The notes beneath the pieces were generated by a model. That model did not search any database. It was given only the letters and a program-made list of their open reading frames with translations, and was not told the DNA's origin. Shown in pieces: positions 1 through 64,000 of a stretch of 64,000 bases of DNA (within the stretch, counting starts at the first letter, position 1; every line of letters begins with the position of its first letter). The position numbers and the translations under genes were made by a program. The stretch covers positions 963 through 64,962 of the forward strand of contig NZ_JBCNMA010000005.1 in NCBI RefSeq assembly GCF_039595165.1, in the 5' to 3' direction. The stretch comes from Sphingomonas sp. (GTDB lineage: Bacteria; Pseudomonadota; Alphaproteobacteria; Sphingomonadales; Sphingomonadaceae).

Positions 1-100
1 ACAGCGCGAGCGCGGCCAGGATGCCCACCCAGATGAGCAGGCTCTTCATCCAGGGATTGCCGTTGTTCTCGGGGCCCTGCTGCTTGTCGTTGTCGTTCAT
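1..100 (-). CDS. ftsH: ATP-dependent zinc metalloprotease FtsH, first 33 codons only (gene runs off the left edge)
   Basis: ATG at 100-98 preceded by GGAAG. Reverse translation MNDNDKQQGPENNGNPWMKSLLIWVGILAALAL gives a short cytoplasmic tail plus a first TM helix, typical of alphaproteobacterial FtsH. Conserved tilS-ftsH gene order. Not in the ORF track because truncated. Confidence 0.55.
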   Translation of the reverse strand, partial: MNDNDKQQGPENNGNPWMKSLLIWVGILAALAL

Positions 101-170
101 TCCGCTTCCGGTGGCTTGATTCCCCGCCAAGATAGGGTGTGGGAGGTTAATGGCAATGGAACAGCGTCGG

Positions 171-1205
171 TCAGTGCGCGCGGCGCGGCGGGGCCGGGGC
201 GAAGCGCCAGCGGCGGTCGTGCTCGGGCGTGACCAGCACACCGGCCTGAGTGGCCGGCCGTTCCGCTGCCAGCGCATCGAGCAGCGGCTCGATATTGGCC
301 GCGTCGGAGAAGGCGGGGGCGGCGATGCCGTGCGCCGCGCGCGTCTCCGCCACCGCCCGGCGCACCAGCCGCCGCTGCATCTCGCGCGGCAGATCGGCAG
401 CGCGCAGCAGGCCCTTGCCCGGCGCCCAGCGTTCCGCCGCCAGCGTCTCGGCCAGCGCATCCAGCGCCGCCTCGGCCTCGCCCAGATGCGCCGCGGACTG
501 CGCCAGCGCGGCGGGGTCGAGAAGCTGTTGCTGTGCCAGGAAATCGCGGACGCGCGTCCGGTCGTGGCGCGGATCGGCGTTGGTCGGATCGTCGATGTAC
601 GGCACTCCTGCGGCCGCGACCACCTCGTGCAGCGCCGCACGGCGCCAGCCGAGCAGTGGCCGCAGCACCAGGCAATCGCCGGCGAAGCGCCGCGGCCGGA
701 TCCCGCTCAGGCCGGCGACGCCCGACGCACGGTTGAGCCGCATCAGCAGCGTCTCGGCCTGGTCGTCGGCATGATGCGCAGTGAGCAGCGCCGCTGCGCC
801 GATCCCTTCGGCCCAGGTTGCCAACGCCGCATAACGCGCCTCGCGGGCGCGCATCTGTATGCTGCTCCCGGCGATCGGCGCGGCGGGTGCGAGCGTCGCG
901 TGCGGCACGCCGAGCCCGGTACAGACGGCGGCGACCATCGCCGCCTCATCCACCGCTTCGGCGCGCAGGCCGTGGTCGACCGTGGCGGCCGCCACGCGCC
1001 CGGGAAACGCCGCGGCGGCGAGCAACAGCATCGCCATGCTGTCGGCACCACCGGACACGGCGAGCGCGACCGGCGCGCCGTCAGCCGGAACCGCGCCGGC
1101 GCGTTCGTACAGCGCGGTGAAATCCTGCCGAAACCGCTCGACCCATTCGGCGCCGGGCGGCTTCAGCTCACTTGCACTTGCTGGCGGTGCGGCCGGTGGC
1201 GACAT
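171..1205 (-). CDS. tilS: tRNA(Ile)-lysidine synthetase
   Basis: 344-aa ORF. PP-loop motif SGGADS in VALAVSGGADSMAMLLL. Lies directly upstream of ftsH. The 5' end overlaps the ybgF stop by 38 nt, so the exact start is uncertain. Confidence 0.85.
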   Translation of the reverse strand: MSPPAAPPASASELKPPGAEWVERFRQDFTALYERAGAVPADGAPVALAVSGGADSMAMLLLAAAAFPGRVAAATVDHGLRAEAVDEAAMVAAVCTGLGVPHATLAPAAPIAGSSIQMRAREARYAALATWAEGIGAAALLTAHHADDQAETLLMRLNRASGVAGLSGIRPRRFAGDCLVLRPLLGWRRAALHEVVAAAGVPYIDDPTNADPRHDRTRVRDFLAQQQLLDPAALAQSAAHLGEAEAALDALAETLAAERWAPGKGLLRAADLPREMQRRLVRRAVAETRAAHGIAAPAFSDAANIEPLLDALAAERPATQAGVLVTPEHDRRWRFAPAPPRRAH

Positions 1206-2052
1206 CCATTTTCATCGCATCGGAGAGGCGGTCGCCATAAACCTGGCTGAGCTCGTCATAGACCTTGCACACCTCGCCCGCCGGCTTCTTCATCTTCACC
1301 AGCGCCTGGGCGAGATAATAGAGCGAATCCGGCGCGCGCTCGCCGTTCGGCATCTTCTGGTAGCTCTCGAAAAAGGCGGTGGCGGCGAGCGCCGGCTTGC
1401 CCTGGTCGAGCAAAGCGCGGCCGAGCAGGTTCTGCGCATAGCTGGCGCGGCGGTGCTTGGGATATTTCTGGACGACCGCGCGCAGCTCGGGAATCGCCTT
1501 GTCGTACTGCTTCGCCTGCCACAGGCGATAGCCGTAGATATAGCCGTCCTCGGCGGGATCGTCGCTCTTCGGCCGGTCGACGCTCGCAGTGGGCGTCGCC
1601 GGGCCACCGACCGCGGGGCGTGCGGGGCCGGTCACCGGCTCCTCGACTTCGGCCGGCGCGGCGCCCGCTTCGAGCACCTTGAGGCGCGCATCGGTCGCGC
1701 GCTTGTAGGCGTTGAACGCTTCTTCGAGCTGGCGCACGCGATACTGGGTCTGCTCGATCTGCCCGGTCATCGACGACAATTGCGATTCCACCGCGCTGAC
1801 GCGGGCGTTGAGGTCGGCAACCACGCTCGTCGCGGGCAGGCCGGGCGCGCCCTGGGGCTGCTGCGGCGCGGTGATCTGCGGCTCGATCGTCTGGCCGGCG
1901 CCGCCCGGGAAGACCTTGCGCTGCACCGCGCGCATCTCGCGCTCGAGCCGGTCGACCCGGCCCTCGATCCCGTCCCCGCGGCTGGTCTGCGCCGCCGCCG
2001 GCATCACCGCCGCGAGCGCGGCCACCGCCGCCAATGTTCCAATCAAACGCAT
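1168..2052 (-). CDS. ybgF: Tol-Pal system periplasmic protein YbgF/CpoB (coiled coil + TPR)
   Basis: Start taken at ATG 2052 (GGGGA 6 nt upstream). The track ORF extends to 2094. Signal peptide MRLIGTLAAVAALAAVMPAAAQ, coiled-coil segment (RVDRLEREMRAVQRKV, QLSSMTGQIEQTQYRVRQLEE) and C-terminal TPR-like repeats (YGYRLWQAKQYDKAIPELRAVVQKYPKH). Confidence 0.8.
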   Translation of the reverse strand: MRLIGTLAAVAALAAVMPAAAQTSRGDGIEGRVDRLEREMRAVQRKVFPGGAGQTIEPQITAPQQPQGAPGLPATSVVADLNARVSAVESQLSSMTGQIEQTQYRVRQLEEAFNAYKRATDARLKVLEAGAAPAEVEEPVTGPARPAVGGPATPTASVDRPKSDDPAEDGYIYGYRLWQAKQYDKAIPELRAVVQKYPKHRRASYAQNLLGRALLDQGKPALAATAFFESYQKMPNGERAPDSLYYLAQALVKMKKPAGEVCKVYDELSQVYGDRLSDAMKMDVATGRTASKCK

Positions 2053-2118
2053 CGAAGTCCCCGCAGGCGTAAACATCCTCAACGCCTTATACATGATATG
2101 CCGAATCTGTCGCCACGC

Positions 2119-3018
2119 TTAAGGCGTGGTGGCGTTTCCGGCGGACGGTTCGGGTTCGAAGGCGGGCTGGAAGGCGGGGTCGGTACCCCGCGCGGGCCCC
2201 GAGGGGGCAGCCGCGGCCGGAGCCGCCGGCTGTGGCGCAGCGCCGGCGGCACTCCGCGCGCGCAGCGCCTCGGCGCTGATCGGCACGTCCTTGATCGCGC
2301 GGCCGGGCTGGCCGAGCGGCGCGACGTCGGACCCGTTGATCGTCACGCGGATCGCCTCGGGCCGGCCGAGATTGATCATCGGGCCATTGGCGGTGGCGGG
2401 CACGTCGTAGCGTTCGCCCACTGCCATCTCCTTCTCGAACAGCCGCTGGCCGCCCGCGTCGTAGATGCGCAGCCAGACCGGCTGGGTCGCGGTCAGCGTC
2501 ACCTGCCCGCCATTCGCCGGCGCCGGCGCGGGCGAGGGCTCGGCCGCCGGTCCGGCGACGGCGGGCGCCTCGGTCGGCGCCGGCTCGGGCTCGCCGCCGC
2601 TGCGGAATAGATCGGTGCCGTACCAGATCACCACCGCGATCACGACCAGCGCGGCGATCACCGCACCGCCCCAGGCCAGGCTGCTCGGCGGTTCGCGCAC
2701 CGGATCCTGGGGATCGTAGCTCTCATAGACCTCGCGCGCGGCGAACAGGCTCTCGGTCTCGCTGCGCAATTCTCGCGCCAGCGCGACCTCGTCGGCGCCG
2801 ACGGCGCGGGCATAGGCCTTGACGAAGCCCACCGCATAGGTCGGCGAGGGCAGGCCCGAATAGTCCGAATTCTCGATCGCCTGGAGGTGGCGCAGCGGCA
2901 CGCGGGTGCGTCCGGCGATGTCGGACAGTTCGAGTCCCTGCGCCAGCCGCGCATCGCGCAGCTTCTCCCCGACCTTCTCGGGGAAGAGCGTCGGGTTCTC
3001 GCCGGGTTCGCCGTCCAT
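2119..3018 (-). CDS. rodZ: RodZ-like cytoskeleton protein (XRE-type HTH, one TM helix, DUF4115-like C-terminal domain)
   Basis: N-terminal HTH (VGEKLRDARLAQGLELSDIAGRTRVPLRHLQAIENSDY), TM helix AWGGAVIAALVVIAVVIWYG, Pro/Ala-rich linker, C-terminal beta domain (VTLTATQPVWLRIYDAGGQRLFEKEMAVGERYDVP). Confidence 0.7.
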   Translation of the reverse strand: MDGEPGENPTLFPEKVGEKLRDARLAQGLELSDIAGRTRVPLRHLQAIENSDYSGLPSPTYAVGFVKAYARAVGADEVALARELRSETESLFAAREVYESYDPQDPVREPPSSLAWGGAVIAALVVIAVVIWYGTDLFRSGGEPEPAPTEAPAVAGPAAEPSPAPAPANGGQVTLTATQPVWLRIYDAGGQRLFEKEMAVGERYDVPATANGPMINLGRPEAIRVTINGSDVAPLGQPGRAIKDVPISAEALRARSAAGAAPQPAAPAAAAPSGPARGTDPAFQPAFEPEPSAGNATTP

Positions 3019-3164
3019 TCAATCCACTCCGGTCGCGAGGCCTGGGGAGGGGAGGCAGGCCCGCGCGTGCGGTGTCCAACACCGCACCCCCCGCTGTCAA
3101 CGTTGGCGGAGGGAAAAAGGGTCTGTTTCAGCGAAGCTGAAACGTCGCGGCACCGGCCCGCTCC

Positions 3165-3212
3165 CCCAACCCGGCCACCCATATGATGCTGCCGCTGGGT
3201 GGCCGGGTGGGG
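3165..3212. other. Long GC-rich hairpin (12-bp perfect stem, 15/16 overall, 16-nt loop) in the tetR-rodZ spacer
   Basis: CCCAACCCGGCCACCC (3165-3180) pairs with GGGTGGCCGGGTGGGG (3197-3212). Two smaller hairpins lie just upstream: GTGCGGTGT/ACACCGCAC around 3066-3087 and GTTTCAGC-gaa-GCTGAAAC at 3125-3143. No adjacent T-run, so it is not a canonical terminator. Confidence 0.4.
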
Positions 3213-3415
3213 GGCGGGCAGCGATCGTTCGATAGCCAGGACGCTAGGCCGTCGGCCTGGCGCCCTACTTGCCGCCATTCGGACGGCCGCCGGAAAATCT
3301 CGAAAGCCGTCGTTTGTTCAATCATGGTTCCGGCGATAGCTATTGGGAGGTAGCTGTCGGATGACCGCTCCCCGCGAAACAGATTGGCAACCGACATTCG
3401 CACAGCCGGACGTTG

Positions 3416-4033
3416 TTAAGATCTGGTCACGGGCAGTTCGGATAGAATCCGAGCCATCTGTGCTCGCATCGTGCCGGTCGGCAGATTAAGCATCTCGCGC
3501 AGATATGGGCCGATCACCGCGTCGCCAAACGCGCCGATCGTCAGTAAATACACAAGCTGCGCGCTGGGACGATCAGCGCCGGTTCGACCGACCTCGCCAT
3601 CAAGCGCGGCAGCGAGTGCGCGAACGGCTTCACGAAGCGGTTCAAGCTGAGCACCATCACCGGCAAGAACGGTCCATGCGGCAGCTTGGCCGGCGGCGGC
3701 CTCATCGAAAAGGTCGAAAATGTGAGCTGGCAGCGAACTCTGCGCCTCCGCGTCGCTGCGGACGCCTGAGGCTGTCCGGCCAAACCCCATTGCAAGCTCG
3801 GTAATGATCGTCCGCGTCAGCGTCGATTGCAGCGTGGCTGCGGATCCGAAATGATAAAGCAGCGCGGTGCGCGAAGCGTCAATGCGCTCCGCCACATTGG
3901 CGATCGTGACGGCCCCCGGGCCGCCTTGCACAAGAAGCCATCGAGCGGCATCGAGCGCTTCCCGGCGAAGCTGCGCGCCAGGCCGTCGTCTGCGCCGCTC
4001 CAGCCGAACCGTGCGGTCTGCCCAATGCGACAT
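3416..4033 (-). CDS. TetR family transcriptional regulator
   Basis: Start taken at ATG 4033 (MSHWADRT...). The track ORF starts at 4123. TetR-type HTH: GAVTIANVAERIDASRTALLYHFGS. Confidence 0.8.
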   Translation of the reverse strand: MSHWADRTVRLERRRRRPGAQLRREALDAARWLLVQGGPGAVTIANVAERIDASRTALLYHFGSAATLQSTLTRTIITELAMGFGRTASGVRSDAEAQSSLPAHIFDLFDEAAAGQAAAWTVLAGDGAQLEPLREAVRALAAALDGEVGRTGADRPSAQLVYLLTIGAFGDAVIGPYLREMLNLPTGTMRAQMARILSELPVTRS

Positions 4034-4159
4034 GCCTCGTGCGCTCCTGGACTGCGGTACGGTCTCTCTCGAACATTCGGGATCGACCTGAAGGCGGAAA
4101 ATTGGAGGGTGACGAGACGTCACCCTCCGGAGGCGCTTCCCCAGAGCGGAGACGGGAGG

Positions 4160-7100
4160 TCAGAATCCCTTGCGAACCGAGAAGCCGATGATGCGTGGAT
4201 CGAGCGTGAAGATATTGGTGGTCATGCCGGTCGAGTCCGAGTTGAGAAACGCATCGGTGATCGGCGTGTTGTCGAAGATATTCTTCGCGTAAACCTGAAC
4301 CGCCAGGTCGTGCTTCGGCACCTCGAGCGTCAGTGACAGGTTCGCATTCTCCCAGCCGCGCAGCCGGTCCGACTCCAGATTATAGACACGCGCGAAGCTG
4401 TCCGATTGGCGGTAGTAATCGCCGCGCAGGGTAATCTCCATGTCGCCGAGCGGCAGTGTGTACTGCGCGCCGATGTTGAAGGTCAGGTGCGGCGCGTTGG
4501 GCAGCTCGTTGCCCGACAGATCGTCGTAGAAGCCCGCGCCGTTGTTGATTTCGGGAAAGTCGGCCGGATTGAAGCCGTAGAGCGGAGCCTGAATGCCATT
4601 GGGGTCGCCGGAATAGATCGTACAAGCCTGCACGATCGGCGAGAAGGCTTCGAAACCGGGTATCGGGAACAGGCCGTCGTCGAGGTACCGGGCGACAAGC
4701 CAGGTCGGCACGATGCAGTTGGACGTCTGCTGGATCCACGGCGTCACGACCATCCAGTCGGGGTTGCCGAGGTTGCGGTTGAAGATGTCGATCGACTTCT
4801 CGCCGTCACCGATACGGGTGTCCAGATAGCCGATATTGGCGTTGAGACGCAGGCGTGGCGTGACGTTCCATACCGCCTCCGCTTCCAGGCTCCAGATCTC
4901 GGCGTTGAAATTCTCGTTGACGATCGTTCGATCGACCACCTTGGAGACCTGATAGTCCTTATACTTGTAATAGGTGGCGGTGGCATTCAGCGAGAGCTTT
5001 CCGTCGAGCAGTATATTCTTCGTGCCGATCTCATAGGCATCGACATATTCAGGGTCGAACAGCGGGGGGACTTCGCTGCTGATATAGCGTTCGTCGTTAT
5101 ATTGCGCGCGGGGCGGGTTGGCGCCGCCGCCCTTGTAGCCGTGCGAATAGAAAGCGTAGATCATCGTGTCGTCGGTGAACCCGAGCTCCGGTTTCCAGTC
5201 GATCCCGAACCGGCCGGTGAACTCCTTCCACGACTGGTCGATCGGGGCTTCCGGCCCATATTCGTATCCGGGCCCCTCGGCCTCCTGATCAAAGGGAGAC
5301 GTCCGGCCGGCCACCAGCAACTGGCTGGGAAATGGCACGAAGCGCTTGCGATCGTGGGTGAAGCGCAAGCCGCCGGTAACCTTCAGCTTCGGGGTCACGT
5401 TCCAATAAATCTCGCCGAACGCGGCGGTGGACTCCAACTCATAGGGGTTCTGGTTGCGAAAATAATTGTGCCCGTCGCCGGTCAGGCTGCCGATCGGATT
5501 CGTATCGATATGCATGCAATTCTGTGCACCCGCACCGCCAGTGCAAATTGCCTGGTCGTTCGACCGATTGTAGAAGCCTTGGGCGATGAGGGTGACGACA
5601 TTGTAGAATAGATAATAATCGTTCAGCCCCTCGAACCAGAGATAATTGCCACCCAGGCTGAAGTTCACCGGACCGTCGAAGCTCGACTGCAGCCGGATCT
5701 CCTGCGAGAACTGCTTGCTCTTGCTCGAAGAAATCTCGAACCCGGCGATGGTGTCGCTGCAACCGATCTGCGGGTCACAGAATATCCCGCCCGGCGTAAT
5801 GGCGGCAAGGTCGCTCGGTAACAGGCGATCTGCCGGGTTGTTGAAAATATCTCCGGTAAAACCGTTGTAAACCTCGCCGGCGGAGTCGTTGAAGATCGGA
5901 CGAGTGGCGAAACGATTATAATCCTGGAGCGAGTAGACCTCGTCCTTGTTGTACAGGGTCTGCCAGCTGAAGCTCAGATCGTCGGTGAGATTCACGTCGA
6001 AATCGAGCGTGAAGATGTCGGCCTTGGCGCGATATTCGCCGTCGCGGATCGATTCGATCTCACGCAAATTCCGTGACTGCTCGACGCCGAATGGATCGAG
6101 TCCTCGCTTCAGGAAGCTGACGCGAGGCGTGAAGAACCCGAGATCAGGATCGTACGGCTGAGCATAGCCCAGAAAACCCAGATACTGGCCCGCGACCACG
6201 AAGGGGATACTGTTGCCGTTGGGCGCGCCGAACGCCGCATCGTCGTAGAGCGATCCCTGCTTGCATCCCTGGCTGAGCCGCTGAAGGAGCAATGGATCGA
6301 CATTGGTGGTCGTGCCCGGTACCGAGCTAGGGCCCGGATCGCGGTGGCAAAGCTGCTTGCCGGTGCGCAAGCGGCGGTCGTCCTCCTCGAAATGCTCCCA
6401 GGTGAGGCGCAGGTTGAAGCGGTCATCGGGCCTGAAGCCTAGCGTCACGCGCGTCGACCAGAGATCGCGGTCGTCGACATCGTTGCCGGTGGTCAGGTTG
6501 ACGCCATAGCCGCTGCGCTTGGTCATCGCGCCGGCCGCGCGGAGCGCCAGCGTATCGCCGATCGGCAGGTTGACGAAGCCCGATAGGCGGCGGGTGTCGT
6601 AGCTGCCGATCTCGCCCTTGATCTCGGCGTCGAAGGCGTCGAACCGGGGGCGCGCGGTGATCAGGTTGATGACGCCGGCAGTGGCGTTGCGGCCGTAGAG
6701 CGTACCTTGCGGCCCGCGCAGCACCTCGACTCGTTCGATATCGAAATATTCCTGCTCGAACAGACGGTTGCGGATGAGCGCGACATTGTTGAAGCTGACC
6801 GCCACGCCCGGGTCGCTGGTCGCCGAGACCGCCTTCGTGCCGATGCCGCGGATTGAGAAGTTATAGCCCGAATAGTTGGACTTGGAGAAAGTGACGTTGG
6901 GGATCGCCTTCATCAGGTCGAAGCCGCCCTCGACCTTCTGCTCGTCAAGCGTCTTGCGCGAGAAGGCGCTGATCGCGATCGGCACGTCCTGAATCGATTC
7001 CTCGCGCTTCTGCGCAGTGACGATGATCTCCTCGGTCTGGTAGTCGTCATTCTGACCGGTCTCCGAGATCCGGGGCGGCGCAGGGGCCTGGTTCGTCTGG

Positions 7101-7441
7101 ACTGCTGCCGGCGCGGCAATGATCGTCACGATGCCGCCGGCTGCAGAGCCTTGTGCCGTGAGCCCAGTGCCTGCGAGGAGCAGGCGCAGGGCGTTGCCGA
7201 CCGAGTGTTGCCCGCGTACGGCGTTGGTGCGCTTGCCGCGTACGGTCACCCCGCTGGCGATGATCTGCACGCCGGCCTGCTTGGCGAATGCGGGAATGCC
7301 GACTTCGGCGGCCTGGGCGGGCAGGTTGAACTGCCGCGTCTGCGCCGCGGCGTCCACCGGACAGACGATCGCCGCCGTCGCGAATGCCGCAGCGCCCGAC
7401 AGCATGCGGGCACGAGTAATCGATCGGCGAAATGTCCGCAT
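4160..7441 (-). CDS. TonB-dependent receptor with N-terminal STN signalling domain (FecA-like transducer)
   Basis: Start taken at ATG 7441 (AGGAGAGG about 8 nt upstream). Signal peptide ends AAAQ. STN domain (FNLPAQAAEVGIPAFAKQAGVQII...ALRLLLAGTGLTA), plug (EEIIVTAQKREESIQDVPIAISAF), long barrel, terminal ...SVRKGF. Confidence 0.9.
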   Translation of the reverse strand: MRTFRRSITRARMLSGAAAFATAAIVCPVDAAAQTRQFNLPAQAAEVGIPAFAKQAGVQIIASGVTVRGKRTNAVRGQHSVGNALRLLLAGTGLTAQGSAAGGIVTIIAAPAAVQTNQAPAPPRISETGQNDDYQTEEIIVTAQKREESIQDVPIAISAFSRKTLDEQKVEGGFDLMKAIPNVTFSKSNYSGYNFSIRGIGTKAVSATSDPGVAVSFNNVALIRNRLFEQEYFDIERVEVLRGPQGTLYGRNATAGVINLITARPRFDAFDAEIKGEIGSYDTRRLSGFVNLPIGDTLALRAAGAMTKRSGYGVNLTTGNDVDDRDLWSTRVTLGFRPDDRFNLRLTWEHFEEDDRRLRTGKQLCHRDPGPSSVPGTTTNVDPLLLQRLSQGCKQGSLYDDAAFGAPNGNSIPFVVAGQYLGFLGYAQPYDPDLGFFTPRVSFLKRGLDPFGVEQSRNLREIESIRDGEYRAKADIFTLDFDVNLTDDLSFSWQTLYNKDEVYSLQDYNRFATRPIFNDSAGEVYNGFTGDIFNNPADRLLPSDLAAITPGGIFCDPQIGCSDTIAGFEISSSKSKQFSQEIRLQSSFDGPVNFSLGGNYLWFEGLNDYYLFYNVVTLIAQGFYNRSNDQAICTGGAGAQNCMHIDTNPIGSLTGDGHNYFRNQNPYELESTAAFGEIYWNVTPKLKVTGGLRFTHDRKRFVPFPSQLLVAGRTSPFDQEAEGPGYEYGPEAPIDQSWKEFTGRFGIDWKPELGFTDDTMIYAFYSHGYKGGGANPPRAQYNDERYISSEVPPLFDPEYVDAYEIGTKNILLDGKLSLNATATYYKYKDYQVSKVVDRTIVNENFNAEIWSLEAEAVWNVTPRLRLNANIGYLDTRIGDGEKSIDIFNRNLGNPDWMVVTPWIQQTSNCIVPTWLVARYLDDGLFPIPGFEAFSPIVQACTIYSGDPNGIQAPLYGFNPADFPEINNGAGFYDDLSGNELPNAPHLTFNIGAQYTLPLGDMEITLRGDYYRQSDSFARVYNLESDRLRGWENANLSLTLEVPKHDLAVQVYAKNIFDNTPITDAFLNSDSTGMTTNIFTLDPRIIGFSVRKGF

Positions 7442-7493
7442 CCCCCAGTCCTCTCCTGCTTTTCGAGGCATTCTTCATGTCCTCGTTAAGAAG

Positions 7494-7519
7494 ATAGGAT
7501 GCTCAGCCGATCGATTTCC
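7494..7519 (-). promoter_or_regulatory. Candidate ECF (FecI-type) promoter for the STN-TBDR
   Basis: Minus strand reads GGAAAT (7519-7514), 14 nt, TCCTAT (7499-7494), about 55 nt upstream of the receptor ATG. It lies in an AT-rich spacer after the fecR-like stop. Eyeball match only. Confidence 0.3.
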
Positions 7520-7547
7520 GATGACTGATCAACAAAAAAATCGAGTC

Positions 7548-8543
7548 TCATTTTTCAGCTGACAGAAGGCGTATCTCATCACCTTGCGATTCAACTCGGC
7601 CGCCAACGATTCCGGCGACCGCACGAGCGAATTCAGCTGGTTCGCCGGTACGGAAATATCCGACGATCGGGGTGCGTCCGATCGCGGGATCGATCACCAC
7701 GATCCTGCGGCGATTGTAGCGGTTCAACTCTTCCACGGCATAAGACAGTGGCTCGCCGTTGAGCGCCAGTTCGCCGTTACGCCAAGCAAGCGCTCGCTCG
7801 ATCTCGGGCTCGGCGGCGACTGCGATGAGGGGAGACGCCTCGGCCGAGACGAAGCTGCGCTGGCCGCTGCGGATGCGGATGCGCGCTTGCGGATCGCTCG
7901 CGCGCCAAGCCTCGACGGCGCCCTCGGTAACCAGCACGTCGATTCCGTTGGCATGGCGGCGGACGGAGAAGGCGGTGCCGACCGCGCGAACGAGGACATC
8001 GCCCGCTTCGACCAGGAATGGCCGCCTGGTGTCGTGCGCAACCTCGAACCAGACTTCGCCTTCCTGGACTCGAATCTCGCGGCGTTCGGGCCTCATCGCC
8101 ACCGCGATACGGCTCGCGGTGTTCACCGTGGCGGTCGAGCCGTCGGCGAGCGGTACTCGCCGGACTTCGCCGACCGCTGTCGAATATCCCTCGCGCGGCG
8201 AGGCGAGAATGACCCCGAGCAATCCGGCGGCGGCCGCGGCGATGCCGACGCCGCCGGCGGCGATTATCGTGCGCCGGCTCACATGTGCGGGTTCAGCCTG
8301 TGCGTCGGTCTCCGGCTCCTCCGGCGCGCGCAGCGCCCGGCCACGATCCAGATAGACGAGCACGGCCTCCGCACGAAGCAAGGCGCCCTTGCGTCGTTCG
8401 TCGCCAGCAAGCCACGCGTCGAACGCGGCCTGGTCCTCGGGCGTCAGCGGACGAGCGTCGCGGCGGATTGCCCAGCGCGCTGCCTCGCCCTCATCGCTTT
8501 CGTCGTGCACCATTCGATCGTCCATTCGTCCTGGCCGGGACAT
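7548..8543 (-). CDS. FecR family anti-sigma factor / signal transducer
   Basis: N-terminal anti-sigma segment (AARWAIRRDARPLTPEDQAAFDAWLAGDERRKGALLRAEAV), single TM helix (IIAAGGVGIAAAAAGLLGVILA), periplasmic FecR domain. Lies between the ECF sigma and STN-TBDR genes. The start may be an internal ATG at 8525 or 8513. Confidence 0.85.
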   Translation of the reverse strand: MSRPGRMDDRMVHDESDEGEAARWAIRRDARPLTPEDQAAFDAWLAGDERRKGALLRAEAVLVYLDRGRALRAPEEPETDAQAEPAHVSRRTIIAAGGVGIAAAAAGLLGVILASPREGYSTAVGEVRRVPLADGSTATVNTASRIAVAMRPERREIRVQEGEVWFEVAHDTRRPFLVEAGDVLVRAVGTAFSVRRHANGIDVLVTEGAVEAWRASDPQARIRIRSGQRSFVSAEASPLIAVAAEPEIERALAWRNGELALNGEPLSYAVEELNRYNRRRIVVIDPAIGRTPIVGYFRTGEPAEFARAVAGIVGGRVESQGDEIRLLSAEK

Positions 8544-9078
8544 CCTCGCCGTCCTCCTCGGCGATCGCCCGCATGATCAGCTTCAGCCCCCGCACCGCTT
8601 GCTGTTCTATGGTATGCTCCGGGAGGTTCATCCGCTTCGCGATCTCACGCTGCGGTACGCCCTGCACGCGGCGCAGCTCGAAAATCTCACGGCACCGGTC
8701 GGGAAGGCCGTCTATCAGCCGCCGCACGCGTTCGAGCTCGCGCCGCCCGCCGACATTGCGCTCGGGCCCGGGCGCGTCGTCCTCCTGGGTCAGCAAATGC
8801 AGATCGGTCAAGCTGTCGATCCGCACCAGCTTGTCGCGCCGGATGCGCTGCAGCAGCACCGATCGCGCAGCGGTGAAGAGATAGGCTCGGCCATCGCGGA
8901 TATGCGTCACGCTATCGAGGCGCGCGAGACATAGATAAGTATCCTGCACGATGTCGTCGATCTGGTCGCTCGAAGCGACCATTCGCCGCAAATGGGTGCG
9001 CAGCGCTGCCTCGTGCGGAAGCACGTTGCTTGCGATCCAGACCAATATCTCTTCGCGGCTCTGCGCCAACTCGGCCAA
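8491..9078 (-). CDS. ECF RNA polymerase sigma factor (FecI-like)
   Basis: Region 2 (REEILVWIASNVLPHEAALRTHLRRM...IVQDTYLCL) and region 4 HTH (LPDRCREIFELRRVQGVPQREIAKRMNLPEHTIEQQAVRGL). The track ORF runs to 9189. I prefer a TTG at 9078 or 9069, just after AAGGGGGG, so the start is uncertain. Confidence 0.8.
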   Translation of the reverse strand: MAELAQSREEILVWIASNVLPHEAALRTHLRRMVASSDQIDDIVQDTYLCLARLDSVTHIRDGRAYLFTAARSVLLQRIRRDKLVRIDSLTDLHLLTQEDDAPGPERNVGGRRELERVRRLIDGLPDRCREIFELRRVQGVPQREIAKRMNLPEHTIEQQAVRGLKLIMRAIAEEDGEDVPARTNGRSNGARRKR

Positions 9079-9352
9079 GCCCCCCTTTTCCGATATAGTC
9101 AGATCTTTAGATGCGCGGCCAAGGCGTTTCCGACGATTAGCGAGATCATCGGGGCAGCACGACGCTTGATATCGATCACAGCACAGCACGGATCGCCGTC
9201 TCGCTCATTCGCGGCGCGGTCGAAGTCCGCCACTGGCGTCCGGCGATCCGGCGCGTTCAAAGCGCGATCCCGACCCGCTCGCCGCGATGATCGCGGCGAC
9301 GAACAATTGCGACTAATTCCGAGTTCATTGGTTGGAAGCGCCGGAGGTCCCG

Positions 9353-9544
9353 ATGCCGGAGGATCGCATCGTCGCAATAGGCTTTCTCACCAGCACAGAT
9401 CTCAAGTTGCTGGGAGAAAGATTCAGTCGATATTTCCCGGTCGAACATGATGATGTGTTCGACGACCTCCTGCGCCAGCTCGACAATGTCGAGGCAGCGC
9501 CCCTGGGCAAGGGTGTGAGCCTCCAGGTCAAGCGAGAGGACTAG
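9353..9544 (+). CDS. Small hypothetical protein (63 aa), possibly NepR-like anti-sigma
   Basis: ATG 9353 with GGAGG 5 nt upstream. The track start 9332 is TTG. The C-terminal stretch LGERFSRYFPVEHDDVFDDLLRQLD loosely resembles the NepR motif (L..Y....EP.P..F.DLL..L). Weak evidence. Confidence 0.35.
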   Translation: MPEDRIVAIGFLTSTDLKLLGERFSRYFPVEHDDVFDDLLRQLDNVEAAPLGKGVSLQVKRED

Positions 9545-9717
9545 GCCCTATTCGCAATGGAGGTCGACAAGTCGACCAAGCTGCCATTCGCGATCCGCTC
9601 ATACTGTTCGGCGATCATGAGGTGACAACGCCTGGCTGCCGGATCCTTGGCTAGATCGGCCATTGCGCGTTCCTGCTGTGCCCGCCGCGCGTAATATTGC
9701 GTTCGATCGAGGGGCAT
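9541..9717 (-). CDS. Small hypothetical helical protein (58 aa)
   Basis: ATG 9717 directly preceded by GGAGGGAGAA. Sequence MPLDRTQYYARRAQQERAMADLAKDPAARRCHLMIAEQYERI... resembles small conserved alphaproteobacterial proteins of unknown function. Its stop overlaps the stop of the 63-aa ORF in the tetranucleotide CTAG (9541-9544). Confidence 0.45.
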   Translation of the reverse strand: MPLDRTQYYARRAQQERAMADLAKDPAARRCHLMIAEQYERIANGSLVDLSTSIANRA

Positions 9718-9799
9718 TTCTCCCTCCGTCTGCCCGTCTCGCTCGCGAGCATACTCGCCCGACTCGGGCCCGTTCAAGCGAGGCGGTGGCACCGCCAAG

Positions 9800-10660
9800 C
9801 TATTGCAGATGGAGCGTGGCAAGGCCGCCCAATGTTACTGCCAGCCCCGCCCATTGCCGCATCGCCAGCCGTTCGCGATGAAAGACGCATGCCAGGCAAA
9901 TCGTGACGATCGTCTGCAGCGAGGCCAGAACGCTCACCAATGCCAGCTCTCCGGTAGCCAGGCCGGCGGAGAGAGCCAGGAAGCCGCACACCGCGACGCC
10001 GCCTGTCGAGGCGACGATCGCCAGGCCCGAGACCGGCAGCGCCATCGGTCGCCGACGCACGGCCGCGGCGACCGCCAGTATCGATGCGCTCGAAAGATAG
10101 TAGATCCACACCGGCCAGATGCTGCCGAGCTCGGGCACTGCAAACTTCCCCTGAATCCAGAACTGGACGCCGTAAGCGACGGCGCTGAACACGCCCCATG
10201 GCGCACCGCTGGAGCTCGACTTTGTCACAGGGTCGCCAGCTTTGAAGCTGACGAGCATGACTCCGGTGATCACTGAGGCGATGCCAAGCAGCGTTTGAAG
10301 CGGCACATGCTCGCCGCCGAGCAAGGAGAGCGCGGCGGTAACGGCTCCGAAGCTCGCCGCGATCGGCGCGACGACCGAAACCTGCCCGATCTTGAGGCCC
10401 TGATAGAGTGCGAGCGTGGCCACCACGCCGATCGGCGCGGCTATGACAGCCGCCGCCCAGCTTGAGAGGGCCGCAGCTTCAGGGAAGGAAGCACCGCCAA
10501 GCCCGATCCAGCCACCGACCAATAGGACGCCAACGCCCTGCGCGTAGAGCATAGCGCGGTGGACGCCGAAGGACCGGCCCGAGACGCTGATCAGAAAGTC
10601 GCTGATCCCCCAGAGAAATGCGGCAAGTAGACCAAGGACAAGTGCCATTCTGCCTCGCAA
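9800..10660 (-). CDS. DMT superfamily (EamA-type) transporter
   Basis: About 10 hydrophobic helices. N-terminus LVLGLLAAFLWGISDFL is typical of EamA repeats. The start may be ATG 10648. Confidence 0.8.
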   Translation of the reverse strand: MRGRMALVLGLLAAFLWGISDFLISVSGRSFGVHRAMLYAQGVGVLLVGGWIGLGGASFPEAAALSSWAAAVIAAPIGVVATLALYQGLKIGQVSVVAPIAASFGAVTAALSLLGGEHVPLQTLLGIASVITGVMLVSFKAGDPVTKSSSSGAPWGVFSAVAYGVQFWIQGKFAVPELGSIWPVWIYYLSSASILAVAAAVRRRPMALPVSGLAIVASTGGVAVCGFLALSAGLATGELALVSVLASLQTIVTICLACVFHRERLAMRQWAGLAVTLGGLATLHLQ

Positions 10661-10766
10661 TCAGTTTACGACCTCGGCAGGACGAGCCCTCCGGGACCAC
10701 GTCGCAAGGTCAAGCATGGCTAAGAGCCCCGACCGATAGGGCATGTGATGGCGCCGAGCTGTGCCG

Positions 10767-13757
10767 CTAGGCCTCGCGCGGACAATCGATCCCGAGCTGA
10801 CGCAAGGCATCCTGAATCTGACCGCTCGAATAGGGGCGGGACAGGATCTGTGTGCAGCGATCCCCGGCGAACTCGCGAGCAAGATCCTCCGCGCGTGATT
10901 GCGAGACGATCACAAGCGCGAGTTGCGCGTGCAGCGCGCGCAGCTCGCGCGCGAGCGCGTCTGCGGCATAGTCACTAAGGGCATCGTCAAGCACGATCGC
11001 ATCATAGCGGCCCTGCGCAGCGCGAACCTTGTTCAATGCTTCGCCGCCGGTGCCCGCTTCCTCCACCCGGAAGCCGATGCCGCCCAACGCTTCCGCCGCC
11101 AGCGTGCGGACCGTGGGCTCGGCCTCGACGATCAGCACGCATTCGGTTCGCGCCGTATCGAGCATATCGCGCACCTTTTGCGCGAGCGCCTCGAAGGTGA
11201 ATGGCTTGTTGATGATCTCTACCCCGGGGTCGAGCCGCCCGGCATGAACGATGGCGTTGCGGGTGTACCCCGAGGTGTACAGCACGCGCAGATCGCCCTG
11301 GATCGCGCGCGCCGCTTCAGCGAGCTCGCGGCCCGTCATGCCCGGCATCACCACATCGGTGAACAACAGGTCGACCGGTGCCTCCTGCCGTTCAAGCAGC
11401 CGCAGCGCCGAGGTTCCGTCATGCGCCTCGAGGACGCGATAACCGAGCTCGCGCAAGCATTCGACGGTATAGGCCCGGACATCATCGTCATCTTCGACAA
11501 CGAGGATCGTCTCTTCGCGTTGACTGAACTCGAACCCGGACTTGACCTCGACTGCCTCTTCCAGCGCATCGGCCTCGCGCAGGAGCCGAGGCAGATAGAG
11601 CTTGATCGTCGTGCCATCGCCTTCTTCCGAATAGATCTTCACGTGACCGCCGGACTGTTTGACGAAGCCGTAGATCATCGACAGGCCAAGCCCGCTTCCC
11701 TTGCCCACCTCCTTGGTCGTGAAGAATGGCTCGAACGCGCGCTCGCGGATCTCGCGCGGCATCCCAGTGCCCGTGTCCGTCACAGCGATCATCACATATT
11801 GACCGGGCGGCACCTCGGCTTGGGTCGCCGCATAGCTCTCGTCGAGCCGGGCATTGGCGGTCTCGATGGTGAGACGTCCGCCGTCGGGCATGGCGTCACG
11901 AGCGTTGACCGCCAGATTGAGGATCGCACTTTCGAGCTGGTTGGGGTCGGCCTCGATCCGCCAGAGCCCCGGCGCGGTCACGATCTCGAGCCGGATGTCT
12001 TCCCCGAGCGCGCGCTGCAGCAGATCGGCCATACCGGTCGCGAGCTTGTCGACATCGATCGGTTTGGGCGCAAGCGGCTGGCGGCGTGAGAAGGCAAGCA
12101 GCCGTTGCGTGAGCGCCGCGGCCCGCTCGGCACCCTTCATCGCATGATCGAGCGAGCGGCGGGTGCGCGCATCCTCGACACCCGCGGCGTCCAGCGCGCG
12201 CTTGGCCATGTCGATATTGCCCGTGACCACGGTCAGCAGGTTATTGAAGTCGTGCGCGATACCGCCGGTGAGCTGGCCCACCGCCTCCATCTTCTGCGCT
12301 TGCCGCAGCGCGTCCTCCGCCTCGGCGCGCTTGGCGATTTCCGCGGCGACGCGTTCCTCGAGGCGCTCGTTGAGCGCGCGCAATTCTGCTTCCGCCGCCT
12401 TGCGATCAGTGAGATTGATCACGGTGCCGATGAACCGCACTGCCCGGCCATCCTCGAACACGGTCTTGCCCTTGGCGCCGACCCAGCGCTCGACGCCGTC
12501 GACGATGCCGACCGTGCGATACTCGACATCGTAGCTCCCGGGGCCGGCGGGATCGAGCGCAGCCTGGACCGCCTCATGCGCGCGCGCGCGGTCGTCGATA
12601 TGGATGCCGCCGAGGAAACTATCCTCGTAGGAGACCTCGGCGTCGGGCGGCAGCCCGAACAACGCCTTGCAGCGCGCATCCCAGCGCAACAGCCTGGTCT
12701 CGGGATCGAAGTCCCAGGTGCCGATATCCGCAGCTTCATTTGCGAGGCGGAGCCGGTCCTCGCTGGTCGCGAGCTCGGTTTCCGCGGCGCGACGTTGCGC
12801 CAGCTCCTGCTCGGCCGCCTGAAACAGCCGCGCATTGTCGATCGCCACCGCCGCTTCCCCGGCGAGGCCCTGCAGGCCGCGTTCGGACTGATCCGTGAAT
12901 ATGCCGGGTTCGGCGTGGCCGAAGAATAGCCCGCCGATCACCTCTCCGGAGCGCGACACGACCGGCACCGCGAGATAGCTTCGCACCGGCAAATGCCCCT
13001 CGGGCATTCCGTGGTGAGGATCATTGTGGCCGTAACGCGGATCCTTCGTGATGTCGTCCGAACGCACGATGCCCGCCCCTTCGAAGGTGGGCGCGAACAC
13101 CTGTGTGTTGCGCGGCATCGGGAATTTCGAGAAGGCTTCGAGCGGCACGCCGGAAAGCGTGTAGAGCATGTAACTCTCACCGGCCGCATTCAGGACATTG
13201 TAGAAGAATGCACCGAACTGGGCGCCGGTGAGCTCGACGCCGGCGTCGGTTACCACCTGGACCAGCTTGTGAAGGTCGCTTTCGAGCGCAAGCGCAGAGC
13301 CGGCGCGGTTGAGGATCTCCAGCCCGCGCCGCTCCTCGATCAGCTGTTCTTCTGCTTCGCGTTGGCTTGAGCGGTCGCGCACGACCTTGGTGAATCCGGT
13401 GACCTCGCCAGCCGCATCGCGGATCGGCGTGAGCTCACCCGCCGCCCAGATGCGATGCCCATCCTTGTGTACCCGCCAGCCTTCCTCGCCGCCGCCACGT
13501 CCGACACGACGGGCCTCGCGCATCTCGGTCGAGATGGCTTCCTCGCCGCTGTCGCGGGGAAATAGTCGGGCAGGAGACTGGCCAATCATCTCGGCTTCGC
13601 TCCAGCCGAAAATGTGCCGCGCTCCTTCGTTCCAACTGGTGATCCGGCCTTCGCGGTCGGTGGTGATGATCGCGGTATCCACCGCGCTGTCGACGATCTG
13701 CCGCCATTCGGCCGCGGTGATCGTCTCGCGTCCCTGCCGATTCTCCTCGGTTGCCAC
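10767..13757 (-). CDS. Hybrid sensor histidine kinase, PAS-GAF-PAS-HisKA-HATPase-REC-REC
   Basis: GTG start with AAGGGGG upstream. PAS ([33 protein letters not shown]), GAF ([23 protein letters not shown]), second PAS, H-box [15 protein letters not shown]-box VTDTGTGMP...[11 protein letters not shown]1 ([11 protein letters not shown]...[13 protein letters not shown]), REC2 ([11 protein letters not shown]...AIVLDDAL). Confidence 0.9.
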
Positions 13758-14118
13758 GCGACCCCCTTGAGCATTGTTTTGGTTCTAGCCCGGCTGAACG
13801 GTGCCGGGGGATTTTGGTTGCGCCTGTCTGGTATGTCCGATGCGCGAGCACGAACAGAACGACCGCAATCAGACAGGGCTTATGACCGGAGAGTCAAGGA
13901 TCGTGTCGACGCAACGCGCTTTCAAGCTCGAGGCGAGCTGGTCCTCTCCGCTCCGACCGGTCGAGACACCGCCAACGGCAGAGGTCGCGCAGCTCCTGCG
14001 GTTGACAGCTACCCGCCCACCTCACCCTTAGGCAGTGAGCCGCCGCCTTGCCTTGAGATATTTCGGCGCCGCACAGCCGCCGCTCGCTTCGATACTCCTA
14101 AGATCCGAAAGACGACGC

Positions 14119-15624
14119 TCAATCGCTCCTGACCCCGGGCAGAACCGCCAGAGTCTTCTGCAACCGCAGGGCCGCCACGGCGGCGGCGAGCAGGAACGAT
14201 CCCGCGATCACGAACGATGTGACCTGCGCCTGCGGATAGAGATGACGCGCGAGCGAGCCCATCAGTGTCGAGACCATGAGCTGCGGCAGCACGATGAAGA
14301 TGTTGAACAAACCCATGTAAACGCCGAGCTTGCTTTGCGGCAGGCTGCCGCACAGCACGGAATAAGGGATGGTCAGAATCGATGCCCAGGCCATGCCGAC
14401 GCCGATCATCGACGCCAGCAGCCAGTTCGGCTCCGCAATCACCGCGAACGACGCGAGCGCCAGTCCGCCGGCGACCAGGTTGACGGCGTGAAGACGTGCC
14501 GCGCCGATCCTCTGGGCGATCGCGGGGATGAGGAAAGCATAGAGCGCGGCGACCGCGTTATAGACACCGAACAACACGCCCACCCAATCCGCGCCGTCAT
14601 TGTACGCGCGCGATGTCACGTCGGTCGCGCCGAACTGATAATGGGTCACGATCGGCGTCGCGTAGATCCACATGATGAACAGCGCGAACCAGGACAGGAA
14701 CTGGATCAGCGCAAGCCGCCGCATCGTCCGCGGCATGGTCTGGAGATCGCTGAGGATATGATTGAGCGGACGATCGGCGTCGGTATGCAGGCGCATCCGG
14801 TTGAACACCTGCGCCAGCCCGAAGGCAGCGAGGCCGAAGCCCAGGATGTAGAGCGGCTTGTCCAGCCCGGCACTCGCCACCAGCGCGATGATCGCCGCCC
14901 CCGCCGCGATCCAGACCGTCCCCTGGCGCATCGTCGGCGCGTCTTCGGCACGGGGCGCGGCGGGGACGGGCGTCTCCCCGAATGCCCGGAGCTCGGCCGG
15001 GGAATATTCGCGGCTCGTCGCCACCGTCCACATCACCGTGAACAGCAGCACCGCGGCACCGCCGTAGAAGGCGTACCGCACCGTCGCCGGGATCTCGCCG
15101 GGGCCAGCGGTGTTCGACAGGCCGAAGACATTGGTGAGGATCGCGGGTGCCGACGACGCGACGACTGCGCCCGCGCCGATGAAGACGGTCTGGAAGGCGT
15201 AGCCGCGTGTGCGTTGCCGCTCGTCGAGCATGTCGCCGACGAACGCGCGAAACGGCTCCATCGAGACGTTGATCGAGGCGTCGAGTATCCAGAGCAGCCC
15301 CGCCGCCATCCACAGCACCGGCGCGTTGGGCATCGCGATCAACGCCAAGGTGCACGATACCGCCCCGACGAAGAAATAGGGGCGCCGCCGCCCGAACCGT
15401 CCCCAGGTCCGATCGCTGAGATAGCCGATGACCGGCTGGACGAGCAGCCCGGTGACTGGCCCTGCGATCCACAGGATCGGAAGATCGTCGATCGAGGCGC
15501 CCAGCGTCTGGAAAATCCGGCTGACATTGGCGCCCTGGAGGGCGAACCCGACCTGGATGCCGAAGAAGCCGAAGGAAATATTCCAGAGTTGCCAGAACCC
15601 CAGCGTCGGCTTTTTCCCGTTCAT
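14119..15624 (-). CDS. MFS/GPH-type disaccharide (maltose/sucrose-like):H+ symporter
   Basis: Multi-TM protein. N-terminus MNGKKPTLGFWQLWNISFGFFGIQ and loop motif LSDRTWGRFGRRRPY are typical of SLC45/GPH sugar symporters. ATG 15624 lies 2 nt after the esterase stop. The track uses GTG 15630. Confidence 0.8.
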   Translation of the reverse strand: MNGKKPTLGFWQLWNISFGFFGIQVGFALQGANVSRIFQTLGASIDDLPILWIAGPVTGLLVQPVIGYLSDRTWGRFGRRRPYFFVGAVSCTLALIAMPNAPVLWMAAGLLWILDASINVSMEPFRAFVGDMLDERQRTRGYAFQTVFIGAGAVVASSAPAILTNVFGLSNTAGPGEIPATVRYAFYGGAAVLLFTVMWTVATSREYSPAELRAFGETPVPAAPRAEDAPTMRQGTVWIAAGAAIIALVASAGLDKPLYILGFGLAAFGLAQVFNRMRLHTDADRPLNHILSDLQTMPRTMRRLALIQFLSWFALFIMWIYATPIVTHYQFGATDVTSRAYNDGADWVGVLFGVYNAVAALYAFLIPAIAQRIGAARLHAVNLVAGGLALASFAVIAEPNWLLASMIGVGMAWASILTIPYSVLCGSLPQSKLGVYMGLFNIFIVLPQLMVSTLMGSLARHLYPQAQVTSFVIAGSFLLAAAVAALRLQKTLAVLPGVRSD

Positions 15625-15626
15625 GC

Positions 15627-16601
15627 TCACCTTGACCGATGTCCTTCGTGCCCCGTGCGAGTTGCTCGATCGCCGGCCGGCTGGCCCAGCATGAACAGCA
15701 GTGGCTGATCGAGCCGGCTGTGCCAGGACCGTTCGTCATGCGCCGCGCCCGGAAAGAACCGGCTCTCGAAATCGCGTCCGCGTATCCAGCCTCGCGACTC
15801 GACGACCCGGTCGACCCGCTGCTGGAAGGGGGCATAGAACCGGTCGAGCGTGCGGTCGCCGTGATCGAACCACAGGCGATGCGCCCCGCGCCGCGGCAGC
15901 CGCTCGCGCAGATAGCCTTCGAAGGCGCGCGTGACCGCGTCGACATCGGCGCGCGGCATCGGCGCACCGTCACTCGGGAGGAACAGCGGCCAGTGCGACG
16001 ACAGGCAGGCCGCGCCGCCGAACACCTGCGGATACTGGGTCATCGCATAGAGCGAGATCAGCCCGCCCATGCTCGACCCCATCGCCAGCGTGTCGCCGGC
16101 CTTGCGCGAAGTCCGGTAGCGCCGGTCGATGAACGGCTTCACCTCATGCACCATGAAACGCAGATAGGCGTCGGAAACCGGCGTCCCCGAATAGAGCGCG
16201 GCAAGGCGCGTGCGATAGTCACCGGGCAGTCGTTCGAAGACCCGGGCGGGCATATATTCCCGCAGGCGCCTGGGCGTGTTCCAGATGCCGACGACGATCG
16301 TGCGACGGATGCGCGATGCGCCCAACAATTGTGTCAGAACCTCATCGACGCCCCACGCGGTTCCGCCATAGGATTTTGCCGGATCGAATAGATTCTGCCC
16401 ATCCTGCATGTAGATCACCGCATAGGGCGCTCCGTGCGGGTCATAGTCCGCCGGAAGCCAGACGCTGATATTGCGCGGCTCGACATGGCGCGACGGGAAG
16501 TCGCGGAACTGCTCGAGGCGCCCGTGCTCGCGTGTCTGCGCCGTAGCGGGAACGACGAGGGCCGCGAGCAGCAGGATGAAAGCGAGAACTGCCTTCGGCA
16601 T
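15627..16601 (-). CDS. Secreted esterase (esterase D / 'putative esterase' type alpha/beta hydrolase)
   Basis: Real start at ATG 16601 (MPKAVLAFILLLAALVVPATAQ signal peptide). YAVIYMQDGQNLF motif and nucleophile elbow GSSMGG. The track ORF 15627-17840 carries a spurious N-terminal extension antisense to lacI. Confidence 0.8.
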   Translation of the reverse strand: MPKAVLAFILLLAALVVPATAQTREHGRLEQFRDFPSRHVEPRNISVWLPADYDPHGAPYAVIYMQDGQNLFDPAKSYGGTAWGVDEVLTQLLGASRIRRTIVVGIWNTPRRLREYMPARVFERLPGDYRTRLAALYSGTPVSDAYLRFMVHEVKPFIDRRYRTSRKAGDTLAMGSSMGGLISLYAMTQYPQVFGGAACLSSHWPLFLPSDGAPMPRADVDAVTRAFEGYLRERLPRRGAHRLWFDHGDRTLDRFYAPFQQRVDRVVESRGWIRGRDFESRFFPGAAHDERSWHSRLDQPLLFMLGQPAGDRATRTGHEGHRSR

Positions 16602-16639
16602 CAGTGACTCCGCTCGAAAACCGGCTAAACGACGGCATA

Positions 16640-16653
16640 TGAAAATATTTGCA
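16640..16653. promoter_or_regulatory. Candidate LacI-family operator (12/14 palindrome)
   Basis: TGAAAATATTTGCA lies in the 66-bp divergent spacer between the esterase-MFS operon and the LacI gene. It matches the element at 19387-19400 at 11/14 positions. Confidence 0.4.
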
Positions 16654-16667
16654 CTGGCCGCTGCGCG

Positions 16668-17681
16668 ATGACCCGGCGTGTGACCCGCCTCGAGGATCTC
16701 GCCCGTCTCGCCGGCGTATCGCTGGCGACGGCGAGCCGGGCGCTCAACGACAGTGCGGTGGTCAGCACGCACACGAAGCGGCATATCTGGAAGCTGGCTC
16801 GCGAGCATAACTACCCTTTCCGGCGGCACATGCCCGCCGGGCCGATCGGTGCCGAAGCGACGATCGCGATCGTGATCTCGCGTCCCCAGGGGCGTGTCGA
16901 GCGCCTTTCCGATCCGTTCATTCTCGAACTGATCGCCGGCGTCGGGAATGCCGCGCTCGAACGCGGTTGCGACTTCCTGGTCAGCCATGTCGCGCCGTCG
17001 AATCATGAAGACCTCTCGGCGTTGATGACGACCAACCGGGCGGACGGCGTGATCTTCCTGGGACAGAGCTCGCTGTTCGCCGATTTCAATCGCCTGGCGG
17101 AGCAGGAAACGCGCTTCGTCGTGTGGGGCGCGCAATTCCCCGACCAGCGTTATTGCTCGGTCGGCAGCGACAATGTCCGCGGCGGCCGCCGCGCCACAGC
17201 CCATCTCGCACGGCTCGGCAGAACGCGGATTTCGTTTCTCGGCGACCTCGAGGCGCCCGAAGTCGTGCAACGCCATCAGGGCTATATCGAAGCGCTCGAG
17301 GAAGCCGGTCTTCCCTTCGATCCCGATCTGGTCGTTCCCGCGCATTTCGAGATCGAATCGGCCGAAGCCGCCGTGGATGCGATGATCGCGCGCGGCCTCC
17401 GTTTCGACGGGCTGGTGGCCGCCTCCGACATGATCGCGCTCGGGGCGATCCGTGCGTTGCTTCATGCGGGCCTGCGCGTGCCCGGGGACGTTTCGGTCGT
17501 CGGCTATGACGATGTGAAGATGGCGCGGTACAGCAATCCCGCGCTGACGACGATTTCGCAGGACACCGCGAAGGCGGGCCGGCTGCTCGTCTCCAAGCTG
17601 CTCAGTTCGGGTGGCGACGAACCGATCCGGTCGGAACGCGTGCCGACCGACCTGATCGTTCGCGAAAGCTGTGGCGGGTGA
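16668..17681 (+). CDS. LacI family transcriptional regulator
   Basis: N-terminal HTH LEDLARLAGVSLATASRALNDSAVVSTHTKRHIWKLAREHNY, followed by a periplasmic-binding-protein-like sugar-binding fold. Confidence 0.9.
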   Translation: MTRRVTRLEDLARLAGVSLATASRALNDSAVVSTHTKRHIWKLAREHNYPFRRHMPAGPIGAEATIAIVISRPQGRVERLSDPFILELIAGVGNAALERGCDFLVSHVAPSNHEDLSALMTTNRADGVIFLGQSSLFADFNRLAEQETRFVVWGAQFPDQRYCSVGSDNVRGGRRATAHLARLGRTRISFLGDLEAPEVVQRHQGYIEALEEAGLPFDPDLVVPAHFEIESAEAAVDAMIARGLRFDGLVAASDMIALGAIRALLHAGLRVPGDVSVVGYDDVKMARYSNPALTTISQDTAKAGRLLVSKLLSSGGDEPIRSERVPTDLIVRESCGG

Positions 17682-17683
17682 GG

Positions 17684-19333
17684 TCACGCTGGCATGACGG
17701 CGACATAGCCCGTCATCGCCGGCAATAGCGCGGGGAGAGGGGCCTCCGGCGGCGTGCCGGCATCGCTGGTCGCCACGAGCTGCCAGTGCGGCTCGGCCGG
17801 CTGCCACGCCATGTCGTCCGCGCCGAGGTTGAAGACGCATAGCATCCGTTCGCCTCCGGCCGCGCGCTCGAACGCGACGATCGGCTCAGGCGCATCGGCG
17901 AAGGAAAGGCTCCCGCCGCGCAGGGCCGGATAGGCAGCACGCAGTGCCACGGCCCGGCGCGCGAACGCCAGCGTCGATTCCGGCTTGGCGTGCTGCGCGT
18001 CGACGGCCAGCGCATCATGCACCGGATCGACCGGAAGCCAGGGTTCCACCGTCGAGAAGCCCGAATGCGGCGCACCGCCGACCCAGGGCATCGGCGTTCG
18101 CGCCCCGTCCCGGCCCAGCGTTTCGGGCCAGTTGGCGATCGCATCGGGATCCTGCAGCCGGTCGAATGGCACATGCGCCTGGGGCAGCCCGAGCTCCTCT
18201 CCCTGATACAGAAAGACGTTGCCGCGCAGGCACATCAAGAGCAGCAGTGTCATGCGCGCAAACGCGTCCCGCTCCGGCCCCTGATACCAGCGGCTGACAT
18301 GCCGGGGCGCGTCATGGTTGGAGAAGGCCCAGCTCGGCCACCCCTCTCCCTCACCGCCGCGCCACGCGCCCAGCGCCTCGCGCAGCAGCGGGGGATCGAG
18401 CGTGAGCGCGTTGAGGAAGGTAAAGCCGTAGGCGGAGTTGAGCAGCCCGTCCCCGGCGGTGAACGCCTTCATCTCGCGTTGGGCATCACCCGCGCCGATC
18501 TCGGCGACCGTGAACCGCATGCCGTAGGAATCCAGCAGCGCACGCAGGCGCCCGAGGAATTTCAGGATATCCGGGTGCGACTGGTTGTGGATGTGCTGCT
18601 GGAAATCGAACGGCCGGGTATGCGGCTGGGCGGTAGCCGGCGCGACCGGATTGTCGGTCAGCGCCGGATCGTGCATCGCGAAGTTGATCGCGTCGAGGCG
18701 GAACCCGTCCACACCGCGATCCAGCCAGAAGCGCGCGACATCCAGCAATGCATCCTGCACCGCGGGATTGTGGCCGTTCAGCTGCGGCTGGCCCGGCAGG
18801 AAATTGTGCAGATAATATTGGCGACGGCGCGCGTCCCAGGTCCAGGCAGGTCCGCCGAACACCGATTGCCAGTTGTTGGGCGGGGTGCCGTCCGGGCGGG
18901 CGTCGGCCCATATGTACCAGTCGCTTTTCGCCGCCCCCCGCGCGGAGCGGCTGTCGGTGAACCAGGGATGCTCGTCCGAGGTATGCGAATAGACCTGGTC
19001 GATCACCACCTTCAGCCCAAGCGCGTGGGCGCGGGCGACCAGCGCGTCGAAATCGTCGATGGAGCCGAAGATCGGGTCGACGGCGCAGTAATCGGACACG
19101 TCGTATCCGAAGTCCTTCATCGGCGACTGGAAGAAGGGCGATAGCCAGATTCCGTCCACGCCCAGGCTGGCGACATGGTCGAGATTGGCGATGATCCCCG
19201 CCAGGTCGCCTACGCCGTCGCGGTTCGAATCGGCGAAGCTTCGCGGGTAGATCTGGTAGATCACTGCGCCGCGCCACCATTCTGCGTCAGCGCACGCATC
19301 CGCGCCGGCGGAAACTCGCCCCAGGATATTCAT
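17684..19333 (-). CDS. GH13 alpha-glucosidase (oligo-1,6-glucosidase / maltase type)
   Basis: Start taken at ATG 19333 (MNILGR...). WWRGAVIYQIYPRSFADSNRDGVGDLAGI, GVDGFRLDAINF (nucleophile region), TVAEIG, FSNHD. Confidence 0.9.
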   Translation of the reverse strand: MNILGRVSAGADACADAEWWRGAVIYQIYPRSFADSNRDGVGDLAGIIANLDHVASLGVDGIWLSPFFQSPMKDFGYDVSDYCAVDPIFGSIDDFDALVARAHALGLKVVIDQVYSHTSDEHPWFTDSRSARGAAKSDWYIWADARPDGTPPNNWQSVFGGPAWTWDARRRQYYLHNFLPGQPQLNGHNPAVQDALLDVARFWLDRGVDGFRLDAINFAMHDPALTDNPVAPATAQPHTRPFDFQQHIHNQSHPDILKFLGRLRALLDSYGMRFTVAEIGAGDAQREMKAFTAGDGLLNSAYGFTFLNALTLDPPLLREALGAWRGGEGEGWPSWAFSNHDAPRHVSRWYQGPERDAFARMTLLLLMCLRGNVFLYQGEELGLPQAHVPFDRLQDPDAIANWPETLGRDGARTPMPWVGGAPHSGFSTVEPWLPVDPVHDALAVDAQHAKPESTLAFARRAVALRAAYPALRGGSLSFADAPEPIVAFERAAGGERMLCVFNLGADDMAWQPAEPHWQLVATSDAGTPPEAPLPALLPAMTGYVAVMPA

Positions 19334-19386
19334 TCTCGCTCCTAACCTCTCCGAACGCCGGCGAGTCGTATCGGCAAAACGCAATC

Positions 19387-19400
19387 TTGCAAGTATTTAC
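19387..19400. promoter_or_regulatory. Candidate LacI-family operator, second copy
   Basis: TGCAAGTATTTACA (10/14 palindrome) lies in the 299-bp divergent spacer between the alpha-glucosidase and the TBDR. Confidence 0.3.
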
Positions 19401-19632
19401 ATTTTTCAGGCTTTCGTTCTCGACAAGCCTGCCTGCGGGATGTCGCAATATGTCATTACCATCAAACGATATTTCTAGGTGATTTGTCTGTGCAGCGAAT
19501 GGTATCCCTGGCTAAGGATGCGATTCGGCTTGCATTCACGTCATTTTCTTGCATCTTCGTGACCTACGGCAGCGACACGATTGCCATGCAGCGCATCGGG
19601 GAATTGTCCCGGCGCTTCGGGGGAGGATCGAG

Positions 19633-22458
19633 ATGAAAGAATTTGCACGTCAGCGTCGCAACGGACTCCTGCTGGGTTCGGCGGGTGCCGCATTGATGCT
19701 CTCCCTCTCCACGGGGGCGGCGGCGCAAACCGGCAACGCACCGGCCGGCCCGGCACAGGCCGAGCCGAATGAGGCGTCGGAGGTGGTCGTCACCGGCTTC
19801 AGGGCCAGCGTGGAGAATTCGATCAGCGCCAAGCGCGATGCGCCGATCATCGTCGACGTCGTTTCCGCCGAGGACATCGCCGGCCTGCCCGACGTCTCGA
19901 TCGCCGAGGCGATCGCCCGCCTGCCCGGCGTCGCCGCGCAACGCACCGGCGGCCAGGCGAGCGCGATCAACATCCGCGGCCTCAGCCAGGACCTGGTCTC
20001 CGCGACGCTGAACGGCCGCGAGCAGGTTTCGACCAGCGGCCTGCGCACGATCGAATTCGACCAGTATCCCTCCGAGCTGCTCTCCCAGGCGGCGGTCTTC
20101 AAGTCGCCGATGGCGTCCCAGATCGAAGGCGGCATCGCGGGCAAGGTCGAGTTGAGGACCGCGCGGCCGCTAGACAACAAGAAGAATTTCTCGGCGTCGT
20201 TGAACCTGCGCGCCAGCTATAACGACCGGGCGAGCCAGAGCCCCGATGCCGACGAGTTCGGCTATCGCGTATCGGGCGGGATCCAGGCCAAGCTGCTGAA
20301 CGACACGCTCGGCATCGCGCTCGGTTATGCCCGGCTCGTTCAGCCCAATGTCGCGACGCGTTTCGTCGGCTACGACTATACCCGCACCGGCACCAATGGC
20401 GGGGGCAACGCGCTCGACCTCAACAACAACGGCGTGCGCGATTCGATCGGCTACGGCTTCGAAGCCACTCAGTTCGGCGGCACGGAGACGCGCGACGGCG
20501 CGCTGGCGGTCATCCAGTTCGAGCCGTCACCCAGCACCCGTTTCCAGATCGACGGCTATTATTCGCGCTTCAAGTCGGATGTTCGCCGCCGCGGCGTGCG
20601 GTTCGGCGGCGAGCAGAACGGCAATACCGCCAGGGGCACGCTGATCAACCCGGTCAGCGATGGGGACGCGATCACCGGCGGGCGCTTCGTCAGCGGCAAC
20701 GGGATCGATTTCGAATCGATCAACCAGGACGAAAGCGACCGCGATCGGCTGTATACGATCGCCGGGAACTTCCAGCAGGACTTTGGCGATCGCCTGACGC
20801 TCAATCTCGATGCCAGCTATTCCAGCGCGAACAGCTATTTCGTGAATTCGGGCATCAACGTGAACAGCTATGTTCAGACGGGTGCGACCTTCACCCGGGC
20901 GAACGCCGTTCCGGGGGCGCTTCAGCTCGACTACCAGCTCAACGGGCTCAAACTGCCCACGGTCAAGTTCAACTATGACTTCACCAACCCGGAGACGAAC
21001 CGCTTCCAGGGCTTCTACATCGTTCCGCAGGAGGACGATGACGAACTCACCGCCTATGCCGGCGACCTGACCTACAAGTTCAACGGCTCCTTCCTGGAAT
21101 CCATCCAGGTCGGCGCCCGTTACTCGACGCGAACGGCGCAACGCACCGTCACGACGTTCAATTCCTTCGGCATCGCCAGCCCGGTTGCGCTCACGTCGGA
21201 CCTGTACAAGGTCGCCGGCTTCAAGGGCGATTATGCCGATGCCGGATTCCCCGATTTCCTGGCGGTGGATATCGACGCGATCCTCGACAAATATGTCGGA
21301 CCCAATCGCGAGGCACGCCAGGATTATCCATTCCTTGGCTTCACCTACGACCAGAGTTTCCGGATCCGTGAAGAGGTCTGGGCGGGGTTCGGGCAGATCA
21401 ACTTCAACACGATTGCCGGCGGGCTCAATTTCAAGGGCAATATCGGCCTGCGGGTGGTTCATACCGATCAGCAATCGACCTCGTCGCTGACCGATCCGAC
21501 GAGCGCGACCGGCGCGCGCTACGAATCCACGATCGGCGGCAGCTATACCGAGCTGCTGCCTTCGGCGAACTTCATCCTCGACCTCAGCGACCATGACAGG
21601 CTGCGCCTCAGTTTCTCGAGGCAAATGTCACGCCCGCGCTTCTTTGAGTTGCGCAACTCCATCTCCGTCGGCATCAACCCGATCGGCAACGGCGTATACA
21701 AGCCGAGCGGCAGCGGCGGAAACCCGAGGCTCAGGCCGTTTCTCGCGAAGCAGTTCGATTTCGGTTACGAGCATTATTTCGGAACGAGCGGCATCTTCAC
21801 CGTCGGCGTGTTCTACAAGGACCTCGAGAGCTTCATCCTCGGCGGCACCATCGACGAATTCGACTACCGCGCCGCCGGCCTGATCTTCCCGCCCTTGCCG
21901 TCGAACGCGCCGCCGGGATCGACCATTCTCGACACCGGTCCGCTATTCGCGCCGATCAACGGCAAGGGCGGCAATATCCGCGGTGCCGAGGTTCAGTTCA
22001 GCCGGAGCTTCCGCTCGCTTCCGGCACCGTTCGACGGACTGGGCGTCATCGTGAACTATGCGTACACGGAAAGCAGCCTGAACATCCGAAGCGGCCTTTC
22101 GGGTCAGGCGGTTACAATCCCCTTGCCGGGCCTGTCGCGGCACGTCGTCAATCCGACGATCTTCTACGACAAGGGCGGGTTCGCGACGCGCGTTGGCGTG
22201 CGCTATCGTTCGGGCTTCGTCGCACCGCAATTCGGGTTGAACGAACAGATCACCGGCAACGCGCCCGAGACCGTCGTCGATGCGCAGATGTCCTACGCGT
22301 TCCAGCCGGGAAGCCCGCTGAACGGGCTGACCCTCTACGTGCAGGGCAACAACCTCACGGACGCGCCGACCCGCTCCTTCTTTGGACGCGAAGCGCAGAC
22401 GGGCACGCTCCAGCGCTTCGGCCGGGTCGTCTACGCCGGCGCGACGTTGAAGTTCTGA
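19633..22458 (+). CDS. TonB-dependent receptor (alpha-glucan/maltodextrin locus)
   Basis: ATG 19633 with GGGAGGA upstream. Signal peptide ends GAAAQ. Plug SEVVVTGFRASVENSISAKRDAPIIVDVVSAEDIAGLPDVSIAEAIARLPGV. Terminal ...YAGATLKF. Confidence 0.9.
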   Translation: MKEFARQRRNGLLLGSAGAALMLSLSTGAAAQTGNAPAGPAQAEPNEASEVVVTGFRASVENSISAKRDAPIIVDVVSAEDIAGLPDVSIAEAIARLPGVAAQRTGGQASAINIRGLSQDLVSATLNGREQVSTSGLRTIEFDQYPSELLSQAAVFKSPMASQIEGGIAGKVELRTARPLDNKKNFSASLNLRASYNDRASQSPDADEFGYRVSGGIQAKLLNDTLGIALGYARLVQPNVATRFVGYDYTRTGTNGGGNALDLNNNGVRDSIGYGFEATQFGGTETRDGALAVIQFEPSPSTRFQIDGYYSRFKSDVRRRGVRFGGEQNGNTARGTLINPVSDGDAITGGRFVSGNGIDFESINQDESDRDRLYTIAGNFQQDFGDRLTLNLDASYSSANSYFVNSGINVNSYVQTGATFTRANAVPGALQLDYQLNGLKLPTVKFNYDFTNPETNRFQGFYIVPQEDDDELTAYAGDLTYKFNGSFLESIQVGARYSTRTAQRTVTTFNSFGIASPVALTSDLYKVAGFKGDYADAGFPDFLAVDIDAILDKYVGPNREARQDYPFLGFTYDQSFRIREEVWAGFGQINFNTIAGGLNFKGNIGLRVVHTDQQSTSSLTDPTSATGARYESTIGGSYTELLPSANFILDLSDHDRLRLSFSRQMSRPRFFELRNSISVGINPIGNGVYKPSGSGGNPRLRPFLAKQFDFGYEHYFGTSGIFTVGVFYKDLESFILGGTIDEFDYRAAGLIFPPLPSNAPPGSTILDTGPLFAPINGKGGNIRGAEVQFSRSFRSLPAPFDGLGVIVNYAYTESSLNIRSGLSGQAVTIPLPGLSRHVVNPTIFYDKGGFATRVGVRYRSGFVAPQFGLNEQITGNAPETVVDAQMSYAFQPGSPLNGLTLYVQGNNLTDAPTRSFFGREAQTGTLQRFGRVVYAGATLKF

Positions 22459-22477
22459 GATGGTCCGGCCGCCACAC

Positions 22478-22528
22478 TTTTCCCGCGATCGAGCGCGGGG
22501 AAGGTTGGGCGAGCCGTCGGCCAACCTT
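22478..22528 (+). terminator. Two tandem hairpins after the TBDR stop (possible attenuator/terminator)
   Basis: CCCGCG (22482-22487) pairs with CGCGGG (22494-22499). AAGGTTGG (22501-22508) pairs with CCAACCTT (22521-22528). No clear T-run. Confidence 0.3.
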
Positions 22529-22653
22529 GTGGGCGCTGATCGATCGATCAACATGAATCCGACAGTTTTTGACCAGCTTCACGACAGCGATGCGCACCGC
22601 ACGACACCTGCCCCATGCTATTCTCCATTATTCGCAGTGATCAACGAGTGCGC

Positions 22654-23472
22654 ATGATGACCAACGACCTGGATACCCACTACCCCGTCACGGCAGCGCA
22701 AATCGCGCAGTTCAACCGCGATGGCTTCATCCGCCTGAAGGATGTGCTCTCCGCCGAAACGCTCCGGCATTATGGCGAAGAGATCACGCGGCTGACGATC
22801 GCGCTCAACACGCAGACGCTGCCGCTCGACGAGCGGACGACCTATGACAAGGCATTCCTGCAAGTCATGAACTTGTGGGAAGAGAACGATACGGTGCGCG
22901 AATTCGTATTCGGCCGCCGCATCGCCGGGATCGCGGCCGCGCTGCTCGGGGTCGACGGGGTCCGTCTCTACCATGATCAATCGCTCTACAAGGAGCCTGG
23001 CGGCGGCATCACGCCGGCCCATGCCGACCAATATTACTGGCCACTCGACAGCGACCGCACGGTAACGGCGTGGATTCCCCTTCAGGCGGTGCCGCAGGAT
23101 ATGGGGCCGCTCGCCTTCTTCGAAGGCAGCCAGTCGGTCGAGTTCGGGCGCGATCTGGGCATCTCGGACGAAAGCGAGCGGATGATCACCGCCGACATGC
23201 AACGACATGGCTTCCCCGTGATCGACGGGCCGTTCGATCTGGGCGAGGTGAGCTTTCACCTCGGCTGGACGTTCCACCGCGCGGGGCCGAACCGGTCCGA
23301 TCGTCCGCGTTCGGTGATGACGATGATCTACATGGATCGCGACATTCGCCTGAAGGCGCCCGAGAACGCGATGCAGGAAGCCGACTGGGCGCGCTGGTGC
23401 CCCGGCGCGAAAATCGGCGAGGTCATCGACACGCCCAAGAATCCGGTGCTCTTCGAGAAGCGGGCGGCATGA
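22654..23472 (+). CDS. PhyH-family Fe(II)/2-oxoglutarate dioxygenase
   Basis: FNRDGFIRLKDVL N-terminus. Facial-triad candidates H-A-D in TPAHADQYYW and a distal His in VSFHLGWTFHRAGPN. The start could instead be 22615. Confidence 0.75.
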   Translation: MMTNDLDTHYPVTAAQIAQFNRDGFIRLKDVLSAETLRHYGEEITRLTIALNTQTLPLDERTTYDKAFLQVMNLWEENDTVREFVFGRRIAGIAAALLGVDGVRLYHDQSLYKEPGGGITPAHADQYYWPLDSDRTVTAWIPLQAVPQDMGPLAFFEGSQSVEFGRDLGISDESERMITADMQRHGFPVIDGPFDLGEVSFHLGWTFHRAGPNRSDRPRSVMTMIYMDRDIRLKAPENAMQEADWARWCPGAKIGEVIDTPKNPVLFEKRAA

Positions 23473-24599
23473 CCGGTGGGCCGGTTGCGGGGTCCGTAAC
23501 CGGGCCGGCGGCGATTGCCGACGGCGAGGGCGGCTTCGTGATCGACGAGATCAGCGTGGCGGCGCCAGGCCCCGGCGAGGTTCGCGTGCGGCTCCGCGCG
23601 GCGGGGGTGTGCCACACCGATCATGCCTCGCTCCGCTGGCCGGGACCGCTCGTGATCGGCCATGAAGGGGCTGGCGAAGTCGAGGCGATCGGCGAGGGGG
23701 TTACGCATCTTTCGATCGGGCAGCCGGTTCTGCTCAATTGGGCCATCCCGTGCGGCACGTGTTTCCAGTGTTCGCGCGGTCAGGAGGCGCTGTGCGAGCG
23801 AACCCATGAGATCGAGCCCGCGCGGCTGGGAACGAGCCGCGCACATGCCGGCCACACCCGTTGGAAAGGCCGAAGCGTGGAACGCGCCTTTCATCTCGGC
23901 ACCTTCGCGCGGTACACGTTGGTCCGGGCTGAGGCGGTTACGCCGCTACCCCCCTCGCTGCCGGCCAGCCAGGCGTGCGTTCTCGGATGCGCGGTGATGA
24001 CCGGGGTCGGGTCGGCAATAAATGTCGCGGCCGTGCAGACCGGCGACAGCGTTGCGGTGGTCGGTCTGGGCGGCGTCGGCCTGAATGTCATCCAGGGTGC
24101 CAGACTGGCCGGAGCGACGACGATCATCGCGGTCGACCGCCGGCCGGCGAGTCTCGAGCGGGCGCGCGCGCTCGGCGCCACGCATACGGTCCTGGCGTCG
24201 CCCGACGACGCGGGCCACGCCGCGTTGATCGCCGAGATCAAGTCGCTCAGCGATGGGCGAGGGGTCGATCATGCCTTCGAAGCCACCGGGGTCGCCGCGC
24301 TCGCATTTCTGCCTCTGCTGCTCGTGCGCAACGGCGGTAACGCGCTTCAGGTGAGCGGCGCGCATGGCGAAGTGGCGGTGGCGATGCCGGACTTCTTCTG
24401 GAACAAACGTTACCTGACGCCGCTCTATGGCGGCTGCATGCCGTCACGCGATTTCCCCCGGCTGTTCGACTGGATCGAACAGGGTTCGCTGGAAGTGGCT
24501 TCGCTCATCACGCACCATTATCCCCTGGCCGACCTTGGCCGCGCGTTTGAAGACATGCTTGCCGGAACCAGCGCCAAGGGCGTGGTGCGGATCGACTGA
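23469..24599 (+). CDS. Zinc-dependent alcohol dehydrogenase (MDR family)
   Basis: ATG 23469 overlaps the upstream stop (ATGA). GVCHTDH, GHEGAGEVEAIGEGV, structural-Zn cysteines CGTCFQCSRGQEALC, Rossmann VAVVGLGGVGL. The track ORF 23070-24599 has a spurious N-terminal extension. Confidence 0.85.
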   Translation: MTGGPVAGSVTGPAAIADGEGGFVIDEISVAAPGPGEVRVRLRAAGVCHTDHASLRWPGPLVIGHEGAGEVEAIGEGVTHLSIGQPVLLNWAIPCGTCFQCSRGQEALCERTHEIEPARLGTSRAHAGHTRWKGRSVERAFHLGTFARYTLVRAEAVTPLPPSLPASQACVLGCAVMTGVGSAINVAAVQTGDSVAVVGLGGVGLNVIQGARLAGATTIIAVDRRPASLERARALGATHTVLASPDDAGHAALIAEIKSLSDGRGVDHAFEATGVAALAFLPLLLVRNGGNALQVSGAHGEVAVAMPDFFWNKRYLTPLYGGCMPSRDFPRLFDWIEQGSLEVASLITHHYPLADLGRAFEDMLAGTSAKGVVRID

Positions 24600-24601
24600 C
24601 C

Positions 24602-25408
24602 ATGTTCCGCACCACCGAGCTTTCGGATCCTGCGATCCCACTTGACGGATTGCGCTTCATGACGGTGAAGAGCGCAGCACTGGGTCAGCGCGCCGATCTC
24701 ACGCTTTACGCGACCGCGGGGATCACGGCGGAGTCGCCGGTGATCCTGCTGCTGCATGGCGTCTATGGATCGCATTGGGCGTGGGCGGCCAAGGGCGCCG
24801 CACACCGGACCGCCGAAGTCTTGGTCGCCGAACGCCTGTTGCCGCCGGTGATTCTCTGCATGCCCTCGGACGGACTGTGGGGCGACGGGTCGGGCTATGT
24901 CGCGCATCGCGCGCAGGACTTCGAGACCTGGGCGCTGGAGGAAGCGCCCGCCGCCGCGCGGCTGGCCTACGGGACCGGCCCGTCGCCTCTGCTTGTCTGC
25001 GGGCTAAGCATGGGCGGGTTCGCGGCACTTCGGTTTGCCGGAAAGCATCCCGCGCGAATAACCGCTGCATCGGCGCATTCCGCGCTCACCCGGATCGAGC
25101 AGCTCGACGAGCTCATCGTCGAGTCCCGCGCGCGCTGGAGCAATGCGCCGGCCGATCGGTGCGTCCTTTCTGCGTTGCGCGACGCCCGCGGCGCATTGCC
25201 GCCGTTCCGCTTCGATTGCGGTGTCGAGGACGCCTATCTCGACGCCAATCGTGAGCTGCATGACGCGCTGAGCGCCGCAGGGATCGGACATGGCTATGCC
25301 GAACGCCCCGGCGGCCACGAGTGGAGCTACTGGCGGCGCGAACTCGCGGAGAGCCTGCGCTTCTTTGGCGCCGTACTTGCCAATCCCGACAGGAGACCTG
25401 TTACATGA
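24602..25408 (+). CDS. Esterase (esterase D / 'putative esterase' type alpha/beta hydrolase), no signal peptide seen
   Basis: ATG lies 2 nt after the ADH stop. VILLLHGVYGSHWAW and nucleophile elbow GLSMGGFAAL. Confidence 0.75.
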   Translation: MFRTTELSDPAIPLDGLRFMTVKSAALGQRADLTLYATAGITAESPVILLLHGVYGSHWAWAAKGAAHRTAEVLVAERLLPPVILCMPSDGLWGDGSGYVAHRAQDFETWALEEAPAAARLAYGTGPSPLLVCGLSMGGFAALRFAGKHPARITAASAHSALTRIEQLDELIVESRARWSNAPADRCVLSALRDARGALPPFRFDCGVEDAYLDANRELHDALSAAGIGHGYAERPGGHEWSYWRRELAESLRFFGAVLANPDRRPVT

Positions 25409-26976
25409 CGATCCTGGCTTCGCTTGCCCTTGCTGCCCTGACGCCGGCCGTCGCGTCTCCGGTCGAGGTCAGAACGTCGGACCGGCCGGCGTTGACGGCC
25501 GGGGCGATGCGTGACGAAGTGATCTATCACATCTTCGTGCGCAGCTTCCGCGACGGCAACGGTGACCGCATCGGCGATCTCAAGGGGATTACGGAGAAGC
25601 TCGGCTATCTGAAATCGTTGGGCGTTACCTCGCTGATGCTGACGCCGCTTCAGCCATCGCCTTACTATCACAATTATTTCGCGACCGACTTCGAGGGCAT
25701 CGATCCCGCCTATGGGACGATGCAGGACTATTTCGCCTTTGTCCGCGCCGCCCGCGCTCACGGCCTCAAAATCTATCTCGATCAGGAAATCCAGTATGTG
25801 GCCGAAGGCCACCCCTGGTTGAGCGAATCTCGCGGGAAGCCCGGGTCCCCGTTCAGCCGCCACATCCTGTACGACCGGCCCAGGACGAACGAGGAACCAC
25901 AACCGTTCCTGAAGCAGCCCGCCTGGCCGGGCTATGACGGCAAGTGGATCGGCATCTCGATGGTCGACATGCGCACGCCCGCGGTGAAACGCTATTTCGA
26001 GAAGCTGTTCCTCCACTGGATCGACCCCCGTGGGGACGGGTCTCTGCGCGATGGTGTCGATGGCTTTCGCATCGATCACATGATGGACGACCTCGACAAC
26101 AAGGGTCGCCTGACCAATTTGTTCGCCGATTTCTGGACTCCCATCTTTCGCGCGGTAAAGGCCCGCAACCCTTCCGCCCGCATCATCGCGGAACAGGCCG
26201 ACTGGGGCTATGGCGACGACTGGCTCAAACGCGGCAATGCCGATCTTGCCTTCGCATTCCCGCTGCGCGGCGCGCTGACCAAGCTCGACAAGCCCGCGGT
26301 CCTGAAGGCGATCCGCACGATGGACTTGGTGACTCCCGCCGCCAAGGGACAGATATTGTTCCTGGAGAACCACGATACCGATCGCTTCATGTCCGAGGTC
26401 GGCGACGATCCGCGCAAGGCGCGGGTCGGTGCGGCGCTCACGCTGCTTCTTCGCGGAACCCCCCTCGTCTATTACGGGCAGGAGCTGGGGATGCGTGGAC
26501 GGGTGGACGAAACCGCTCGCTCCGATGCGGCGCACATTCCGCTCCGCGAGGCGTTCCGATGGGACAGCGATCTCTCCGCTCCGGGATCTGCCATCTGGTA
26601 CAAGGGCGAACGGCCGTCCTGGATCAATCGCTACAACCGCAGCGGCGACGGAATCTCGCTTCAGGAACAGCGCGGGCAGCCCGATGCGCTGTATGACTTC
26701 TATCACAGGCTGCTCGCACTTCGAGCAACTCGGGCCGAGCTGCGCCAGGGCACGCAGCGGATCCTGTGCGACGATGCTTCGCCGGCATTGTGCTTCCTGC
26801 GTGAGCAAGGAAACGCGCGCGCGCTGGTTCTGGCCAACACGAGCGCCAACATCACGCGGGTCGCGCTGCCCGCGCTGGGTGGCGCCTGGCGCGACCTCAT
26901 GGACCGGAGCAAGGCAACCGATCCGGCCGACGTTACGCTCGCGCCCTACGAGGTTCGCATTCTCGGCACCCCCTGA
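25405..26976 (+). CDS. Secreted GH13 alpha-amylase family enzyme
   Basis: ATG 25405 overlaps the esterase stop (ATGA). Signal peptide MTILASLALAALTPAVAS. IYHIFVRSFRDGNGDRIGDLKGI, GVDGFRIDHMMD, IIAEQADW, FLENHDTDRF. Confidence 0.9.
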   Translation: MTILASLALAALTPAVASPVEVRTSDRPALTAGAMRDEVIYHIFVRSFRDGNGDRIGDLKGITEKLGYLKSLGVTSLMLTPLQPSPYYHNYFATDFEGIDPAYGTMQDYFAFVRAARAHGLKIYLDQEIQYVAEGHPWLSESRGKPGSPFSRHILYDRPRTNEEPQPFLKQPAWPGYDGKWIGISMVDMRTPAVKRYFEKLFLHWIDPRGDGSLRDGVDGFRIDHMMDDLDNKGRLTNLFADFWTPIFRAVKARNPSARIIAEQADWGYGDDWLKRGNADLAFAFPLRGALTKLDKPAVLKAIRTMDLVTPAAKGQILFLENHDTDRFMSEVGDDPRKARVGAALTLLLRGTPLVYYGQELGMRGRVDETARSDAAHIPLREAFRWDSDLSAPGSAIWYKGERPSWINRYNRSGDGISLQEQRGQPDALYDFYHRLLALRATRAELRQGTQRILCDDASPALCFLREQGNARALVLANTSANITRVALPALGGAWRDLMDRSKATDPADVTLAPYEVRILGTP

Positions 26977-27028
26977 GCTTACATGCATGCCGACCGGTGA
27001 AGACCGAAGAGATGGGACCCGCGCACCC

Positions 27029-27859
27029 ATGTCCATCCGTCCGATTTGCGAGCCCGTCATATTGCCGCCAGGCGCAACCTTGCGCGCCGAGCGCATTCGG
27101 CATCCCGCTCACGCGCCTGCAACCGAGCCGTTCCCGCACGTTCACGACGTCTGCGAGTTCGTGGTCTTTCATGAGGTGGCCGGAAGCTTCATCACCAGCG
27201 GTCGCCGCTATCCGCTGTCGCCCGGCTCGATCGTCTATGCGCCATCGATGGAAGTCCACGATTTCACGCTCGATGCCGGCCCGAAGGACTGGGTGCTCGT
27301 CCAGATCGACGCGATCAGCGCCGAAGCGCTGGGACGGCAGCCGGGATTCGAGCGGCTTGCACATTCCTTCTGCACGCGGCCGGACGGCATTCTGGGTGAA
27401 AGGATAGCCGGTATCGCCGACTGGCTGGCCGATCTCGGCCCCGCCGATGCGTTGGCATCGTCGTTGATCGACGTACTCGTGACGGCGATCGTGCAATCGC
27501 CGGTGATCGAAGGAGAACCGACGCCGCGGCGCGAGACAGGCGTGGACCGTCTCCGCCCGGCGCTCGATCGGCTTCGCCGCGATCCCGCCCACCCGGCCCC
27601 CCTCGAGGAAGCGGCGCAGCTATGCCATTTGTCACCCGCCTATTTCAGCCGGCAATTCAAGCAGACTCTCGGCGTGGCCTATGGCGACTATGTGCGCACG
27701 CACCGCCTTCACCTTGCGGCGCGGCGCTTGCTGGCGAGCGACATTACCGTAGCAGAACTCGCCTATGACTTGGGCTTTTCGACGCCCTCGCACTTCACCG
27801 CGTTATTCGGTCGTCGGTTCGGCGTTACGCCCCGCGCTTACCGCTTGGCGAGCCGTTAG
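27029..27859 (+). CDS. AraC family transcriptional regulator (cupin + HTH)
   Basis: Start at ATG 27029 (MSIRPICEP...). Cupin-like N-terminus (FPHVHDVCEFVVFHEV). C-terminal AraC HTH (LSPAYFSRQFKQTLGVAYGDYVRTHRL...GFSTPSHFTALFGRRFGVTPRAYR). Confidence 0.85.
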   Translation: MSIRPICEPVILPPGATLRAERIRHPAHAPATEPFPHVHDVCEFVVFHEVAGSFITSGRRYPLSPGSIVYAPSMEVHDFTLDAGPKDWVLVQIDAISAEALGRQPGFERLAHSFCTRPDGILGERIAGIADWLADLGPADALASSLIDVLVTAIVQSPVIEGEPTPRRETGVDRLRPALDRLRRDPAHPAPLEEAAQLCHLSPAYFSRQFKQTLGVAYGDYVRTHRLHLAARRLLASDITVAELAYDLGFSTPSHFTALFGRRFGVTPRAYRLASR

Positions 27860-27982
27860 CGACGAACGACCCGCTTCCTGTGCCGCACCGGTTGTCATTG
27901 CGATTGGGTGGATGCGGATGTGCAGCGGGGTCCGTCCATGCATCAAAGGCTGGCGAGAATTCCCGTCAGAGCATCGCTCCCT

Positions 27983-29017
27983 TCAGCGCAACATTTGAAT
28001 CCATTCCCACATATGGCGTTTTGCCAGATCCCCTGCGGGCGGCGGTGCATACTGGCTCGCCAGCGCCCGCGCTTCCCGAGGACTGATTCCGAAGTGCGAC
28101 CGGAAAGTTCGCGCGAAATTGGTACGCCAAGAGAATCCGCAGCTTTGCGCGATCTCAGCGATGCTCTTTCCCTGTTGCATGGGATCCCGCAGCATCACAT
28201 GGGCAAGGTGGAGTCGGCGTTCGCGTAGGCAGGACGCAAAGCCGCCGTGTGGTTCCATGAGGTAGTAGAGCTTGCGGCGCGATATCCCGAAGCGCTCAGC
28301 GACATCTTCGGCGCTGAGTTCCAGGTTCGCCGCCTGATCGGATATTAAACGATGGATCCGCGCGGTCAGGATAGGATCCACGAGCCGGGAGCTGTTCTCG
28401 GGCGCTTCGGCATTGAGGACCGCCGCCGCCAAAGCGAGTGTCGGGAAGACGATCAAATCTGCTTCCTTGACGCTCATGGTTGGGGCGGCGGCGAACAGGG
28501 CAATCAGGTGATTGCGGAACAGCGCGACCAGAGGTGCCGAGCCGGAGATGAGTCGAAGATTCTGTTCGTCTGGAGCTCTTAGAAGCGGCGCGAGCAACCG
28601 ACGCGGAACGGTCAGGTTGAGGCTGTCGAAGTCGCTTGTGGCGGTCGCATGGGGCTGGGCGAGGTCTGCGATAAGCAAGTCGCCCGGCCCGGCCTCCCCG
28701 CCTCCCATCCCCTCGCGACGGCCGTGCCTGCCGGAGAGGCAGAACTGGAGCGTGTAGTGGTCCACCCCGTCCCGCCCGATCCGGGCACGGGATCGATCGA
28801 AAGTTTGCGCAAGACAGCGATAGGCGGTGAGGACCACCTCGCCGAAGTGGAAGGCTTCGGCGCGAGCCTGAAAGGCGGTGTGGTCGACGCACAGGCGGAC
28901 GTCGTAGAGCGCATCCATGCTGTCTTTCCAGATCGCCAGAGCGGACTGGTTTCCGATTTCGGCGCTGTCGAACAGGCTGTGCGGGATTGAGAGCCCCGTT
29001 GGATCAACGTCCGTCAT
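27983..29017 (-). CDS. AraC family transcriptional regulator
   Basis: Start at ATG 29017 (GGGAGG upstream). C-terminal AraC HTH (LSAEDVAERFGISRRKLYYLMEPHG...IAEIAQSCGFSWRTNFARTFRSHFGISPREAR). Confidence 0.85.
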   Translation of the reverse strand: MTDVDPTGLSIPHSLFDSAEIGNQSALAIWKDSMDALYDVRLCVDHTAFQARAEAFHFGEVVLTAYRCLAQTFDRSRARIGRDGVDHYTLQFCLSGRHGRREGMGGGEAGPGDLLIADLAQPHATATSDFDSLNLTVPRRLLAPLLRAPDEQNLRLISGSAPLVALFRNHLIALFAAAPTMSVKEADLIVFPTLALAAAVLNAEAPENSSRLVDPILTARIHRLISDQAANLELSAEDVAERFGISRRKLYYLMEPHGGFASCLRERRLHLAHVMLRDPMQQGKSIAEIAQSCGFSWRTNFARTFRSHFGISPREARALASQYAPPPAGDLAKRHMWEWIQMLR

Positions 29018-29116
29018 AGCCTCGCCTCCCTTCGCTGATCCAGCCGAAGGCCGGACGGCGCGCCGAACTCTAACGCTCTGTCTCAAGACCAGCCAACGAT
29101 ATCGTAGCCGCATCAA

Positions 29117-29178
29117 GCCCTCCGGACGGTGCACACCCGCCCGGAGGGCTCGGTCGGGCTCAGGAACGAGGACCCGAC
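29117..29178 (-). terminator. Two GC-rich hairpins right after the autotransporter stop
   Basis: GCCCTCCGG (29117-29125) pairs with CCGGAGGGC (29141-29149), 9 bp perfect. GGTCGGG (29152-29158) pairs with CCCGACC (29172-29178). Only a weak T tract follows on the minus strand. Confidence 0.4.
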
Positions 29179-29194
29179 CGCCGGAGTCGGGCCG

Positions 29195-32100
29195 TCAGAA
29201 GGCGACCCTGAAAACCCCGGTGACCGCATGGTCTACGCCGCCGTCGCCGAGGACGCCGCCATAGCCCAAGCCGAACCCGATGCGGGGCGACAGCCGCCAG
29301 CGCGTCTCGAGGCGGGCCACCGCAGCGTGCTCCGACTGTGCGGCGCCCAGGACTTCAAAGACGTCGCCGCCGTCGAACCGGTGCCGGCCGACCGGATCGA
29401 TATCGCCCCAGTTCCGCTGCCAGCCCGCCATGCCGCGTACCGAGAAGGGGCCGCTCAGGCTGGTCTCGAACCGCAGACCCAAAGTCGAGATCACCGCGTC
29501 CTCGTTGATCCGTTCGCCGGACAGGGCGGCATCCCCGCCCTTCTCGACGAAGGCGTCGCTCTGGGCGCGGACCGCCGCAACGCTGGCGAAGGGTTCGACC
29601 CAGCCGCCGCTCACGGATACACGGTAACCGGCTTCGAGGAAGCCTTGCAGCACCGACCCGTCATACTTCGCCTCGACCGTGTCCTGGATCCCCGGGAAGG
29701 CGATCGAACGCTTGGTCTCCGTCACGGTCCGGGCGTAACCCAGCCCGGCTGAAATCCGCCAGGCGCCCAGATTCACGCCTCCATAGACCACGCCGTGGAT
29801 GCTCTCGACTTCGCCTCTGCTGGCGCGCCGGTCGATCCGGACTTCGGACTTCAGCACGCCTATGGCAGCGCCTATGGTCGCCGTTCCGCCGACCGAGCGG
29901 TCCAGACCCACCATCATGCCGCGCCCGTCGCGGTCGCCGCGAGCGGCATTGGAGTTTCCATCGCTGACGCCACCGCCTTCGAACGCGCGAGTCCAGATCG
30001 AACCCGATCCGTCCGCGTCGGCCAACCGGTCCAGCACCGCGTCGCGCGGAAAGCGGCTGTCCTCCACCAACGCCGTGCGGACGGTCGCATGGACCTCTCC
30101 GGACAGTTGATCGAACGCGTCGCGAGCGACCTCATCCGACGGCAGCAGCAACAGGGCGTCCTTGAGGGGATTGCCGGTCGGGAGGCTGTCTGCGCCGCCG
30201 GCGGCGGCCTTCTGGTTCGGCGTCAGCCCCGCCTCAGCGAGCGCCCGCAGCTGGCCGAACTCCACATAGGCCTGGGTCGCCGTGTAGCCGTCGCGCAGGC
30301 CCGCGAAGGCGGTCAGATAGACGTCGTCGAAGTCAAAGCGGCCAGTCACGCCCTGTTCTGCCTCGGCGACCACATAGCGATGGTGAAGCGTCAACGCGCC
30401 GACTTGGTTGAGCGCCAGTTTGGAGCCGGTCTGGATCTCCAGCGTCCCTTCGGTGCGGAAGACGTCGGAAGCCACGCCGCCGAAATCGATACCAAGGGTC
30501 GAGCCCGCCCGGAACACCGAGGCCGCCGGGGTCAGCAGCGTGTCGCCGGCGCCGCCGTCGATCAACCAGAGGGAGCCCCCGTTGTCGAAACGCTCGAGCC
30601 CGGTCCAGCGTGTGGTTTCCCCCGTGAACGCGTCGCCCGCCGCGAAGATCAGGCCGCCCGCGAGATTCGTCACTTGGTCGTCGGCGCCAGAGAACAGGCT
30701 CTCGCCGTTGCTGCTGTTCCAGACGTCGGCGTTGCGCAGCAGAACGCTGTCACCCCAGAGCTCGACCGTCCCAAGCAGGACGCCGGCGTTCTCGAACGTG
30801 ATCGCTCCGCCCGAAGCCCGCACCGCCCGGGCGGTCGGCAGATCCTGATCGCCGCGGATGCTGCCGAAGTTGCCGATGACGATGTCGCCGCCGGTGAGGG
30901 ACGAGACGTTGATGCCCGCGTCGGCACCCTGGGCCAGCCCGTGCGTGGTGATGCTGGTCAGACCCGTGCCCTGGTTCAGGGCGGAGATTCCGTTTGCGGC
31001 ACCCACGGCGTGCATGGCTTCGATGACGAGGTCGCCGGCGTCCTGGCCGTTGTTGACGGCGACACCGTCCTGCTGATTGCCGACCACCCAGCCAGTCGAA
31101 CGGACGACGGTGTCGCCGCCGCCGAAGTTGTTTACCGCAATGCCGTTCTGGCCGCCGGTCACCGCTGAAGCGGTCACCGTCACGCCGGTCCCCTGAGCGC
31201 CCGCATGGACACGGACGCCATCCCCGCCGGTACCGATCACCGAGGCCGACGTGTTGACCGTGACGACGCCGGTCCCGGTATGGCTCGCCGACACGCCGTT
31301 GTCGCCGGCCATCACCGTATCGACATCGATGCGCAGGCTCTGGCCGAGCTGGCTGTTCGAGACGCTGACGCCATCGCCCTGAACCGCGGCCACAACGCCT
31401 TCGGCGATTACCTGGGTCTCGCCAGTCCCTCCATTGTCGACGCTGATGCCCGCCCCATTGGCCTGAACATTGCCGGTGAAGACCGTCAGGCCGCCCGCGG
31501 ACGCGCCATTGTCCACGCTCAGGGCCGTGCCTTCGGAAACCAGATCGCCCGTCCGGATGAAGGTGTTGGAGCCGCCGTTGTTGATCGCGACGATCGCCGC
31601 ATCCATGCCCGACACATCGGCGACATCGATGAGCAATTCGCCCGAGCTGGCTTCGTTCTCGGCACGAATGCCGATCTCGTTCGAAAGGATGGGACCCGCA
31701 GCGCGGATGACGGTTCCTCCAAGGCCGGCGTTATCGACCCGGATTCCGTAGTCGCCGCCAGAAACCGCCTGCAGATCCAACGTGACGTATCCGGACGCGG
31801 GGCCGGCGTTCACCCAAACGCCATCCTCCAGTTCGCCGACAATATCGCCGGCGGCAACGACAGCGACTCCGCCAGAGCCGGAATGATCGACAAGCACACC
31901 CCAATCTTCACCGAAAACGTCCTGCGCCGCCGCAACGGTCACGCTGGCAGCTTGAACGCCGGTATTGACGCGGATTCCCGTACCGCCTTGGCTGACGATC
32001 GTTCCGTCGGCGCGGACATAGGCGGAACCGCTTCCCTCCTGCGAGACGCCGATGCCGCTGCCGGTGCCCGTCTGAACGCCTTGGGTCCAAACCGAAAGGT

Positions 32101-33229
32101 TCTGCGCCTGGACATCGTTGAAGGCATATACGCCACCCCCGCTTTCGGTGGTCACGCTGCCTTGTACCGTCACGGAGGTGGCGCCTGTACCCTGGTTCAC
32201 GGCCGAGATGCCGGTGCTGCCCGTCACGACGTCGCGGGTGATAATCGTGAGATTCCCGGCCGTCACGTCATTGCTCATCTGCAAGCCCGTGCTTTCCGAG
32301 AACACGTCGCGGGTCCGGATGAAAGTGTCGGACACGCCGTAATTGTTGCCGAAGAAGGCGGCATCGACGCCGCTGATGTCGGCGACGTCGACGAACATCT
32401 CGCCAGAGCCCACGTCGTTCGTCGCCCGAATGCCGAGGACACCCGAGATCGGGCCCGTCGCGCGGATGAAGGTGGCCCCGGAGCCGCGATTGATGACGTT
32501 GACGCCGCGGCCGGAGGCAGTGACGCTTTTCAGATCCAGCGAGATATCGCCGGTGGAAGCCAGGCCGGTGTTGACCACCACGCCCCGGGCGCTGACGCTG
32601 GTCACATCGCCCGTCGCGATCAGGCTCACGCCGCCCGGACCGTCCTGGTTGATCTCGATCCCGCCATCCTGCGCATAGACCGACGAGAGCAACAGGTTGA
32701 CGTCGCCCGTGCCGGTGACGCGAACGCCCTCGCCACTCGAGTTGTTGATATGGCCATTCCAGGTGACGTTGATGTCGCCGCCATTCAAGGTCGCGAGGCC
32801 CAGGCCCTGCAATCCGAGATCGGAATCGATCTCACCGTTCGACACGATGGTGAGGTCGCCGGTGCCGGAGGTGAAATAGGCGCCGCCGCCGGCCAGACGC
32901 GACCCCTCGATGTCGATGTAGCTGACCGTATCCTGGCCGTTCACCTCGAAGCTGGGTCCGCCGCCGTTCGAGATGGTGTCGACCGTGAAGCCGGGTGTGG
33001 TCGTGATCGAAACGGTCGGTCGATTTATCGTCTGGGTCGAGTCCAGCGATCCCGAGCAGGTGAAAACATTCGCCGGGTTCTCGACGCACTGGGCCTTGGC
33101 GGGAGAAGCCAGGCCCACGAGGCTCATCGAGCCGACCATCAGCGCGAGGCCGGACACAGTGCGATGCAAAGTCGAAGCGCGCCGGCGGCGCGATACAGGG
33201 GCAAGCGAATGAGAAAGCAGCGAAGCCAT
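29195..33229 (-). CDS. Autotransporter (type Va) with a long repetitive beta-helical passenger
   Basis: 1344 aa. Signal peptide ...LVGLASPAKAQ. Gly/Thr/Val/Asn-rich passenger. C-terminal beta-barrel translocator (...GLGYARTVTETKRS...RLETRWRLSPRIGFGLGYGG...VTGVFRVAF) with terminal Phe. Confidence 0.9.
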   Translation of the reverse strand: MASLLSHSLAPVSRRRRASTLHRTVSGLALMVGSMSLVGLASPAKAQCVENPANVFTCSGSLDSTQTINRPTVSITTTPGFTVDTISNGGGPSFEVNGQDTVSYIDIEGSRLAGGGAYFTSGTGDLTIVSNGEIDSDLGLQGLGLATLNGGDINVTWNGHINNSSGEGVRVTGTGDVNLLLSSVYAQDGGIEINQDGPGGVSLIATGDVTSVSARGVVVNTGLASTGDISLDLKSVTASGRGVNVINRGSGATFIRATGPISGVLGIRATNDVGSGEMFVDVADISGVDAAFFGNNYGVSDTFIRTRDVFSESTGLQMSNDVTAGNLTIITRDVVTGSTGISAVNQGTGATSVTVQGSVTTESGGGVYAFNDVQAQNLSVWTQGVQTGTGSGIGVSQEGSGSAYVRADGTIVSQGGTGIRVNTGVQAASVTVAAAQDVFGEDWGVLVDHSGSGGVAVVAAGDIVGELEDGVWVNAGPASGYVTLDLQAVSGGDYGIRVDNAGLGGTVIRAAGPILSNEIGIRAENEASSGELLIDVADVSGMDAAIVAINNGGSNTFIRTGDLVSEGTALSVDNGASAGGLTVFTGNVQANGAGISVDNGGTGETQVIAEGVVAAVQGDGVSVSNSQLGQSLRIDVDTVMAGDNGVSASHTGTGVVTVNTSASVIGTGGDGVRVHAGAQGTGVTVTASAVTGGQNGIAVNNFGGGDTVVRSTGWVVGNQQDGVAVNNGQDAGDLVIEAMHAVGAANGISALNQGTGLTSITTHGLAQGADAGINVSSLTGGDIVIGNFGSIRGDQDLPTARAVRASGGAITFENAGVLLGTVELWGDSVLLRNADVWNSSNGESLFSGADDQVTNLAGGLIFAAGDAFTGETTRWTGLERFDNGGSLWLIDGGAGDTLLTPAASVFRAGSTLGIDFGGVASDVFRTEGTLEIQTGSKLALNQVGALTLHHRYVVAEAEQGVTGRFDFDDVYLTAFAGLRDGYTATQAYVEFGQLRALAEAGLTPNQKAAAGGADSLPTGNPLKDALLLLPSDEVARDAFDQLSGEVHATVRTALVEDSRFPRDAVLDRLADADGSGSIWTRAFEGGGVSDGNSNAARGDRDGRGMMVGLDRSVGGTATIGAAIGVLKSEVRIDRRASRGEVESIHGVVYGGVNLGAWRISAGLGYARTVTETKRSIAFPGIQDTVEAKYDGSVLQGFLEAGYRVSVSGGWVEPFASVAAVRAQSDAFVEKGGDAALSGERINEDAVISTLGLRFETSLSGPFSVRGMAGWQRNWGDIDPVGRHRFDGGDVFEVLGAAQSEHAAVARLETRWRLSPRIGFGLGYGGVLGDGGVDHAVTGVFRVAF
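31141..32662 (-). repeat. Internal tandem duplication of about 254 aa (about 760 nt) in the passenger domain
   Basis: Unit A (about aa 190-443) aligns by eye with unit B (about aa 443-697). Examples: LDLKSVTASGRGVNVINRGSGATFIRATGPISGVLGIRATNDVGSGEMFVDVADISGVDAA against LDLQAVSGGDYGIRVDNAGLGGTVIRAAGPILSNEIGIRAENEASSGELLIDVADVSGMDAA. Boundaries are approximate. Confidence 0.7.
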
Positions 33230-33385
33230 AATGGTGATCTTTCGTTCCTGATGGGGGGCGCCGCCCCGGCGCGATCAGGTTCGAAATTGCCACGAACACG
33301 GCGCTACGGCGGACGCGGCTCATGTTTAGGCAATCGCCGTTCCATGTAGAGTTGCACCGACCGTCACCGAACGACGCGGTTTCCA

Positions 33386-33398
33386 TGCAACCGTTGCA
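33386..33398. promoter_or_regulatory. Perfect palindrome TGCAAC-C-GTTGCA in the autotransporter / XRE divergent region
   Basis: 13-bp palindrome. The half-site GTTGCAC recurs at 33351-33357 and 33539-33545, and CTTGCAC at 33559-33565. A direct repeat GATACGTTC / GATACATTC sits at 33550-33558 and 33571-33579. Confidence 0.35.
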
Positions 33399-33746
33399 CG
33401 ACTTCCGGCACCATTCTCATGCGGTCTCGGGCCTGCTCGGCCATTTTGCGATGCGACAAAAGCAGGAGTCAGCTTGCTTTCGTGACGAACTGAGGATCCG
33501 GACGATGCATGCAACTCCGCATGCGCTGGTCCCTTCCTGTTGCACAGGCGATACGTTCCTTGCACGCAGTGATACATTCTTCGCGGTAATCGGCGGGATG
33601 CTTGCGTCGGGGTCGCCGAGTCGGCTCCAAGAGTTGCGGAGGCCATTGGCCGAGGTCGCAACCACCCGCCAACTCAGGCGCAAGGGACACTAGCCTTTTG
33701 CTCAAAGTCCAACTCCTGCCTTTCATGATCGTCGAGTGCGAGACAG

Positions 33747-34697
33747 ATGTCTGACGACTTCGCACAACGGCTTACGCTGGCGCTAAAGGCTCTTTCGATG
33801 AGCCGCGGCAGATTGGCCTCGGAAATGGGTGTCGATAAGTCGCTGGTCGGACGATGGGCATCGGGCAGCGTGCGGCCGTCCGCCCATAATCTGGAGCGGC
33901 TGACTCATTTCCTGGCGAAGAAGCGGCCCGGCCTGACGCTGCTGGACTGGGATCGCAGCTTGCCCGAGTTCGCGACGCTGTTTGGCGTGGCTGCCGTTGC
34001 CGAGGCCAAGGCAAGACACGGTACGGGGCTTTCCAGAGCGCTGCGAGAGATGGTGCGCAACGCGGTGGATGCGGACTTGACCGCCTATGAGGGCTTCTGG
34101 CGCACCACGCATGCCTCCGTGTTCCAACCCGGGTGCTTCTGCCAGCAACACGGGATTATCCGCATTGAGGACGATGAGTTGCACTTCGAGCTCGGCGCAG
34201 ATGGCATTCGCTACGGAGGGTCGATGTCCCCCGTGGAAGGTCAAGTGTTCGCCATCGCGAGCGACAGCGTGCGCCAAGTACCCTCATTTCTCATCTTGAA
34301 CGTCGTGCCCATGCCCAAGATTGTCTTGATGGACGGGATCTTGATCGCCGCCAGCAGCTCTCTGCGCATACCCTCCGCCTATTCGATCATCTTCGAGCGC
34401 GTTGCGGACCTCTCGGGACATCGAGCCGCCGATGAGGCGCATGCTGCGAACTTAATGCAACGGCCCGAGTTCGTGCACGACGACGACGTTGCAGAGGTGG
34501 TTCGACAACACTTGCTGCGCGACTTCGGCCCCAAGGCGGCCGACGAAGGCGGGGAGATGATGCTCACCGCTGCTCTGACGCCGCGGCTGGCGCAAATCAT
34601 GGCACTGTCCCGGATGGCTCAGGATTCACCTGTGAACGGCCTGTCGCTTGTTTCCTCGCAATCGGGGCTGCCTTCAGGGCAGCATCTCCAGGGCTGA
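33747..34697 (+). CDS. XRE-type HTH protein with an uncharacterised C-terminal domain of about 250 aa
   Basis: N-terminal HTH (RLTLALKALSMSRGRLASEMGVDKSLVGRWASGSVRPSAHNLERLTHFL). I do not recognise the remainder. GC is visibly lower than in the neighbouring genes. Confidence 0.7.
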   Translation: MSDDFAQRLTLALKALSMSRGRLASEMGVDKSLVGRWASGSVRPSAHNLERLTHFLAKKRPGLTLLDWDRSLPEFATLFGVAAVAEAKARHGTGLSRALREMVRNAVDADLTAYEGFWRTTHASVFQPGCFCQQHGIIRIEDDELHFELGADGIRYGGSMSPVEGQVFAIASDSVRQVPSFLILNVVPMPKIVLMDGILIAASSSLRIPSAYSIIFERVADLSGHRAADEAHAANLMQRPEFVHDDDVAEVVRQHLLRDFGPKAADEGGEMMLTAALTPRLAQIMALSRMAQDSPVNGLSLVSSQSGLPSGQHLQG

Positions 34698-34865
34698 GCG
34701 ATTTGCGAGTTGGCTGACGGCTAGGCGCTCTAATTCCGGCCATTCAGTCTCGATGCTGGCGATCGCGAAAGCCGACATTTGTGCAGGCAGCGACCCACCG
34801 GCAAGAATGCGTGGAAGCGCCAGTTCGCTTGCCGGTCATAGCGACGCAATTTTGTGCGGCGGCCT

Positions 34866-34880
34866 GTTACCATCCGTTAC
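34866..34880 (+). promoter_or_regulatory. Direct repeat GTTAC-N5-GTTAC (candidate OmpR-family response-regulator site)
   Basis: GTTACcatccGTTAC lies 45 bp upstream of ATG 34925. CATAGA follows 8 nt downstream. Same motif family as 38386-38430 and 41949-41974. Confidence 0.45.
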
Positions 34881-34924
34881 GCGAGGTTCATAGAACAGGC
34901 GACCAAGTCCGCTACCCGCGCCCT

Positions 34925-36232
34925 ATGGCACTCGATCCGAAGATCCTTCGTATCTCCGTCGTCGCGGCGATCCTGTCCCTTACCGCCTGCACAAATTCTG
35001 TTTACCCAGTGGGTCACAAGGGCGGAGCCGGCGCTTATGGTGCTGGATGGCCGGCCGTGCATGCCGACGCCGGCAACAGCGACTACCACTCGGGGCAGGG
35101 CGCGGCCAACCTGACGCTGGCCTGGTCGCGAACCTTCGACGGGATGATCAACCTGGGGCCTACAAGCGACGGCACCGGTCGCCTGTTCATCACGACCAGC
35201 GGTGCGGGCTGCCGCCTTCACGCGCTCGATCGGGCAACGGGCAGGTCGATCTGGTGTAGCGACGTGCTTGACAGGCTGGCAGTCGCCTCCTCGCCATTGA
35301 TCGATAGCACCGGCAATCTTTACCTTGGTGACGGTACGAAGATGCGCGCCTTCGACCGCCACGGCCGCGTGAGATGGCAAAAGGCAATCATCGGCGTGCC
35401 GCTTTCGGCACAGTTCACGCCAGCAGGAGACTTGCTCTTCATCACGCATGTGGGCGTGATCTATGTGCTCGACCGCTCCACCGGGAAAGCGGTCATCGCG
35501 CCGCATTCGATGGTCAACGCGCCGTCATTCAATCCCGCGGATGGCCTGGTCGCGTGCATGCGCGGGCTTGCCGAATGTCCGAGCGCGAACACGCCTGCCA
35601 TGGACATCCGGTCAGGCCGTTTCTACTTCACCTTCTGGGCGCCGAGCGCCGCCCGTTCAGGGGTTCGCGCAATGCGGATCACACGCGGTCTGCGTCCCGG
35701 CCTGATCGAGGAATGGACGAATGAAGGGCTGCCCGGTGGCAGTGCTTCGAGCCCCGATCTTTCAGCGGACGGCAAGCGTCTGTATCTAACCGACAATGAA
35801 GGGAGCCTGCACGCGCTCGACGCTGCGACCGGCAAATCCTTGTGGTCGGTGCCGATCGGATACCAGGCCGGGGGAAGCGTCTCATTGTCCCCCGAGGGCC
35901 TGATCCTGCCTGCCGGCGGGCGAGGGGCTGCGCTCATGGCCATTCGCGACCGCGGGGATCGCGGCGAGATCATCTGGCGCAAACCCGGCCTTCAGAATTT
36001 CGGGGTCGCCACGCAGGCGGCCGGATACCTTGCCTACCCTACCGTCAAGACCGGCAGAGGCACCGCCGATCTCATTGTGGTCGACACTCGAACCGGCGCC
36101 GAACTCGACCGCGAGCAGATCCCCGGAAAGCCGTATTTCACGGTCGGAACAACGATCGACCAGGACGGGACGGTGTATGTTCCGACGATCCGTGGTGCGC
36201 TTCACGCTTTCAGGCCGGCGGAATCCCGCTAG
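34925..36232 (+). CDS. PQQ-like (BamB-type) beta-propeller repeat lipoprotein
   Basis: Start at ATG 34925. Lipobox in MALDPKILRISVVAAILSLTAC. Repeated propeller blades (LHALDRATGRSIW, IYVLDRSTGKAV, LHALDAATGKSLW, IVVDTRTGAEL). The track ORF begins upstream at 34781. Confidence 0.75.
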   Translation: MALDPKILRISVVAAILSLTACTNSVYPVGHKGGAGAYGAGWPAVHADAGNSDYHSGQGAANLTLAWSRTFDGMINLGPTSDGTGRLFITTSGAGCRLHALDRATGRSIWCSDVLDRLAVASSPLIDSTGNLYLGDGTKMRAFDRHGRVRWQKAIIGVPLSAQFTPAGDLLFITHVGVIYVLDRSTGKAVIAPHSMVNAPSFNPADGLVACMRGLAECPSANTPAMDIRSGRFYFTFWAPSAARSGVRAMRITRGLRPGLIEEWTNEGLPGGSASSPDLSADGKRLYLTDNEGSLHALDAATGKSLWSVPIGYQAGGSVSLSPEGLILPAGGRGAALMAIRDRGDRGEIIWRKPGLQNFGVATQAAGYLAYPTVKTGRGTADLIVVDTRTGAELDREQIPGKPYFTVGTTIDQDGTVYVPTIRGALHAFRPAESR

Positions 36233-36248
36233 CTCCGGCCATTCAAAT

Positions 36249-37589
36249 TCAACCACCGGGCAATCGAACCAGCACGCGGAGGCCGCCCGTCGTGCGGTTC
36301 TCGATCTCGATTGCACCCCCATGGCTTGTCGCCAAGGCCTTCACAATCGACAGACCGAGGCCGACGCCGCCGCTGTGGCGGCCGCGGGACGGCTCGATAC
36401 GTTCAAACGGCGCAGTCAGCCGTGAGACGAGTTCGGAAGGCACACCCGGCCCGTTGTCGGTCACCGCGATCACCACGTCCTCACCTTCCCGACGGAGAGC
36501 GATGCGCGCTCGAGTGCCGTAGCGGATGGCGTTGTCGGTCAGATTGGCGAGAATCCGCCGAAAGGCGAGCGGTGCGCAACGGCAAAGGAGTGGTTCATCC
36601 CCCGCCGCAAGCCCGACATCGTCGCCGGCCTCGCGGCGCATCCGGACATAGTCGGCGGTCGCCGCCCTGGCATCGATGATGTCGGCGCCAGCTCCCTGCT
36701 TCGCTTCGGCGCGCGCGAACATCAGGATGTCATCGAGCAGCTGGCCCATCTCCTCGACGTCGCGGACCGCACGCTCGCGCTGGCCAGGGTCGGGAATATG
36801 ATCGGCGCGGAGCCGCAGCCGCGTCAGACAGGTGCGCAGGTCGTGCGCGATCGCGGCAAGCATCTGCGTGCGCTCGCCAACGAGACCGCCGATCCGCTGC
36901 TTCATCGAATTGAACGCCGCTGCGAGCGCCTGCACTTCGAGCGCGCCGCCAAGCTCGGCGTCAGGTGCGGCGACGTCGTCCCTGAAGGCTTCGGTCGCGC
37001 TGACCAGCTGGCGCACCGGCCGCACGACTTGCCAGAGCAGAGTGGCCAAAAGCGCCATGATGATCGCCGCGGCGACGAGCGCGACGGCAAAATAGCGCGA
37101 GGCAAGCACTTGGAGAACCAACGGGGCTCGCTCAACCGCCAGCACATGGCCATCCTCGAGTCCGACGAGCAACCGCACCGGCCCACGGCCCGTCTCGTCG
37201 AGCACGATCGAGGCGAGGAACCCGCCATCGCGCACCTGCAGCCGGAGCGGCCGGTCACCCAATGCCGCGGCATAACGACGGAACCTCGCCTCCAGGCGCG
37301 GCGCTGACCGCAGGTCGCCGTCAGTCACCTCATCGGGAAAGCGGTCCAGCAGCTCGGCGGTGATCGAGCCATTGCTTGCGGCGGCAACGACAAGCGGCCG
37401 CTCTGCGGGAGAAGCGTGCTCGACCGCCTCGGCGATCTCGCGCACGTCCTGCGGGTCGATGAGGCGAAGGACCATGGGGCGCCCGTCGGGCCACATCACC
37501 GCAGCGAGAATGGCGATCTGCAATGCGACGAGGCCGAGGAAGAACAGGGCTGCGACCCGGAACAACAAACTGTTGGCGAAGCGCCGCAT
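36249..37589 (-). CDS. Two-component sensor histidine kinase (2 TM, periplasmic loop, HAMP, HisKA, HATPase)
   Basis: H-box MLAAIAHDLRTCLTRL, N-box RRILANLTDNAIRYG, G-boxes VTDNGPGVP and GGVGLGLSIV. TM1 LFFLGLVALQIAILAAVMW, TM2 YFAVALVAAAIIMALLATLLW. Confidence 0.9.
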   Translation of the reverse strand: MRRFANSLLFRVAALFFLGLVALQIAILAAVMWPDGRPMVLRLIDPQDVREIAEAVEHASPAERPLVVAAASNGSITAELLDRFPDEVTDGDLRSAPRLEARFRRYAAALGDRPLRLQVRDGGFLASIVLDETGRGPVRLLVGLEDGHVLAVERAPLVLQVLASRYFAVALVAAAIIMALLATLLWQVVRPVRQLVSATEAFRDDVAAPDAELGGALEVQALAAAFNSMKQRIGGLVGERTQMLAAIAHDLRTCLTRLRLRADHIPDPGQRERAVRDVEEMGQLLDDILMFARAEAKQGAGADIIDARAATADYVRMRREAGDDVGLAAGDEPLLCRCAPLAFRRILANLTDNAIRYGTRARIALRREGEDVVIAVTDNGPGVPSELVSRLTAPFERIEPSRGRHSGGVGLGLSIVKALATSHGGAIEIENRTTGGLRVLVRLPGG

Positions 37590-37593
37590 GGAA

Positions 37594-38334
37594 TCAGCCG
37601 CTCACCCGGACGAGCGGCGCGAAGAGATAGCCGCCGCCGCGAACCGTCCTGATGATGGTCGGGGCTTTCGGATCGTCCTCGAGCTTGCGGCGCAACCGGC
37701 TCAACTGCACGTCGATCGTCCGGTCATAGGGCGCCGCGTCTCGTCCGCGCGTCCAATCCAGCAGCTGATCGCGCGTCAGCACACGCTGAGGATGGTCGAG
37801 TAGCGCAACGAGCAGATCGAACTCGCCTCCCGTCAGCTCGATGGCATGGCCCTGCGGATCGACGAGCTCGCGTGAACCGGCGTCGAGCTCCCATCCGGCG
37901 AATGCGTACCGACGTCCCGATACCGCTCGCGGGCGATGGGCATCGCGGGTTCGCCGAAGGACCGCGCGCACGCGCGCCACGAGTTCGCGCGGATTGAAGG
38001 GCTTGGGGAGATAGTCGTCCGCGCCGAATTCGAGGCCGAGGATGCGATCGATGTCGTCGCCCTTGGCCGTGACCATGATCACGGGGACGGGCACGGGCCC
38101 AGCCTGGAGCCGACGGCAGACCGACAGGCCGTCCTCTCCGGGCAGCATCAGGTCGAGCAGCACGAGATCGACCCGCCGTCGTGCCACGACCCGGTCAAGC
38201 TCCACCGCATCGTGGCAGAGTGCTACTTCGAAACCCTCTCGGACGAGCAGTTCGCCGACGAGCTCGGCGATTTCGACGTCATCCTCGACGACTGCGATGA
38301 AGTTTCGGACAGGCGTCGGGCTGACATCGGGCAT
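37594..38334 (-). CDS. OmpR/PhoB family response regulator
   Basis: Receiver (IAVVEDDVEIAELV...DLVLLDLMLPGEDG...VTAKG) and winged helix (LTGGEFDLLVALLDHPQRVLTRDQLL...IIRTVRGGGYLF). Stop lies 4 nt before the kinase start. Confidence 0.9.
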   Translation of the reverse strand: MPDVSPTPVRNFIAVVEDDVEIAELVGELLVREGFEVALCHDAVELDRVVARRRVDLVLLDLMLPGEDGLSVCRRLQAGPVPVPVIMVTAKGDDIDRILGLEFGADDYLPKPFNPRELVARVRAVLRRTRDAHRPRAVSGRRYAFAGWELDAGSRELVDPQGHAIELTGGEFDLLVALLDHPQRVLTRDQLLDWTRGRDAAPYDRTIDVQLSRLRRKLEDDPKAPTIIRTVRGGGYLFAPLVRVSG

Positions 38335-38385
38335 GGGATCGTGTGACCCTAGTTGGGGCGGCGCTTCAAGGCCGAACGGGCGCTT

Positions 38386-38430
38386 GTTACACTTCGTTGC
38401 CGTTCGTCACCGTCGTGACACCGCGAACTT
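38386..38430 (+). promoter_or_regulatory. Five 10-bp-phased direct repeats GTTAC/GTTGC/GTCAC/GTGAC/CTTAC
   Basis: Units start at 38386, 38396, 38406, 38415 and 38426, in the divergent spacer between the response regulator (start 38334, minus) and the RcnB-like gene (start 38517, plus). CATAGT follows 10 nt downstream. Confidence 0.45.
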
Positions 38431-38516
38431 ACCTGGCGCGCATAGTTTCCAGACGTCGAGCAGCGTGTCGGCGTTGCTCGAGCTGTCCCTGACGCTGGTT
38501 CAACGGAGAAAAGGTC

Positions 38517-38999
38517 ATGGTGCACCCGTCTGCCCCGATTGCCGCAGCCCATGGATTTCGGATCGTGCCCCCGCTCATCGGCGCAGTCGCCCTGTCAGCT
38601 GCCGCCATATCCCTCGTCGGCAGCGCAAAGGCTGCGCACTGGCATCGGCCAGCGGCGCACGCCACGCCGCCTGTGATCGCGATGGCATACTGGGATCGCC
38701 GCGCTCCCGGCTGGTGGCGCGGCCACCCATGGTTTGTTGGCTATCGCGGCGTGCGCCGGGGCTATTTCTTCGTTCCGGGTCGCGGCTATGTTCCGGTACC
38801 GCCAGCCTATTATGGCCGACCTTGGCGCGTTGGGCACGTCGTGCCGCCGGCGCTTCGCCGCTACCATGTCCACGATGTGGGCTTCTATCGCCTTCGGCCA
38901 GCGCCGCGGGGACATGTCTGGATTTACGTCGACAACAATATCGTGCTGATGCGGGTCGCGACCGGTGTGATCGTCGATGTGCTGCACCGCATATGGTGA
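38517..38999 (+). CDS. RcnB/YohN-like periplasmic protein
   Basis: GGAGAA RBS and hydrophobic N-terminus. C-terminal signature WRVGHVVPPALRRYHVHDVGFYRLRPAPRGHVWIYVDNNIVLMRVATGVIVDVL matches the RcnB-type pattern (W..G..LP......V.D.....L..PP.G..W...D.D.VL......I). Confidence 0.65.
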   Translation: MVHPSAPIAAAHGFRIVPPLIGAVALSAAAISLVGSAKAAHWHRPAAHATPPVIAMAYWDRRAPGWWRGHPWFVGYRGVRRGYFFVPGRGYVPVPPAYYGRPWRVGHVVPPALRRYHVHDVGFYRLRPAPRGHVWIYVDNNIVLMRVATGVIVDVLHRIW

Positions 39000-39121
39000 A
39001 GCACATCGAAAGGCGCGGCATGACGTTTGCGTACGATACACGCACGGGATTGTAGCGGGACTTTGGATGACGATCGGGACAGCGAAGGTGGATAGACAGG
39101 ACTGCATTTAGTTCGATGAGC

Positions 39122-40753
39122 TTAGCGCTCACCCCTTCGCGGCACGGTCTTGGCCCCAGGCGCGAAGCCCTTTGCCAGCGGATCGCCGGCGTACCAGGCG
39201 GGCCTCGGACCGTTCGCGGCGTTCTCGATGGTCAAGGTAATGTAGCGCGCCCATCGCGCGGCGACGTCCCAGCGGATCGGCAGCGAAGCCTCGTCCGATG
39301 GCTTGTGGTAGCTGTTCTGCTCATATGCGGTCCATGCCGGGTGTTCCGCGAGGCCGGTCTTTGCGTCGCGGGGACCAGGGTTCGGAAACAGCACGGGGAT
39401 ACCAAGGCGTAGAAACGGGTATTGGTCGCTCAATGCCAGGTTGCCGCGTTCGGGGATCGGATCGGGCACATGCCGGGCGCCCGTGGCTGCCGCTGCGATC
39501 GCCGATGCGACCCCGAGCGTCGAGTGATCGGCACCAAGCGCGACGATATCGGTGTAGTCGTGCCAGGCCATCAGTCCGTCGACGCTGATCGCTGCCACGA
39601 TGCTGCTGCGCTCCACGGTCGGAAAGGTTGCGAAGTAGTCCGCTCCGATCAGGCCTTTCTCCTCGCCGGTCGTGGCTACAAACAAGATTGAGCGCTTGGG
39701 CTTGGCCGCTCTTAGTAGTCGGGCTGCTTCGAGCAGGACCGCGACTCCGCCGGCGTTGTCGATCGCGCCATTGTAGATGCTGTCGCCATTGACGGGTTTG
39801 CCGACGCCGACATGGTCGAGATGCGCAAGAACGACGACATGCTCGTTCCGCAGCGCCGGATCGCTGCCGGCGATGCGGCCGATGACATTGGGCGAGGACG
39901 TATCCTCGTGTCGCGACCGGCGCTCGAGCGCGATCCGCGCATTGAATGCAAAGCCTCTGGGCGGGTTCGCGTCCGCCTCGTTGTAGATCCGGGCCAGATC
40001 CAGGTTCGCCGAGGCGAATAGCCGCGAAGCCATGTGCGGGGAGAGTGAAATCGTCGCTTGTACCGCAGGTATATGTTCGGCGCCGTTGGCGCGCCAGTGG
40101 ACTGCGGGCAGTGGCCGGAACTGACGCGTGAGCGACCAAGGCGAAAATCGCTCACGGGCCGGGCTCTTGATGGTGACGATCGCAGCTGCGCCTGCGGCGG
40201 CCGCCATCCGCTCCTTCTGCTGAACCCAGCTGTAATGCGCGCGAAGCGCGCCCGCCATGCTCGCTGGCGCGCCTTCGATCACCACCACCGCTTTCCCGCT
40301 CACATCGAGACCGGCATAGTCGTCGAAACCGAGTTCCGGAGCGGTGATCCCCCAGCCGGCGAACACGAGCGGCAGGTCGAGTCGCTCCTCGCGCGATCGC
40401 GGGCTCGCATCGATTGCGACGGTATCGCCATTCGCCAGTGCGATCGTCTCGTCCGCAAGCTTGAGGTCGAACGCAATCGCCTCGAGGCTGCGACGGCGAA
40501 GCGGAACGGGCTGAAGCCATTGCTCGGTCCCAGCAGGTTCAAGCCCGGCCTGGAGGAAATTCGAAGCGACATATTGCGCGGCGATGTCGTAGCCGCGAGA
40601 ACCTGTGTCGCGACCTTCGAGGAGATCATGCGCGAGGAACACGGTGTGCGCCTTGAGCGCGGCGGCCGACGGAGCATCTGAGAAGCGCGCCAACGCTGAT
40701 GTGGCAACCGCCGCGGATGCGACCAGGGCGATCGTCAGTGCTGAACGGTTCAT
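39122..40753 (-). CDS. Secreted M28 family zinc aminopeptidase with PA domain
   Basis: Start at ATG 40753 (AAGGAG upstream). Signal peptide MNRSALTIALVASAAVATSALA. M28 motifs VVLAHLDHVG, NGAIDNAGGVAVLLEAARLL, TGEEKGLIGADYF. Confidence 0.85.
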   Translation of the reverse strand: MNRSALTIALVASAAVATSALARFSDAPSAAALKAHTVFLAHDLLEGRDTGSRGYDIAAQYVASNFLQAGLEPAGTEQWLQPVPLRRRSLEAIAFDLKLADETIALANGDTVAIDASPRSREERLDLPLVFAGWGITAPELGFDDYAGLDVSGKAVVVIEGAPASMAGALRAHYSWVQQKERMAAAAGAAAIVTIKSPARERFSPWSLTRQFRPLPAVHWRANGAEHIPAVQATISLSPHMASRLFASANLDLARIYNEADANPPRGFAFNARIALERRSRHEDTSSPNVIGRIAGSDPALRNEHVVVLAHLDHVGVGKPVNGDSIYNGAIDNAGGVAVLLEAARLLRAAKPKRSILFVATTGEEKGLIGADYFATFPTVERSSIVAAISVDGLMAWHDYTDIVALGADHSTLGVASAIAAAATGARHVPDPIPERGNLALSDQYPFLRLGIPVLFPNPGPRDAKTGLAEHPAWTAYEQNSYHKPSDEASLPIRWDVAARWARYITLTIENAANGPRPAWYAGDPLAKGFAPGAKTVPRRGER

Positions 40754-40872
40754 ACCCACTCCTTTACCGGTGACGTCGCGAAACGCAGATTCCGCAGCGC
40801 GAGTCGTGCGGCGCACGGAAGTTGTTCGGCATGGAGGGGATGTCCCCTTACTGGATATGCGCGGGGAGATCG

Positions 40873-41298
40873 TCAGCGGCGCGTCTTGCGCTGCGCCTTG
40901 ACCGCCTCGACCTCGTCGCGAGAGAGTCGGCCGTCCCCATCGCGGTCGCCGCGCTCGAATACTGGCATCGGCGCGGCTTCAAGTTCGGCCCGCGTGATGC
41001 GTCCGTCCTGGTCTGCATCGGCGGCGGACAGCAGCGACATCAGCCGGTCGACCGCATCGGGTTTGAACCGCGCAAGACGGCCGAAATCGGCACGTGTGAC
41101 GCTGCCGTCCTTGTTGCGGTCCATGCGGTCGAACTGGGCGGCGCGCGCCGCGGCATATTCCTCGCGCGTGATATAGCCGTCGCGGTCAGCGTCGGCCTTG
41201 TCGAGGATGTCGCCGCCTGCGCGTGCGCGGCCGAATTGCGCGGAAGCGGGGAGCGCCAGGGAAAGGCCGAGCGCTGCCAGGGCAAATATGCGGATCAT
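40873..41298 (-). CDS. Secreted protein with four canonical EF-hand Ca2+-binding loops
   Basis: Signal peptide MIRIFALAALGLSLALPASAQ. EF loops DADRDGYITREE, DRNKDGSVTRAD, DADQDGRITRAE, DRDGDGRLSRDE. Confidence 0.85.
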   Translation of the reverse strand: MIRIFALAALGLSLALPASAQFGRARAGGDILDKADADRDGYITREEYAAARAAQFDRMDRNKDGSVTRADFGRLARFKPDAVDRLMSLLSAADADQDGRITRAELEAAPMPVFERGDRDGDGRLSRDEVEAVKAQRKTRR

Positions 41299-41311
41299 GA
41301 GGGTCTCCGAG

Positions 41312-41354
41312 ACAAAAAGGCGCAGCCGCGACGAGGAGGCCGGGTCGCGGCTGC
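41312..41354 (-). terminator. Intrinsic-terminator-like hairpin between the secreted Arg/Gly-rich gene and the EF-hand gene
   Basis: Minus strand reads GCAGCCGCGAC (41354-41344), 11-nt loop, GTCGCGGCTGC (41332-41322), then GCCTTTTTGTCTC. Stem is 11 bp perfect. The EF-hand RBS (GGAGAC) and ATG follow immediately. Confidence 0.55.
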
Positions 41355-41369
41355 CAGTTTGGGGGGGCT

Positions 41370-41864
41370 TCAGTTGCCGGGATAAGGCACAGTGCCCGAG
41401 CGCGTGCGGGTCGTGCCGTCGATGCGCGTGCGGGTCGCGTTGTAGGTCGCGGTGCCGTCGCCATTGTTGGTGGCGGTCACGTTGCGGCTCGAGCTCTTGC
41501 CATTGTGATATTGCCGGCTGGCGCTGGCCGAGTAGGCGCCATCACCCCAGCTGCGTTGGCGCGTGTCGTCCCATCCGCGCCCGCCATTGGTGGTGAACGA
41601 GCGATCCATCTGGCTGCGGCCGGGCTCGCGATCGACCTGGCGCTGACGGCGATAGCCATAACCGCCGGCGGTCTGGACCGAGCGCCGGACGCTGACATCG
41701 CCGCCGTCGCGCCGGACATGGCGCCGGCTGATCGCGCTGCCGCCGAACGGGCCGCGAACCTTGGCGATATGGCCGTGGCGACGCTCAGCCATCGCCGGGG
41801 TCGAAAGGATCGCGCCGCCAAGCATGGCGCACAAAGCGAGGATTGCGATCGGGGGTCGTTTCAT
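41370..41864 (-). CDS. Secreted Arg/Gly/Thr/Ser-rich low-complexity protein, unknown function
   Basis: Start at ATG 41864 (GGAGA upstream). Signal peptide MKRPPIAILALCAMLGGAILSTPAMA. The mature part (GGYGYRRQRQVDREPGRSQMDRSFTTNGGRGWDDTRQRSWGDG...TATYNATRTRIDGTTRTRSG) has no motif I recognise. Confidence 0.6.
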   Translation of the reverse strand: MKRPPIAILALCAMLGGAILSTPAMAERRHGHIAKVRGPFGGSAISRRHVRRDGGDVSVRRSVQTAGGYGYRRQRQVDREPGRSQMDRSFTTNGGRGWDDTRQRSWGDGAYSASASRQYHNGKSSSRNVTATNNGDGTATYNATRTRIDGTTRTRSGTVPYPGN

Positions 41865-41948
41865 GGGCAAGTCTCCATACGCAGGCCGGCGAACCGCGCC
41901 GGACAGGGCGCTTGTGCCGAGAAGGCTTGTCGGGATCACGAACCGCGC

Positions 41949-41974
41949 GAAACGAAATGTAACGAAGCGTAACG
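41949..41974 (-). promoter_or_regulatory. Three 10-bp-phased direct repeats CGTTAC-N4-CGTTAC-N4-CGTTTC
   Basis: Plus strand reads GAAACGaaatGTAACGaagcGTAACG. On the minus strand it points toward ATG 41864, 85 bp away. Confidence 0.45.
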
Positions 41975-42123
41975 GGACCTGCGCGAGGTTGGAGAACTAC
42001 CGCCCCGCGGCTTTCATTGTTGCATTGGACTAATAGGATTATCGAGACGGTAGTTCGGGCGTCAGGGACAGGTCAGCGCGACCGATCGCAGTATTTGCAT
42101 AACTGACAAGCGGCGCCATGCTT

Positions 42124-42795
42124 TCATTCCAACGACCAGAAAGTCGAGGTAAAGTCATGCCGCTCGAACACCTCCGCCACCTCTGCAGCTGATCGCTTAC
42201 GCCAGGGTTTGCGGATGTAGTCGCCATACCAGTCCTGAGCGAACAGCCACATGCGTTCCAGAGGTACAATTGCGCCCTTAGGCAAGTCGTGGCGGCGGCA
42301 CCATTTGTCAACATCGTCTTCGGCTCGAAAGGGCTGGAAGCTCGCGCAGGCATGAATCACGTTATCCCACCATAGGCGAGGCGGGGTTGAGAGATGGAAG
42401 AGCAAATGATCCGCAATCAGTTCACCGTCACGTATCTGCACTTCGATTGACTCACGTTCGCCGCCTATTCGTGTAAAAATATCCGCGTCACCTCCGACCG
42501 CCGAGGCAACGCCAAGAGCGCAATACAAGCAGTTGGCCCACCAGCCCTTTTCACCGATTTCTACCCAACATGAGCCGGGCGACAGAGCGAACGGATGCAC
42601 CACCCAGGGACGCGTCGTACCGGGATGTAAAAGCAATGCATTTGCTCTTCCGAGCGCAGTCAACGCGGCCTCGCATTCGCCGATCGAGCAACCTGATCGA
42701 GACGCAAGCTCTGCGATGGAGGGCGCGTGCTCCAACTCCGCAATACTCTTGGTGAGCTCGCCTCTCACCCTCGCTTCAAGCTGAGTAAGCGCCAT
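42124..42795 (-). CDS. Alkylmercury-lyase (MerB)-like family protein, orphan
   Basis: Start at ATG 42795 (AAGGGGA upstream). N-terminal winged-helix-like segment. Cys-containing segments WWANCLYCALGVASAVG and NVIHACASFQPFRAEDDVDKW resemble the two catalytic-Cys regions of MerB-family proteins. GC visibly lower than in the flanks. Confidence 0.55.
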   Translation of the reverse strand: MALTQLEARVRGELTKSIAELEHAPSIAELASRSGCSIGECEAALTALGRANALLLHPGTTRPWVVHPFALSPGSCWVEIGEKGWWANCLYCALGVASAVGGDADIFTRIGGERESIEVQIRDGELIADHLLFHLSTPPRLWWDNVIHACASFQPFRAEDDVDKWCRRHDLPKGAIVPLERMWLFAQDWYGDYIRKPWRKRSAAEVAEVFERHDFTSTFWSLE

Positions 42796-43145
42796 ATCTG
42801 TCCCCTTCGTCGTTTGCCGAACTGACGGTGCAGGCAGCACACGCCTTAATAGCGGGCCATTCAACGGATTCGGGGCATCCTGAAAGCCGGCCGCTCAGGT
42901 GCCCAGGATCGTCGGGAAGCAGGCCGCCTGCAGCTTTACCTCAATCAATCACGCGTGCTTGCCTTTCTGCGCTCGTTCCGGTCGAGACATGCCGAAGACA
43001 GGTTAGCTGGCAAACAGGACGAACGCTGCCATCAACAGTAGCCTCCAAGGAGCCACGGGACCTGAAAGATCAGCCCCGGCCGCTCGGGTTTGATGGGATA
43101 TGGCGGCTGTGATCTGTCGCAGGATCCAGCGCACTAAGTACCCCT

Positions 43146-46100
43146 TTATTGGTCAACCACGGCGATCACATTGTCGTCACCGTTGCGGTCCACATATTTG
43201 TTGTAGGGATCGATCCCGGCAAACGCAGGTTTGCGCTTGCTGACAATGCGGATTTCCTGGGTTCCCGACCGGACCGGCCGTCGTTCTATCAAAACGACGT
43301 CCTTGGCCGCGAACGCCCCATAGCCCGGATTCTGGTCGAACAGGCCGATATCAATCTGGTTCGCAAGGGCAGCCTTGCTTTCCTTGCCCTTGCCATCGGC
43401 GTAAAACTTGTCCGCTTCCACCGTCAGCACGGTCTCGAACGTGCCGTCGGGAAGCTTCTTGGTCGCCGCACCCCTGGCTTTCAGGTCATACAGCGTGATG
43501 CGGGCGAACAGGTCTTCGACCAGCTGCCGTTCCTCGGCATTGCGCGCGAGCGCACGGAAGCCGTCGACAAGATCGGTCGAACGCGGATAGGGCGCGCCCT
43601 TGAAGCGATACTGATTGAGCTTCGCACGCAGCATGGCGTTGACGCGATCCTCGCCGAGCCGGTCCTGCAGCAGGTACACGACCAGCGATCCCTTGCGGTA
43701 ATGGATATAGCCCTGGTTCTCGACGCGCTCGAGCGGGAGTTCCTCGATCGCCTCGCTGCCGCGGTTGCGCAGATAATTGTCGAGCTCGTACTTGAGGAAG
43801 CGTCGTATCTTGTCCTCGCCATAGAGCTGCTTCATCACCATCAGCGCCGAATATTGCGCCATGGTCTCGACCCAGATCGTGCCGCCCTGCATGTCGGCCG
43901 AGATCACCTGATGCGCCCAATATTGGTGCGCGAGCTCGTGCGCGGTGACATAGGTCACATAGTCGATCTTGTCGGGATCGGTATTGTTGGCGAGGAAGCC
44001 GATCGATTCCGAATAGGGCATGGTGCCGGCGAAGGCCTGGGCGAAGCTCGCATAGCCCGGGAACTCGATCACGCGCGCATGGTCGAACTGATAGGGTCCG
44101 AAATTGGCCTGGTAATAGGCGAGCGACGCCTTGAGCGCGGCCAGCATGCGATCGACGTTGAAGGGATGCTTGCGGTCATAGAAGACCGAAAGGCGGACGC
44201 CGTTCGCGTCGATCGCCTTCTCGGCATAATCGGCCGACTGGATCGAGAAGAAGGCGAGGATCGGCGTGTCCGAGACGAACCGTGCGGTGCGGCGGCCGCC
44301 ATGGGTCGAATCGGCGACCTTGCGCCCCGGCGCGATCGGGGTTTGCCCGGCATCGGTGGTGATGGTGATATCGCTCTTCACCCAGGCGACGTTGCCGACA
44401 TAGTTGCGCCGCTGCGCCGAGCGGTCCTCGAGCTTGGCCGGCCGCAGCTCGGCGGGCAGGCCGTATTTGCGGCGCTTGACGCGGTCGGTGAGCAGACCCT
44501 GGCGATCCATGCCGATCGCGGGCGCGATCTCGAAATTGTTGAGGAAGGTGCCGTTGCCGACCAGGCGCGTGTCGGCATCGTTGGCGGGCAGGCCGCGGGT
44601 CGCGCGAGTCACCGTGAACTTGACCGTACCGGCGGCGCCCGGCGCCAGCGGCGTCGGGAAGCGGTAGATGCGATAGTCGAAGTCCTTGTCCTCCATCGCA
44701 AGGCTGGCACCCGGCACTTCGAGTGCGGCGAGCTTGCTTTGCCGATCGGGGAAGCGGACATGGAGGTCGCGCAGCGGCGCGCCGGTGTCGTTGACGAAGC
44801 GATATTCGCCAGTGGTCGTCATGCGGCGCTCGCCCGGATGCAGGTCGACGTTCAGGCGGATGTCGGTCAGCGAGGGCTGGGCGACCTTCTCATATTTGAG
44901 GTATTTCTTCTCATAGGCGGCGAGCTGGGCCTCGACATCGTCGCGTGTGCGATAGTCGTTGAGGACGTTCATATTATAGTAGAGCCAGCCGCCGGTCGCG
45001 ACGGCGATCGCCAGCGCCGCACCGAGCACCACGCCCGGCACGCCCCTGAGCCGCTGTGCGACGCGCCTCAGCCGCGGCCGCAACCGCGTTTCGGTGCCGC
45101 GCCGCCACAGCAGGTGCGCGAGCACGGCGAGCATGATCGCCACCGCGCCCCAATAGAGTCGCAGCCACCAGCCGGTCGCGCCGCCGACCTGATCGCCGTT
45201 CATGTCCGAGAAGCGAACGGTGCCGGTCGCGCCGTAATTGTAGAGCGGATGCTCGAATCCGATCGTGTTGAGCGTGATCGTGGCCACCAGGTAGATCACC
45301 ATGATGCCCCAGCCGGCATATTTGTTGGGGCTGATCGCTTGCACGAACACCGCGAGCACGGCGAGGATCGCCATGTCGATGGTCAGCGGCACCAGATACC
45401 AGGCGAGATACTGGCCCAACTCCAGATTATCGACGCCGCGGCCGAGCTGGACGAGGATCGCCGCGATCGCGCTGATCGCCAGCGTAGCGAACAGCACCAG
45501 CGTCACCGCCAGCGTCTTGGGCACCATATAGGCCCAATTGGGCAGCGCGGTCGCATCGATGATCTCGTGCATCTTGCGCTCGCGGTCGCGCCAGACGAGT
45601 TCGCCGGCATAATAGATGGCGATGATGATCGGGATGATCCCGAACATGCCGAGCAGGTCCTGGACGACCACGAAGGTCAGCGGGCGCGAGGGCGTGCCGT
45701 AGAGCTCGTTGGCGAACATCAGCCCGCCGACCGTGTTGAACAGCCCGATCATCAGCAGCACGGCGAAGGCGGGGCTCTTGAAGACGAGGCGCATCTCGAA
45801 CTTGCAGCGCTGCCACAGCTGGGCGCCGGCCGCCGCCTCGGGGCGGACCGGCGGCAGCGTCTCGACCAGCGCCGGCGCCGTCGCCGCGAGCCTTGCCGCC
45901 TTCTTCGCCTGCTTCCGGAGCTTGCGCGCCGAGACGCCCTTCTCCGAGAAGCTGAAGCGCCAATAGGCGACGAGCAGCGCGACGAGCCCGACCCCGATCC
46001 AGATCAGCCGGTTGGCGAGCAGCGTGCCGGTGAAGGCCGGCATCATCGTGTTGCTCTCGGCCGCGGTCCAGTAACGCGTCACGTTGGAGAAGGCGGCGAG

Positions 46101-46736
46101 ACCGAACGGTTCGACGAGCCCGCCGATCTCGCGCAGCTCGGGCTTCGATCGGATAATGCCGGTGAGCACGAAATAGGCGACCAGGAACAGGACGACGCCG
46201 ACATAGGAATACATCATCGAGCGCGTCATCGTCGCGACCGCGAAGAAGATCGCGGCGGTCAGGAAGACGTTGGGCAGCCCCAGCAGGAAATAGGCGTAGA
46301 GATAGTCGTTGAGCCGGTTCGGCCCGACGGTCTCGGAATCGAGCCAGGGCATCAGCGAGCCCAGCCAGATCGCCAGCGGGATCGCGGCATAGGCGACCGC
46401 CGAGATCACCAGCGCGCCGGAGAAGCGGCCGAGCAGATAGTCGAATTTCGAGACGCGGGTGGAACGGACCATCGGGCCGAACCCGCTCTCGTCGTCGCGC
46501 ACGATGATGTTGGCGACGAAGGCGGTGGTGACGAACATGAAGAACAGCGAGAGTATGAGCAGCTTCTGCGCGAGCGCCGCCGGGCTGTTGACATGGACGT
46601 TGCCGCCGCTGCCGATCTGGATCTGCTCGATCGTGGTCGCGCCGAAGGCGAGCAGGAAGAACAGGACCGCCACCACCCAGAAGACCGGGTTGCGGAACTG
46701 GTAGCGCAGCTCGAACGCCGCGATCTTGCCGAACAT
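43146..46736 (-). CDS. Fusion protein: tandem ABC-2-type permease modules + C-terminal M1 (aminopeptidase N-like) zinc metallopeptidase
   Basis: Real start at ATG 46736 (GGGAGAGG upstream). 1196 aa. Two similar polytopic modules (MFGKIAAFELRYQFRNPVFWVV... and WQRCKFEMRLVFKSPAFAVLLM...). The C-terminal part carries HELAHQYWAH (HEXXH) with a downstream Glu (WVETMAQY). The track ORF 43146-47285 has a spurious N-terminal extension. Confidence 0.8.
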   Translation of the reverse strand: MFGKIAAFELRYQFRNPVFWVVAVLFFLLAFGATTIEQIQIGSGGNVHVNSPAALAQKLLILSLFFMFVTTAFVANIIVRDDESGFGPMVRSTRVSKFDYLLGRFSGALVISAVAYAAIPLAIWLGSLMPWLDSETVGPNRLNDYLYAYFLLGLPNVFLTAAIFFAVATMTRSMMYSYVGVVLFLVAYFVLTGIIRSKPELREIGGLVEPFGLAAFSNVTRYWTAAESNTMMPAFTGTLLANRLIWIGVGLVALLVAYWRFSFSEKGVSARKLRKQAKKAARLAATAPALVETLPPVRPEAAAGAQLWQRCKFEMRLVFKSPAFAVLLMIGLFNTVGGLMFANELYGTPSRPLTFVVVQDLLGMFGIIPIIIAIYYAGELVWRDRERKMHEIIDATALPNWAYMVPKTLAVTLVLFATLAISAIAAILVQLGRGVDNLELGQYLAWYLVPLTIDMAILAVLAVFVQAISPNKYAGWGIMVIYLVATITLNTIGFEHPLYNYGATGTVRFSDMNGDQVGGATGWWLRLYWGAVAIMLAVLAHLLWRRGTETRLRPRLRRVAQRLRGVPGVVLGAALAIAVATGGWLYYNMNVLNDYRTRDDVEAQLAAYEKKYLKYEKVAQPSLTDIRLNVDLHPGERRMTTTGEYRFVNDTGAPLRDLHVRFPDRQSKLAALEVPGASLAMEDKDFDYRIYRFPTPLAPGAAGTVKFTVTRATRGLPANDADTRLVGNGTFLNNFEIAPAIGMDRQGLLTDRVKRRKYGLPAELRPAKLEDRSAQRRNYVGNVAWVKSDITITTDAGQTPIAPGRKVADSTHGGRRTARFVSDTPILAFFSIQSADYAEKAIDANGVRLSVFYDRKHPFNVDRMLAALKASLAYYQANFGPYQFDHARVIEFPGYASFAQAFAGTMPYSESIGFLANNTDPDKIDYVTYVTAHELAHQYWAHQVISADMQGGTIWVETMAQYSALMVMKQLYGEDKIRRFLKYELDNYLRNRGSEAIEELPLERVENQGYIHYRKGSLVVYLLQDRLGEDRVNAMLRAKLNQYRFKGAPYPRSTDLVDGFRALARNAEERQLVEDLFARITLYDLKARGAATKKLPDGTFETVLTVEADKFYADGKGKESKAALANQIDIGLFDQNPGYGAFAAKDVVLIERRPVRSGTQEIRIVSKRKPAFAGIDPYNKYVDRNGDDNVIAVVDQ

Positions 46737-46750
46737 GCTGCCTCTCCCGA

Positions 46751-47653
46751 TCAGGCCGCAGCCGCGGCGGCAGCGTCGACGGGACGGCGGCTCGCGGCGA
46801 GCGTCGAGAAATAGACGTCCTCGAGCCCGCCATCGACCGCTTCGAACCCCTGGCCGGGATCGCTCGGCGAGAGGATGTGGACCACCGTGCGCCCGGCGAA
46901 CAAGCGGGTCGAAATGACCTCGTAGCGCGCGCGATATTCGTCGAGCTCGGCGCGATCGATGGTCTTGGCCCAGACGGTGCCCTTCGCGCGCTCGATCAGG
47001 TCGAGCGGGGCGCCCTCGAGCTGGATGCGGCCGCCGGCGAGCACCGCCATGCGCGGGCAGAGGTCGGCGACGTCCTCGACGATATGGGTCGAGAGGATGA
47101 CGACAACATTCTCGCCGATCTCGGCGAGCAGGTTGAGGAAGCGGTTGCGCTCCTCGGGATCGAGGCCCGCGGTCGGCTCGTCGACGATGATCAGCTCGGG
47201 ATTGCCGATCAGCGCCTGGGCGATGCCGAAGCGCTGGCGCATGCCGCCCGAGAAGCCGGCGATCGCCTTCTTGCGCACGTCCCACAGATTGACCTGGTTG
47301 AGCAGCGTCTCGACCGTGACTTTGCGCTCGCGCGCCGAGGCCACGCCCTTCAGCACGGCCATGTGATCGAGCATGTCATAGGCCGAGACGCGCGGATAGA
47401 CGCCGAAATCCTGAGGAAGATAGCCGAGCGTGCGGCGCAGCTTCTCCGGCTCGCGGATCACGTCGATGTCGCCGAAGGTGACCCGTCCCGAGGTCGGGCT
47501 CTGCAGCGTCGCGACCGTGCGCATCAGCGTCGACTTGCCCGCGCCATTGGGGCCGAGCAGGCCGAACATCCCTTTGGGGATGCTGAGACTCACATTGTCG
47601 AGCGCGCGGGTGCCGTTGGGATAGACATGAGTGAGCTGGTCGAGTTCGAGCAT
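46751..47653 (-). CDS. ABC transporter ATP-binding protein
   Basis: Walker A GPNGAGKST, signature FSGGMRQR, Walker B LIIVDEPTAGLD. Stop lies 14 nt before the permease-M1 start. Confidence 0.9.
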   Translation of the reverse strand: MLELDQLTHVYPNGTRALDNVSLSIPKGMFGLLGPNGAGKSTLMRTVATLQSPTSGRVTFGDIDVIREPEKLRRTLGYLPQDFGVYPRVSAYDMLDHMAVLKGVASARERKVTVETLLNQVNLWDVRKKAIAGFSGGMRQRFGIAQALIGNPELIIVDEPTAGLDPEERNRFLNLLAEIGENVVVILSTHIVEDVADLCPRMAVLAGGRIQLEGAPLDLIERAKGTVWAKTIDRAELDEYRARYEVISTRLFAGRTVVHILSPSDPGQGFEAVDGGLEDVYFSTLAASRRPVDAAAAAAA

Positions 47654-48293
47654 GAGAATCCCCCGGGGCTGTCTCGCACCAGCCTAGCGAGTGTTTTACA
47701 AAGGTAAAGCGGTGCTGGTGCCAACGCCTGGCACAGGCCGGGCAGACCGTGCCGGGCCTTCGCGCCGTAGAACCCCGGCAGGAAAGCAACCGGAACCGCA
47801 ACCGCTAGCCCGATTAGTCCGAAGCGACGCCGAACAAGGTATGTGAGCGGGAGCGGCACAAGCTGAAGGCAACCTGCGCAAATCGTCTCATGTCAGTCCA
47901 TCGGAAGCGGACCTGCTCTCATCGCTCCAGTTCGTGAAGCAGTTGCCGGGCGAAGAGGTTCAGCTTGGGGATGCAATCGGCAAAGACTTCGAAGTGCCGC
48001 TATGGAATCGGCATGGCCCCACAGGCAGCAAACAACGCCTCCCGACGTCCGTGAGGCATTGCTGACGTTACGCTTCAACCGTGTTTTGCCACGTGCGCCG
48101 ATTTTGCAGTGACCCTTTGTGCGTCTGCTCGCTGCCACCGGGCGCTCCGCACCTCGACATAGCCGGACTTGCCTCGCTCGAAGGCAAACTTCCTCCAAAT
48201 CACCCACTCAATCGATAGGATTTTACACGGAGCCATCAAAGACGATTCAAGGGAGATTCGTCGATGCGTCGCCTTGCCTGATGCCTAGGCGGT

Positions 48294-48310
48294 TCGCGGT
48301 CTGACCGCGA
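48294..48310. promoter_or_regulatory. Perfect 17-bp palindrome TCGCGGTC-T-GACCGCGA
   Basis: Lies in the 816-bp non-coding spacer, 160 bp upstream of the TBDR ATG at 48470. Dimeric-regulator-site geometry. Confidence 0.3.
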
Positions 48311-48469
48311 CCGCTACAGGACCAATCCTGCTCCGCTCACTACCGCCGCCGAAGCTTTCCGGCGCGCATGGTCATGCCTTCGGACCGCCTCGTTGCGGCG
48401 GCCGGGGAGGATGCCGTGCGCCCGCAGGACAGCGGCCGCGCCGAACACCAAAAAAAGGGATTCCGTCTC

Positions 48470-50854
48470 ATGATTCCAGCCCGACGCGCGCCGTTGCTCG
48501 TTGCTGTGCCCATAGCCTCGCTTTTCGTTCTTCCGGCCTACGCCCAGACCGCGGTCGCGATCGGCGCATCCGCCGTGACGGAGGACGAGGCGGCGCCGAC
48601 CGACGACGCGGCGCAGGGCGACATCGTCGTCACCGCGCGCCGCCGCGAGGAGCGCGCGCAGGACGTGCCGATCGCCTTGAGCGTCGTGTCCGGCGACCTG
48701 ATCGACCGCACCGGCCGCACCAACCTGATCCAGATCGCCGAGCTCACGCCCAGCCTCACGATCCGCAGTAACAACGCCCGCAACACCTTCGCCAACATCC
48801 GCGGGCTCGGCTCCAACTCCGATCAGAATGACGGGCTCGAGGTCGGGGTCGGCTTTTATGTCGACGACGTCTATTTCGGCCGCATCGGCGCGTCGCAGTT
48901 CGACCTGATCGACCTCGACCGCGTCGAAGTGCTGCGCGGACCGCAGGGCACGCTGTTCGGCAAGAACACCACCGCTGGCGCGATCAACATCACCACACGT
49001 GCGCCGAGCTTCGAGCCCGAGCTGCGGGCCGAGGCGAGCCTGGGTGAGCGCGGCTATCACCAGGTTCGCGCCTCCATATCTGGGCCGATCATCGCGGACC
49101 GGGTGGCGGCGCGGCTCACGGTTTCGGACACCCATTCGGACGGCCTGCTGCGCAACGCGTACAATGGCCGGCTGGTCAACGACTTCGATAATTTGACCGT
49201 GCGCGGGCAGCTGCTGGTGACGCCGACCGAAGCGCTGTCGATCCGTCTCACCGGCGACTATTCGAAGCAGACCAGCTACGCGCGCGCATCGAGCATCGTG
49301 GGGGTCTTTACCCGCTTCGCCAATGGCGCAGCGATCTCGAACAATTTCAACGACCGCGTCGCGCGTACCGGCTACGTCCTGCCCTACGACCCCAACGATC
49401 CCTTCGCCCGTATCGTCGACTTCAACGCCGACGTGCAGGCCGACATGGAGGGCTATGGCGTCTCGGGCAAGCTCGATTGGGATCTGGGCGGAGCGACGCT
49501 CACCGCGATCACGGCCTATCGCTGGTGGGACTGGTATCCGCTCAACGACCAGGACAACACCTCGCTGACGATCAACATCCGCGGCGGCACCACCAACCTC
49601 CAGCGCCAGTTCAGCCAGGAGCTGCGGCTCACCTCCAACGGCGAGCGGACGATCGACTACACCGTCGGGCTCTATTACTTCTGGCAAGTCATCAAGGGGC
49701 TCGGCCGATACCAGCTCGGCCCCGACTATGCGGTGTGGAACAGCCCCAACGCCAATCGCGCGCTGGCCAACTACGCCTATACCAACTTCCAGTCGAACTC
49801 GGTCATCGAGCCGCGCACCAAGAGCTATGCCGCGTTCGGCCAGCTCACCTGGAACATCAGCGACGCGCTGAAGCTCACCGCCGGGCTGCGCTTCACGCAT
49901 GAGGACAAGACCGGGCTGTTCGACCAGCGCACCGTCGCGGGCAACGACCTCTCCACCTTGTCCGACGCGGATCGCGCGACCGCGCAGGGGCTGCGCGACG
50001 CGCTCTACCCCGAGATCCGCTACGAGGTCGCGACCCAGGACGATGCGCTCACCGGCAGCGTCAACCTCGCCTGGAAGCCGGCGCAGGACGTGCTGCTCTA
50101 TGCGAGCTACGCGCGCGGCAGCAAGTCGGGCGGGCTCAGCCTCGGCACGCTGCCGGCCGGCGTCTCGGCGGTGGTCAAACCCGAGACGGTGAACGCCTGG
50201 GAGCTCGGTCTCAAGAGCCAGGTCTGGGACCGCCGCGTCACCTTCAACGCCGCCGCCTTCTGGACCGAGGTCAGGAACTATCAGGCCGCGATCACCGAGA
50301 ATATCGGCGGCACCACCTCGTTCCGCCGTTACATCGCCAACATCCCCGGCGTACGTTCGCGCGGCGTGGAGGCCGACCTGACGTTCGCGCCGAGCCGCTT
50401 CGTCAGCTTCACCGCCTCGGCCGCCTATGTCGACGCCACCTACAAGGGCTATGTCAACGCCCAGAACGCGGCCGAGCGGCGCAACGTCAGCGAGGTCCAG
50501 GACCTGTCGGGCGAGCAGCTCGCGAACACGCCGCGCTTCGTCTACACGCTCGCCACCGACCTGGTGCAGCCGATCGGCGACGAGGAGGGATATCTCCGCG
50601 TCGACTACACCCATCGCTCGTCCTACGACACCAGCGGCAGCAAGTCGCAATATACGCTGATCGAGCCCTATGGCGTGCTCAATGCGCGGATCGGCGCGCG
50701 CATCGACGACAGCCGCTTCGACTTCGCGATCTGGGTGCGCAACCTGCTGGACGAGCGCTACTTCACCGCGCTCGGCGCCGCCAACAACGGCCTGGTCACC
50801 GGCAATATCGGCGACCCGCGCACGATCGGCGCCACCGTCCGCCTCAACTTCTGA
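48470..50854 (+). CDS. TonB-dependent receptor
   Basis: Start at ATG 48470 (AAAGGGA upstream). Signal peptide MIPARRAPLLVAVPIASLFVLPAYAQ. Plug GDIVVTARRREERAQDVPIALSVVSGDLI...RVEVLRGPQGTLFGKNTTAGAINI. Terminal ...ATVRLNF. Confidence 0.9.
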   Translation: MIPARRAPLLVAVPIASLFVLPAYAQTAVAIGASAVTEDEAAPTDDAAQGDIVVTARRREERAQDVPIALSVVSGDLIDRTGRTNLIQIAELTPSLTIRSNNARNTFANIRGLGSNSDQNDGLEVGVGFYVDDVYFGRIGASQFDLIDLDRVEVLRGPQGTLFGKNTTAGAINITTRAPSFEPELRAEASLGERGYHQVRASISGPIIADRVAARLTVSDTHSDGLLRNAYNGRLVNDFDNLTVRGQLLVTPTEALSIRLTGDYSKQTSYARASSIVGVFTRFANGAAISNNFNDRVARTGYVLPYDPNDPFARIVDFNADVQADMEGYGVSGKLDWDLGGATLTAITAYRWWDWYPLNDQDNTSLTINIRGGTTNLQRQFSQELRLTSNGERTIDYTVGLYYFWQVIKGLGRYQLGPDYAVWNSPNANRALANYAYTNFQSNSVIEPRTKSYAAFGQLTWNISDALKLTAGLRFTHEDKTGLFDQRTVAGNDLSTLSDADRATAQGLRDALYPEIRYEVATQDDALTGSVNLAWKPAQDVLLYASYARGSKSGGLSLGTLPAGVSAVVKPETVNAWELGLKSQVWDRRVTFNAAAFWTEVRNYQAAITENIGGTTSFRRYIANIPGVRSRGVEADLTFAPSRFVSFTASAAYVDATYKGYVNAQNAAERRNVSEVQDLSGEQLANTPRFVYTLATDLVQPIGDEEGYLRVDYTHRSSYDTSGSKSQYTLIEPYGVLNARIGARIDDSRFDFAIWVRNLLDERYFTALGAANNGLVTGNIGDPRTIGATVRLNF

Positions 50855-50877
50855 CGACCGATCCAGGGAGATTTTCG

Positions 50878-52419
50878 ATGTTCGACAGACGTGGTTTCCT
50901 GCGCGGTGGTGCGCTCGGCCTGGGTGGGGTGTTCGCAGGCGGCGTCGCCTGGTCGCGGCCCCGCGACCTGGTTCGCACCATCCTGCCCTCGGCGACGCAC
51001 GACACGCTCGCGCTCAAGGTGCTGCTCGACCGCCCGCCGAGCGAGGCGCCCTTGCTCGCGATCGACGGACGCTTCGTGAAGGCGCAGCGCGTCGACCAGG
51101 ACGGCTATAGCTGGGCCTTCGTCCAGCGCGGGCTTGCGGCCGGCAAGCGCCACCGGCTGACGCTTACAGACGCAAGCGGCGCCGCGCTGCGCGAGCCGTG
51201 GCAGCTCAGCACCCTGCCCGCGCCCGACGCGACGCCCGAACGGTTCCGCGTCCTCTTCTTCACCTGCGCCGGCGGCGACGAGGCGCTCGGCCCGAACCAG
51301 TTCCTGCCGATCGCCACGCGGCGCGCGCTGCTCGACCGCGCGCTGAGCTTCCAGCCCGATCTCGCCATCGCCAATGGAGACCATGTCTATTGGGACCAGA
51401 AGACCGTTCTCGAATATGGCCGCAATCCGGAACGGCGCGCCAAGGCGGCGGAGTTCCAGCGCGAGATCGCCTATATCGACGAGAGCAAGGCGTTCGACGA
51501 CGAGGCCAATCGTCGGTCGGTCAACACCGTGGCGGGGCGCCAGATCGCGGCACTCTACGAAGACCGGTTCGCCTCGGTGCCGCTGCACTTCATCACCGAC
51601 GACCACGACTATTTCGAGAACGACAATGCCGGGGAGTGGGGCTACGCCTTTCCGCCGCGCCCCTTCATCCTCGGCCTGCTGCGGCGTACGCAGCAGCTCG
51701 CCTATCCGCTGGCGCTGGGACGGCCTGATCTCCCCACATGGCAGGCGGAGACGCTGGAGACCGTGCGGATCGGCAAACTGATCGAACTGGCGCTGTTCGA
51801 TTGCCGGCGCGGCTGGTCGACCGACGGCAACGGGGTGGTGCTCCCCGAGATCGAGCGGCTGCTGCTCGACCGGCTGCGCAGCTCGGACGCGGCGCATTAT
51901 GTCCATGTCCCCTCCAACCCGTTCGGCTGGTCGAAGGGCGCGCTGGGCGAATGGTATGCCGACGGTCCGCCGGGCGAGACACCCCAGGTCAACGACAAAC
52001 GCTATTGGCAGCAGAGCTGGTTCGACCAGCACCAGCGCCTCGTCCGCGCGCTGAGCGAGCAGCGCGACCGCGCCGCGATCACCATTTCGGGCGACCTGCA
52101 TGCGGTCGGCGCGACCCGGATCACACGCAGCGGCGATCTCGATCTCAGCCGTAACCCGGTGCGCGCGCTCGTCGCCGGGCCGGTCGGCACCGCCACCAAC
52201 GGCTTCCCGAGCAGCGCGCGGGGCGCGTTCCCGTTCACCCCGGCGGCGCTGCGCGCGGACCCGCTCAACAAGCTCGAGGAAAAGAACGGCTTCACCCTGT
52301 TCGACGTGACGCGCGACAAGATCGAGGTCCGCCAGTTCCGCTGGCGCCCGCCCGAGCCGGTCGAAGCGATCGCCAGGCTTGAGCCCTATTCGACCTTCAC
52401 CATCGAGCGGCCGGTATGA
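50878..52419 (+). CDS. Tat-exported PhoD-like metallophosphatase superfamily protein
   Basis: GGGAGA RBS. Twin-arginine signal MFDRRGFLRGGALGLGGVFAGG. Metallophosphatase-like motifs RVLFFTCAG, IANGDHVYWD, FITDDHDYFEND, ISGDLHA. The family call is by motif only. Confidence 0.6.
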   Translation: MFDRRGFLRGGALGLGGVFAGGVAWSRPRDLVRTILPSATHDTLALKVLLDRPPSEAPLLAIDGRFVKAQRVDQDGYSWAFVQRGLAAGKRHRLTLTDASGAALREPWQLSTLPAPDATPERFRVLFFTCAGGDEALGPNQFLPIATRRALLDRALSFQPDLAIANGDHVYWDQKTVLEYGRNPERRAKAAEFQREIAYIDESKAFDDEANRRSVNTVAGRQIAALYEDRFASVPLHFITDDHDYFENDNAGEWGYAFPPRPFILGLLRRTQQLAYPLALGRPDLPTWQAETLETVRIGKLIELALFDCRRGWSTDGNGVVLPEIERLLLDRLRSSDAAHYVHVPSNPFGWSKGALGEWYADGPPGETPQVNDKRYWQQSWFDQHQRLVRALSEQRDRAAITISGDLHAVGATRITRSGDLDLSRNPVRALVAGPVGTATNGFPSSARGAFPFTPAALRADPLNKLEEKNGFTLFDVTRDKIEVRQFRWRPPEPVEAIARLEPYSTFTIERPV

Positions 52420-53630
52420 GCGGCATCCCCCGACGCGCATTGATCACGAGTGGCGCCGGGGCGATCGCCTTGGCAACCGCGCCGGCGCTCGCCGCGCCGC
52501 CTCGCGCCGCCGCACGGCGCGTAGTCGGCGAGCTGGAGATCTTCCGCATTCCGGTGAACCATCGCGGCGACTGGATACTCGTCCGGCTCGGCGGGGGCGG
52601 CGCGCTCAAGGGGCTGGGCGACGCCTCGCATGGTGGTGACGATGCGCGTACCATCGCCTATCTCAGGCGCTTCGCGGAACTGCTGAGGGGCCGCAGCATC
52701 TTCGACGTCGAATGGTTTCGCCAGGCGACGGCCAAGGCGATCGCGACGGAGCCACGGGCCTCGGCAATCGTCGCGGCGAGTGCGCTGGAACAGTGCCTGT
52801 GGGATCTGATCGGCCACGCCCTCGAGGTGCCGGTCCACGACCTGTTCGGCGGACGGTTGCGGGACAGCATTCCGCTCTACGCCAACATCAACCGCTCGAC
52901 CATCCAGCGTACGCCTGACGGCTTCGCCCGGATGGCGGAGAAGGCGGTCGCCGGCGGCTTCGATGCGATCAAGCTCGCCCCGTTCGACGCGATCCCGGCC
53001 GATCCGGCGCAGCGTGGCGACATCCGCCAGCTGACCGATCAGGGCGTCGCCTGCGCCGCCGCGGTGCGCCAGGCGATCGGCCCCGGCCGCCGCCTGCTGA
53101 TCGACGCGCATAGCCGCTTCACGCGCGAACAAGGCATCGAACTGGCAGCGCGGCTCGCGCCGCTCGACCTCTACTGGCTGGAGGAAGTGACGCCAGCGGA
53201 TCCGATCACCGATCTCGCCGCGATCAATCGCGCCGCCGCCATGCCTACCGCCGGGGGCGAGGCGGTGCGCGGGATCGCCGCCTTCTACGACTATATCCGC
53301 GCGGGCGCGGTCGACATCGCCATGCCCGACGTCAAGATCTGCGGCGGCATGCTCGAGCTCAGGAAGATCGCCGCACTGGCCGAGGCCGCCGGGCTTGACG
53401 TCTCGCCCCACGGCCCGGCGAGCCCGGTCGGCAACCTGGCCGCCGCGCACGTCGCAGCGACACTGCCGAATTTCCAGATTCTCGAGCACGCCTTCGGGGA
53501 GGTGTCGTGGCGCGACGAATTGCTGGCGGAGGGCGAGCCGATCCGGCGCGGGAGCCTTCTCTTGGGATTCGGGCCGGGTCTTGGCGCGTCATTGAACGAA
53601 CAATTGCTGACGCGCCTTTCGCGTCGATAG
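52416..53630 (+). CDS. Enolase-superfamily (mandelate racemase/muconate lactonizing type) enzyme with an N-terminal Tat signal
   Basis: ATG overlaps the upstream stop (ATGA). MSGIPRRALITSGAGAIALATAPALAAP is a Tat-type signal. Capping domain (GDWILVRLGGGGALKGLGDASHGG), barrel motifs LLIDAHSRF, LYWLEEV, AGGE, MPDVKICGGM, SPHG. Confidence 0.75.
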   Translation: MSGIPRRALITSGAGAIALATAPALAAPPRAAARRVVGELEIFRIPVNHRGDWILVRLGGGGALKGLGDASHGGDDARTIAYLRRFAELLRGRSIFDVEWFRQATAKAIATEPRASAIVAASALEQCLWDLIGHALEVPVHDLFGGRLRDSIPLYANINRSTIQRTPDGFARMAEKAVAGGFDAIKLAPFDAIPADPAQRGDIRQLTDQGVACAAAVRQAIGPGRRLLIDAHSRFTREQGIELAARLAPLDLYWLEEVTPADPITDLAAINRAAAMPTAGGEAVRGIAAFYDYIRAGAVDIAMPDVKICGGMLELRKIAALAEAAGLDVSPHGPASPVGNLAAAHVAATLPNFQILEHAFGEVSWRDELLAEGEPIRRGSLLLGFGPGLGASLNEQLLTRLSRR

Positions 53631-53670
53631 ATCGCTGTCGCGCAAGAACCGATTGACGTAATTCATCTGC

Positions 53671-53686
53671 GATAATAGCTATCATC
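53671..53686. promoter_or_regulatory. 16-bp near-palindrome GATAATAGCTATCATC (14/16) in an AT-rich patch upstream of fucD
   Basis: Core ATAGCTAT is a perfect palindrome. A TTGACG hexamer lies at 53653-53658. Candidate operator for the IclR regulator at the operon end. Confidence 0.35.
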
Positions 53687-53718
53687 CGTGAAATATAACG
53701 AGCCGTGATCGATGGCGG

Positions 53719-55799
<2,081 letters not shown>

Positions 55800-55818
55800 G
55801 CAGAGCGGAGGATCATCG

Positions 55819-57093
55819 ATGAACAAGGCTGCGTCCCCCCGATCCTACGCACCCGCCATCGCCCTGACGGTGAGCCTGTTCTTCCTGTGGGGCGTCGCCA
55901 ACAACCTCAACGACATCCTCATCGCGCAGTTCAAGAAAGCCTTCGTGCTGTCGGATTTCGGCACGAGCTTCGTGCAGCAGGTCTTCTATCTCGGCTATTT
56001 CCTGCTCGCGATCCCCGCCTCGTTCCTGATGCGCGCGCAAGGGTACAAGGCGGCGATCGTGACCGGGCTGCTGCTGTACGGCGCCGGCGCGCTGCTCTTC
56101 TATCCGGCGGCCGCGACCAGCCAGTATCTGCTGTTCCTGCTGGCCCTGTTCGTCATCGCCGCCGGGCTCGCGTTCCTCGAGACCGCCGCCAACCCGCTGA
56201 TGACCGAGCTCGGTGACCCGGCGGGCGCGGCGCGGCGGATCAACTGGGCACAGGCCGCCAATCCGCTGGGTGCGCTGGCCGGAATCCTCATCGGCCGCAC
56301 CTTCATCCTGTCGGGCATCCACCATGACGAGGCGGCGCTGGCGGCGCTCAGCGAAGCGCAGCGGCTCGACTATTATCGTGCCGAGACGCTGGCGGTGCAG
56401 ATGCCCTATCTCGTCCTCGGGCTGGTGGTGCTGTGCTTCGCCGTGGCGGCGATGGTCATCCGCTTTCCCGCCGGCGAGCAGCACGATGCGCAGGGGACCG
56501 AGGGCCGCCGCTTCCGCGAGCTGTTCGGCAAGCCGCGGCTGTTGGCGGCGGCGACCGCGCAATTCTTCTATGTCGGCGCGCAAGTCGGCGTGTGGAGCTA
56601 CACGATCCGCTACGCGCAGGTGAATGTCCCCGGGATCGGCGAGAAGGCAGCGGCTGACATGCTGTTCGTCTCGCTCGTCCTGTTCGCCGCCGGGCGGTTC
56701 GCTGGCACCGCGATGATGAGCCGCGTCGCGCCGGTCACGCTGCTCGCCGCGTTCGGCAGCGCCGCATTGCTGCTTACCGGCTTCGCCGCGCTGGCGGGCG
56801 GGCAGGCCGGCCTCTACGCCCTGGTTGCCGCGAGCTTCTTCATGTCGATCCAGTTCCCGACGATCTTCGCGCTCGGCGTCGATGGCCTGGGGCCGCTGCG
56901 CAAATGGGGCGCGTCGCTGATCATCATGGCCATCATCGGCGGCGCGGTGCTCACCGGCCTGATGGGCTGGGTGTCGGACGCGACGAGCATCACCACCGCG
57001 ATGCTGGTCCCCGTCGGCTGCTTCGCCGCGATCGTCGCCTTCGCATTGTCGGTCCGGCGGCGCGCCTTTGCGTTCGCCGGACGCGACGCATAG
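55819..57093 (+). CDS. fucP: L-fucose:H+ symporter (MFS, FucP family)
   Basis: GCGGAGGA RBS. N-terminus LTVSLFFLWGVANNLNDILIAQFKKAFVLSDFGTSFVQQVFYLGYFLLAIPAS is the FucP hallmark. 12 TM. Confidence 0.85.
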   Translation: MNKAASPRSYAPAIALTVSLFFLWGVANNLNDILIAQFKKAFVLSDFGTSFVQQVFYLGYFLLAIPASFLMRAQGYKAAIVTGLLLYGAGALLFYPAAATSQYLLFLLALFVIAAGLAFLETAANPLMTELGDPAGAARRINWAQAANPLGALAGILIGRTFILSGIHHDEAALAALSEAQRLDYYRAETLAVQMPYLVLGLVVLCFAVAAMVIRFPAGEQHDAQGTEGRRFRELFGKPRLLAAATAQFFYVGAQVGVWSYTIRYAQVNVPGIGEKAAADMLFVSLVLFAAGRFAGTAMMSRVAPVTLLAAFGSAALLLTGFAALAGGQAGLYALVAASFFMSIQFPTIFALGVDGLGPLRKWGASLIIMAIIGGAVLTGLMGWVSDATSITTAMLVPVGCFAAIVAFALSVRRRAFAFAGRDA

Positions 57094-57101
57094 GCAGGCG
57101 C

Positions 57102-57869
57102 ATGGCCGACGAGAGCAACAAGGAGCGGCGCCCCTATGCGGCACCCGCCCTGGAACGCGGATTCGAGATCTTCGAGCTGTTCGCGGCGCAGCCGGGCGAA
57201 TTGACGATCACCGAGATCGCGCAGGGCCTGGGGCGCTCGATCAGCGAAGTCTTCCGCATCGTCATGGTGATGGAGCGGAGCGGCTGGCTGAACAAGAATG
57301 CCGACCGCTACAGCGTCTCGTTCCGCATGCTCGACATCGCTTTCCGCGCGACCCCGGCGCGGACGCTCACGCGGCTCGCCGCGCCCGTGATGGAGCGGCT
57401 CGCCACGCAGACGAACCAGTCCAGTCACTTGGTTGTGCGTTCGGAAGGGCGCGGGCTGGTGATCCATCGGCAGGAAAGCGCGGGGCCGGGGGTCTTCGCG
57501 ATGCGCACCGGCAGCCTGATCGACCTCGTGTCGAGCTGCTCGGGCCATGTCCTGCTCGCCTATGAAAGCGACACGCGGCGGGCGGCGATCATCGCGTTGC
57601 TGGAGGCGCAATCCCGCGACGCGGCGGTGCAGCTCGAGCCTCGGTTCGCGGAGGTCCGCGCGCGCGGCTACGAGCTGCAGCCCAGCGCGCGGCTGGCCGG
57701 GGTGCAGGACATCAGCGTCCCGATCTTCGCGTTCGACGGCGCGATCGCCGCGGCGCTGACCATCCCCTATCTCGTCCGCATCGACGGCTCGATGGCCACC
57801 GATCTCGATCAGACACGCGACTGTCTGATCGAAGCCGGGAGAGAGATCTCGGCGCTGCTCGGCGTGTAG
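57102..57869 (+). CDS. IclR family transcriptional regulator
   Basis: Start at ATG 57102. Winged HTH ALERGFEIFELFAAQPGELTITEIAQGLGRSISEVFRIVMVMERSGWL, then an IclR effector domain. Confidence 0.85.
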   Translation: MADESNKERRPYAAPALERGFEIFELFAAQPGELTITEIAQGLGRSISEVFRIVMVMERSGWLNKNADRYSVSFRMLDIAFRATPARTLTRLAAPVMERLATQTNQSSHLVVRSEGRGLVIHRQESAGPGVFAMRTGSLIDLVSSCSGHVLLAYESDTRRAAIIALLEAQSRDAAVQLEPRFAEVRARGYELQPSARLAGVQDISVPIFAFDGAIAAALTIPYLVRIDGSMATDLDQTRDCLIEAGREISALLGV

Positions 57870-58142
57870 GCCTATCCCGGCAGGCCGCTGCGCCATGCGG
57901 CGACCGCCTTGCCTCCTGCCCGAGGGTGACCCCTGCGAACGCCGTACATGCTGGGTTCTGCTCGGACTTTAACGGCTTGCCGAAACCCGTCCGCGCACGC
58001 ATCGCGCGACTGGTCGCAAATCGTTTTCAGAAAATGGATCCACAACGCGGTTTCGTTGGTTGTGCCCCGAAATTGCGGCTCAATGTATCGGCACCGTGCT
58101 GCGACGGGACTTGCGCGCTCGGTCGTCAAAGGGGAGCGAGGC

Positions 58143-60719
58143 ATGCCCAGATCACACCGCGCCGGCCCGAGATCGGGTCTCCTGTTGAGCGCAGCCGTTA
58201 TCCTGCCGGCCGCGCCGGCGATGGCGCAGGTCCAGCCCGAAGCTCCGCCGCCGGCCGCCGATCAGGCGCCTCAGCCGGCCGCCCCCCCGGCGGCCGAGGA
58301 CGAGCAGGAAATCGTCGTCACCGGCCAGACCTCGCGCAACCGCCCGCTGATCACCGCCTCCGCCGACATTACGCTTGCGACGCGCGAGGATATCGACCGC
58401 CGCGCGCCGCGCTCAACCGCCGACATGCTCGAGCTGGTGCCCGGCATCTTCGTCGAGGGCACCGCGGGCGAACTCTCCAACAACTACTCGGTCCGCGGCC
58501 TGCAGGGCGGCGGGCAGCGCTTCGTGCAGCTCGAGGAAGACGGGATGCCGGTGCTCTACCAGGGCGGCGGCGCGGACTTCTTCTTCTCGCAGGACCTGAC
58601 GATCGACCGGCTGGAGGCGGTCAAGGGCGGCTCGTCCGGCGTGCTGACCGTCAACGGCGCCGGCGCCACGATCAACTTCATCTCGCGCCGTCCCAACTTC
58701 GACAGGTTCGAGGGGAGCGCGCGCGTCACCGGCTATGACTATGGCCTCAAGCGCGCCGACCTCTACCTCTCCGCCCCGATCGCGGAGAATCTGGCGTTCA
58801 ACATCGGCGGCTATTTCCAGTCCAGCCCCGGCGTGCGCCGCAACCCGTTCGATTACGAGGGCTATCGCGTCAAGGCGATGCTCGAATACCGCTTCGACAG
58901 CGGCGGCTTCATCCGGCTGACGGGCAAGATCGGCGATCTCAAGACCGCTTACTATGCCGGCATGCCCTACACCTACAACGACGGCGAGCCCGGCGCGGTA
59001 CCGGGCCTCGATCCGCAGAAGGACAATATCGGCGGCGACGCGTTCGCGCGCACCTCGGTGCCGGTGTCGACCTTCGTCGAGGCCGACGGCTTCCGCGATT
59101 TCCGCCTCAGCGAAGGCGTGCGCGCCAAGACCAAGCAGGTCCGCCTCGATTTCGAGAAGCCCGTCACCGACGGCCTCGAACTATTCGCCCGCGCGCGCTA
59201 TCTCGACTTCAGCTACGACTTCAACGGGCTGTTCCCGGGCTCGGGCACCGGCAATGCCGGGCTCGCCAGCGCGGTCGACTATCTGACGCCGGGGGCCTCG
59301 CCGCTCGACGGCATCCAGGTGGGTGGCGTCGGCTTCCTCCAGCGCGGCGCGCTCGCCTTCCCGGCTGCGGCGCGCTTCGGCATCCGCAATCTGCGCACCG
59401 GCGTGGTGCTCGGCGCGAACCAGACCGCCGAGCTCAATGCGTTGAACGGCAACGGTTTCCTCCAGCAGACGGTGCTCAACCACGATTATGTCGAGGGCCA
59501 TGACTTCGGCGCGAACCTGGGCTTCCGCTGGGAAGCGGAGGGCGATGGCTTCAGGAACTCGCTGACCGCGGGCGTGATGTATTATGACGTCAGCCGGTGG
59601 CAGAATCAGTCGGCGGTCGCGCCGGTCGTCAACGACGTCAGGAACAACAGCGACATCTACGACATCGTCGCGCTCGACGCCGGCAACAACGTCATCGGCA
59701 CGCTGAGCGACAACGGCCTCATCTCCTATGGCGATTGGGGCGTCGGCATCCGCGAGCGCAAGGACAGCTCGATCTCGGTCTATATCAACGACGAGCTCGC
59801 GATCGGCGACAATCTCAACATCGATGCCGGCATCCGCTGGGAGAGCGTCGACGCGACCTTCCGCGACGGCAACGGGGCGGCGGTCAACCAACCGGTTCCG
59901 CCCGGTGTCGGCGGCATCGTGCGGACGGTCGGCCCGACCTGGGACGGCACCTATACCGTGCGGCGGGCGACGCAGGAGAAGACCGCCTGGACCGTCGGCG
60001 CCAACTACCGCATCACGCCCAACCTCGCCGTCTATGCGCGCTATGCGCTCGGCTTCCAGACCAACAATGTCGATCCGATCACCGAGATCGAGCTCTACGA
60101 GGCGGGCGTGCGCCTTCAGCTCGGGCGCTGGTTCAACGGCTCGGCGACGGTGTTCCGCACCAACTTCAACGACCAGTTCTACAATTTCATCGATCCCGCC
60201 GACCCCACGCGCCAGCAGGCCTTCCTCGCCGACCTCAGTACCAAGGGGGTCGAGATCGACGTGGTGGTGCGGCCGGTCGAATGGTTCTCGGTCAACTTCA
60301 TCGGCGTGTTCCAGGACCCGACGCTCAGCAACCTGCGCCTCGATGGCGTCGCGCAGCCGACCTATGACGGCAATCGGCCCGAGCGCACGCCGGCGCAGCT
60401 CTACACGATCACCCCGACGATACGGCTGCCCAATGGCCTGGGCGAGGTCTATGCCCGCTACAAATATATCGGGAAGATCTTCGCCGATTCCGGCAACGGC
60501 GTCGCGCTCCCCGGCTATGGGGTGACCGGCGTCGGCGTCAGCCTCAACCTGACTGAGCGGTTGCAGGTGAGCTTCGACGCCGACAATATCTTCGACGTGA
60601 TGGGACTGACCGAAGGCAATCCCCGCCAGGGGCAGACGCAGAATGCGGATTCGGGCTTCTTCTACGCCCGCGGCATCACCGGCCCGTCGTTCGGCGGCTC
60701 GGTGACGCTGAAATTCTGA
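58143..60719 (+). CDS. TonB-dependent receptor
   Basis: Start at ATG 58143 (GGGGAG upstream). Signal ...LPAAPAMAQ. Plug QEIVVTGQTS...STADMLELVPGIFVEGTAGELSNNYSVRGL. Terminal ...GGSVTLKF. Confidence 0.9.
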   Translation: MPRSHRAGPRSGLLLSAAVILPAAPAMAQVQPEAPPPAADQAPQPAAPPAAEDEQEIVVTGQTSRNRPLITASADITLATREDIDRRAPRSTADMLELVPGIFVEGTAGELSNNYSVRGLQGGGQRFVQLEEDGMPVLYQGGGADFFFSQDLTIDRLEAVKGGSSGVLTVNGAGATINFISRRPNFDRFEGSARVTGYDYGLKRADLYLSAPIAENLAFNIGGYFQSSPGVRRNPFDYEGYRVKAMLEYRFDSGGFIRLTGKIGDLKTAYYAGMPYTYNDGEPGAVPGLDPQKDNIGGDAFARTSVPVSTFVEADGFRDFRLSEGVRAKTKQVRLDFEKPVTDGLELFARARYLDFSYDFNGLFPGSGTGNAGLASAVDYLTPGASPLDGIQVGGVGFLQRGALAFPAAARFGIRNLRTGVVLGANQTAELNALNGNGFLQQTVLNHDYVEGHDFGANLGFRWEAEGDGFRNSLTAGVMYYDVSRWQNQSAVAPVVNDVRNNSDIYDIVALDAGNNVIGTLSDNGLISYGDWGVGIRERKDSSISVYINDELAIGDNLNIDAGIRWESVDATFRDGNGAAVNQPVPPGVGGIVRTVGPTWDGTYTVRRATQEKTAWTVGANYRITPNLAVYARYALGFQTNNVDPITEIELYEAGVRLQLGRWFNGSATVFRTNFNDQFYNFIDPADPTRQQAFLADLSTKGVEIDVVVRPVEWFSVNFIGVFQDPTLSNLRLDGVAQPTYDGNRPERTPAQLYTITPTIRLPNGLGEVYARYKYIGKIFADSGNGVALPGYGVTGVGVSLNLTERLQVSFDADNIFDVMGLTEGNPRQGQTQNADSGFFYARGITGPSFGGSVTLKF

Positions 60720-62764
60720 TGCGGGTATCCGCACGCGGCCTGGCCGCGGTCGCTTTCCTGGCGACCACCGCGCCGTCGCTACCGCCGCCTGCGCCCGAGC
60801 TCAGCTATCAGCTCACCGAGGGCCAGAACCTCAATGCCTTTGTCCGCGACGGCCGCGTCGCGGCGCACCTGCTGCTGCGCTCGGGCAATGATCCGCGCAT
60901 CCTCGTCGCCTTTCCGGCGGGGAACAGCGGCGTCGGCCTGTGGTTCGACCGTGTCGCTGCGCCGACGCGCTGGCGGCTGGAGGGCGCGCCGCAGCCGGTG
61001 ACGCTGGCGGACGCGAAGGGGCGCCCGCTCTACGGTATCCGCGCGGTGGCGACGGTCGACGCGCCGCGCCTTGCCCTCAAGCAGGCGGTCCTATCCAACG
61101 TCCGCTTCCTGCGCGACTATCAGGCGGTCGGCAAATTCCCCGCCGAGGTCGCGGCGCCGATGCGCATGGAGGGCAAACGCATCAGCTATGCCCGCGACCG
61201 GCTGGACGGCGCGCCGGGGTATCGGCTCGAGCTCAACATCCTCGAGGGACGCGCCGGGCGCGGCACGATCGCCGCAGGCCCGAGCGGCCGGATCCGGCTG
61301 GAGATCGTGGCGGCGAGCGGGGATCCGCCGCTCACCGGCCTGACCCTGCCCGAGCTGCTCAACGACCGCGCCGCGAACGACACGACCGCGCGCAACGCGC
61401 TGCATTTCCTGAGCTATCGCGAGAAGTTCCTGGCCGGATCATGGCGCTTCAACACCTATTTCGGCCGCGACACGCTGATGTCGGTGCGGCTGCTGATGCC
61501 CGCGCTGCAGCCGGCGGCGATCGAATCCGGGCTCGGCTCGGTGCTCGCGCGGCTCAACGCCGCAGGGGAGGTGGCGCACGAGGAGGCGTTGTCGGAATTC
61601 GCGATCCTCGAGCACCGCCGCGCCGGGCGCGGTGGCGATGCCGCGACGCTCGACTATGCGATGATCGACGACGATTTCATGCTCGCACCGGTGATGGCGA
61701 GCTATCTGCTCGACCGCGCCGATCCTGCCGCGGCGCGCGCTTTCCTCGCGCGCGACATTCCGAGCGAGGCCCGTCCCGGCACGACCGAGCGGGCCGGCGC
61801 GGCGCTGGTGCGCAACCTGCGCTTCGTGCTCGACCAGGCGCGCCCCTTTGCCGAGAACCCCGGCGCGGCCCGGCTCGTCGGGCTCAAGGCCGGGCGGCGA
61901 ACCGGGCAGTGGCGCGACAGCGAGGAGGGTTTGGGGCGCGGGCATTTTGCCTATGACGTCAATGCCGTGCTCGTGCCGGCCGCGCTCGACGCCGCGGCGC
62001 GCCTGCACCGTGCCGGGCTGCTCGATCTCTATCTCGGTGCTGCGGACCGCAGCCGCCTAGCCCGCGCCGGCGCGATGGCCGCGACGTGGCGGAGCCGCGC
62101 GCCCGAGCTGTTCCATGTCTCGATTTCAGCCGCCCGCGCCGCGCCGCTGATCCGCGACTATGCGGCGAGCGTCGGCGTGCCCGCCGGGCCGGCGCTGACC
62201 TCGCTCGGTTCGGCGCCGCTCGATTTCCATGCGATCGCGCTGGACGAGGCGGGCGCGCCGGTGCCGATCCTCAACTCCGACGAGGGCTTCGCATTGCTGT
62301 TCGGCGATCCGCCGGCGGCCGATCTCGACACCTATATCGGCGCGATCATGCGCCCGTTTCCGGCCGGGCTGATGACCGACATCGGCTTGCTTGTCGCCAA
62401 TCCCGCCCTGGCGGGGCGGGAGGTGCAGGCGCGCTTTACCCCGGCGGCCTATCACGGCACCGTCGTCTGGTCGTGGCAGCAGGCGTTGCTTGCCGCCGGG
62501 CTCGAGCGCCAGCTTGCCCGCCGCGACCTGCCGCAGGCGACGCGCGCTCGACTTCGCCAGGCACAGACGCTGCTCTGGCGCACGATCCAGGCGACGCGCG
62601 CGCTGCAGAGCTCGGAGCTATGGTCCTGGACTTATGCCGACGGCCGCTATCGCGCGGCCGCGTTCGGCGCGGGCCGGCAAGACGTCGACGAATCCAACGC
62701 CGCGCAGCTGTGGAGCACCGTTTATCTCGCGGTCCGTCCGCCAGCCGCGCGAAGGGCGCGATAG
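60719..62764 (+). CDS. Exported (alpha/alpha)6-barrel glycosidase-like protein (amylo-alpha-1,6-glucosidase/GDE_C-like motif)
   Basis: ATG overlaps the TBDR stop by 1 nt (TGATG). Signal MRVSARGLAAVAFLATTAPS. Motifs WRFNTYFGRDTLMS and GQWRDSEEGLGRG resemble six-hairpin glycosidases. Weak family call. Confidence 0.5.
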   Translation: MRVSARGLAAVAFLATTAPSLPPPAPELSYQLTEGQNLNAFVRDGRVAAHLLLRSGNDPRILVAFPAGNSGVGLWFDRVAAPTRWRLEGAPQPVTLADAKGRPLYGIRAVATVDAPRLALKQAVLSNVRFLRDYQAVGKFPAEVAAPMRMEGKRISYARDRLDGAPGYRLELNILEGRAGRGTIAAGPSGRIRLEIVAASGDPPLTGLTLPELLNDRAANDTTARNALHFLSYREKFLAGSWRFNTYFGRDTLMSVRLLMPALQPAAIESGLGSVLARLNAAGEVAHEEALSEFAILEHRRAGRGGDAATLDYAMIDDDFMLAPVMASYLLDRADPAAARAFLARDIPSEARPGTTERAGAALVRNLRFVLDQARPFAENPGAARLVGLKAGRRTGQWRDSEEGLGRGHFAYDVNAVLVPAALDAAARLHRAGLLDLYLGAADRSRLARAGAMAATWRSRAPELFHVSISAARAAPLIRDYAASVGVPAGPALTSLGSAPLDFHAIALDEAGAPVPILNSDEGFALLFGDPPAADLDTYIGAIMRPFPAGLMTDIGLLVANPALAGREVQARFTPAAYHGTVVWSWQQALLAAGLERQLARRDLPQATRARLRQAQTLLWRTIQATRALQSSELWSWTYADGRYRAAAFGAGRQDVDESNAAQLWSTVYLAVRPPAARRAR

Positions 62765-62768
62765 CGGC

Positions 62769-64000
62769 TCAGCCGATCAGCGCCGCCAGCGCCGCGTCAT
62801 GGCCGGGCTGCTCCGCCGCCGCGCGCGCCATCGCGTCGCGGATGCGCTCGAGCTGGGCACGGTTGGTCGCGGAATCGATCGTGTCGGCCATCGGGTGATA
62901 GCCCGCGGCGTGAATCCCCTGGCCATTGAGCACCGCGAGCCAGCTCGCCTCGCGGAACAGCTCTTCGCTGCCGAGCATTAGCCGTCCCGACCGGCGATAT
63001 TCGCGCTCGCGTTCGACCAGCGTGTCGGGCAGCGCCATGTGCCGGCATTGTGCCCAGAGCGGCTCGGGCTTGTCGGCCGTGGCGTGGTAATGGAGGATCA
63101 GGAAGTCTTTGATATTGTCCATGTCGGCGGCGAACAGCGCGTTGAAGCGCGCCGCGAGAGCGGGGTCGCAGTCGCGGTCGGGGAATAGCGTCGAGAGCTT
63201 GGCGATCGCGCTCTGGATCAGATGGATGCTGGTCGATTCGAGCGGCTCGAGAAACCCCGCCGACAGCCCGATCGCGACGACATTGCCGATCCACGCCCGC
63301 CGTCGTCGCCCGGCGGTGAAGCGCAGGACACGCGGCTCCGCCATCGCCGCGCCGTCGAGATTGGCGAGCAGGGTTGCCGCCGCCTCGTCGTCGCTCAGCA
63401 ACGTGCTGCAATAGACATAGCCGTTGCCGGTGCGGTGCTGAAGCGGGATGCGCCACTGCCAGCCGGCTGCGCGGGCGGTCGAGCGCGTATAGGGCGTGGT
63501 CTCCGCGGCGCGCTCGCACGGCACGGCCACGGCGCGGTCGCAGGGCAGCCAGTGCGACCAGTCGTCATAGCCGGCCTGCATCTCGCCCTCGATCAGCAGC
63601 GCGCGGAAGCCCGAGCAGTCGATGAACAGCTCGCCCGGCAAGCGCTCGCCGCGAACCGTCGCGAGCGCGGTGACGAAGCCCGTTTCGGAATGGCGCTCGA
63701 CCTCCGCCAGCCGCCCTTCAACGCGGACGACGCCGTGCGCCTCGGCCAGCTCGCGCAGGTGCCGCGCATAGAGGCCGGCATCGAAATGATAGGCATAGCC
63801 GAGCGTGGACAGGATCGAGCGGGGATCGTCGGACGGCCTGGCGAAGCGGTTCGCCTGCGCGAGGCGCGCGGCGAGCGAGAAGTCCGCGAGCGACACGTCC
63901 AGCCCTTCCGCGCGCGCCTTGAGCCAGCGGTGATGGAAGGCGACGCCCGGCAGCGGCGCGCCATATTGGCCGAACGGATGGAGATAGCGGTGCCCCGGCC
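62769..64000 (-). CDS. Tryptophan-halogenase-like FAD-dependent protein, 5' end beyond the window
   Basis: The frame stays open to position 64000 (..HRYLHPFGQYGAPLPGVAFHHRWLKARAEGLDVSLADFSL...). Motifs FHHRWL, YHFDAGLYARHLRELAE and FIDCSGFRALL are typical of the family found beside TBDRs. Confidence 0.8.
   Translation of the reverse strand, partial: PGHRYLHPFGQYGAPLPGVAFHHRWLKARAEGLDVSLADFSLAARLAQANRFARPSDDPRSILSTLGYAYHFDAGLYARHLRELAEAHGVVRVEGRLAEVERHSETGFVTALATVRGERLPGELFIDCSGFRALLIEGEMQAGYDDWSHWLPCDRAVAVPCERAAETTPYTRSTARAAGWQWRIPLQHRTGNGYVYCSTLLSDDEAAATLLANLDGAAMAEPRVLRFTAGRRRRAWIGNVVAIGLSAGFLEPLESTSIHLIQSAIAKLSTLFPDRDCDPALAARFNALFAADMDNIKDFLILHYHATADKPEPLWAQCRHMALPDTLVEREREYRRSGRLMLGSEELFREASWLAVLNGQGIHAAGYHPMADTIDSATNRAQLERIRDAMARAAAEQPGHDAALAALIG

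What the first reader, a model, noticed from the sequence alone, without database searches (positions are those of the whole stretch)
34866..41974. Phased (C)GTTAC direct repeats in front of three exported-protein genes around an OmpR-type two-component system: candidate undescribed envelope/cation regulon
Four copies were seen. (i) 34866-34880: GTTAC-catcc-GTTAC on the plus strand, 45 bp upstream of the ATG of a beta-propeller lipoprotein. (ii) 38386-38430: five units at 10-bp phase (GTTAC/GTTGC/GTCAC/GTGAC/CTTAC) in the divergent spacer between the response-regulator gene and an RcnB-like gene. (iii) 41949-41974: read on the minus strand, CGTTAC-gctt-CGTTAC-attt-CGTTTC, 85 bp upstream of a secreted Arg/Gly-rich protein gene that heads the EF-hand and M28 peptidase gene string. 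(iv) A weaker CGTTTC-gcga-CGTCAC on the minus strand at 40770-40785, just before the M28 peptidase. Every copy points the same way as the downstream gene. Sites (i) and (ii) are followed 8-10 nt later by CATAG. A perfect GTTAC-N5-GTTAC is expected about 0.12 times in 2 x 64 kb under uniform base composition, and less in GC-rich DNA. Tandem repeats spaced one helical turn apart are the classic OmpR/PhoB binding architecture. The only such regulator in the window (37594-38334) sits in the middle of these sites. All putative targets are exported and have a metal or cation flavour: RcnB-like, 4xEF-hand, Zn peptidase, beta-propeller. The logic recalls metal-responsive envelope regulons such as BqsRS/CarRS in Pseudomonas or UzcRS in Caulobacter. 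The gene set is different, and I know of no description of this module.
Basis: partly seen in the sequence, partly recalled or inferred. Interest (0 to 1): 0.7.

Follow-up and report, generated by a model that had tools for sequence, protein, structure and literature searches.

The report
OmpR-box regulon around a Sphingomonas two-component system
The phased GTTAC repeats are real and are most likely classical OmpR-type binding boxes for the neighbouring EnvZ/OmpR-like regulator, which appears to control its own operon and a small, evolutionarily conserved set of exported proteins; this is a new regulon of a well-known kind of system, not a new kind.

Summary
Three of the four reported sites hold up: 34866-34880 (+), 38386-38410 (+) and 41949-41974 (-). 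They are the only GTTAC-N5-GTTAC matches with at most 1 mismatch in the window (4 matches; 0.33 expected). The fourth site (40770-40785) does not hold up.

The motif is not new. Its 10-bp unit, TTCGTTAC(A), is the classical E. coli OmpR box (GTTACATTTTGTTACAT). The local regulator's DNA-binding domain is closest to OmpR, and its recognition helix is nearly identical.

GTTACA is the most enriched hexamer upstream of 80 homologous regulator genes (72 seen, 1.3 expected). A matrix built from those genomes alone ranks the three window sites first, second and third. The half-site changes together with the recognition helix across the family.

In 11 loci found through graded kinase homologues (Sphingomonas, Sphingobium, Sphingopyxis, Caulobacter, Niveispirillum, Chelativorans) the boxes recur. 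They lie upstream of the regulator operon, of an operon for a secreted basic beta-protein plus a 4xEF-hand protein, of a beta-propeller lipoprotein gene and, in some loci, of RcnB-like, GDSL-autotransporter and SCP2 genes. The M28 peptidase has no box of its own.

The signal, cation or otherwise, is unknown. Verdict: a real, conserved OmpR-type regulon, a new member of a known kind, of moderate interest.

The parts
34866..34880 (+). OmpR-box site i: two half-sites, GTTAC-N5-GTTAC, pointing toward the beta-propeller lipoprotein gene
   Evidence: Exact match. Matrix score 15.5, third best in the window. Conserved at the same distance (43-44 nt from the ATG) in L081 and L082. A box is also present upstream of the orthologue in L084, L087 and L088, and is degenerate in L085.
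34925..36232 (+). Beta-propeller (PQQ_2/BamB-like) lipoprotein gene, 435 aa; candidate target
   Evidence: Pfam PQQ_2, E = 1.7e-18. Lipobox LTAC. An orthologue lies convergent with the kinase gene in L081, L082, L084 and L085, and nearby in L087 and L088.
36249..37589 (-). Sensor histidine kinase, 446 aa: EnvZ-like transmitter with a distinct periplasmic domain
   Evidence: HAMP, HisKA and HATPase_c domains. Best NCBIfam model is EnvZ (165 bits, cut-off 415), and only residues 172-444 align. Graded homologues from 96% to 39% identity. The periplasmic domain is conserved. Its predicted fold is mixed alpha/beta with pLDDT 72 and no specific PDB match.
37594..38334 (-). OmpR-family response regulator, 246 aa, in an operon with the kinase (4-nt gap)
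   Evidence: Response_reg and Trans_reg_C domains. Best NCBIfam model is OmpR (263.9 bits, cut-off 331). 50% identical to E. coli OmpR (the E. coli sequence was checked). The DNA-binding domain is closest to OmpR among solved structures. Recognition helix: RTIDVQLSRLRRKLE.
38386..38432 (+). OmpR-box site ii. Core GTTAC-N5-GTTGC-N5-GTCAC (38386-38410), then weaker GTGAC (38415) and CTTAC (38428). Inverted relative to the regulator gene; points toward the RcnB-like gene.
   Evidence: Matrix score 17.0, second best in the window. In the 11-sequence alignment A3, 10 of the 12 invariant columns fall within a 14-nt stretch of the box. Mean pairwise identity is 0.77 in the box and 0.26-0.53 in the flanks. 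The position is fixed at 50-52 nt from the regulator's ATG in 8 of 10 loci.
38517..38999 (+). RcnB-domain exported protein, 160 aa; possible target sharing the divergent spacer
   Evidence: Pfam RcnB, E = 8e-12. The same divergent arrangement occurs in L084. In Caulobacter sp. L092 an RcnB gene is followed by the basic-protein and EF-hand genes on the same strand, divergent from the regulator.
41949..41974 (-). OmpR-box site iii: three half-sites, CGTTAC / CGTTAC / CGTTTC, at 10-bp phase; a fourth degenerate unit (GGTTCG) follows
   Evidence: Two overlapping pattern matches. Matrix score 21.0, the best in the window. Conserved 93-95 nt from the ATG in L081, L082, L083 and L085. Identity is 0.86-0.87 in the box and 0.29-0.48 upstream.
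41370..41864 (-). Secreted basic Arg/Gly/Ser/Thr-rich protein ('RG'), 164 aa; first gene of the target string
   Evidence: No Pfam or NCBIfam hit. Mature pI 11.5. The predicted structure is ten antiparallel beta strands, pLDDT 81, with no significant PDB match. A homologue sits next to the EF-hand gene in most of the related loci.
40873..41298 (-). Secreted protein with four EF-hands, 141 aa; second gene of the target string
   Evidence: Pfam EF-hand_5/_1/_6/_7. Canonical DxDxDG loops. An orthologue lies next to the two-component system in L002, L003, L081-L083, L085-L088, L092 and L094.
39122..40753 (-). M28 (PA-domain) peptidase, 543 aa. Membership doubtful: possibly co-transcribed with the RG and EF-hand genes; no box of its own.
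   Evidence: Pfam Peptidase_M28, E = 6e-39. The claimed site iv scores -3.6 and is not conserved. In L083 and L084 the gene follows a MarR gene. No terminator-like site was found in the 119-nt gap.

Best explanation
The window comes from a Sphingomonas genome and carries an EnvZ/OmpR-like two-component system: the regulator at 37594-38334 and the kinase at 36249-37589.

Proposed mechanism. The kinase senses an unknown signal through its periplasmic domain and phosphorylates the regulator. The phosphorylated regulator binds head-to-tail to tandem 10-bp units with the core (TTC)GTTAC(A), as OmpR does.

Three arrays of such units lie in the window:
- one in front of the beta-propeller lipoprotein gene;
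- one in front of the operon that starts with a secreted basic beta-protein and a 4xEF-hand protein (the M28 peptidase may be read through);
- one in the regulator's own upstream region, shared with a divergent RcnB-like gene.

What is shown: the sites exist, they are non-random, they are conserved in position and sequence upstream of orthologous genes, they match the OmpR box, the DNA-binding domain is OmpR-like, and helix and half-site covary across the family.

What is inferred: binding by this particular regulator, activation rather than repression (suggested because the boxes point with transcription, as at ompF and ompC), autoregulation, and the signal.
For: - Non-random phased dimers occur only at the three intergenic places.
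- The E. coli OmpR consensus is GTTACATTTTGTTACAT (PMC5438342). The Bordetella RisA ChIP motif is GTTACA (PMC11019879).
- The regulator's best NCBIfam model is OmpR. Its DNA-binding domain scores 83 bits against OmpR structures; the next family, RstA, scores 64. The helix RTIDVQLSRLRRKLE compares with RSIDVQISRLRRMVE in OmpR.
- Across 80 homologous loci, 13 of the 14 perfect GTTAC-N5-GTTAC matches in 1.11 Mb fall in the 200 bp upstream of the regulator gene. GTTACA is the top enriched hexamer there: 72 seen, 1.3 expected, in 45 of 80 loci.
- The matrix derived from those loci has the consensus TTGTTACAATTTGTTACAAATT. It ranks the three window sites 1-3 among all positions on both strands of the 64-kb window.
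- In loci found through kinase homologues (96-46% identity), the top matrix hits lie upstream of the regulator, RG, beta-propeller, RcnB, GDSL-autotransporter and SCP2 genes. Distances to the ATG are nearly constant, and conservation peaks on the boxes.
- Helix and half-site covary. D-x-Q helices go with GTTAC (45 of 92 half-sites; GAAAC 2 of 92). D-x-L helices go with GAAAC (18 of 40). D-T-Q helices go with G(T/A)CAC (6 of 10). L003, with helix DVMVGKVR, has ATTAC sites.
Against: - There is no binding or expression experiment.
- Transcription starts are unknown, so the position of the boxes relative to -35/-10 cannot be given. The sigma-70 consensus scan found nothing at these promoters.
- Individually, the matrix scores of sites i and ii (15.5 and 17.0) lie within the range of the best hits in shuffled windows (mean 12.3, maximum 18.3). 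The case rests on their combination, placement and conservation.
- The regulator-proximal box is inverted relative to the regulator gene, so its effect on that operon is unclear.
- The beta-propeller box is degenerate in L085.
- Closely related loci conserve whole promoters, which weakens the footprint at 85-96% identity.
- The covariation counts are not corrected for phylogeny, and the sites were picked with a GTTAC-biased matrix.
- The regulator and the kinase both score below NCBI's curated OmpR and EnvZ cut-offs.
Confidence: 0.78

Rival explanations
1. The boxes are real operator sites, but they are read mainly or jointly by another OmpR-family regulator encoded elsewhere in the genome. 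This could be a paralogue with the same recognition helix, or a partner such as CenR, which shares sites with EssR in Brucella.
For: In Brucella ovis the OmpR-like EssR and the non-cognate CenR bind 33 shared ChIP peaks (PMC10592609). Only 64 kb of this genome is visible, so paralogues cannot be excluded. OmpR-family half-sites are short and degenerate.
Against: A box sits next to the regulator gene in most of about 95 loci from several orders. The half-site sequence also tracks the recognition helix of the adjacent regulator.
Confidence: 0.12
2. The local regulator binds the boxes but acts as a repressor or in mixed mode: for example autorepression at the inverted proximal box, with activation only at some promoters. 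This differs from the simple activator model.
For: The regulator-proximal box is inverted and lies only about 50 nt from the ATG in 8 of 10 loci. A conserved CTTGA(A/G), which could be a -35 element, lies between the box and the regulator gene. E. coli OmpR both activates and represses (PMC5438342).
Against: At the RG and beta-propeller promoters the arrays point with transcription and lie upstream of the start codon by 44-95 nt. That resembles the activating ompF/ompC arrangement: the F1 and C1 boxes are on the same strand as their genes. No data settle the matter either way.
Confidence: 0.25
3. The repeats are chance matches, or remnants of a duplicated promoter segment with no present function.
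For: Sites ii and iii share extended similarity (GTTACnCTTCGTTnCnnTTCGT), which is compatible with duplication of an ancestral spacer. Single-site matrix scores overlap the shuffled maxima.
Against: No shuffle out of 100 reaches the observed count. All sites are intergenic. The boxes are conserved islands while the flanks diverge, down to 57% kinase identity and in other orders. An independently derived matrix recovers them.
Confidence: 0.03

Closest known systems
EnvZ/OmpR of Escherichia coli and Salmonella (also Bordetella RisA)
   Same: - OmpR-family regulator in an operon with an EnvZ-like kinase.
- 50% identity to OmpR, with a near-identical recognition helix.
- Binding units are tandem 10-bp repeats with a GTTACA core.
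- The boxes point with transcription, as F1 does at ompF and C1 at ompC.

   Different: - Both proteins score below NCBI's equivalog cut-offs.
- The kinase's periplasmic domain does not align with EnvZ.
- The visible targets are not porins. They are a basic beta-protein, an EF-hand protein, a beta-propeller lipoprotein and an RcnB-like protein.
- The signal is unknown.
EssR-EssS of Brucella ovis (alphaproteobacterial OmpR/EnvZ-like envelope-stress system; PMC10592609)
   Same: - Alphaproteobacterial OmpR-like regulator with an EnvZ/CpxA-like kinase carrying two transmembrane helices.
- A regulon rich in envelope and secreted proteins.
- Described as widely conserved in the class.
   Different: - Orthology could not be tested because no Brucella sequence was available.
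- The word 'motif' does not occur in the text held for that paper.
- EssR works together with CenR, and no CenR-like gene is visible in this window.
- No EF-hand or RG partners are mentioned in the regulon sections read.
UzcR-UzcS of Caulobacter crescentus
   Same: - An OmpR-family regulator that mainly activates genes for exported and envelope proteins, including metallopeptidases.
- Its half-site CATTAC resembles (C)GTTAC, and also the ATTAC-N5-ATTAC sites of locus L003.
(PMC8963506)
   Different: - The reported motif is CATTAC-N6-TTAA, not a direct repeat.
- uzcR (CCNA_02842) and uzcS (CCNA_02845) are not adjacent, whereas here the two genes are 4 nt apart.
- No C. vibrioides kinase appears among the 120 listed homologues.
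- Sequence orthology is untested.
FeuN-FeuP-FeuQ of Sinorhizobium meliloti
   Same: [quoted passage not shown] That FeuN is a small periplasmic protein is from my own knowledge. This is a possible analogy for the RG, EF-hand and RcnB genes found here.
   Different: The candidate FeuP motif is TTCA-N7-TTCA, not GTTAC-N5-GTTAC. No homology between FeuN and the proteins here was tested.
BqsRS/CarSR of Pseudomonas aeruginosa
   Same: A cation-responsive (Fe2+, Ca2+) OmpR-family system whose targets include a beta-propeller protein, CarP. This comes from my own knowledge and was not checked here.
   Different: The reported box is TTAAG-N6-TTAAG (own knowledge), which differs from the GTTAC box. Orthology was not tested, and no evidence here bears on cation sensing.

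Membership tests
OmpR/PhoB-family response regulators (winged-helix) | N-terminal receiver domain plus C-terminal Trans_reg_C domain | tested here: met
   Pfam Response_reg E = 5e-28 and Trans_reg_C E = 1.5e-24.
EnvZ/OmpR sensu stricto | Regulator reaches the curated OmpR equivalog score (NCBIfam NF007005, cut-off 331 bits) | tested here: not met
   263.9 bits. OmpR is the best of 98 models but the score is below the cut-off.
EnvZ/OmpR sensu stricto | Kinase reaches the curated EnvZ equivalog score (NF007004, cut-off 415 bits), including the sensor domain | tested here: not met
   165.1 bits, and only residues 172-444 align; the periplasmic domain is unrelated. JGI nevertheless names several homologues EnvZ.
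EnvZ/OmpR sensu stricto | OmpR-type recognition helix and DNA-binding domain | tested here: met
   The DNA-binding domain scores 83 bits against OmpR structures, with RstA next at 64. Helix RTIDVQLSRLRRKLE versus RSIDVQISRLRRMVE.
EnvZ/OmpR sensu stricto | Target sites are tandem 10-bp units with a GTTACA-like core | tested here: met
   Published consensus GTTACATTTTGTTACAT.
EnvZ/OmpR sensu stricto | Controls the major porin genes in response to osmolarity | not testable with these tools
   No porin gene lies next to a box in the window. Expression data would be needed.
EssRS (Brucella-type alphaproteobacterial system) | Orthology to BOV_1472/BOV_1473 | not testable with these tools
   No Brucella sequence was obtainable.
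EssRS (Brucella-type alphaproteobacterial system) | OmpR-like regulator plus an EnvZ/CpxA-like kinase with two transmembrane helices, in an alphaproteobacterium | tested here: met
   Description of the family in PMC10592609.
UzcRS (Caulobacter) | Recognition motif CATTAC-N6-TTAA | tested here: not met
   The window sites are direct repeats, GTTAC-N5-GTTAC. The UzcR motif is taken from PMC8963506.
UzcRS (Caulobacter) | Regulator and kinase genes separated by other genes (CCNA_02842 and CCNA_02845) | tested here: not met
   Here the two genes are 4 nt apart. They are also adjacent in all the loci found through kinase homologues.
UzcRS (Caulobacter) | Sequence orthology to UzcR/UzcS | not testable with these tools
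   The UzcR sequence in the supplement of PMC12864828 is truncated. Park et al. 2017 is not held.
BqsRS/CarSR (Pseudomonas) | Box TTAAG-N6-TTAAG | tested here: not met
   The window boxes are GTTAC-N5-GTTAC. The BqsR motif is recalled from memory and was not verified here.

The most novel reading that the evidence does not exclude
This is a conserved alphaproteobacterial signalling module, seen in Sphingomonadales, Caulobacterales, a Rhodospirillales member and a Rhizobiales member. An EnvZ/OmpR-like pair is tied to a secreted, very basic ten-stranded beta-meander protein of unknown fold family and to a periplasmic 4xEF-hand protein. These two proteins may be more than targets: they could act as periplasmic co-sensors or feedback modulators of the kinase, linking periplasmic Ca2+ (or another cation) to envelope remodelling, by analogy with FeuN. 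In addition, the family may provide a readable recognition code, in which the helix position after D-V (Q, L, M) and the V/T position specify the half-site (GTTAC, GAAAC, ATTAC, GNCAC).
Probability: 0.2. Interest if true: 0.6.

Novelty: new member of a known kind. Interest (0 to 1): 0.36.

Why it matters
- It gives a concrete, testable operator and regulon for an OmpR-like system in sphingomonads and their relatives. I found no motif or target set for this system in the searched literature.
- It ties three families of small exported proteins with no tested function to one regulator: the basic beta-meander protein, the 4xEF-hand protein and the RcnB-like protein. That makes their function, possibly periplasmic calcium or cation handling, open to experiment.
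- The covariation between recognition helix and half-site across about 80 genomes could help predict operators for OmpR-clade regulators in uncultured bacteria.
- It does not reveal a new kind of regulatory mechanism.

Tried and rejected
- **Plasmid origin.** A megablast of 34700-42100 against PLSDB found only one 199-bp response-regulator match.
- **Source genome.** The exact regulator protein is not on record. The closest kinase, at 96%, is from a Sphingomonas sp. MAG.
- **Rfam.** A search of 33000-43500 at E <= 1 gave no match.
- **Generic repeat finder.** On 34700-42100 it returned only low-identity GC-rich noise.
- **Sigma-70 and terminator scan.** Nothing was found at the target promoters, so the promoter geometry is unresolved.
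- **Site (iv) and the CATAG element.** Rejected, or not conserved.
- **Other matrix hits of 10 or more.** These are at 33151, 29065, 5497, 58070 and 19487. They lie in coding sequence, in an AT-rich spacer or in an implausible orientation, and were not adopted.
- **UzcR orthology.** The synthetic-gene sequences in the PMC12864828 supplement are truncated and Park et al. 2017 is not held, so this is untested.
- **FeuP.** Its candidate motif, TTCA-N7-TTCA, does not match.
- **Kinase sensor domain.** The model is only moderately confident (pLDDT 72), and Foldseek gives no informative match beyond generic kinase architecture.
- **RG protein.** No significant PDB match.
- **E. coli validation of the matrix.** It finds F1 (6.4) and C1 (9.5) among the top 8 hits of 4-kb loci, and a CTTACAAATTGTTGC box 17 nt upstream of ompR (13.1). 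The scores are modest in AT-rich DNA, so this is only weak support.

Full report
**Observation**

I read 34700-42300 directly.

- Site (i) is GTTAC-catcc-GTTAC at 34866-34880 (+). There are 44 nt to the ATG of a 435-aa lipoprotein gene.
- Site (iii), on the minus strand from 41974 to 41949, reads CGTTAC-gctt-CGTTAC-attt-CGTTTC. There are 84 nt to the ATG at 41864.
- Site (ii) has units starting at 38386, 38396, 38406, 38415 and 38428. The spacings are 10, 10, 9 and 13 bp, so only the first three units are strictly phased.

GTTAC-N5-GTTAC with at most one mismatch occurs four times in the 64-kb window, all at these three places. The shuffled expectation is 0.33, and none of 100 shuffles reached four. 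CGTTAC alone is not enriched, so the signal is the phased dimer.

The weak site (iv) at 40770-40785 fails. It scores -3.6 with an independently derived matrix, and nothing like it lies upstream of the orthologous peptidase genes.

**Genes**

Pfam and NCBIfam give the following.

| Coordinates | Strand | Product |
|---|---|---|
| 34925-36232 | + | PQQ_2/BamB-like beta-propeller lipoprotein |
| 36249-37589 | - | HAMP-HisKA-HATPase kinase |
| 37594-38334 | - | receiver + Trans_reg_C regulator |
| 38517-38999 | + | RcnB-domain protein |
| 39122-40753 | - | M28/PA peptidase |
| 40873-41298 | - | protein with four EF-hands |
| 41370-41864 | - | 164-aa protein with no family hit ('RG') |

All five non-signalling proteins start with signal-peptide or lipobox-like sequences. 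No second regulator of this type is in the window.

Homologues of the kinase at 96% and 90% identity come from Sphingomonas sp.. The window is therefore sphingomonad DNA. It is not a known plasmid.

**What the motif is**

OmpR is the regulator's best NCBIfam model (263.9 bits). The next models are VirG (201), MtrA (199) and PhoB (193). EnvZ is the kinase's best model. Both scores are below the curated equivalog cut-offs, and the kinase aligns with EnvZ only from the HAMP domain onward.

Among all solved OmpR/PhoB-family DNA-binding domains, OmpR itself is the closest named family (83 bits). An unnamed response regulator (6zwt) scores marginally higher at 84.6 bits, and RstA follows at 64. The full-length protein is 50% identical to E. 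coli OmpR. I verified that sequence from NC_000913.3. The recognition helix is RTIDVQLSRLRRKLE here and RSIDVQISRLRRMVE in OmpR.

The published E. coli OmpR repeat is GTTACATTTTGTTACAT (PMC5438342). The ChIP-seq motif of the Bordetella OmpR orthologue RisA is GTTACA (PMC11019879). The 10-bp unit in the window, (T/C)TTCGTTAC(A/G), is therefore the classical OmpR box. It is not an undescribed architecture.

**Independent comparative test 1: distant homologues**

A scan of one genome per species with the regulator returned 80 loci at 48-74% identity, mostly Alpha- and Betaproteobacteria.

- Perfect GTTAC-N5-GTTAC occurs 14 times in the 1.11 Mb retrieved. Thirteen of those lie in the 200 bp upstream of the regulator gene, which is 1.4% of the DNA.
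- An unbiased hexamer count puts GTTACA first: 72 occurrences against 1.3 expected, in 45 of 80 loci.
- An EM-refined matrix from these upstream regions has the consensus TTGTTACAATTTGTTACAAATT.
- The window was not used to build the matrix. Scanning the window with it ranks site iii (21.0), site ii (17.0) and site i (15.5) first, second and third among all positions on both strands of the 64-kb window.
- Single scores of 15-17 are within reach of the best hits in shuffled sequence (maximum 18.3). The argument therefore rests on all three top hits being the intergenic sites around the regulator.

**Independent comparative test 2: orthologous loci**

The kinase search gave a graded series of homologues. 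I fetched 11 loci.

| Locus | Organism or source | Kinase identity |
|---|---|---|
| L081 | Sphingomonas sp. MS122 | 90% |
| L082 | metagenome contig | 89% |
| L083 | metagenome contig | 85% |
| L084 | metagenome contig | 78% |
| L085 | metagenome contig | 67% |
| L086 | Sphingobium sp. SYK-6 | 62% |
| L087 | metagenome contig | 60% |
| L088 | Sphingopyxis sp. | 57% |
| L092 | Caulobacter sp. | 46% |
| L093 | Niveispirillum | 59% |
| L094 | Chelativorans | 58% |

The regulator and kinase genes are always adjacent. The same accessory genes recur around them in different arrangements.

- The RG and EF-hand pair lies in tandem upstream of the system (L081, L085), a few kb away (L082, L083), or divergent from it (L086-L088, and also Phenylobacterium L002 and Sphingomonas L003).
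- The beta-propeller lipoprotein gene is convergent with the kinase gene in L081, L082, L084 and L085, and lies nearby in L087 and L088.
- An RcnB-like gene is divergent from the regulator in L084 and L092. In L092, RcnB, RG and EF-hand genes follow one another on the same strand, divergent from the regulator.
- A GDSL autotransporter, an SCP2 protein or an EF-hand plus beta-lactamase pair takes the divergent or nearby position in other loci.

The top matrix hits in these 17-21-kb loci fall upstream of exactly these genes. The distances are nearly constant:

- 93-95 nt from the second half-site to the RG start codon in five loci;
- 50-52 nt to the regulator start codon in eight of ten loci;
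- 43-44 nt for the beta-propeller gene in the closest relatives.

Alignments show the boxes as conserved islands. In the 11-sequence regulator-upstream alignment, 10 of the 12 invariant columns fall within a 14-nt stretch of the box. Mean pairwise identity is 0.77 in the box and 0.26-0.53 around it. In the RG promoter, identity is 0.86-0.87 in the box and 0.29-0.48 upstream. The beta-propeller box is degenerate in L085.

**Whose site is site (ii)?**

The regulator-proximal array keeps the same position and the same orientation, inverted relative to the regulator gene, whatever lies upstream:

- an EF-hand gene in tandem (L081, L085);
- a MarR gene (L082);
- the M28 gene (L083);
- a divergent RcnB, RG or GDSL-autotransporter gene.

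It is therefore primarily a feature of the regulator's own upstream region. Where a divergent gene exists, as in the window, the array also points toward that gene. A conserved CTTGA(A/G), about 17-20 nt on the regulator side of the box, could be a -35 element. This is inference only.

**Cognate pairing**

Across the roughly 95 loci, the half-site found upstream of the regulator gene changes with that regulator's recognition helix.

| Helix type | Predominant half-site | Count |
|---|---|---|
| D-x-Q | GTTAC | 45 of 92 half-sites (GAAAC 2 of 92) |
| D-x-L | GAAAC | 18 of 40 |
| D-T-Q | G(T/A)CAC | 6 of 10 |
| DVMVGKVR (locus L003 only) | ATTAC-N5-ATTAC | two sites |

This is what one expects if each regulator reads the box next to its own gene. 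The counts are not corrected for shared ancestry, and the sites were picked with a GTTAC-centred matrix. I treat this as strong but not formal support.

**Mechanism proposed**

The kinase detects an unknown periplasmic signal. Its sensor domain is conserved among orthologues but is unrelated to EnvZ's. It is predicted as a mixed alpha/beta domain at moderate confidence, with no informative structural match.

The phosphorylated regulator would bind as head-to-tail dimers to two to four phased half-sites. In E. coli the F1 and C1 boxes lie on the same strand as ompF and ompC. The window's arrays at the beta-propeller and RG promoters have the same polarity, which favours activation.

Transcription starts are unknown, and the consensus promoter scan found nothing there. 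I therefore cannot say whether the boxes replace the -35 element.

The M28 peptidase may be read through from the EF-hand gene. The gap is 119 nt and contains no terminator-like site. It has no box of its own, and in relatives it follows a MarR gene.

**Comparison with known systems**

- The system works like EnvZ/OmpR and uses its box. It fails the curated equivalog thresholds and has a different sensor domain and different visible targets.
- The closest described alphaproteobacterial system is EssR-EssS of Brucella. EssR is an OmpR-like envelope-stress regulator that shares ChIP sites with CenR (PMC10592609). The word 'motif' does not occur in the held text of that paper. I could not test orthology.
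- UzcRS of Caulobacter has a similar kind of regulon (exported proteins, metallopeptidases) and a CATTAC half-site. Its reported motif is CATTAC-N6-TTAA, and its two genes are not adjacent (PMC8963506). I could not obtain the UzcR sequence.
- The candidate FeuP motif differs.
- I found no paper describing the RG/EF-hand/beta-propeller gene set or this system in sphingomonads.

**Verdict**

It is wrong or unproven in the details: the novelty of the motif, the M28 site, the CATAG element and cation sensing.

This is a new member of a known kind. Its moderate interest comes from the conserved link to a periplasmic EF-hand protein and to an uncharacterised basic beta-protein, and from the helix/half-site covariation.

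Noticed in passing
window 41370-41864 (-): The 'Arg/Gly-rich' secreted protein is not predicted to be disordered. AlphaFold2 with 12 sequences gives pLDDT 81 (above 90 over about residues 70-160) for ten consecutive antiparallel beta strands joined by NG/DG/GG turns. Foldseek finds no PDB hit with E < 0.05; the best TM-score is 0.50, to a porin wall fragment. The strands are polar, the mature pI is 11.5 and GRAVY is -1.36, so it is not a membrane barrel. The family is narrow and evolves fast. The 190-aa and 130-aa versions in other genera share only N- or C-terminal blocks.
   Followed up: partly
loci L001-L094, 200 bp upstream of the regulator genes: Across the OmpR-like clade the recognition helix and the upstream half-site change together. 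D-x-Q helices go with GTTAC, D-x-L with GAAAC, D-T-Q with G(T/A)CAC, and DVMVGKVR (L003) with ATTAC. This could be a readable specificity code. It is not corrected for phylogeny.
   Followed up: partly
window about 41870-41935 (-), the 5' region of the RG gene: The stretch between the box and the start codon is almost as conserved as the box. It contains an invariant CGACAAG and a hairpin (CCGGCG-cggtt-CGCCGG) about 20 nt before a GGAGA Shine-Dalgarno sequence. The stem pairs never vary in the five sequences, so the structure is unproven. There is no Rfam match.
   Followed up: partly
window 33700-43000: Genes in this stretch have lower third-position GC (0.73-0.80) than the flanking genes (0.82-0.91), and 42001-44000 drops to 58.5% GC. 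The flanking HTH_3 gene (33747-34697) and the MerB-like gene (42124-42864) are absent from the loci fetched through kinase homologues (L081-L088, L092-L094). This suggests local rearrangement or acquisition.
   Followed up: no
L083 5777-8956, L084 4067-8143; parts also in L082 and L087: A second conserved neighbour set recurs beside the two-component system in several sphingomonad loci: an S41 peptidase, an aminoglycoside-N-acetyltransferase-like (Antibiotic_NAT) gene, a MarR gene and the M28 peptidase. It carries no OmpR-type box. In the window only the M28 gene of this set is present.
   Followed up: no
L087 15701-18322; L088 and L092, equivalent genes: A block made of TetR, a TonB-dependent receptor, a beta-lactamase-fold protein and DUF1254/DUF1214 lies near the system in three genera. 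In L087 a strong box (18.5) sits upstream of the receptor gene and points toward it.
   Followed up: no
window 33151-33172 (+): The fourth-best matrix hit in the window (14.8, CGGACACAGTGCGATGCAAAGT) lies inside the N-terminal coding part of the 1344-aa ORF 29195-33229 (-), on the opposite strand. It is probably chance.
   Followed up: no
literature (Caulobacter vibrioides): The periplasmic EF-hand protein CaBP is CCNA_02838 (PMC13171946). This is four locus tags from uzcR, CCNA_02842 (PMC8963506). A link between an OmpR-family system and a secreted EF-hand protein may therefore also exist at the UzcRS locus. It could not be examined without the genome.
   Followed up: no
L091 (E. coli MG1655, ompR upstream) 4602-4623 (-): The best matrix hit in the 6-kb ompR locus is CGCTTACAAATTGTTGCGAACC. 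It lies 17 nt upstream of the ompR start codon, on the same strand as ompR.
   Followed up: no

What the first reader, a model, noticed from the sequence alone, without database searches (positions are those of the whole stretch)
48470..53630. TBDR operon encoding two Tat-exported enzymes, including an apparently periplasmic enolase-superfamily member
The TBDR (48470-50854) is followed 23 nt later by a PhoD-like metallophosphatase with a textbook twin-arginine signal (DRRGFLRG). That gene is followed, with a 4-nt ATGA overlap, by an enolase-superfamily (MR/MLE-type) protein. Its first 28 residues also look like a Tat signal: PRRALIT, a hydrophobic AGAIALATAPALA stretch, and ALA-AP. Enolase-superfamily acid-sugar dehydratases and racemases are normally cytoplasmic. 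Tat export would suit a folded, Mg2+-loaded enzyme. No in-frame ATG or GTG occurs between the signal and the capping domain, and the overlap with the upstream gene supports the long start. A periplasmic phosphatase or phosphodiesterase plus a periplasmic enolase-type enzyme behind a TBDR suggests pre-processing of a phosphorylated or acidic glycan before uptake. I have not seen this arrangement described.
Basis: partly seen in the sequence, partly recalled or inferred. Interest (0 to 1): 0.65.

Follow-up and report, generated by a model that had tools for sequence, protein, structure and literature searches.

The report
Tat-exported enolase-superfamily dehydratase clade
A sugar-acid dehydratase of a family that normally works inside the cell carries a conserved export signal here and in hundreds of relatives, so it most likely works in the periplasm next to an outer-membrane importer and a phosphatase; no paper I could find describes this.

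Summary
Three + strand genes lie in a row: a TonB-dependent receptor (48470-50854), 23 nt later a PhoD-like metallophosphatase (50878-52419), then an MR/MLE enolase-superfamily gene (52416-53630) joined by an ATGA overlap. Both enzymes start with twin-arginine (Tat) signals.

The enolase signal is conserved. R6 and R7 are invariant in 31 aligned homologues. 95 of 120 homologues pass the TatP motif plus h-region test, and most failures are start-codon miscalls. Some Bryobacterales orthologues carry RR plus a lipobox instead. Relatives below about 45% identity lack the extension.

The mature enzyme keeps every catalytic residue of E. coli D-galactonate dehydratase, at 25% identity and below the equivalog cutoff.

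In 85 loci the clade lies within 3 kb of sulfatases (27), TonB-type barrels (25) or PhoD-like genes (7). One locus has sulfatase, PhoD-like and Tat-enolase in one operon. The L-fucose genes downstream are not conserved neighbours.

Best reading: a periplasmic acid-sugar dehydratase acting after TonB-dependent import and de-esterification. Export and substrate are predicted, not shown. Six literature searches found no description. It is a new variant of a known kind, of moderate to high interest.

The parts
48470..50854 (+). TonB-dependent outer-membrane receptor (794 aa) with a Sec-type signal, MIPARRAPLLVAVPIASLFVLPAYA|Q
   Evidence: Pfam Plug 2.7e-16 and TonB_dep_Rec_b-barrel 1.4e-38. No NCBIfam equivalog is reached. 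Orthologous TBDRs lie directly upstream of the PhoD-like gene in L001, L006, L082/83, L095-L097.
50878..52419 (+). PhoD-like / purple-acid-phosphatase-like metallophosphoesterase (513 aa), divergent subfamily
   Evidence: Pfam PhoD scores only 21.8 bits, below the cutoff of 27. AF2 model pLDDT is 91.9. The best Foldseek hit is B. subtilis PhoD 2yeq (E 3e-21, TM 0.6, 14% id), followed by purple acid phosphatases. The profile hits the secreted alkaline phosphatase 9uya at 2e-7, aligning C130, DDHD 241-244 and GDxH 405-408. These residues plus GDHxY 167-171 are invariant in 42 homologues.
50878..50955 (+). Predicted Tat signal of the PhoD-like protein (MFDRRGFLRGGALGLGGVFAGGVAWS|R)
   Evidence: R4 and R5 are invariant in A2. 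It matches the TatP regex with 17 uncharged residues. RR occurs in the first 35 residues of 110 of 120 homologues, and 78 pass the strict test. AF2 pLDDT is below 50 for residues 1-20. The cleavage site is inferred.
52416..52419 (+). ATGA start/stop overlap between the PhoD-like and enolase genes
   Evidence: Read directly from the sequence. The same overlap occurs in L097.
52416..52493 (+). Predicted Tat signal of the enolase-superfamily protein (MSGIPRRALITSGAGAIALATAPALA|APP)
   Evidence: R6 and R7 are invariant in 31 homologues. RRALI is followed by a 22-residue uncharged stretch. E. coli DgoD aligns only from residue 37. AF2 pLDDT is below 50 for residues 1-29. Lipobox variants occur in Bryobacterales. 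The cleavage site is inferred.
52416..53630 (+). MR/MLE enolase-superfamily enzyme (404 aa precursor) with a galactonate-dehydratase-like active site
   Evidence: Pfam MR_MLE_N 5e-09 and MR_MLE_C 6e-55. K186, D230, H232, E256, E282, D305, H332 and E357 are invariant. They align with DgoD K144, D183, H185, E209, E235, D258, H285 and E310. The closest structure is 2qq6 (E 2.5e-49; TM 0.83).

Best explanation
The three genes form one operon for periplasmic handling of an imported, esterified acidic carbohydrate.

Proposed steps:
1. The TonB-dependent receptor brings the substrate across the outer membrane.
2. The PhoD-like metallophosphoesterase is exported folded by the Tat pathway and removes a phosphate ester. 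In many other lineages a sulfatase takes this place.
3. The enolase-superfamily enzyme is also exported folded (Mg2+-loaded, probably oligomeric) by the Tat pathway. In the periplasm it acts as an acid-sugar dehydratase.

Its predicted mechanism follows D-galactonate dehydratase. The His332-Asp305 dyad removes the proton alpha to the carboxylate. Mg2+, bound by D230, E256 and E282, stabilises the enediolate. His232 protonates the leaving 3-OH. The product is a 2-keto-3-deoxy acid, which an inner-membrane carrier then takes up.

What is shown: the gene arrangement; the conserved signal sequences; the complete catalytic residue set; the fold; and the recurrent neighbourhoods.

What is inferred: actual export (my estimate ~0.8), dehydratase chemistry (~0.5), the order of steps and the substrate.
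For: - Arrangement and overlap.
- Tat motif: RR is invariant and the h-region is variable but hydrophobic. 95 of 120 homologues pass the TatP regex test. At least 62 of 85 genomic loci have the motif in frame. In L001 the RR lies upstream of the annotated start.
- Six Bryobacterales orthologues have RR followed by L-A-G/A-C lipoboxes. The N-terminus therefore evolves as an export signal.
- The extension lies outside the fold. DgoD aligns from residue 37 and AF2 pLDDT is below 50 for residues 1-29.
- Only 5 of 120 more distant full-length representatives have a Tat-like N-terminus. Median lengths are 378 aa without it and 410 aa with it.
- All DgoD catalytic residues are matched one for one with identical spacing.
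- The structural neighbours with an assigned function are acid-sugar enzymes; the closest are uncharacterised.
- Neighbours within 3 kb in 85 loci: sulfatase 27, TBDR or OMP barrel 25, PhoD-like 7, type-I phosphodiesterase 5.
- L163 has sulfatase, PhoD-like and Tat-enolase in one overlapping operon.
- The TBDR, PhoD-like, ENO module is conserved in four sphingomonad loci, and L097 has a two-PhoD version.
- In L034 and L039 the next gene downstream of ENO belongs to a neighbour cluster whose representative reads like an MFS transporter; this was judged by eye from the sequence, with no family search.
Against: - There is no experimental evidence of export. No TatP or SignalP run was possible.
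- The Pfam TAT_signal HMM does not hit the window protein. Only 1 of 31 members hit, at E 4.9, although HMMER's filters drop such short matches.
- No clear Shine-Dalgarno sequence lies before the ATG at 52416, and a gene caller preferred TTG L19.
- About 40% of loci show none of the tested partner families within 3 kb.
- From the PhoD-like side, only 4-5 of 80 loci have an adjacent MR/MLE gene.
- In three marine or soil loci a distant PhoD-like gene is followed by a signal-less MR/MLE gene. The two activities therefore need not share a compartment.
- The substrate is unknown. The enzyme shares 25% identity with DgoD and scores 150.9 bits against an equivalog cutoff of 311.
- No RNA or proteome data exist for this sequence.
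Confidence: 0.6

Rival explanations
1. The protein is exported as predicted, but the chemistry is not simple dehydration of a free aldonate. It could be a cycloisomerase or lactone-opening enzyme, an epimerase, or an enzyme that eliminates sulfate or phosphate beta to the carboxylate. It might also act before the hydrolase rather than after it.
For: - The structural neighbours include galactarolactone cycloisomerase (4hpn) and 3,6-anhydro-D-galactonate cycloisomerase (5olc) at similar scores to the dehydratases.
- The closest solved structures (2qq6, 2poz, 3rcy, 4e5t) have no assigned function.
- The enzyme does not reach any NCBIfam equivalog cutoff.
- The frequent sulfatase and PhoD-like partners point to esterified substrates.
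Against: The full DgoD-type set is invariant, including H232. That residue corresponds to the general acid for loss of the 3-OH (H185 in DgoD, by my knowledge of that enzyme). No evidence favours any specific alternative.
Confidence: 0.2
2. The enolase gene belongs functionally to the downstream L-fucose cluster (fuconate-dehydratase-like MR/MLE, L-fucose dehydrogenase, FucP, IclR). Together they would form a 6-deoxy-sugar catabolic unit fed by the TBDR.
For: The genes are on the same strand, only 88 nt separate 53630 from 53719, and no terminator-like site was found in between. The downstream genes match L-fucose dehydrogenase (417 bits, cutoff 300) and FucP (376 bits, cutoff 280.4).
Against: The fucose genes are absent next to the orthologous module in L001, L006 and L082/83, where RimK and TauE genes follow instead. 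They are also absent from the other 80 loci, apart from weak paralogue hits in L070. The cluster already has its own signal-less MR/MLE dehydratase.
Confidence: 0.1
3. The N-terminal extension is not a working Tat signal. Translation starts downstream (TTG L19, as a gene caller chose), or the peptide is retained, and the enzyme is cytoplasmic like other MR/MLE members.
For: The database call P0001 starts at L19. No strong Shine-Dalgarno sequence lies before 52416. The TAT_signal HMM is silent. All characterised MR/MLE enzymes known to me are cytoplasmic.
Against: Selection keeps RR plus a hydrophobic stretch plus AxA or a lipobox across several phyla, while the sequence in between drifts. The short calls in other genomes are demonstrably truncations. 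A start at L19 would leave a 17-residue tail with no counterpart in signal-less relatives.
Confidence: 0.06
4. The Tat signal is used but not cleaved, or the enzyme goes elsewhere. It could stay anchored to the inner membrane, become an outer-membrane lipoprotein, or be released outside the cell.
For: Lipobox variants in Bryobacterales (L043, L044, L052, L071, L072, L074) and an Acidimicrobiia homologue with a Tat signal (L050) show that the final location differs between lineages.
Against: The window protein has no cysteine in the signal and has a standard A-L-A|A site. Its h-region (22 uncharged residues, mean Kyte-Doolittle 1.31) is typical of cleaved Tat signals.
Confidence: 0.04

Closest known systems
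E. coli D-galactonate dehydratase DgoD (enolase superfamily, mandelate racemase subgroup)
   Same: It has the same two-domain fold. Every catalytic position is matched with identical spacing: D183/H185/E209/E235/D258/H285/E310 correspond to D230/H232/E256/E282/D305/H332/E357.
   Different: Identity is only 25%. The NCBIfam galactonate dehydratase score is 150.9 against a cutoff of 311. DgoD has no N-terminal extension and sits in a cytoplasmic dgoRKADT operon. The window enzyme has a 26-residue Tat signal and sits behind a TBDR.
PDB 2QQ6, MR/MLE-like protein of Rubrobacter xylanophilus, and related structural-genomics entries (2POZ, 3RCY, 4E5T, 3T4W)
   Same: These are the closest solved structures: sequence E 2.5e-49, Foldseek TM 0.83, 32% identity.
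   Different: No function is assigned in the PDB titles. The match starts at query residue 50 and chain residue 19, so no signal-length extension is evident. A full-text search for '2QQ6' found nothing relevant.
Bacillus subtilis PhoD (PDB 2YEQ), a Tat-dependent phosphodiesterase/alkaline phosphatase
   Same: It is the best fold match for the window's 513-aa protein (E 3e-21). The Cys, DDH(D/E) and GDxH positions align with a secreted PhoD-type phosphatase (9uya) in the profile search, and GDxxY is invariant in the family. Both have a Tat signal.
   Different: Identity is 14%. The Pfam PhoD score is below the gathering threshold and there is no NCBIfam hit. It forms a separate subfamily of about 390 database clusters, many unnamed.
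3,6-anhydro-D-galactonate cycloisomerase of Zobellia galactanivorans (PDB 5OLC), carrageenan utilisation
   Same: It is an enolase-superfamily enzyme. By my knowledge it is encoded among sulfatases and TonB-dependent receptors for a sulfated polysaccharide. It is a structural neighbour of the window enzyme.
   Different: Identity is 25%. By my knowledge it is a cytoplasmic step acting after uptake. No export signal has been described for it.
TBDR-centred carbohydrate utilisation loci of Proteobacteria (CUT loci) and Bacteroidota PULs
   Same: A TonB-dependent importer is co-transcribed with exported substrate-processing enzymes.
   Different: No glycoside hydrolase or lyase lies in the conserved three-gene module. 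The exported partner is an enolase-superfamily enzyme, which I have not seen reported for such loci. This comparison rests on my own knowledge.

Membership tests
Enolase superfamily, MR subgroup (acid-sugar dehydratase type) | N-terminal capping domain plus C-terminal modified TIM barrel | tested here: met
   Pfam MR_MLE_N and MR_MLE_C. AF2 pLDDT 91.2 and Foldseek TM 0.83 to 2qq6.
Enolase superfamily, MR subgroup (acid-sugar dehydratase type) | Three carboxylate metal ligands at the ends of barrel strands 3, 4 and 5 | tested here: met
   D230, E256 and E282 are invariant in 31 homologues and align with DgoD D183, E209 and E235.
Enolase superfamily, MR subgroup (acid-sugar dehydratase type) | His-Asp dyad as general base (strands 7 and 6) | tested here: met
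   H332 and D305 are invariant and align with DgoD H285 and D258.
D-galactonate dehydratase (DgoD) orthologue | Score above the curated equivalog cutoff (NF010624) and a dgo-type context | tested here: not met
   150.9 bits against a cutoff of 311. Identity is 25%. No dgoK or dgoA neighbours were found.
Twin-arginine (Tat) signal peptide | RR motif near the N-terminus in a (S/T)RRxFLK-like context | tested here: met
   PRRALI matches the TatP regex. RR is invariant in A1.
Twin-arginine (Tat) signal peptide | Uncharged, moderately hydrophobic h-region of at least 12 residues followed by an AxA site | tested here: met
   There are 22 uncharged residues with mean Kyte-Doolittle 1.31, and A-L-A|A at residues 24-27. 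The cleavage itself is inferred.
Twin-arginine (Tat) signal peptide | Match to curated Tat-signal HMMs (PF10518 / TIGR01409) | tested here: inconclusive
   The window protein has no hit. One of 31 members hits PF10518 at E 4.9. HMMER's filters drop such short, weak matches.
Twin-arginine (Tat) signal peptide | tatC-dependent export of the folded protein | not testable with these tools
   This needs fractionation or reporter fusions in wild-type and tat-mutant strains.
PhoD-like metallophosphatase (PF09423) | Pfam gathering threshold | tested here: not met
   21.8 bits against 27. Many homologues do carry a precomputed PF09423 hit.
PhoD-like metallophosphatase (PF09423) | PhoD fold (beta-sandwich plus metallophosphatase domain) | tested here: met
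   Foldseek best hit is 2yeq (E 3e-21, TM 0.60-0.61), followed by purple acid phosphatases.
PhoD-like metallophosphatase (PF09423) | Metal-ligand motifs (Cys, GDxxY, DDH(D/E), GDxH) | tested here: met
   C130, G167-D168-H169-x-Y171, D241-D244, and G405-D406-x-H408 are invariant in 42 sequences. C130, DDHD and GDxH align with PDB 9uya in the profile search.
PhoD-like metallophosphatase (PF09423) | Phosphomono- or phosphodiesterase activity | not testable with these tools
   Needs an enzyme assay.

The most novel reading that the evidence does not exclude
A whole clade of enolase-superfamily enzymes works outside the cytoplasm. It comprises hundreds of sequences in Acidobacteriota, Alphaproteobacteria and other phyla, as soluble Tat substrates or Tat lipoproteins. 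In the most novel version these enzymes do not merely dehydrate free aldonates. They would use the superfamily's alpha-proton abstraction on sulfated or phosphorylated sugar acids in the periplasm, for example beta-elimination of the ester group or conversion of de-esterified products. That would form a previously unrecognised periplasmic step in the turnover of sulfated or phosphorylated acidic glycans in soil.
Probability: 0.15. Interest if true: 0.85.

Novelty: new variant of a known kind. Interest (0 to 1): 0.62.

Why it matters
Enolase-superfamily (MR/MLE) enzymes are a textbook case for assigning function from sequence and genome context. They are treated as cytoplasmic catabolic enzymes.

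A bounded clade with a conserved Tat signal changes which substrates should be screened. These would be compounds present in the periplasm, probably de-esterified acid sugars. It also changes which neighbours count as context: sulfatases, PhoD-like phosphatases and TonB-dependent receptors, rather than kinases and aldolases.

The finding also exposes a systematic annotation error. Gene callers and NCBI annotation cut off the signal in some members.

The clade is abundant in Acidobacteriota and sphingomonads from soil and plant habitats, so it may mark an unrecognised route for organic sulfate or phosphate ester turnover. Sphingomonas aerophila DSM 100044 is an isolate from a culture collection and carries the same three-gene module (L006), so the prediction can be tested directly.

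Tried and rejected
- Pfam and NCBIfam Tat-signal HMMs gave no usable signal for such a short motif. I used the TatP regex plus an h-region rule instead.
- The promoter and terminator scan of 47600-58200 found nothing informative: 0 promoter-like sites, and terminator-like sites at the chance level. The operon boundaries rest on spacing only.
- The search for sequencing runs found only DNA metagenomes. A plant metagenome holds 94% of the sampled words. There is no RNA, so no transcript evidence.
- Six literature searches returned nothing relevant. They covered enolase superfamily with twin-arginine and periplasmic; mandelate racemase with Tat signal; sulfatase with mandelate racemase and TonB; periplasmic with galactonate dehydratase; mandelate racemase with signal peptide and periplasm; and 2QQ6.
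- I looked at the contexts of signal-less relatives (P0247, P0250, P0261) for substrate hints. One has an adjacent MFS sugar transporter and the others were uninformative.
- I rejected the idea that the fucose cluster is part of the module, because it is not conserved next to orthologues.
- I rejected the idea that PhoD-like and MR/MLE are an obligate pair. From the PhoD-like side the pairing appears in only 4-5 of 80 loci.
- My own gene calling in the loci (a GC3 heuristic) is crude; for example, it missed the SDR gene in the window. Neighbour counts were therefore taken from tblastn hits rather than from those calls.

Full report
**1. What is in the window**

Between 48470 and 53630 the + strand carries three tightly packed genes.

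- A TonB-dependent receptor (48470-50854) has Pfam Plug and beta-barrel domains and a Sec-type signal.
- 23 nt later, behind a GGGAGA ribosome-binding site, comes a 513-aa protein (50878-52419) starting MFDRRGFLRGG.
- A 404-aa MR/MLE enolase-superfamily protein (52416-53630) follows. Its ATG overlaps the preceding stop as ATGA, and it starts MSGIPRRALITSGAGAIALATAPALAAPP.

One qualification applies. There are in-frame TTG codons at L9 and L19, and the protein database's own call for this gene (P0001, 386 aa) uses L19, which deletes the RR motif.

**2. Is the enolase N-terminus a real Tat signal?**

They do not.

- Of the 120 best homologues (58-85% identity, about 400 aa), 110 have RR in the first 35 residues. 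95 pass the TatP regex RR.[FGAVML][LITMVF] followed by at least 12 uncharged residues.
- The failures are near misses (RRSIL, RRTIL) or truncated start calls. In the Sphingomonas BIN5 genome the annotated protein starts MKALS..., but the frame reads MRRRSLMKALS... just upstream.
- In a 31-sequence alignment R6 and R7 are invariant. The next ~25 residues share only their hydrophobic character, as expected of a signal peptide and not of a folded segment.
- A scan of one genome per species found at least 570 relatives. They come from Acidobacteriota (Acidobacteriaceae, Bryobacterales, Solibacteraceae, Vicinamibacterales, Blastocatellia), Sphingomonas, Rhizomicrobium, Burkholderiales and one Acidimicrobiia.
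- Reading upstream in frame, whatever start was called, at least 62 of 85 loci show the motif. Most of the rest failed only because my anchor pattern missed them.
- Six Bryobacterales orthologues have RR followed by a lipobox (L-A-G/A-C), that is, Tat-lipoprotein signals. Two kinds of export signal at the same position are hard to explain unless the protein leaves the cytoplasm.

**3. The extension is outside the fold and specific to this clade**

E. coli DgoD aligns only from residue 37. AlphaFold2 gives pLDDT below 50 for residues 1-29 and 91 overall.

I also searched 1.84 billion 50%-identity cluster representatives. Relatives below about 45% identity are about 378 aa long and start directly with the first strand (MKITxL..VNHRGDW..). 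Only 5 of 120 full-length representatives have a Tat-like N-terminus. The signal is therefore an acquisition of one bounded clade within an otherwise signal-less subfamily.

**4. What the enzyme is**

K186, D230, H232, E256, E282, D305, H332 and E357 are invariant in the clade. They align one for one, with identical spacing, with DgoD K144, D183, H185, E209, E235, D258, H285 and E310.

By my knowledge of that enzyme, these are the three Mg2+ ligands, the His-Asp base, the general acid for loss of the 3-OH, and the carboxylate-binding Glu.

It is not a DgoD orthologue. Identity is 25%, and it scores 150.9 bits against a cutoff of 311. The closest structures (2qq6, 2poz, 3rcy, 4e5t, 3t4w) are structural-genomics entries with no function in their titles. 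Beyond them come galactarolactone and 3,6-anhydro-galactonate cycloisomerases and mannonate or galactonate dehydratases.

An acid-sugar dehydratase is the best-supported chemistry. A cycloisomerase or another alpha-proton-abstraction reaction is not excluded.

**5. The 513-aa protein**

Pfam PhoD is below threshold (21.8 vs 27 bits). There is no NCBIfam hit and no PDB hit with the single sequence.

A confident AF2 model (pLDDT 91.9) matches B. subtilis PhoD best (2yeq, E 3e-21, TM 0.6, 14% identity), then purple acid phosphatases. A family profile reaches a secreted alkaline phosphatase (9uya, E 2e-7) and 2yeq (0.028). The residue-by-residue alignment shown, to 9uya, aligns the invariant Cys130, DDHD 241-244 and GDxH 405-408. 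GDHxY 167-171 is also invariant.

Its Tat motif is invariant in the 42-sequence alignment (R4, R5) and is seen in 110 of 120 homologues.

It is therefore a divergent PhoD/PAP-like metallophosphoesterase that is Tat-exported, like PhoD itself.

**6. Neighbourhoods**

The TBDR, PhoD-like, enolase module recurs in sphingomonads: L001, L006 (S. aerophila DSM 100044) and L082/83. L097 has a version with two PhoD-like paralogues and again an ATGA overlap.

The downstream fucose genes of the window (a fuconate-dehydratase-like MR/MLE, L-fucose dehydrogenase, FucP and IclR) are not found next to any orthologue.

Across 85 loci, genes within 3 kb of the Tat-enolase are:

| Neighbour family | Loci |
|---|---|
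| Sulfatase | 27 |
| TonB-type or Acidobacterial OMP barrel | 25 |
| PhoD-like | 7 |
| Type-I phosphodiesterase | 5 |

- Acidobacteriaceae show OMP barrel, sulfatase, enolase, sulfatase on one strand. One locus has an FGE-sulfatase gene directly downstream.
- L163 has sulfatase, PhoD-like and a Tat-bearing enolase relative (42% identity) as one overlapping operon.
- Seen from the PhoD-like family, the pairing is branch-specific, in 4-5 of 80 metagenome loci.
- In three loci a distant PhoD-like gene is followed by a different, signal-less MR/MLE gene with 28% identity.

**7. Explanation**

The common logic is an outer-membrane TonB-dependent importer, a periplasmic ester hydrolase (phosphatase here, sulfatase elsewhere) and a periplasmic enolase-type enzyme. 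I propose import, then de-esterification, then dehydration of an acid sugar to a 2-keto-3-deoxy acid in the periplasm, before uptake.

Tat export suits a Mg2+-dependent enzyme of a superfamily whose members are usually oligomers.

My estimates:

| Step | Probability |
|---|---|
| Export | ~0.8 |
| Dehydratase chemistry | ~0.5 |
| Whole scheme | ~0.6, if the substrate is left open |

The rivals are other chemistry after export (0.2), membership of the fucose pathway (0.1), a cytoplasmic protein with a later start (0.06), and a different final location (0.04).

**8. Novelty**

Six full-text searches found no description of an exported or periplasmic MR/MLE enzyme. Source names are generic, such as 'mandelate racemase/muconate lactonizing enzyme family protein' and 'galactonate dehydratase'.

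The fold, the catalytic machinery, the Tat pathway and TBDR loci are all known. The compartment and the partner set are new for this superfamily, so this is a new variant of a known kind.

Limits: there is no export experiment, no dedicated signal predictor was available, no transcript data exist, and the substrate is unknown.

Noticed in passing
window 53719-57869 (+): A complete-looking non-phosphorylative L-fucose cluster lies here. It comprises a signal-less MR/MLE protein (435 aa, fuconate-dehydratase-like), L-fucose dehydrogenase (NF052481, 417 bits, overlapping the previous gene by 4 nt), the FucP permease (376 bits) and an IclR regulator. It is not conserved next to orthologues of the three-gene module.
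   Followed up: partly
window 57948-63896: A second TonB-dependent receptor (57948-60719) is followed, with the start codon at its last base, by a 681-aa ORF with no Pfam hit (60719-62764). A tryptophan-halogenase-like gene lies on the minus strand (62769-63896; PF04820, 7.7e-129).
   Followed up: partly
window 52416-52472; L001 9990-10010: There is a systematic start-codon error. The database call for the window enolase starts at TTG L19 (386 aa), and the NCBI annotation of the Sphingomonas BIN5 orthologue starts at an internal Met. Both remove the RR motif. About 10-15 of the 120 homologues look truncated in the same way.
   Followed up: yes
L043, L044, L052, L071, L072, L074 (N-termini of the enolase orthologues): These Bryobacterales orthologues carry RR followed by a lipobox, for example MNRREFLASFGSAAALAGC. 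They are predicted Tat-dependent lipoproteins.
   Followed up: partly
L163 4496-8843: In a 983-kb metagenome contig, a sulfatase, a PhoD-like protein (Tat) and an enolase relative (42% identity, MNRRSLLATGAKAAAAAVL) form one overlapping operon. An APC-type permease-like ORF follows, judged by eye with no family search.
   Followed up: partly
L091 7001-9762; L138; L152: A distant PhoD-like gene (43% identity, with a Tat signal) is followed 23 nt later by a different MR/MLE gene with no signal (28% identity to the window enzyme). A 405-aa protein with no Pfam hit comes next. PhoD-like and MR/MLE genes have thus been paired at least twice independently.
   Followed up: partly
window 50878-50955 and homologues P0121-P0201: The h-region of the PhoD-like signal (ALGLGGxFxGGVAWS) is unusually well conserved and glycine-rich for a signal peptide. 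I have no explanation for this.
   Followed up: no
window 43146-47653 (-): A large fusion protein with an ABC-2 permease part and an M1 peptidase domain sits next to an ABC ATPase ORF (46751-47653; assigned from its Walker motifs read by eye, no family search). An M28 peptidase lies at 39122-40816 (-).
   Followed up: no
L084 / L085 (Rhizomicrobium): Here the Tat-enolase sits between an FAD-binding/Fer2 pair plus an NMT1-like protein (upstream) and a 994-aa TBDR (downstream). PQQ dehydrogenase and pectate-lyase-like genes are nearby. This is a third type of context, hinting at periplasmic sugar oxidation.
   Followed up: no
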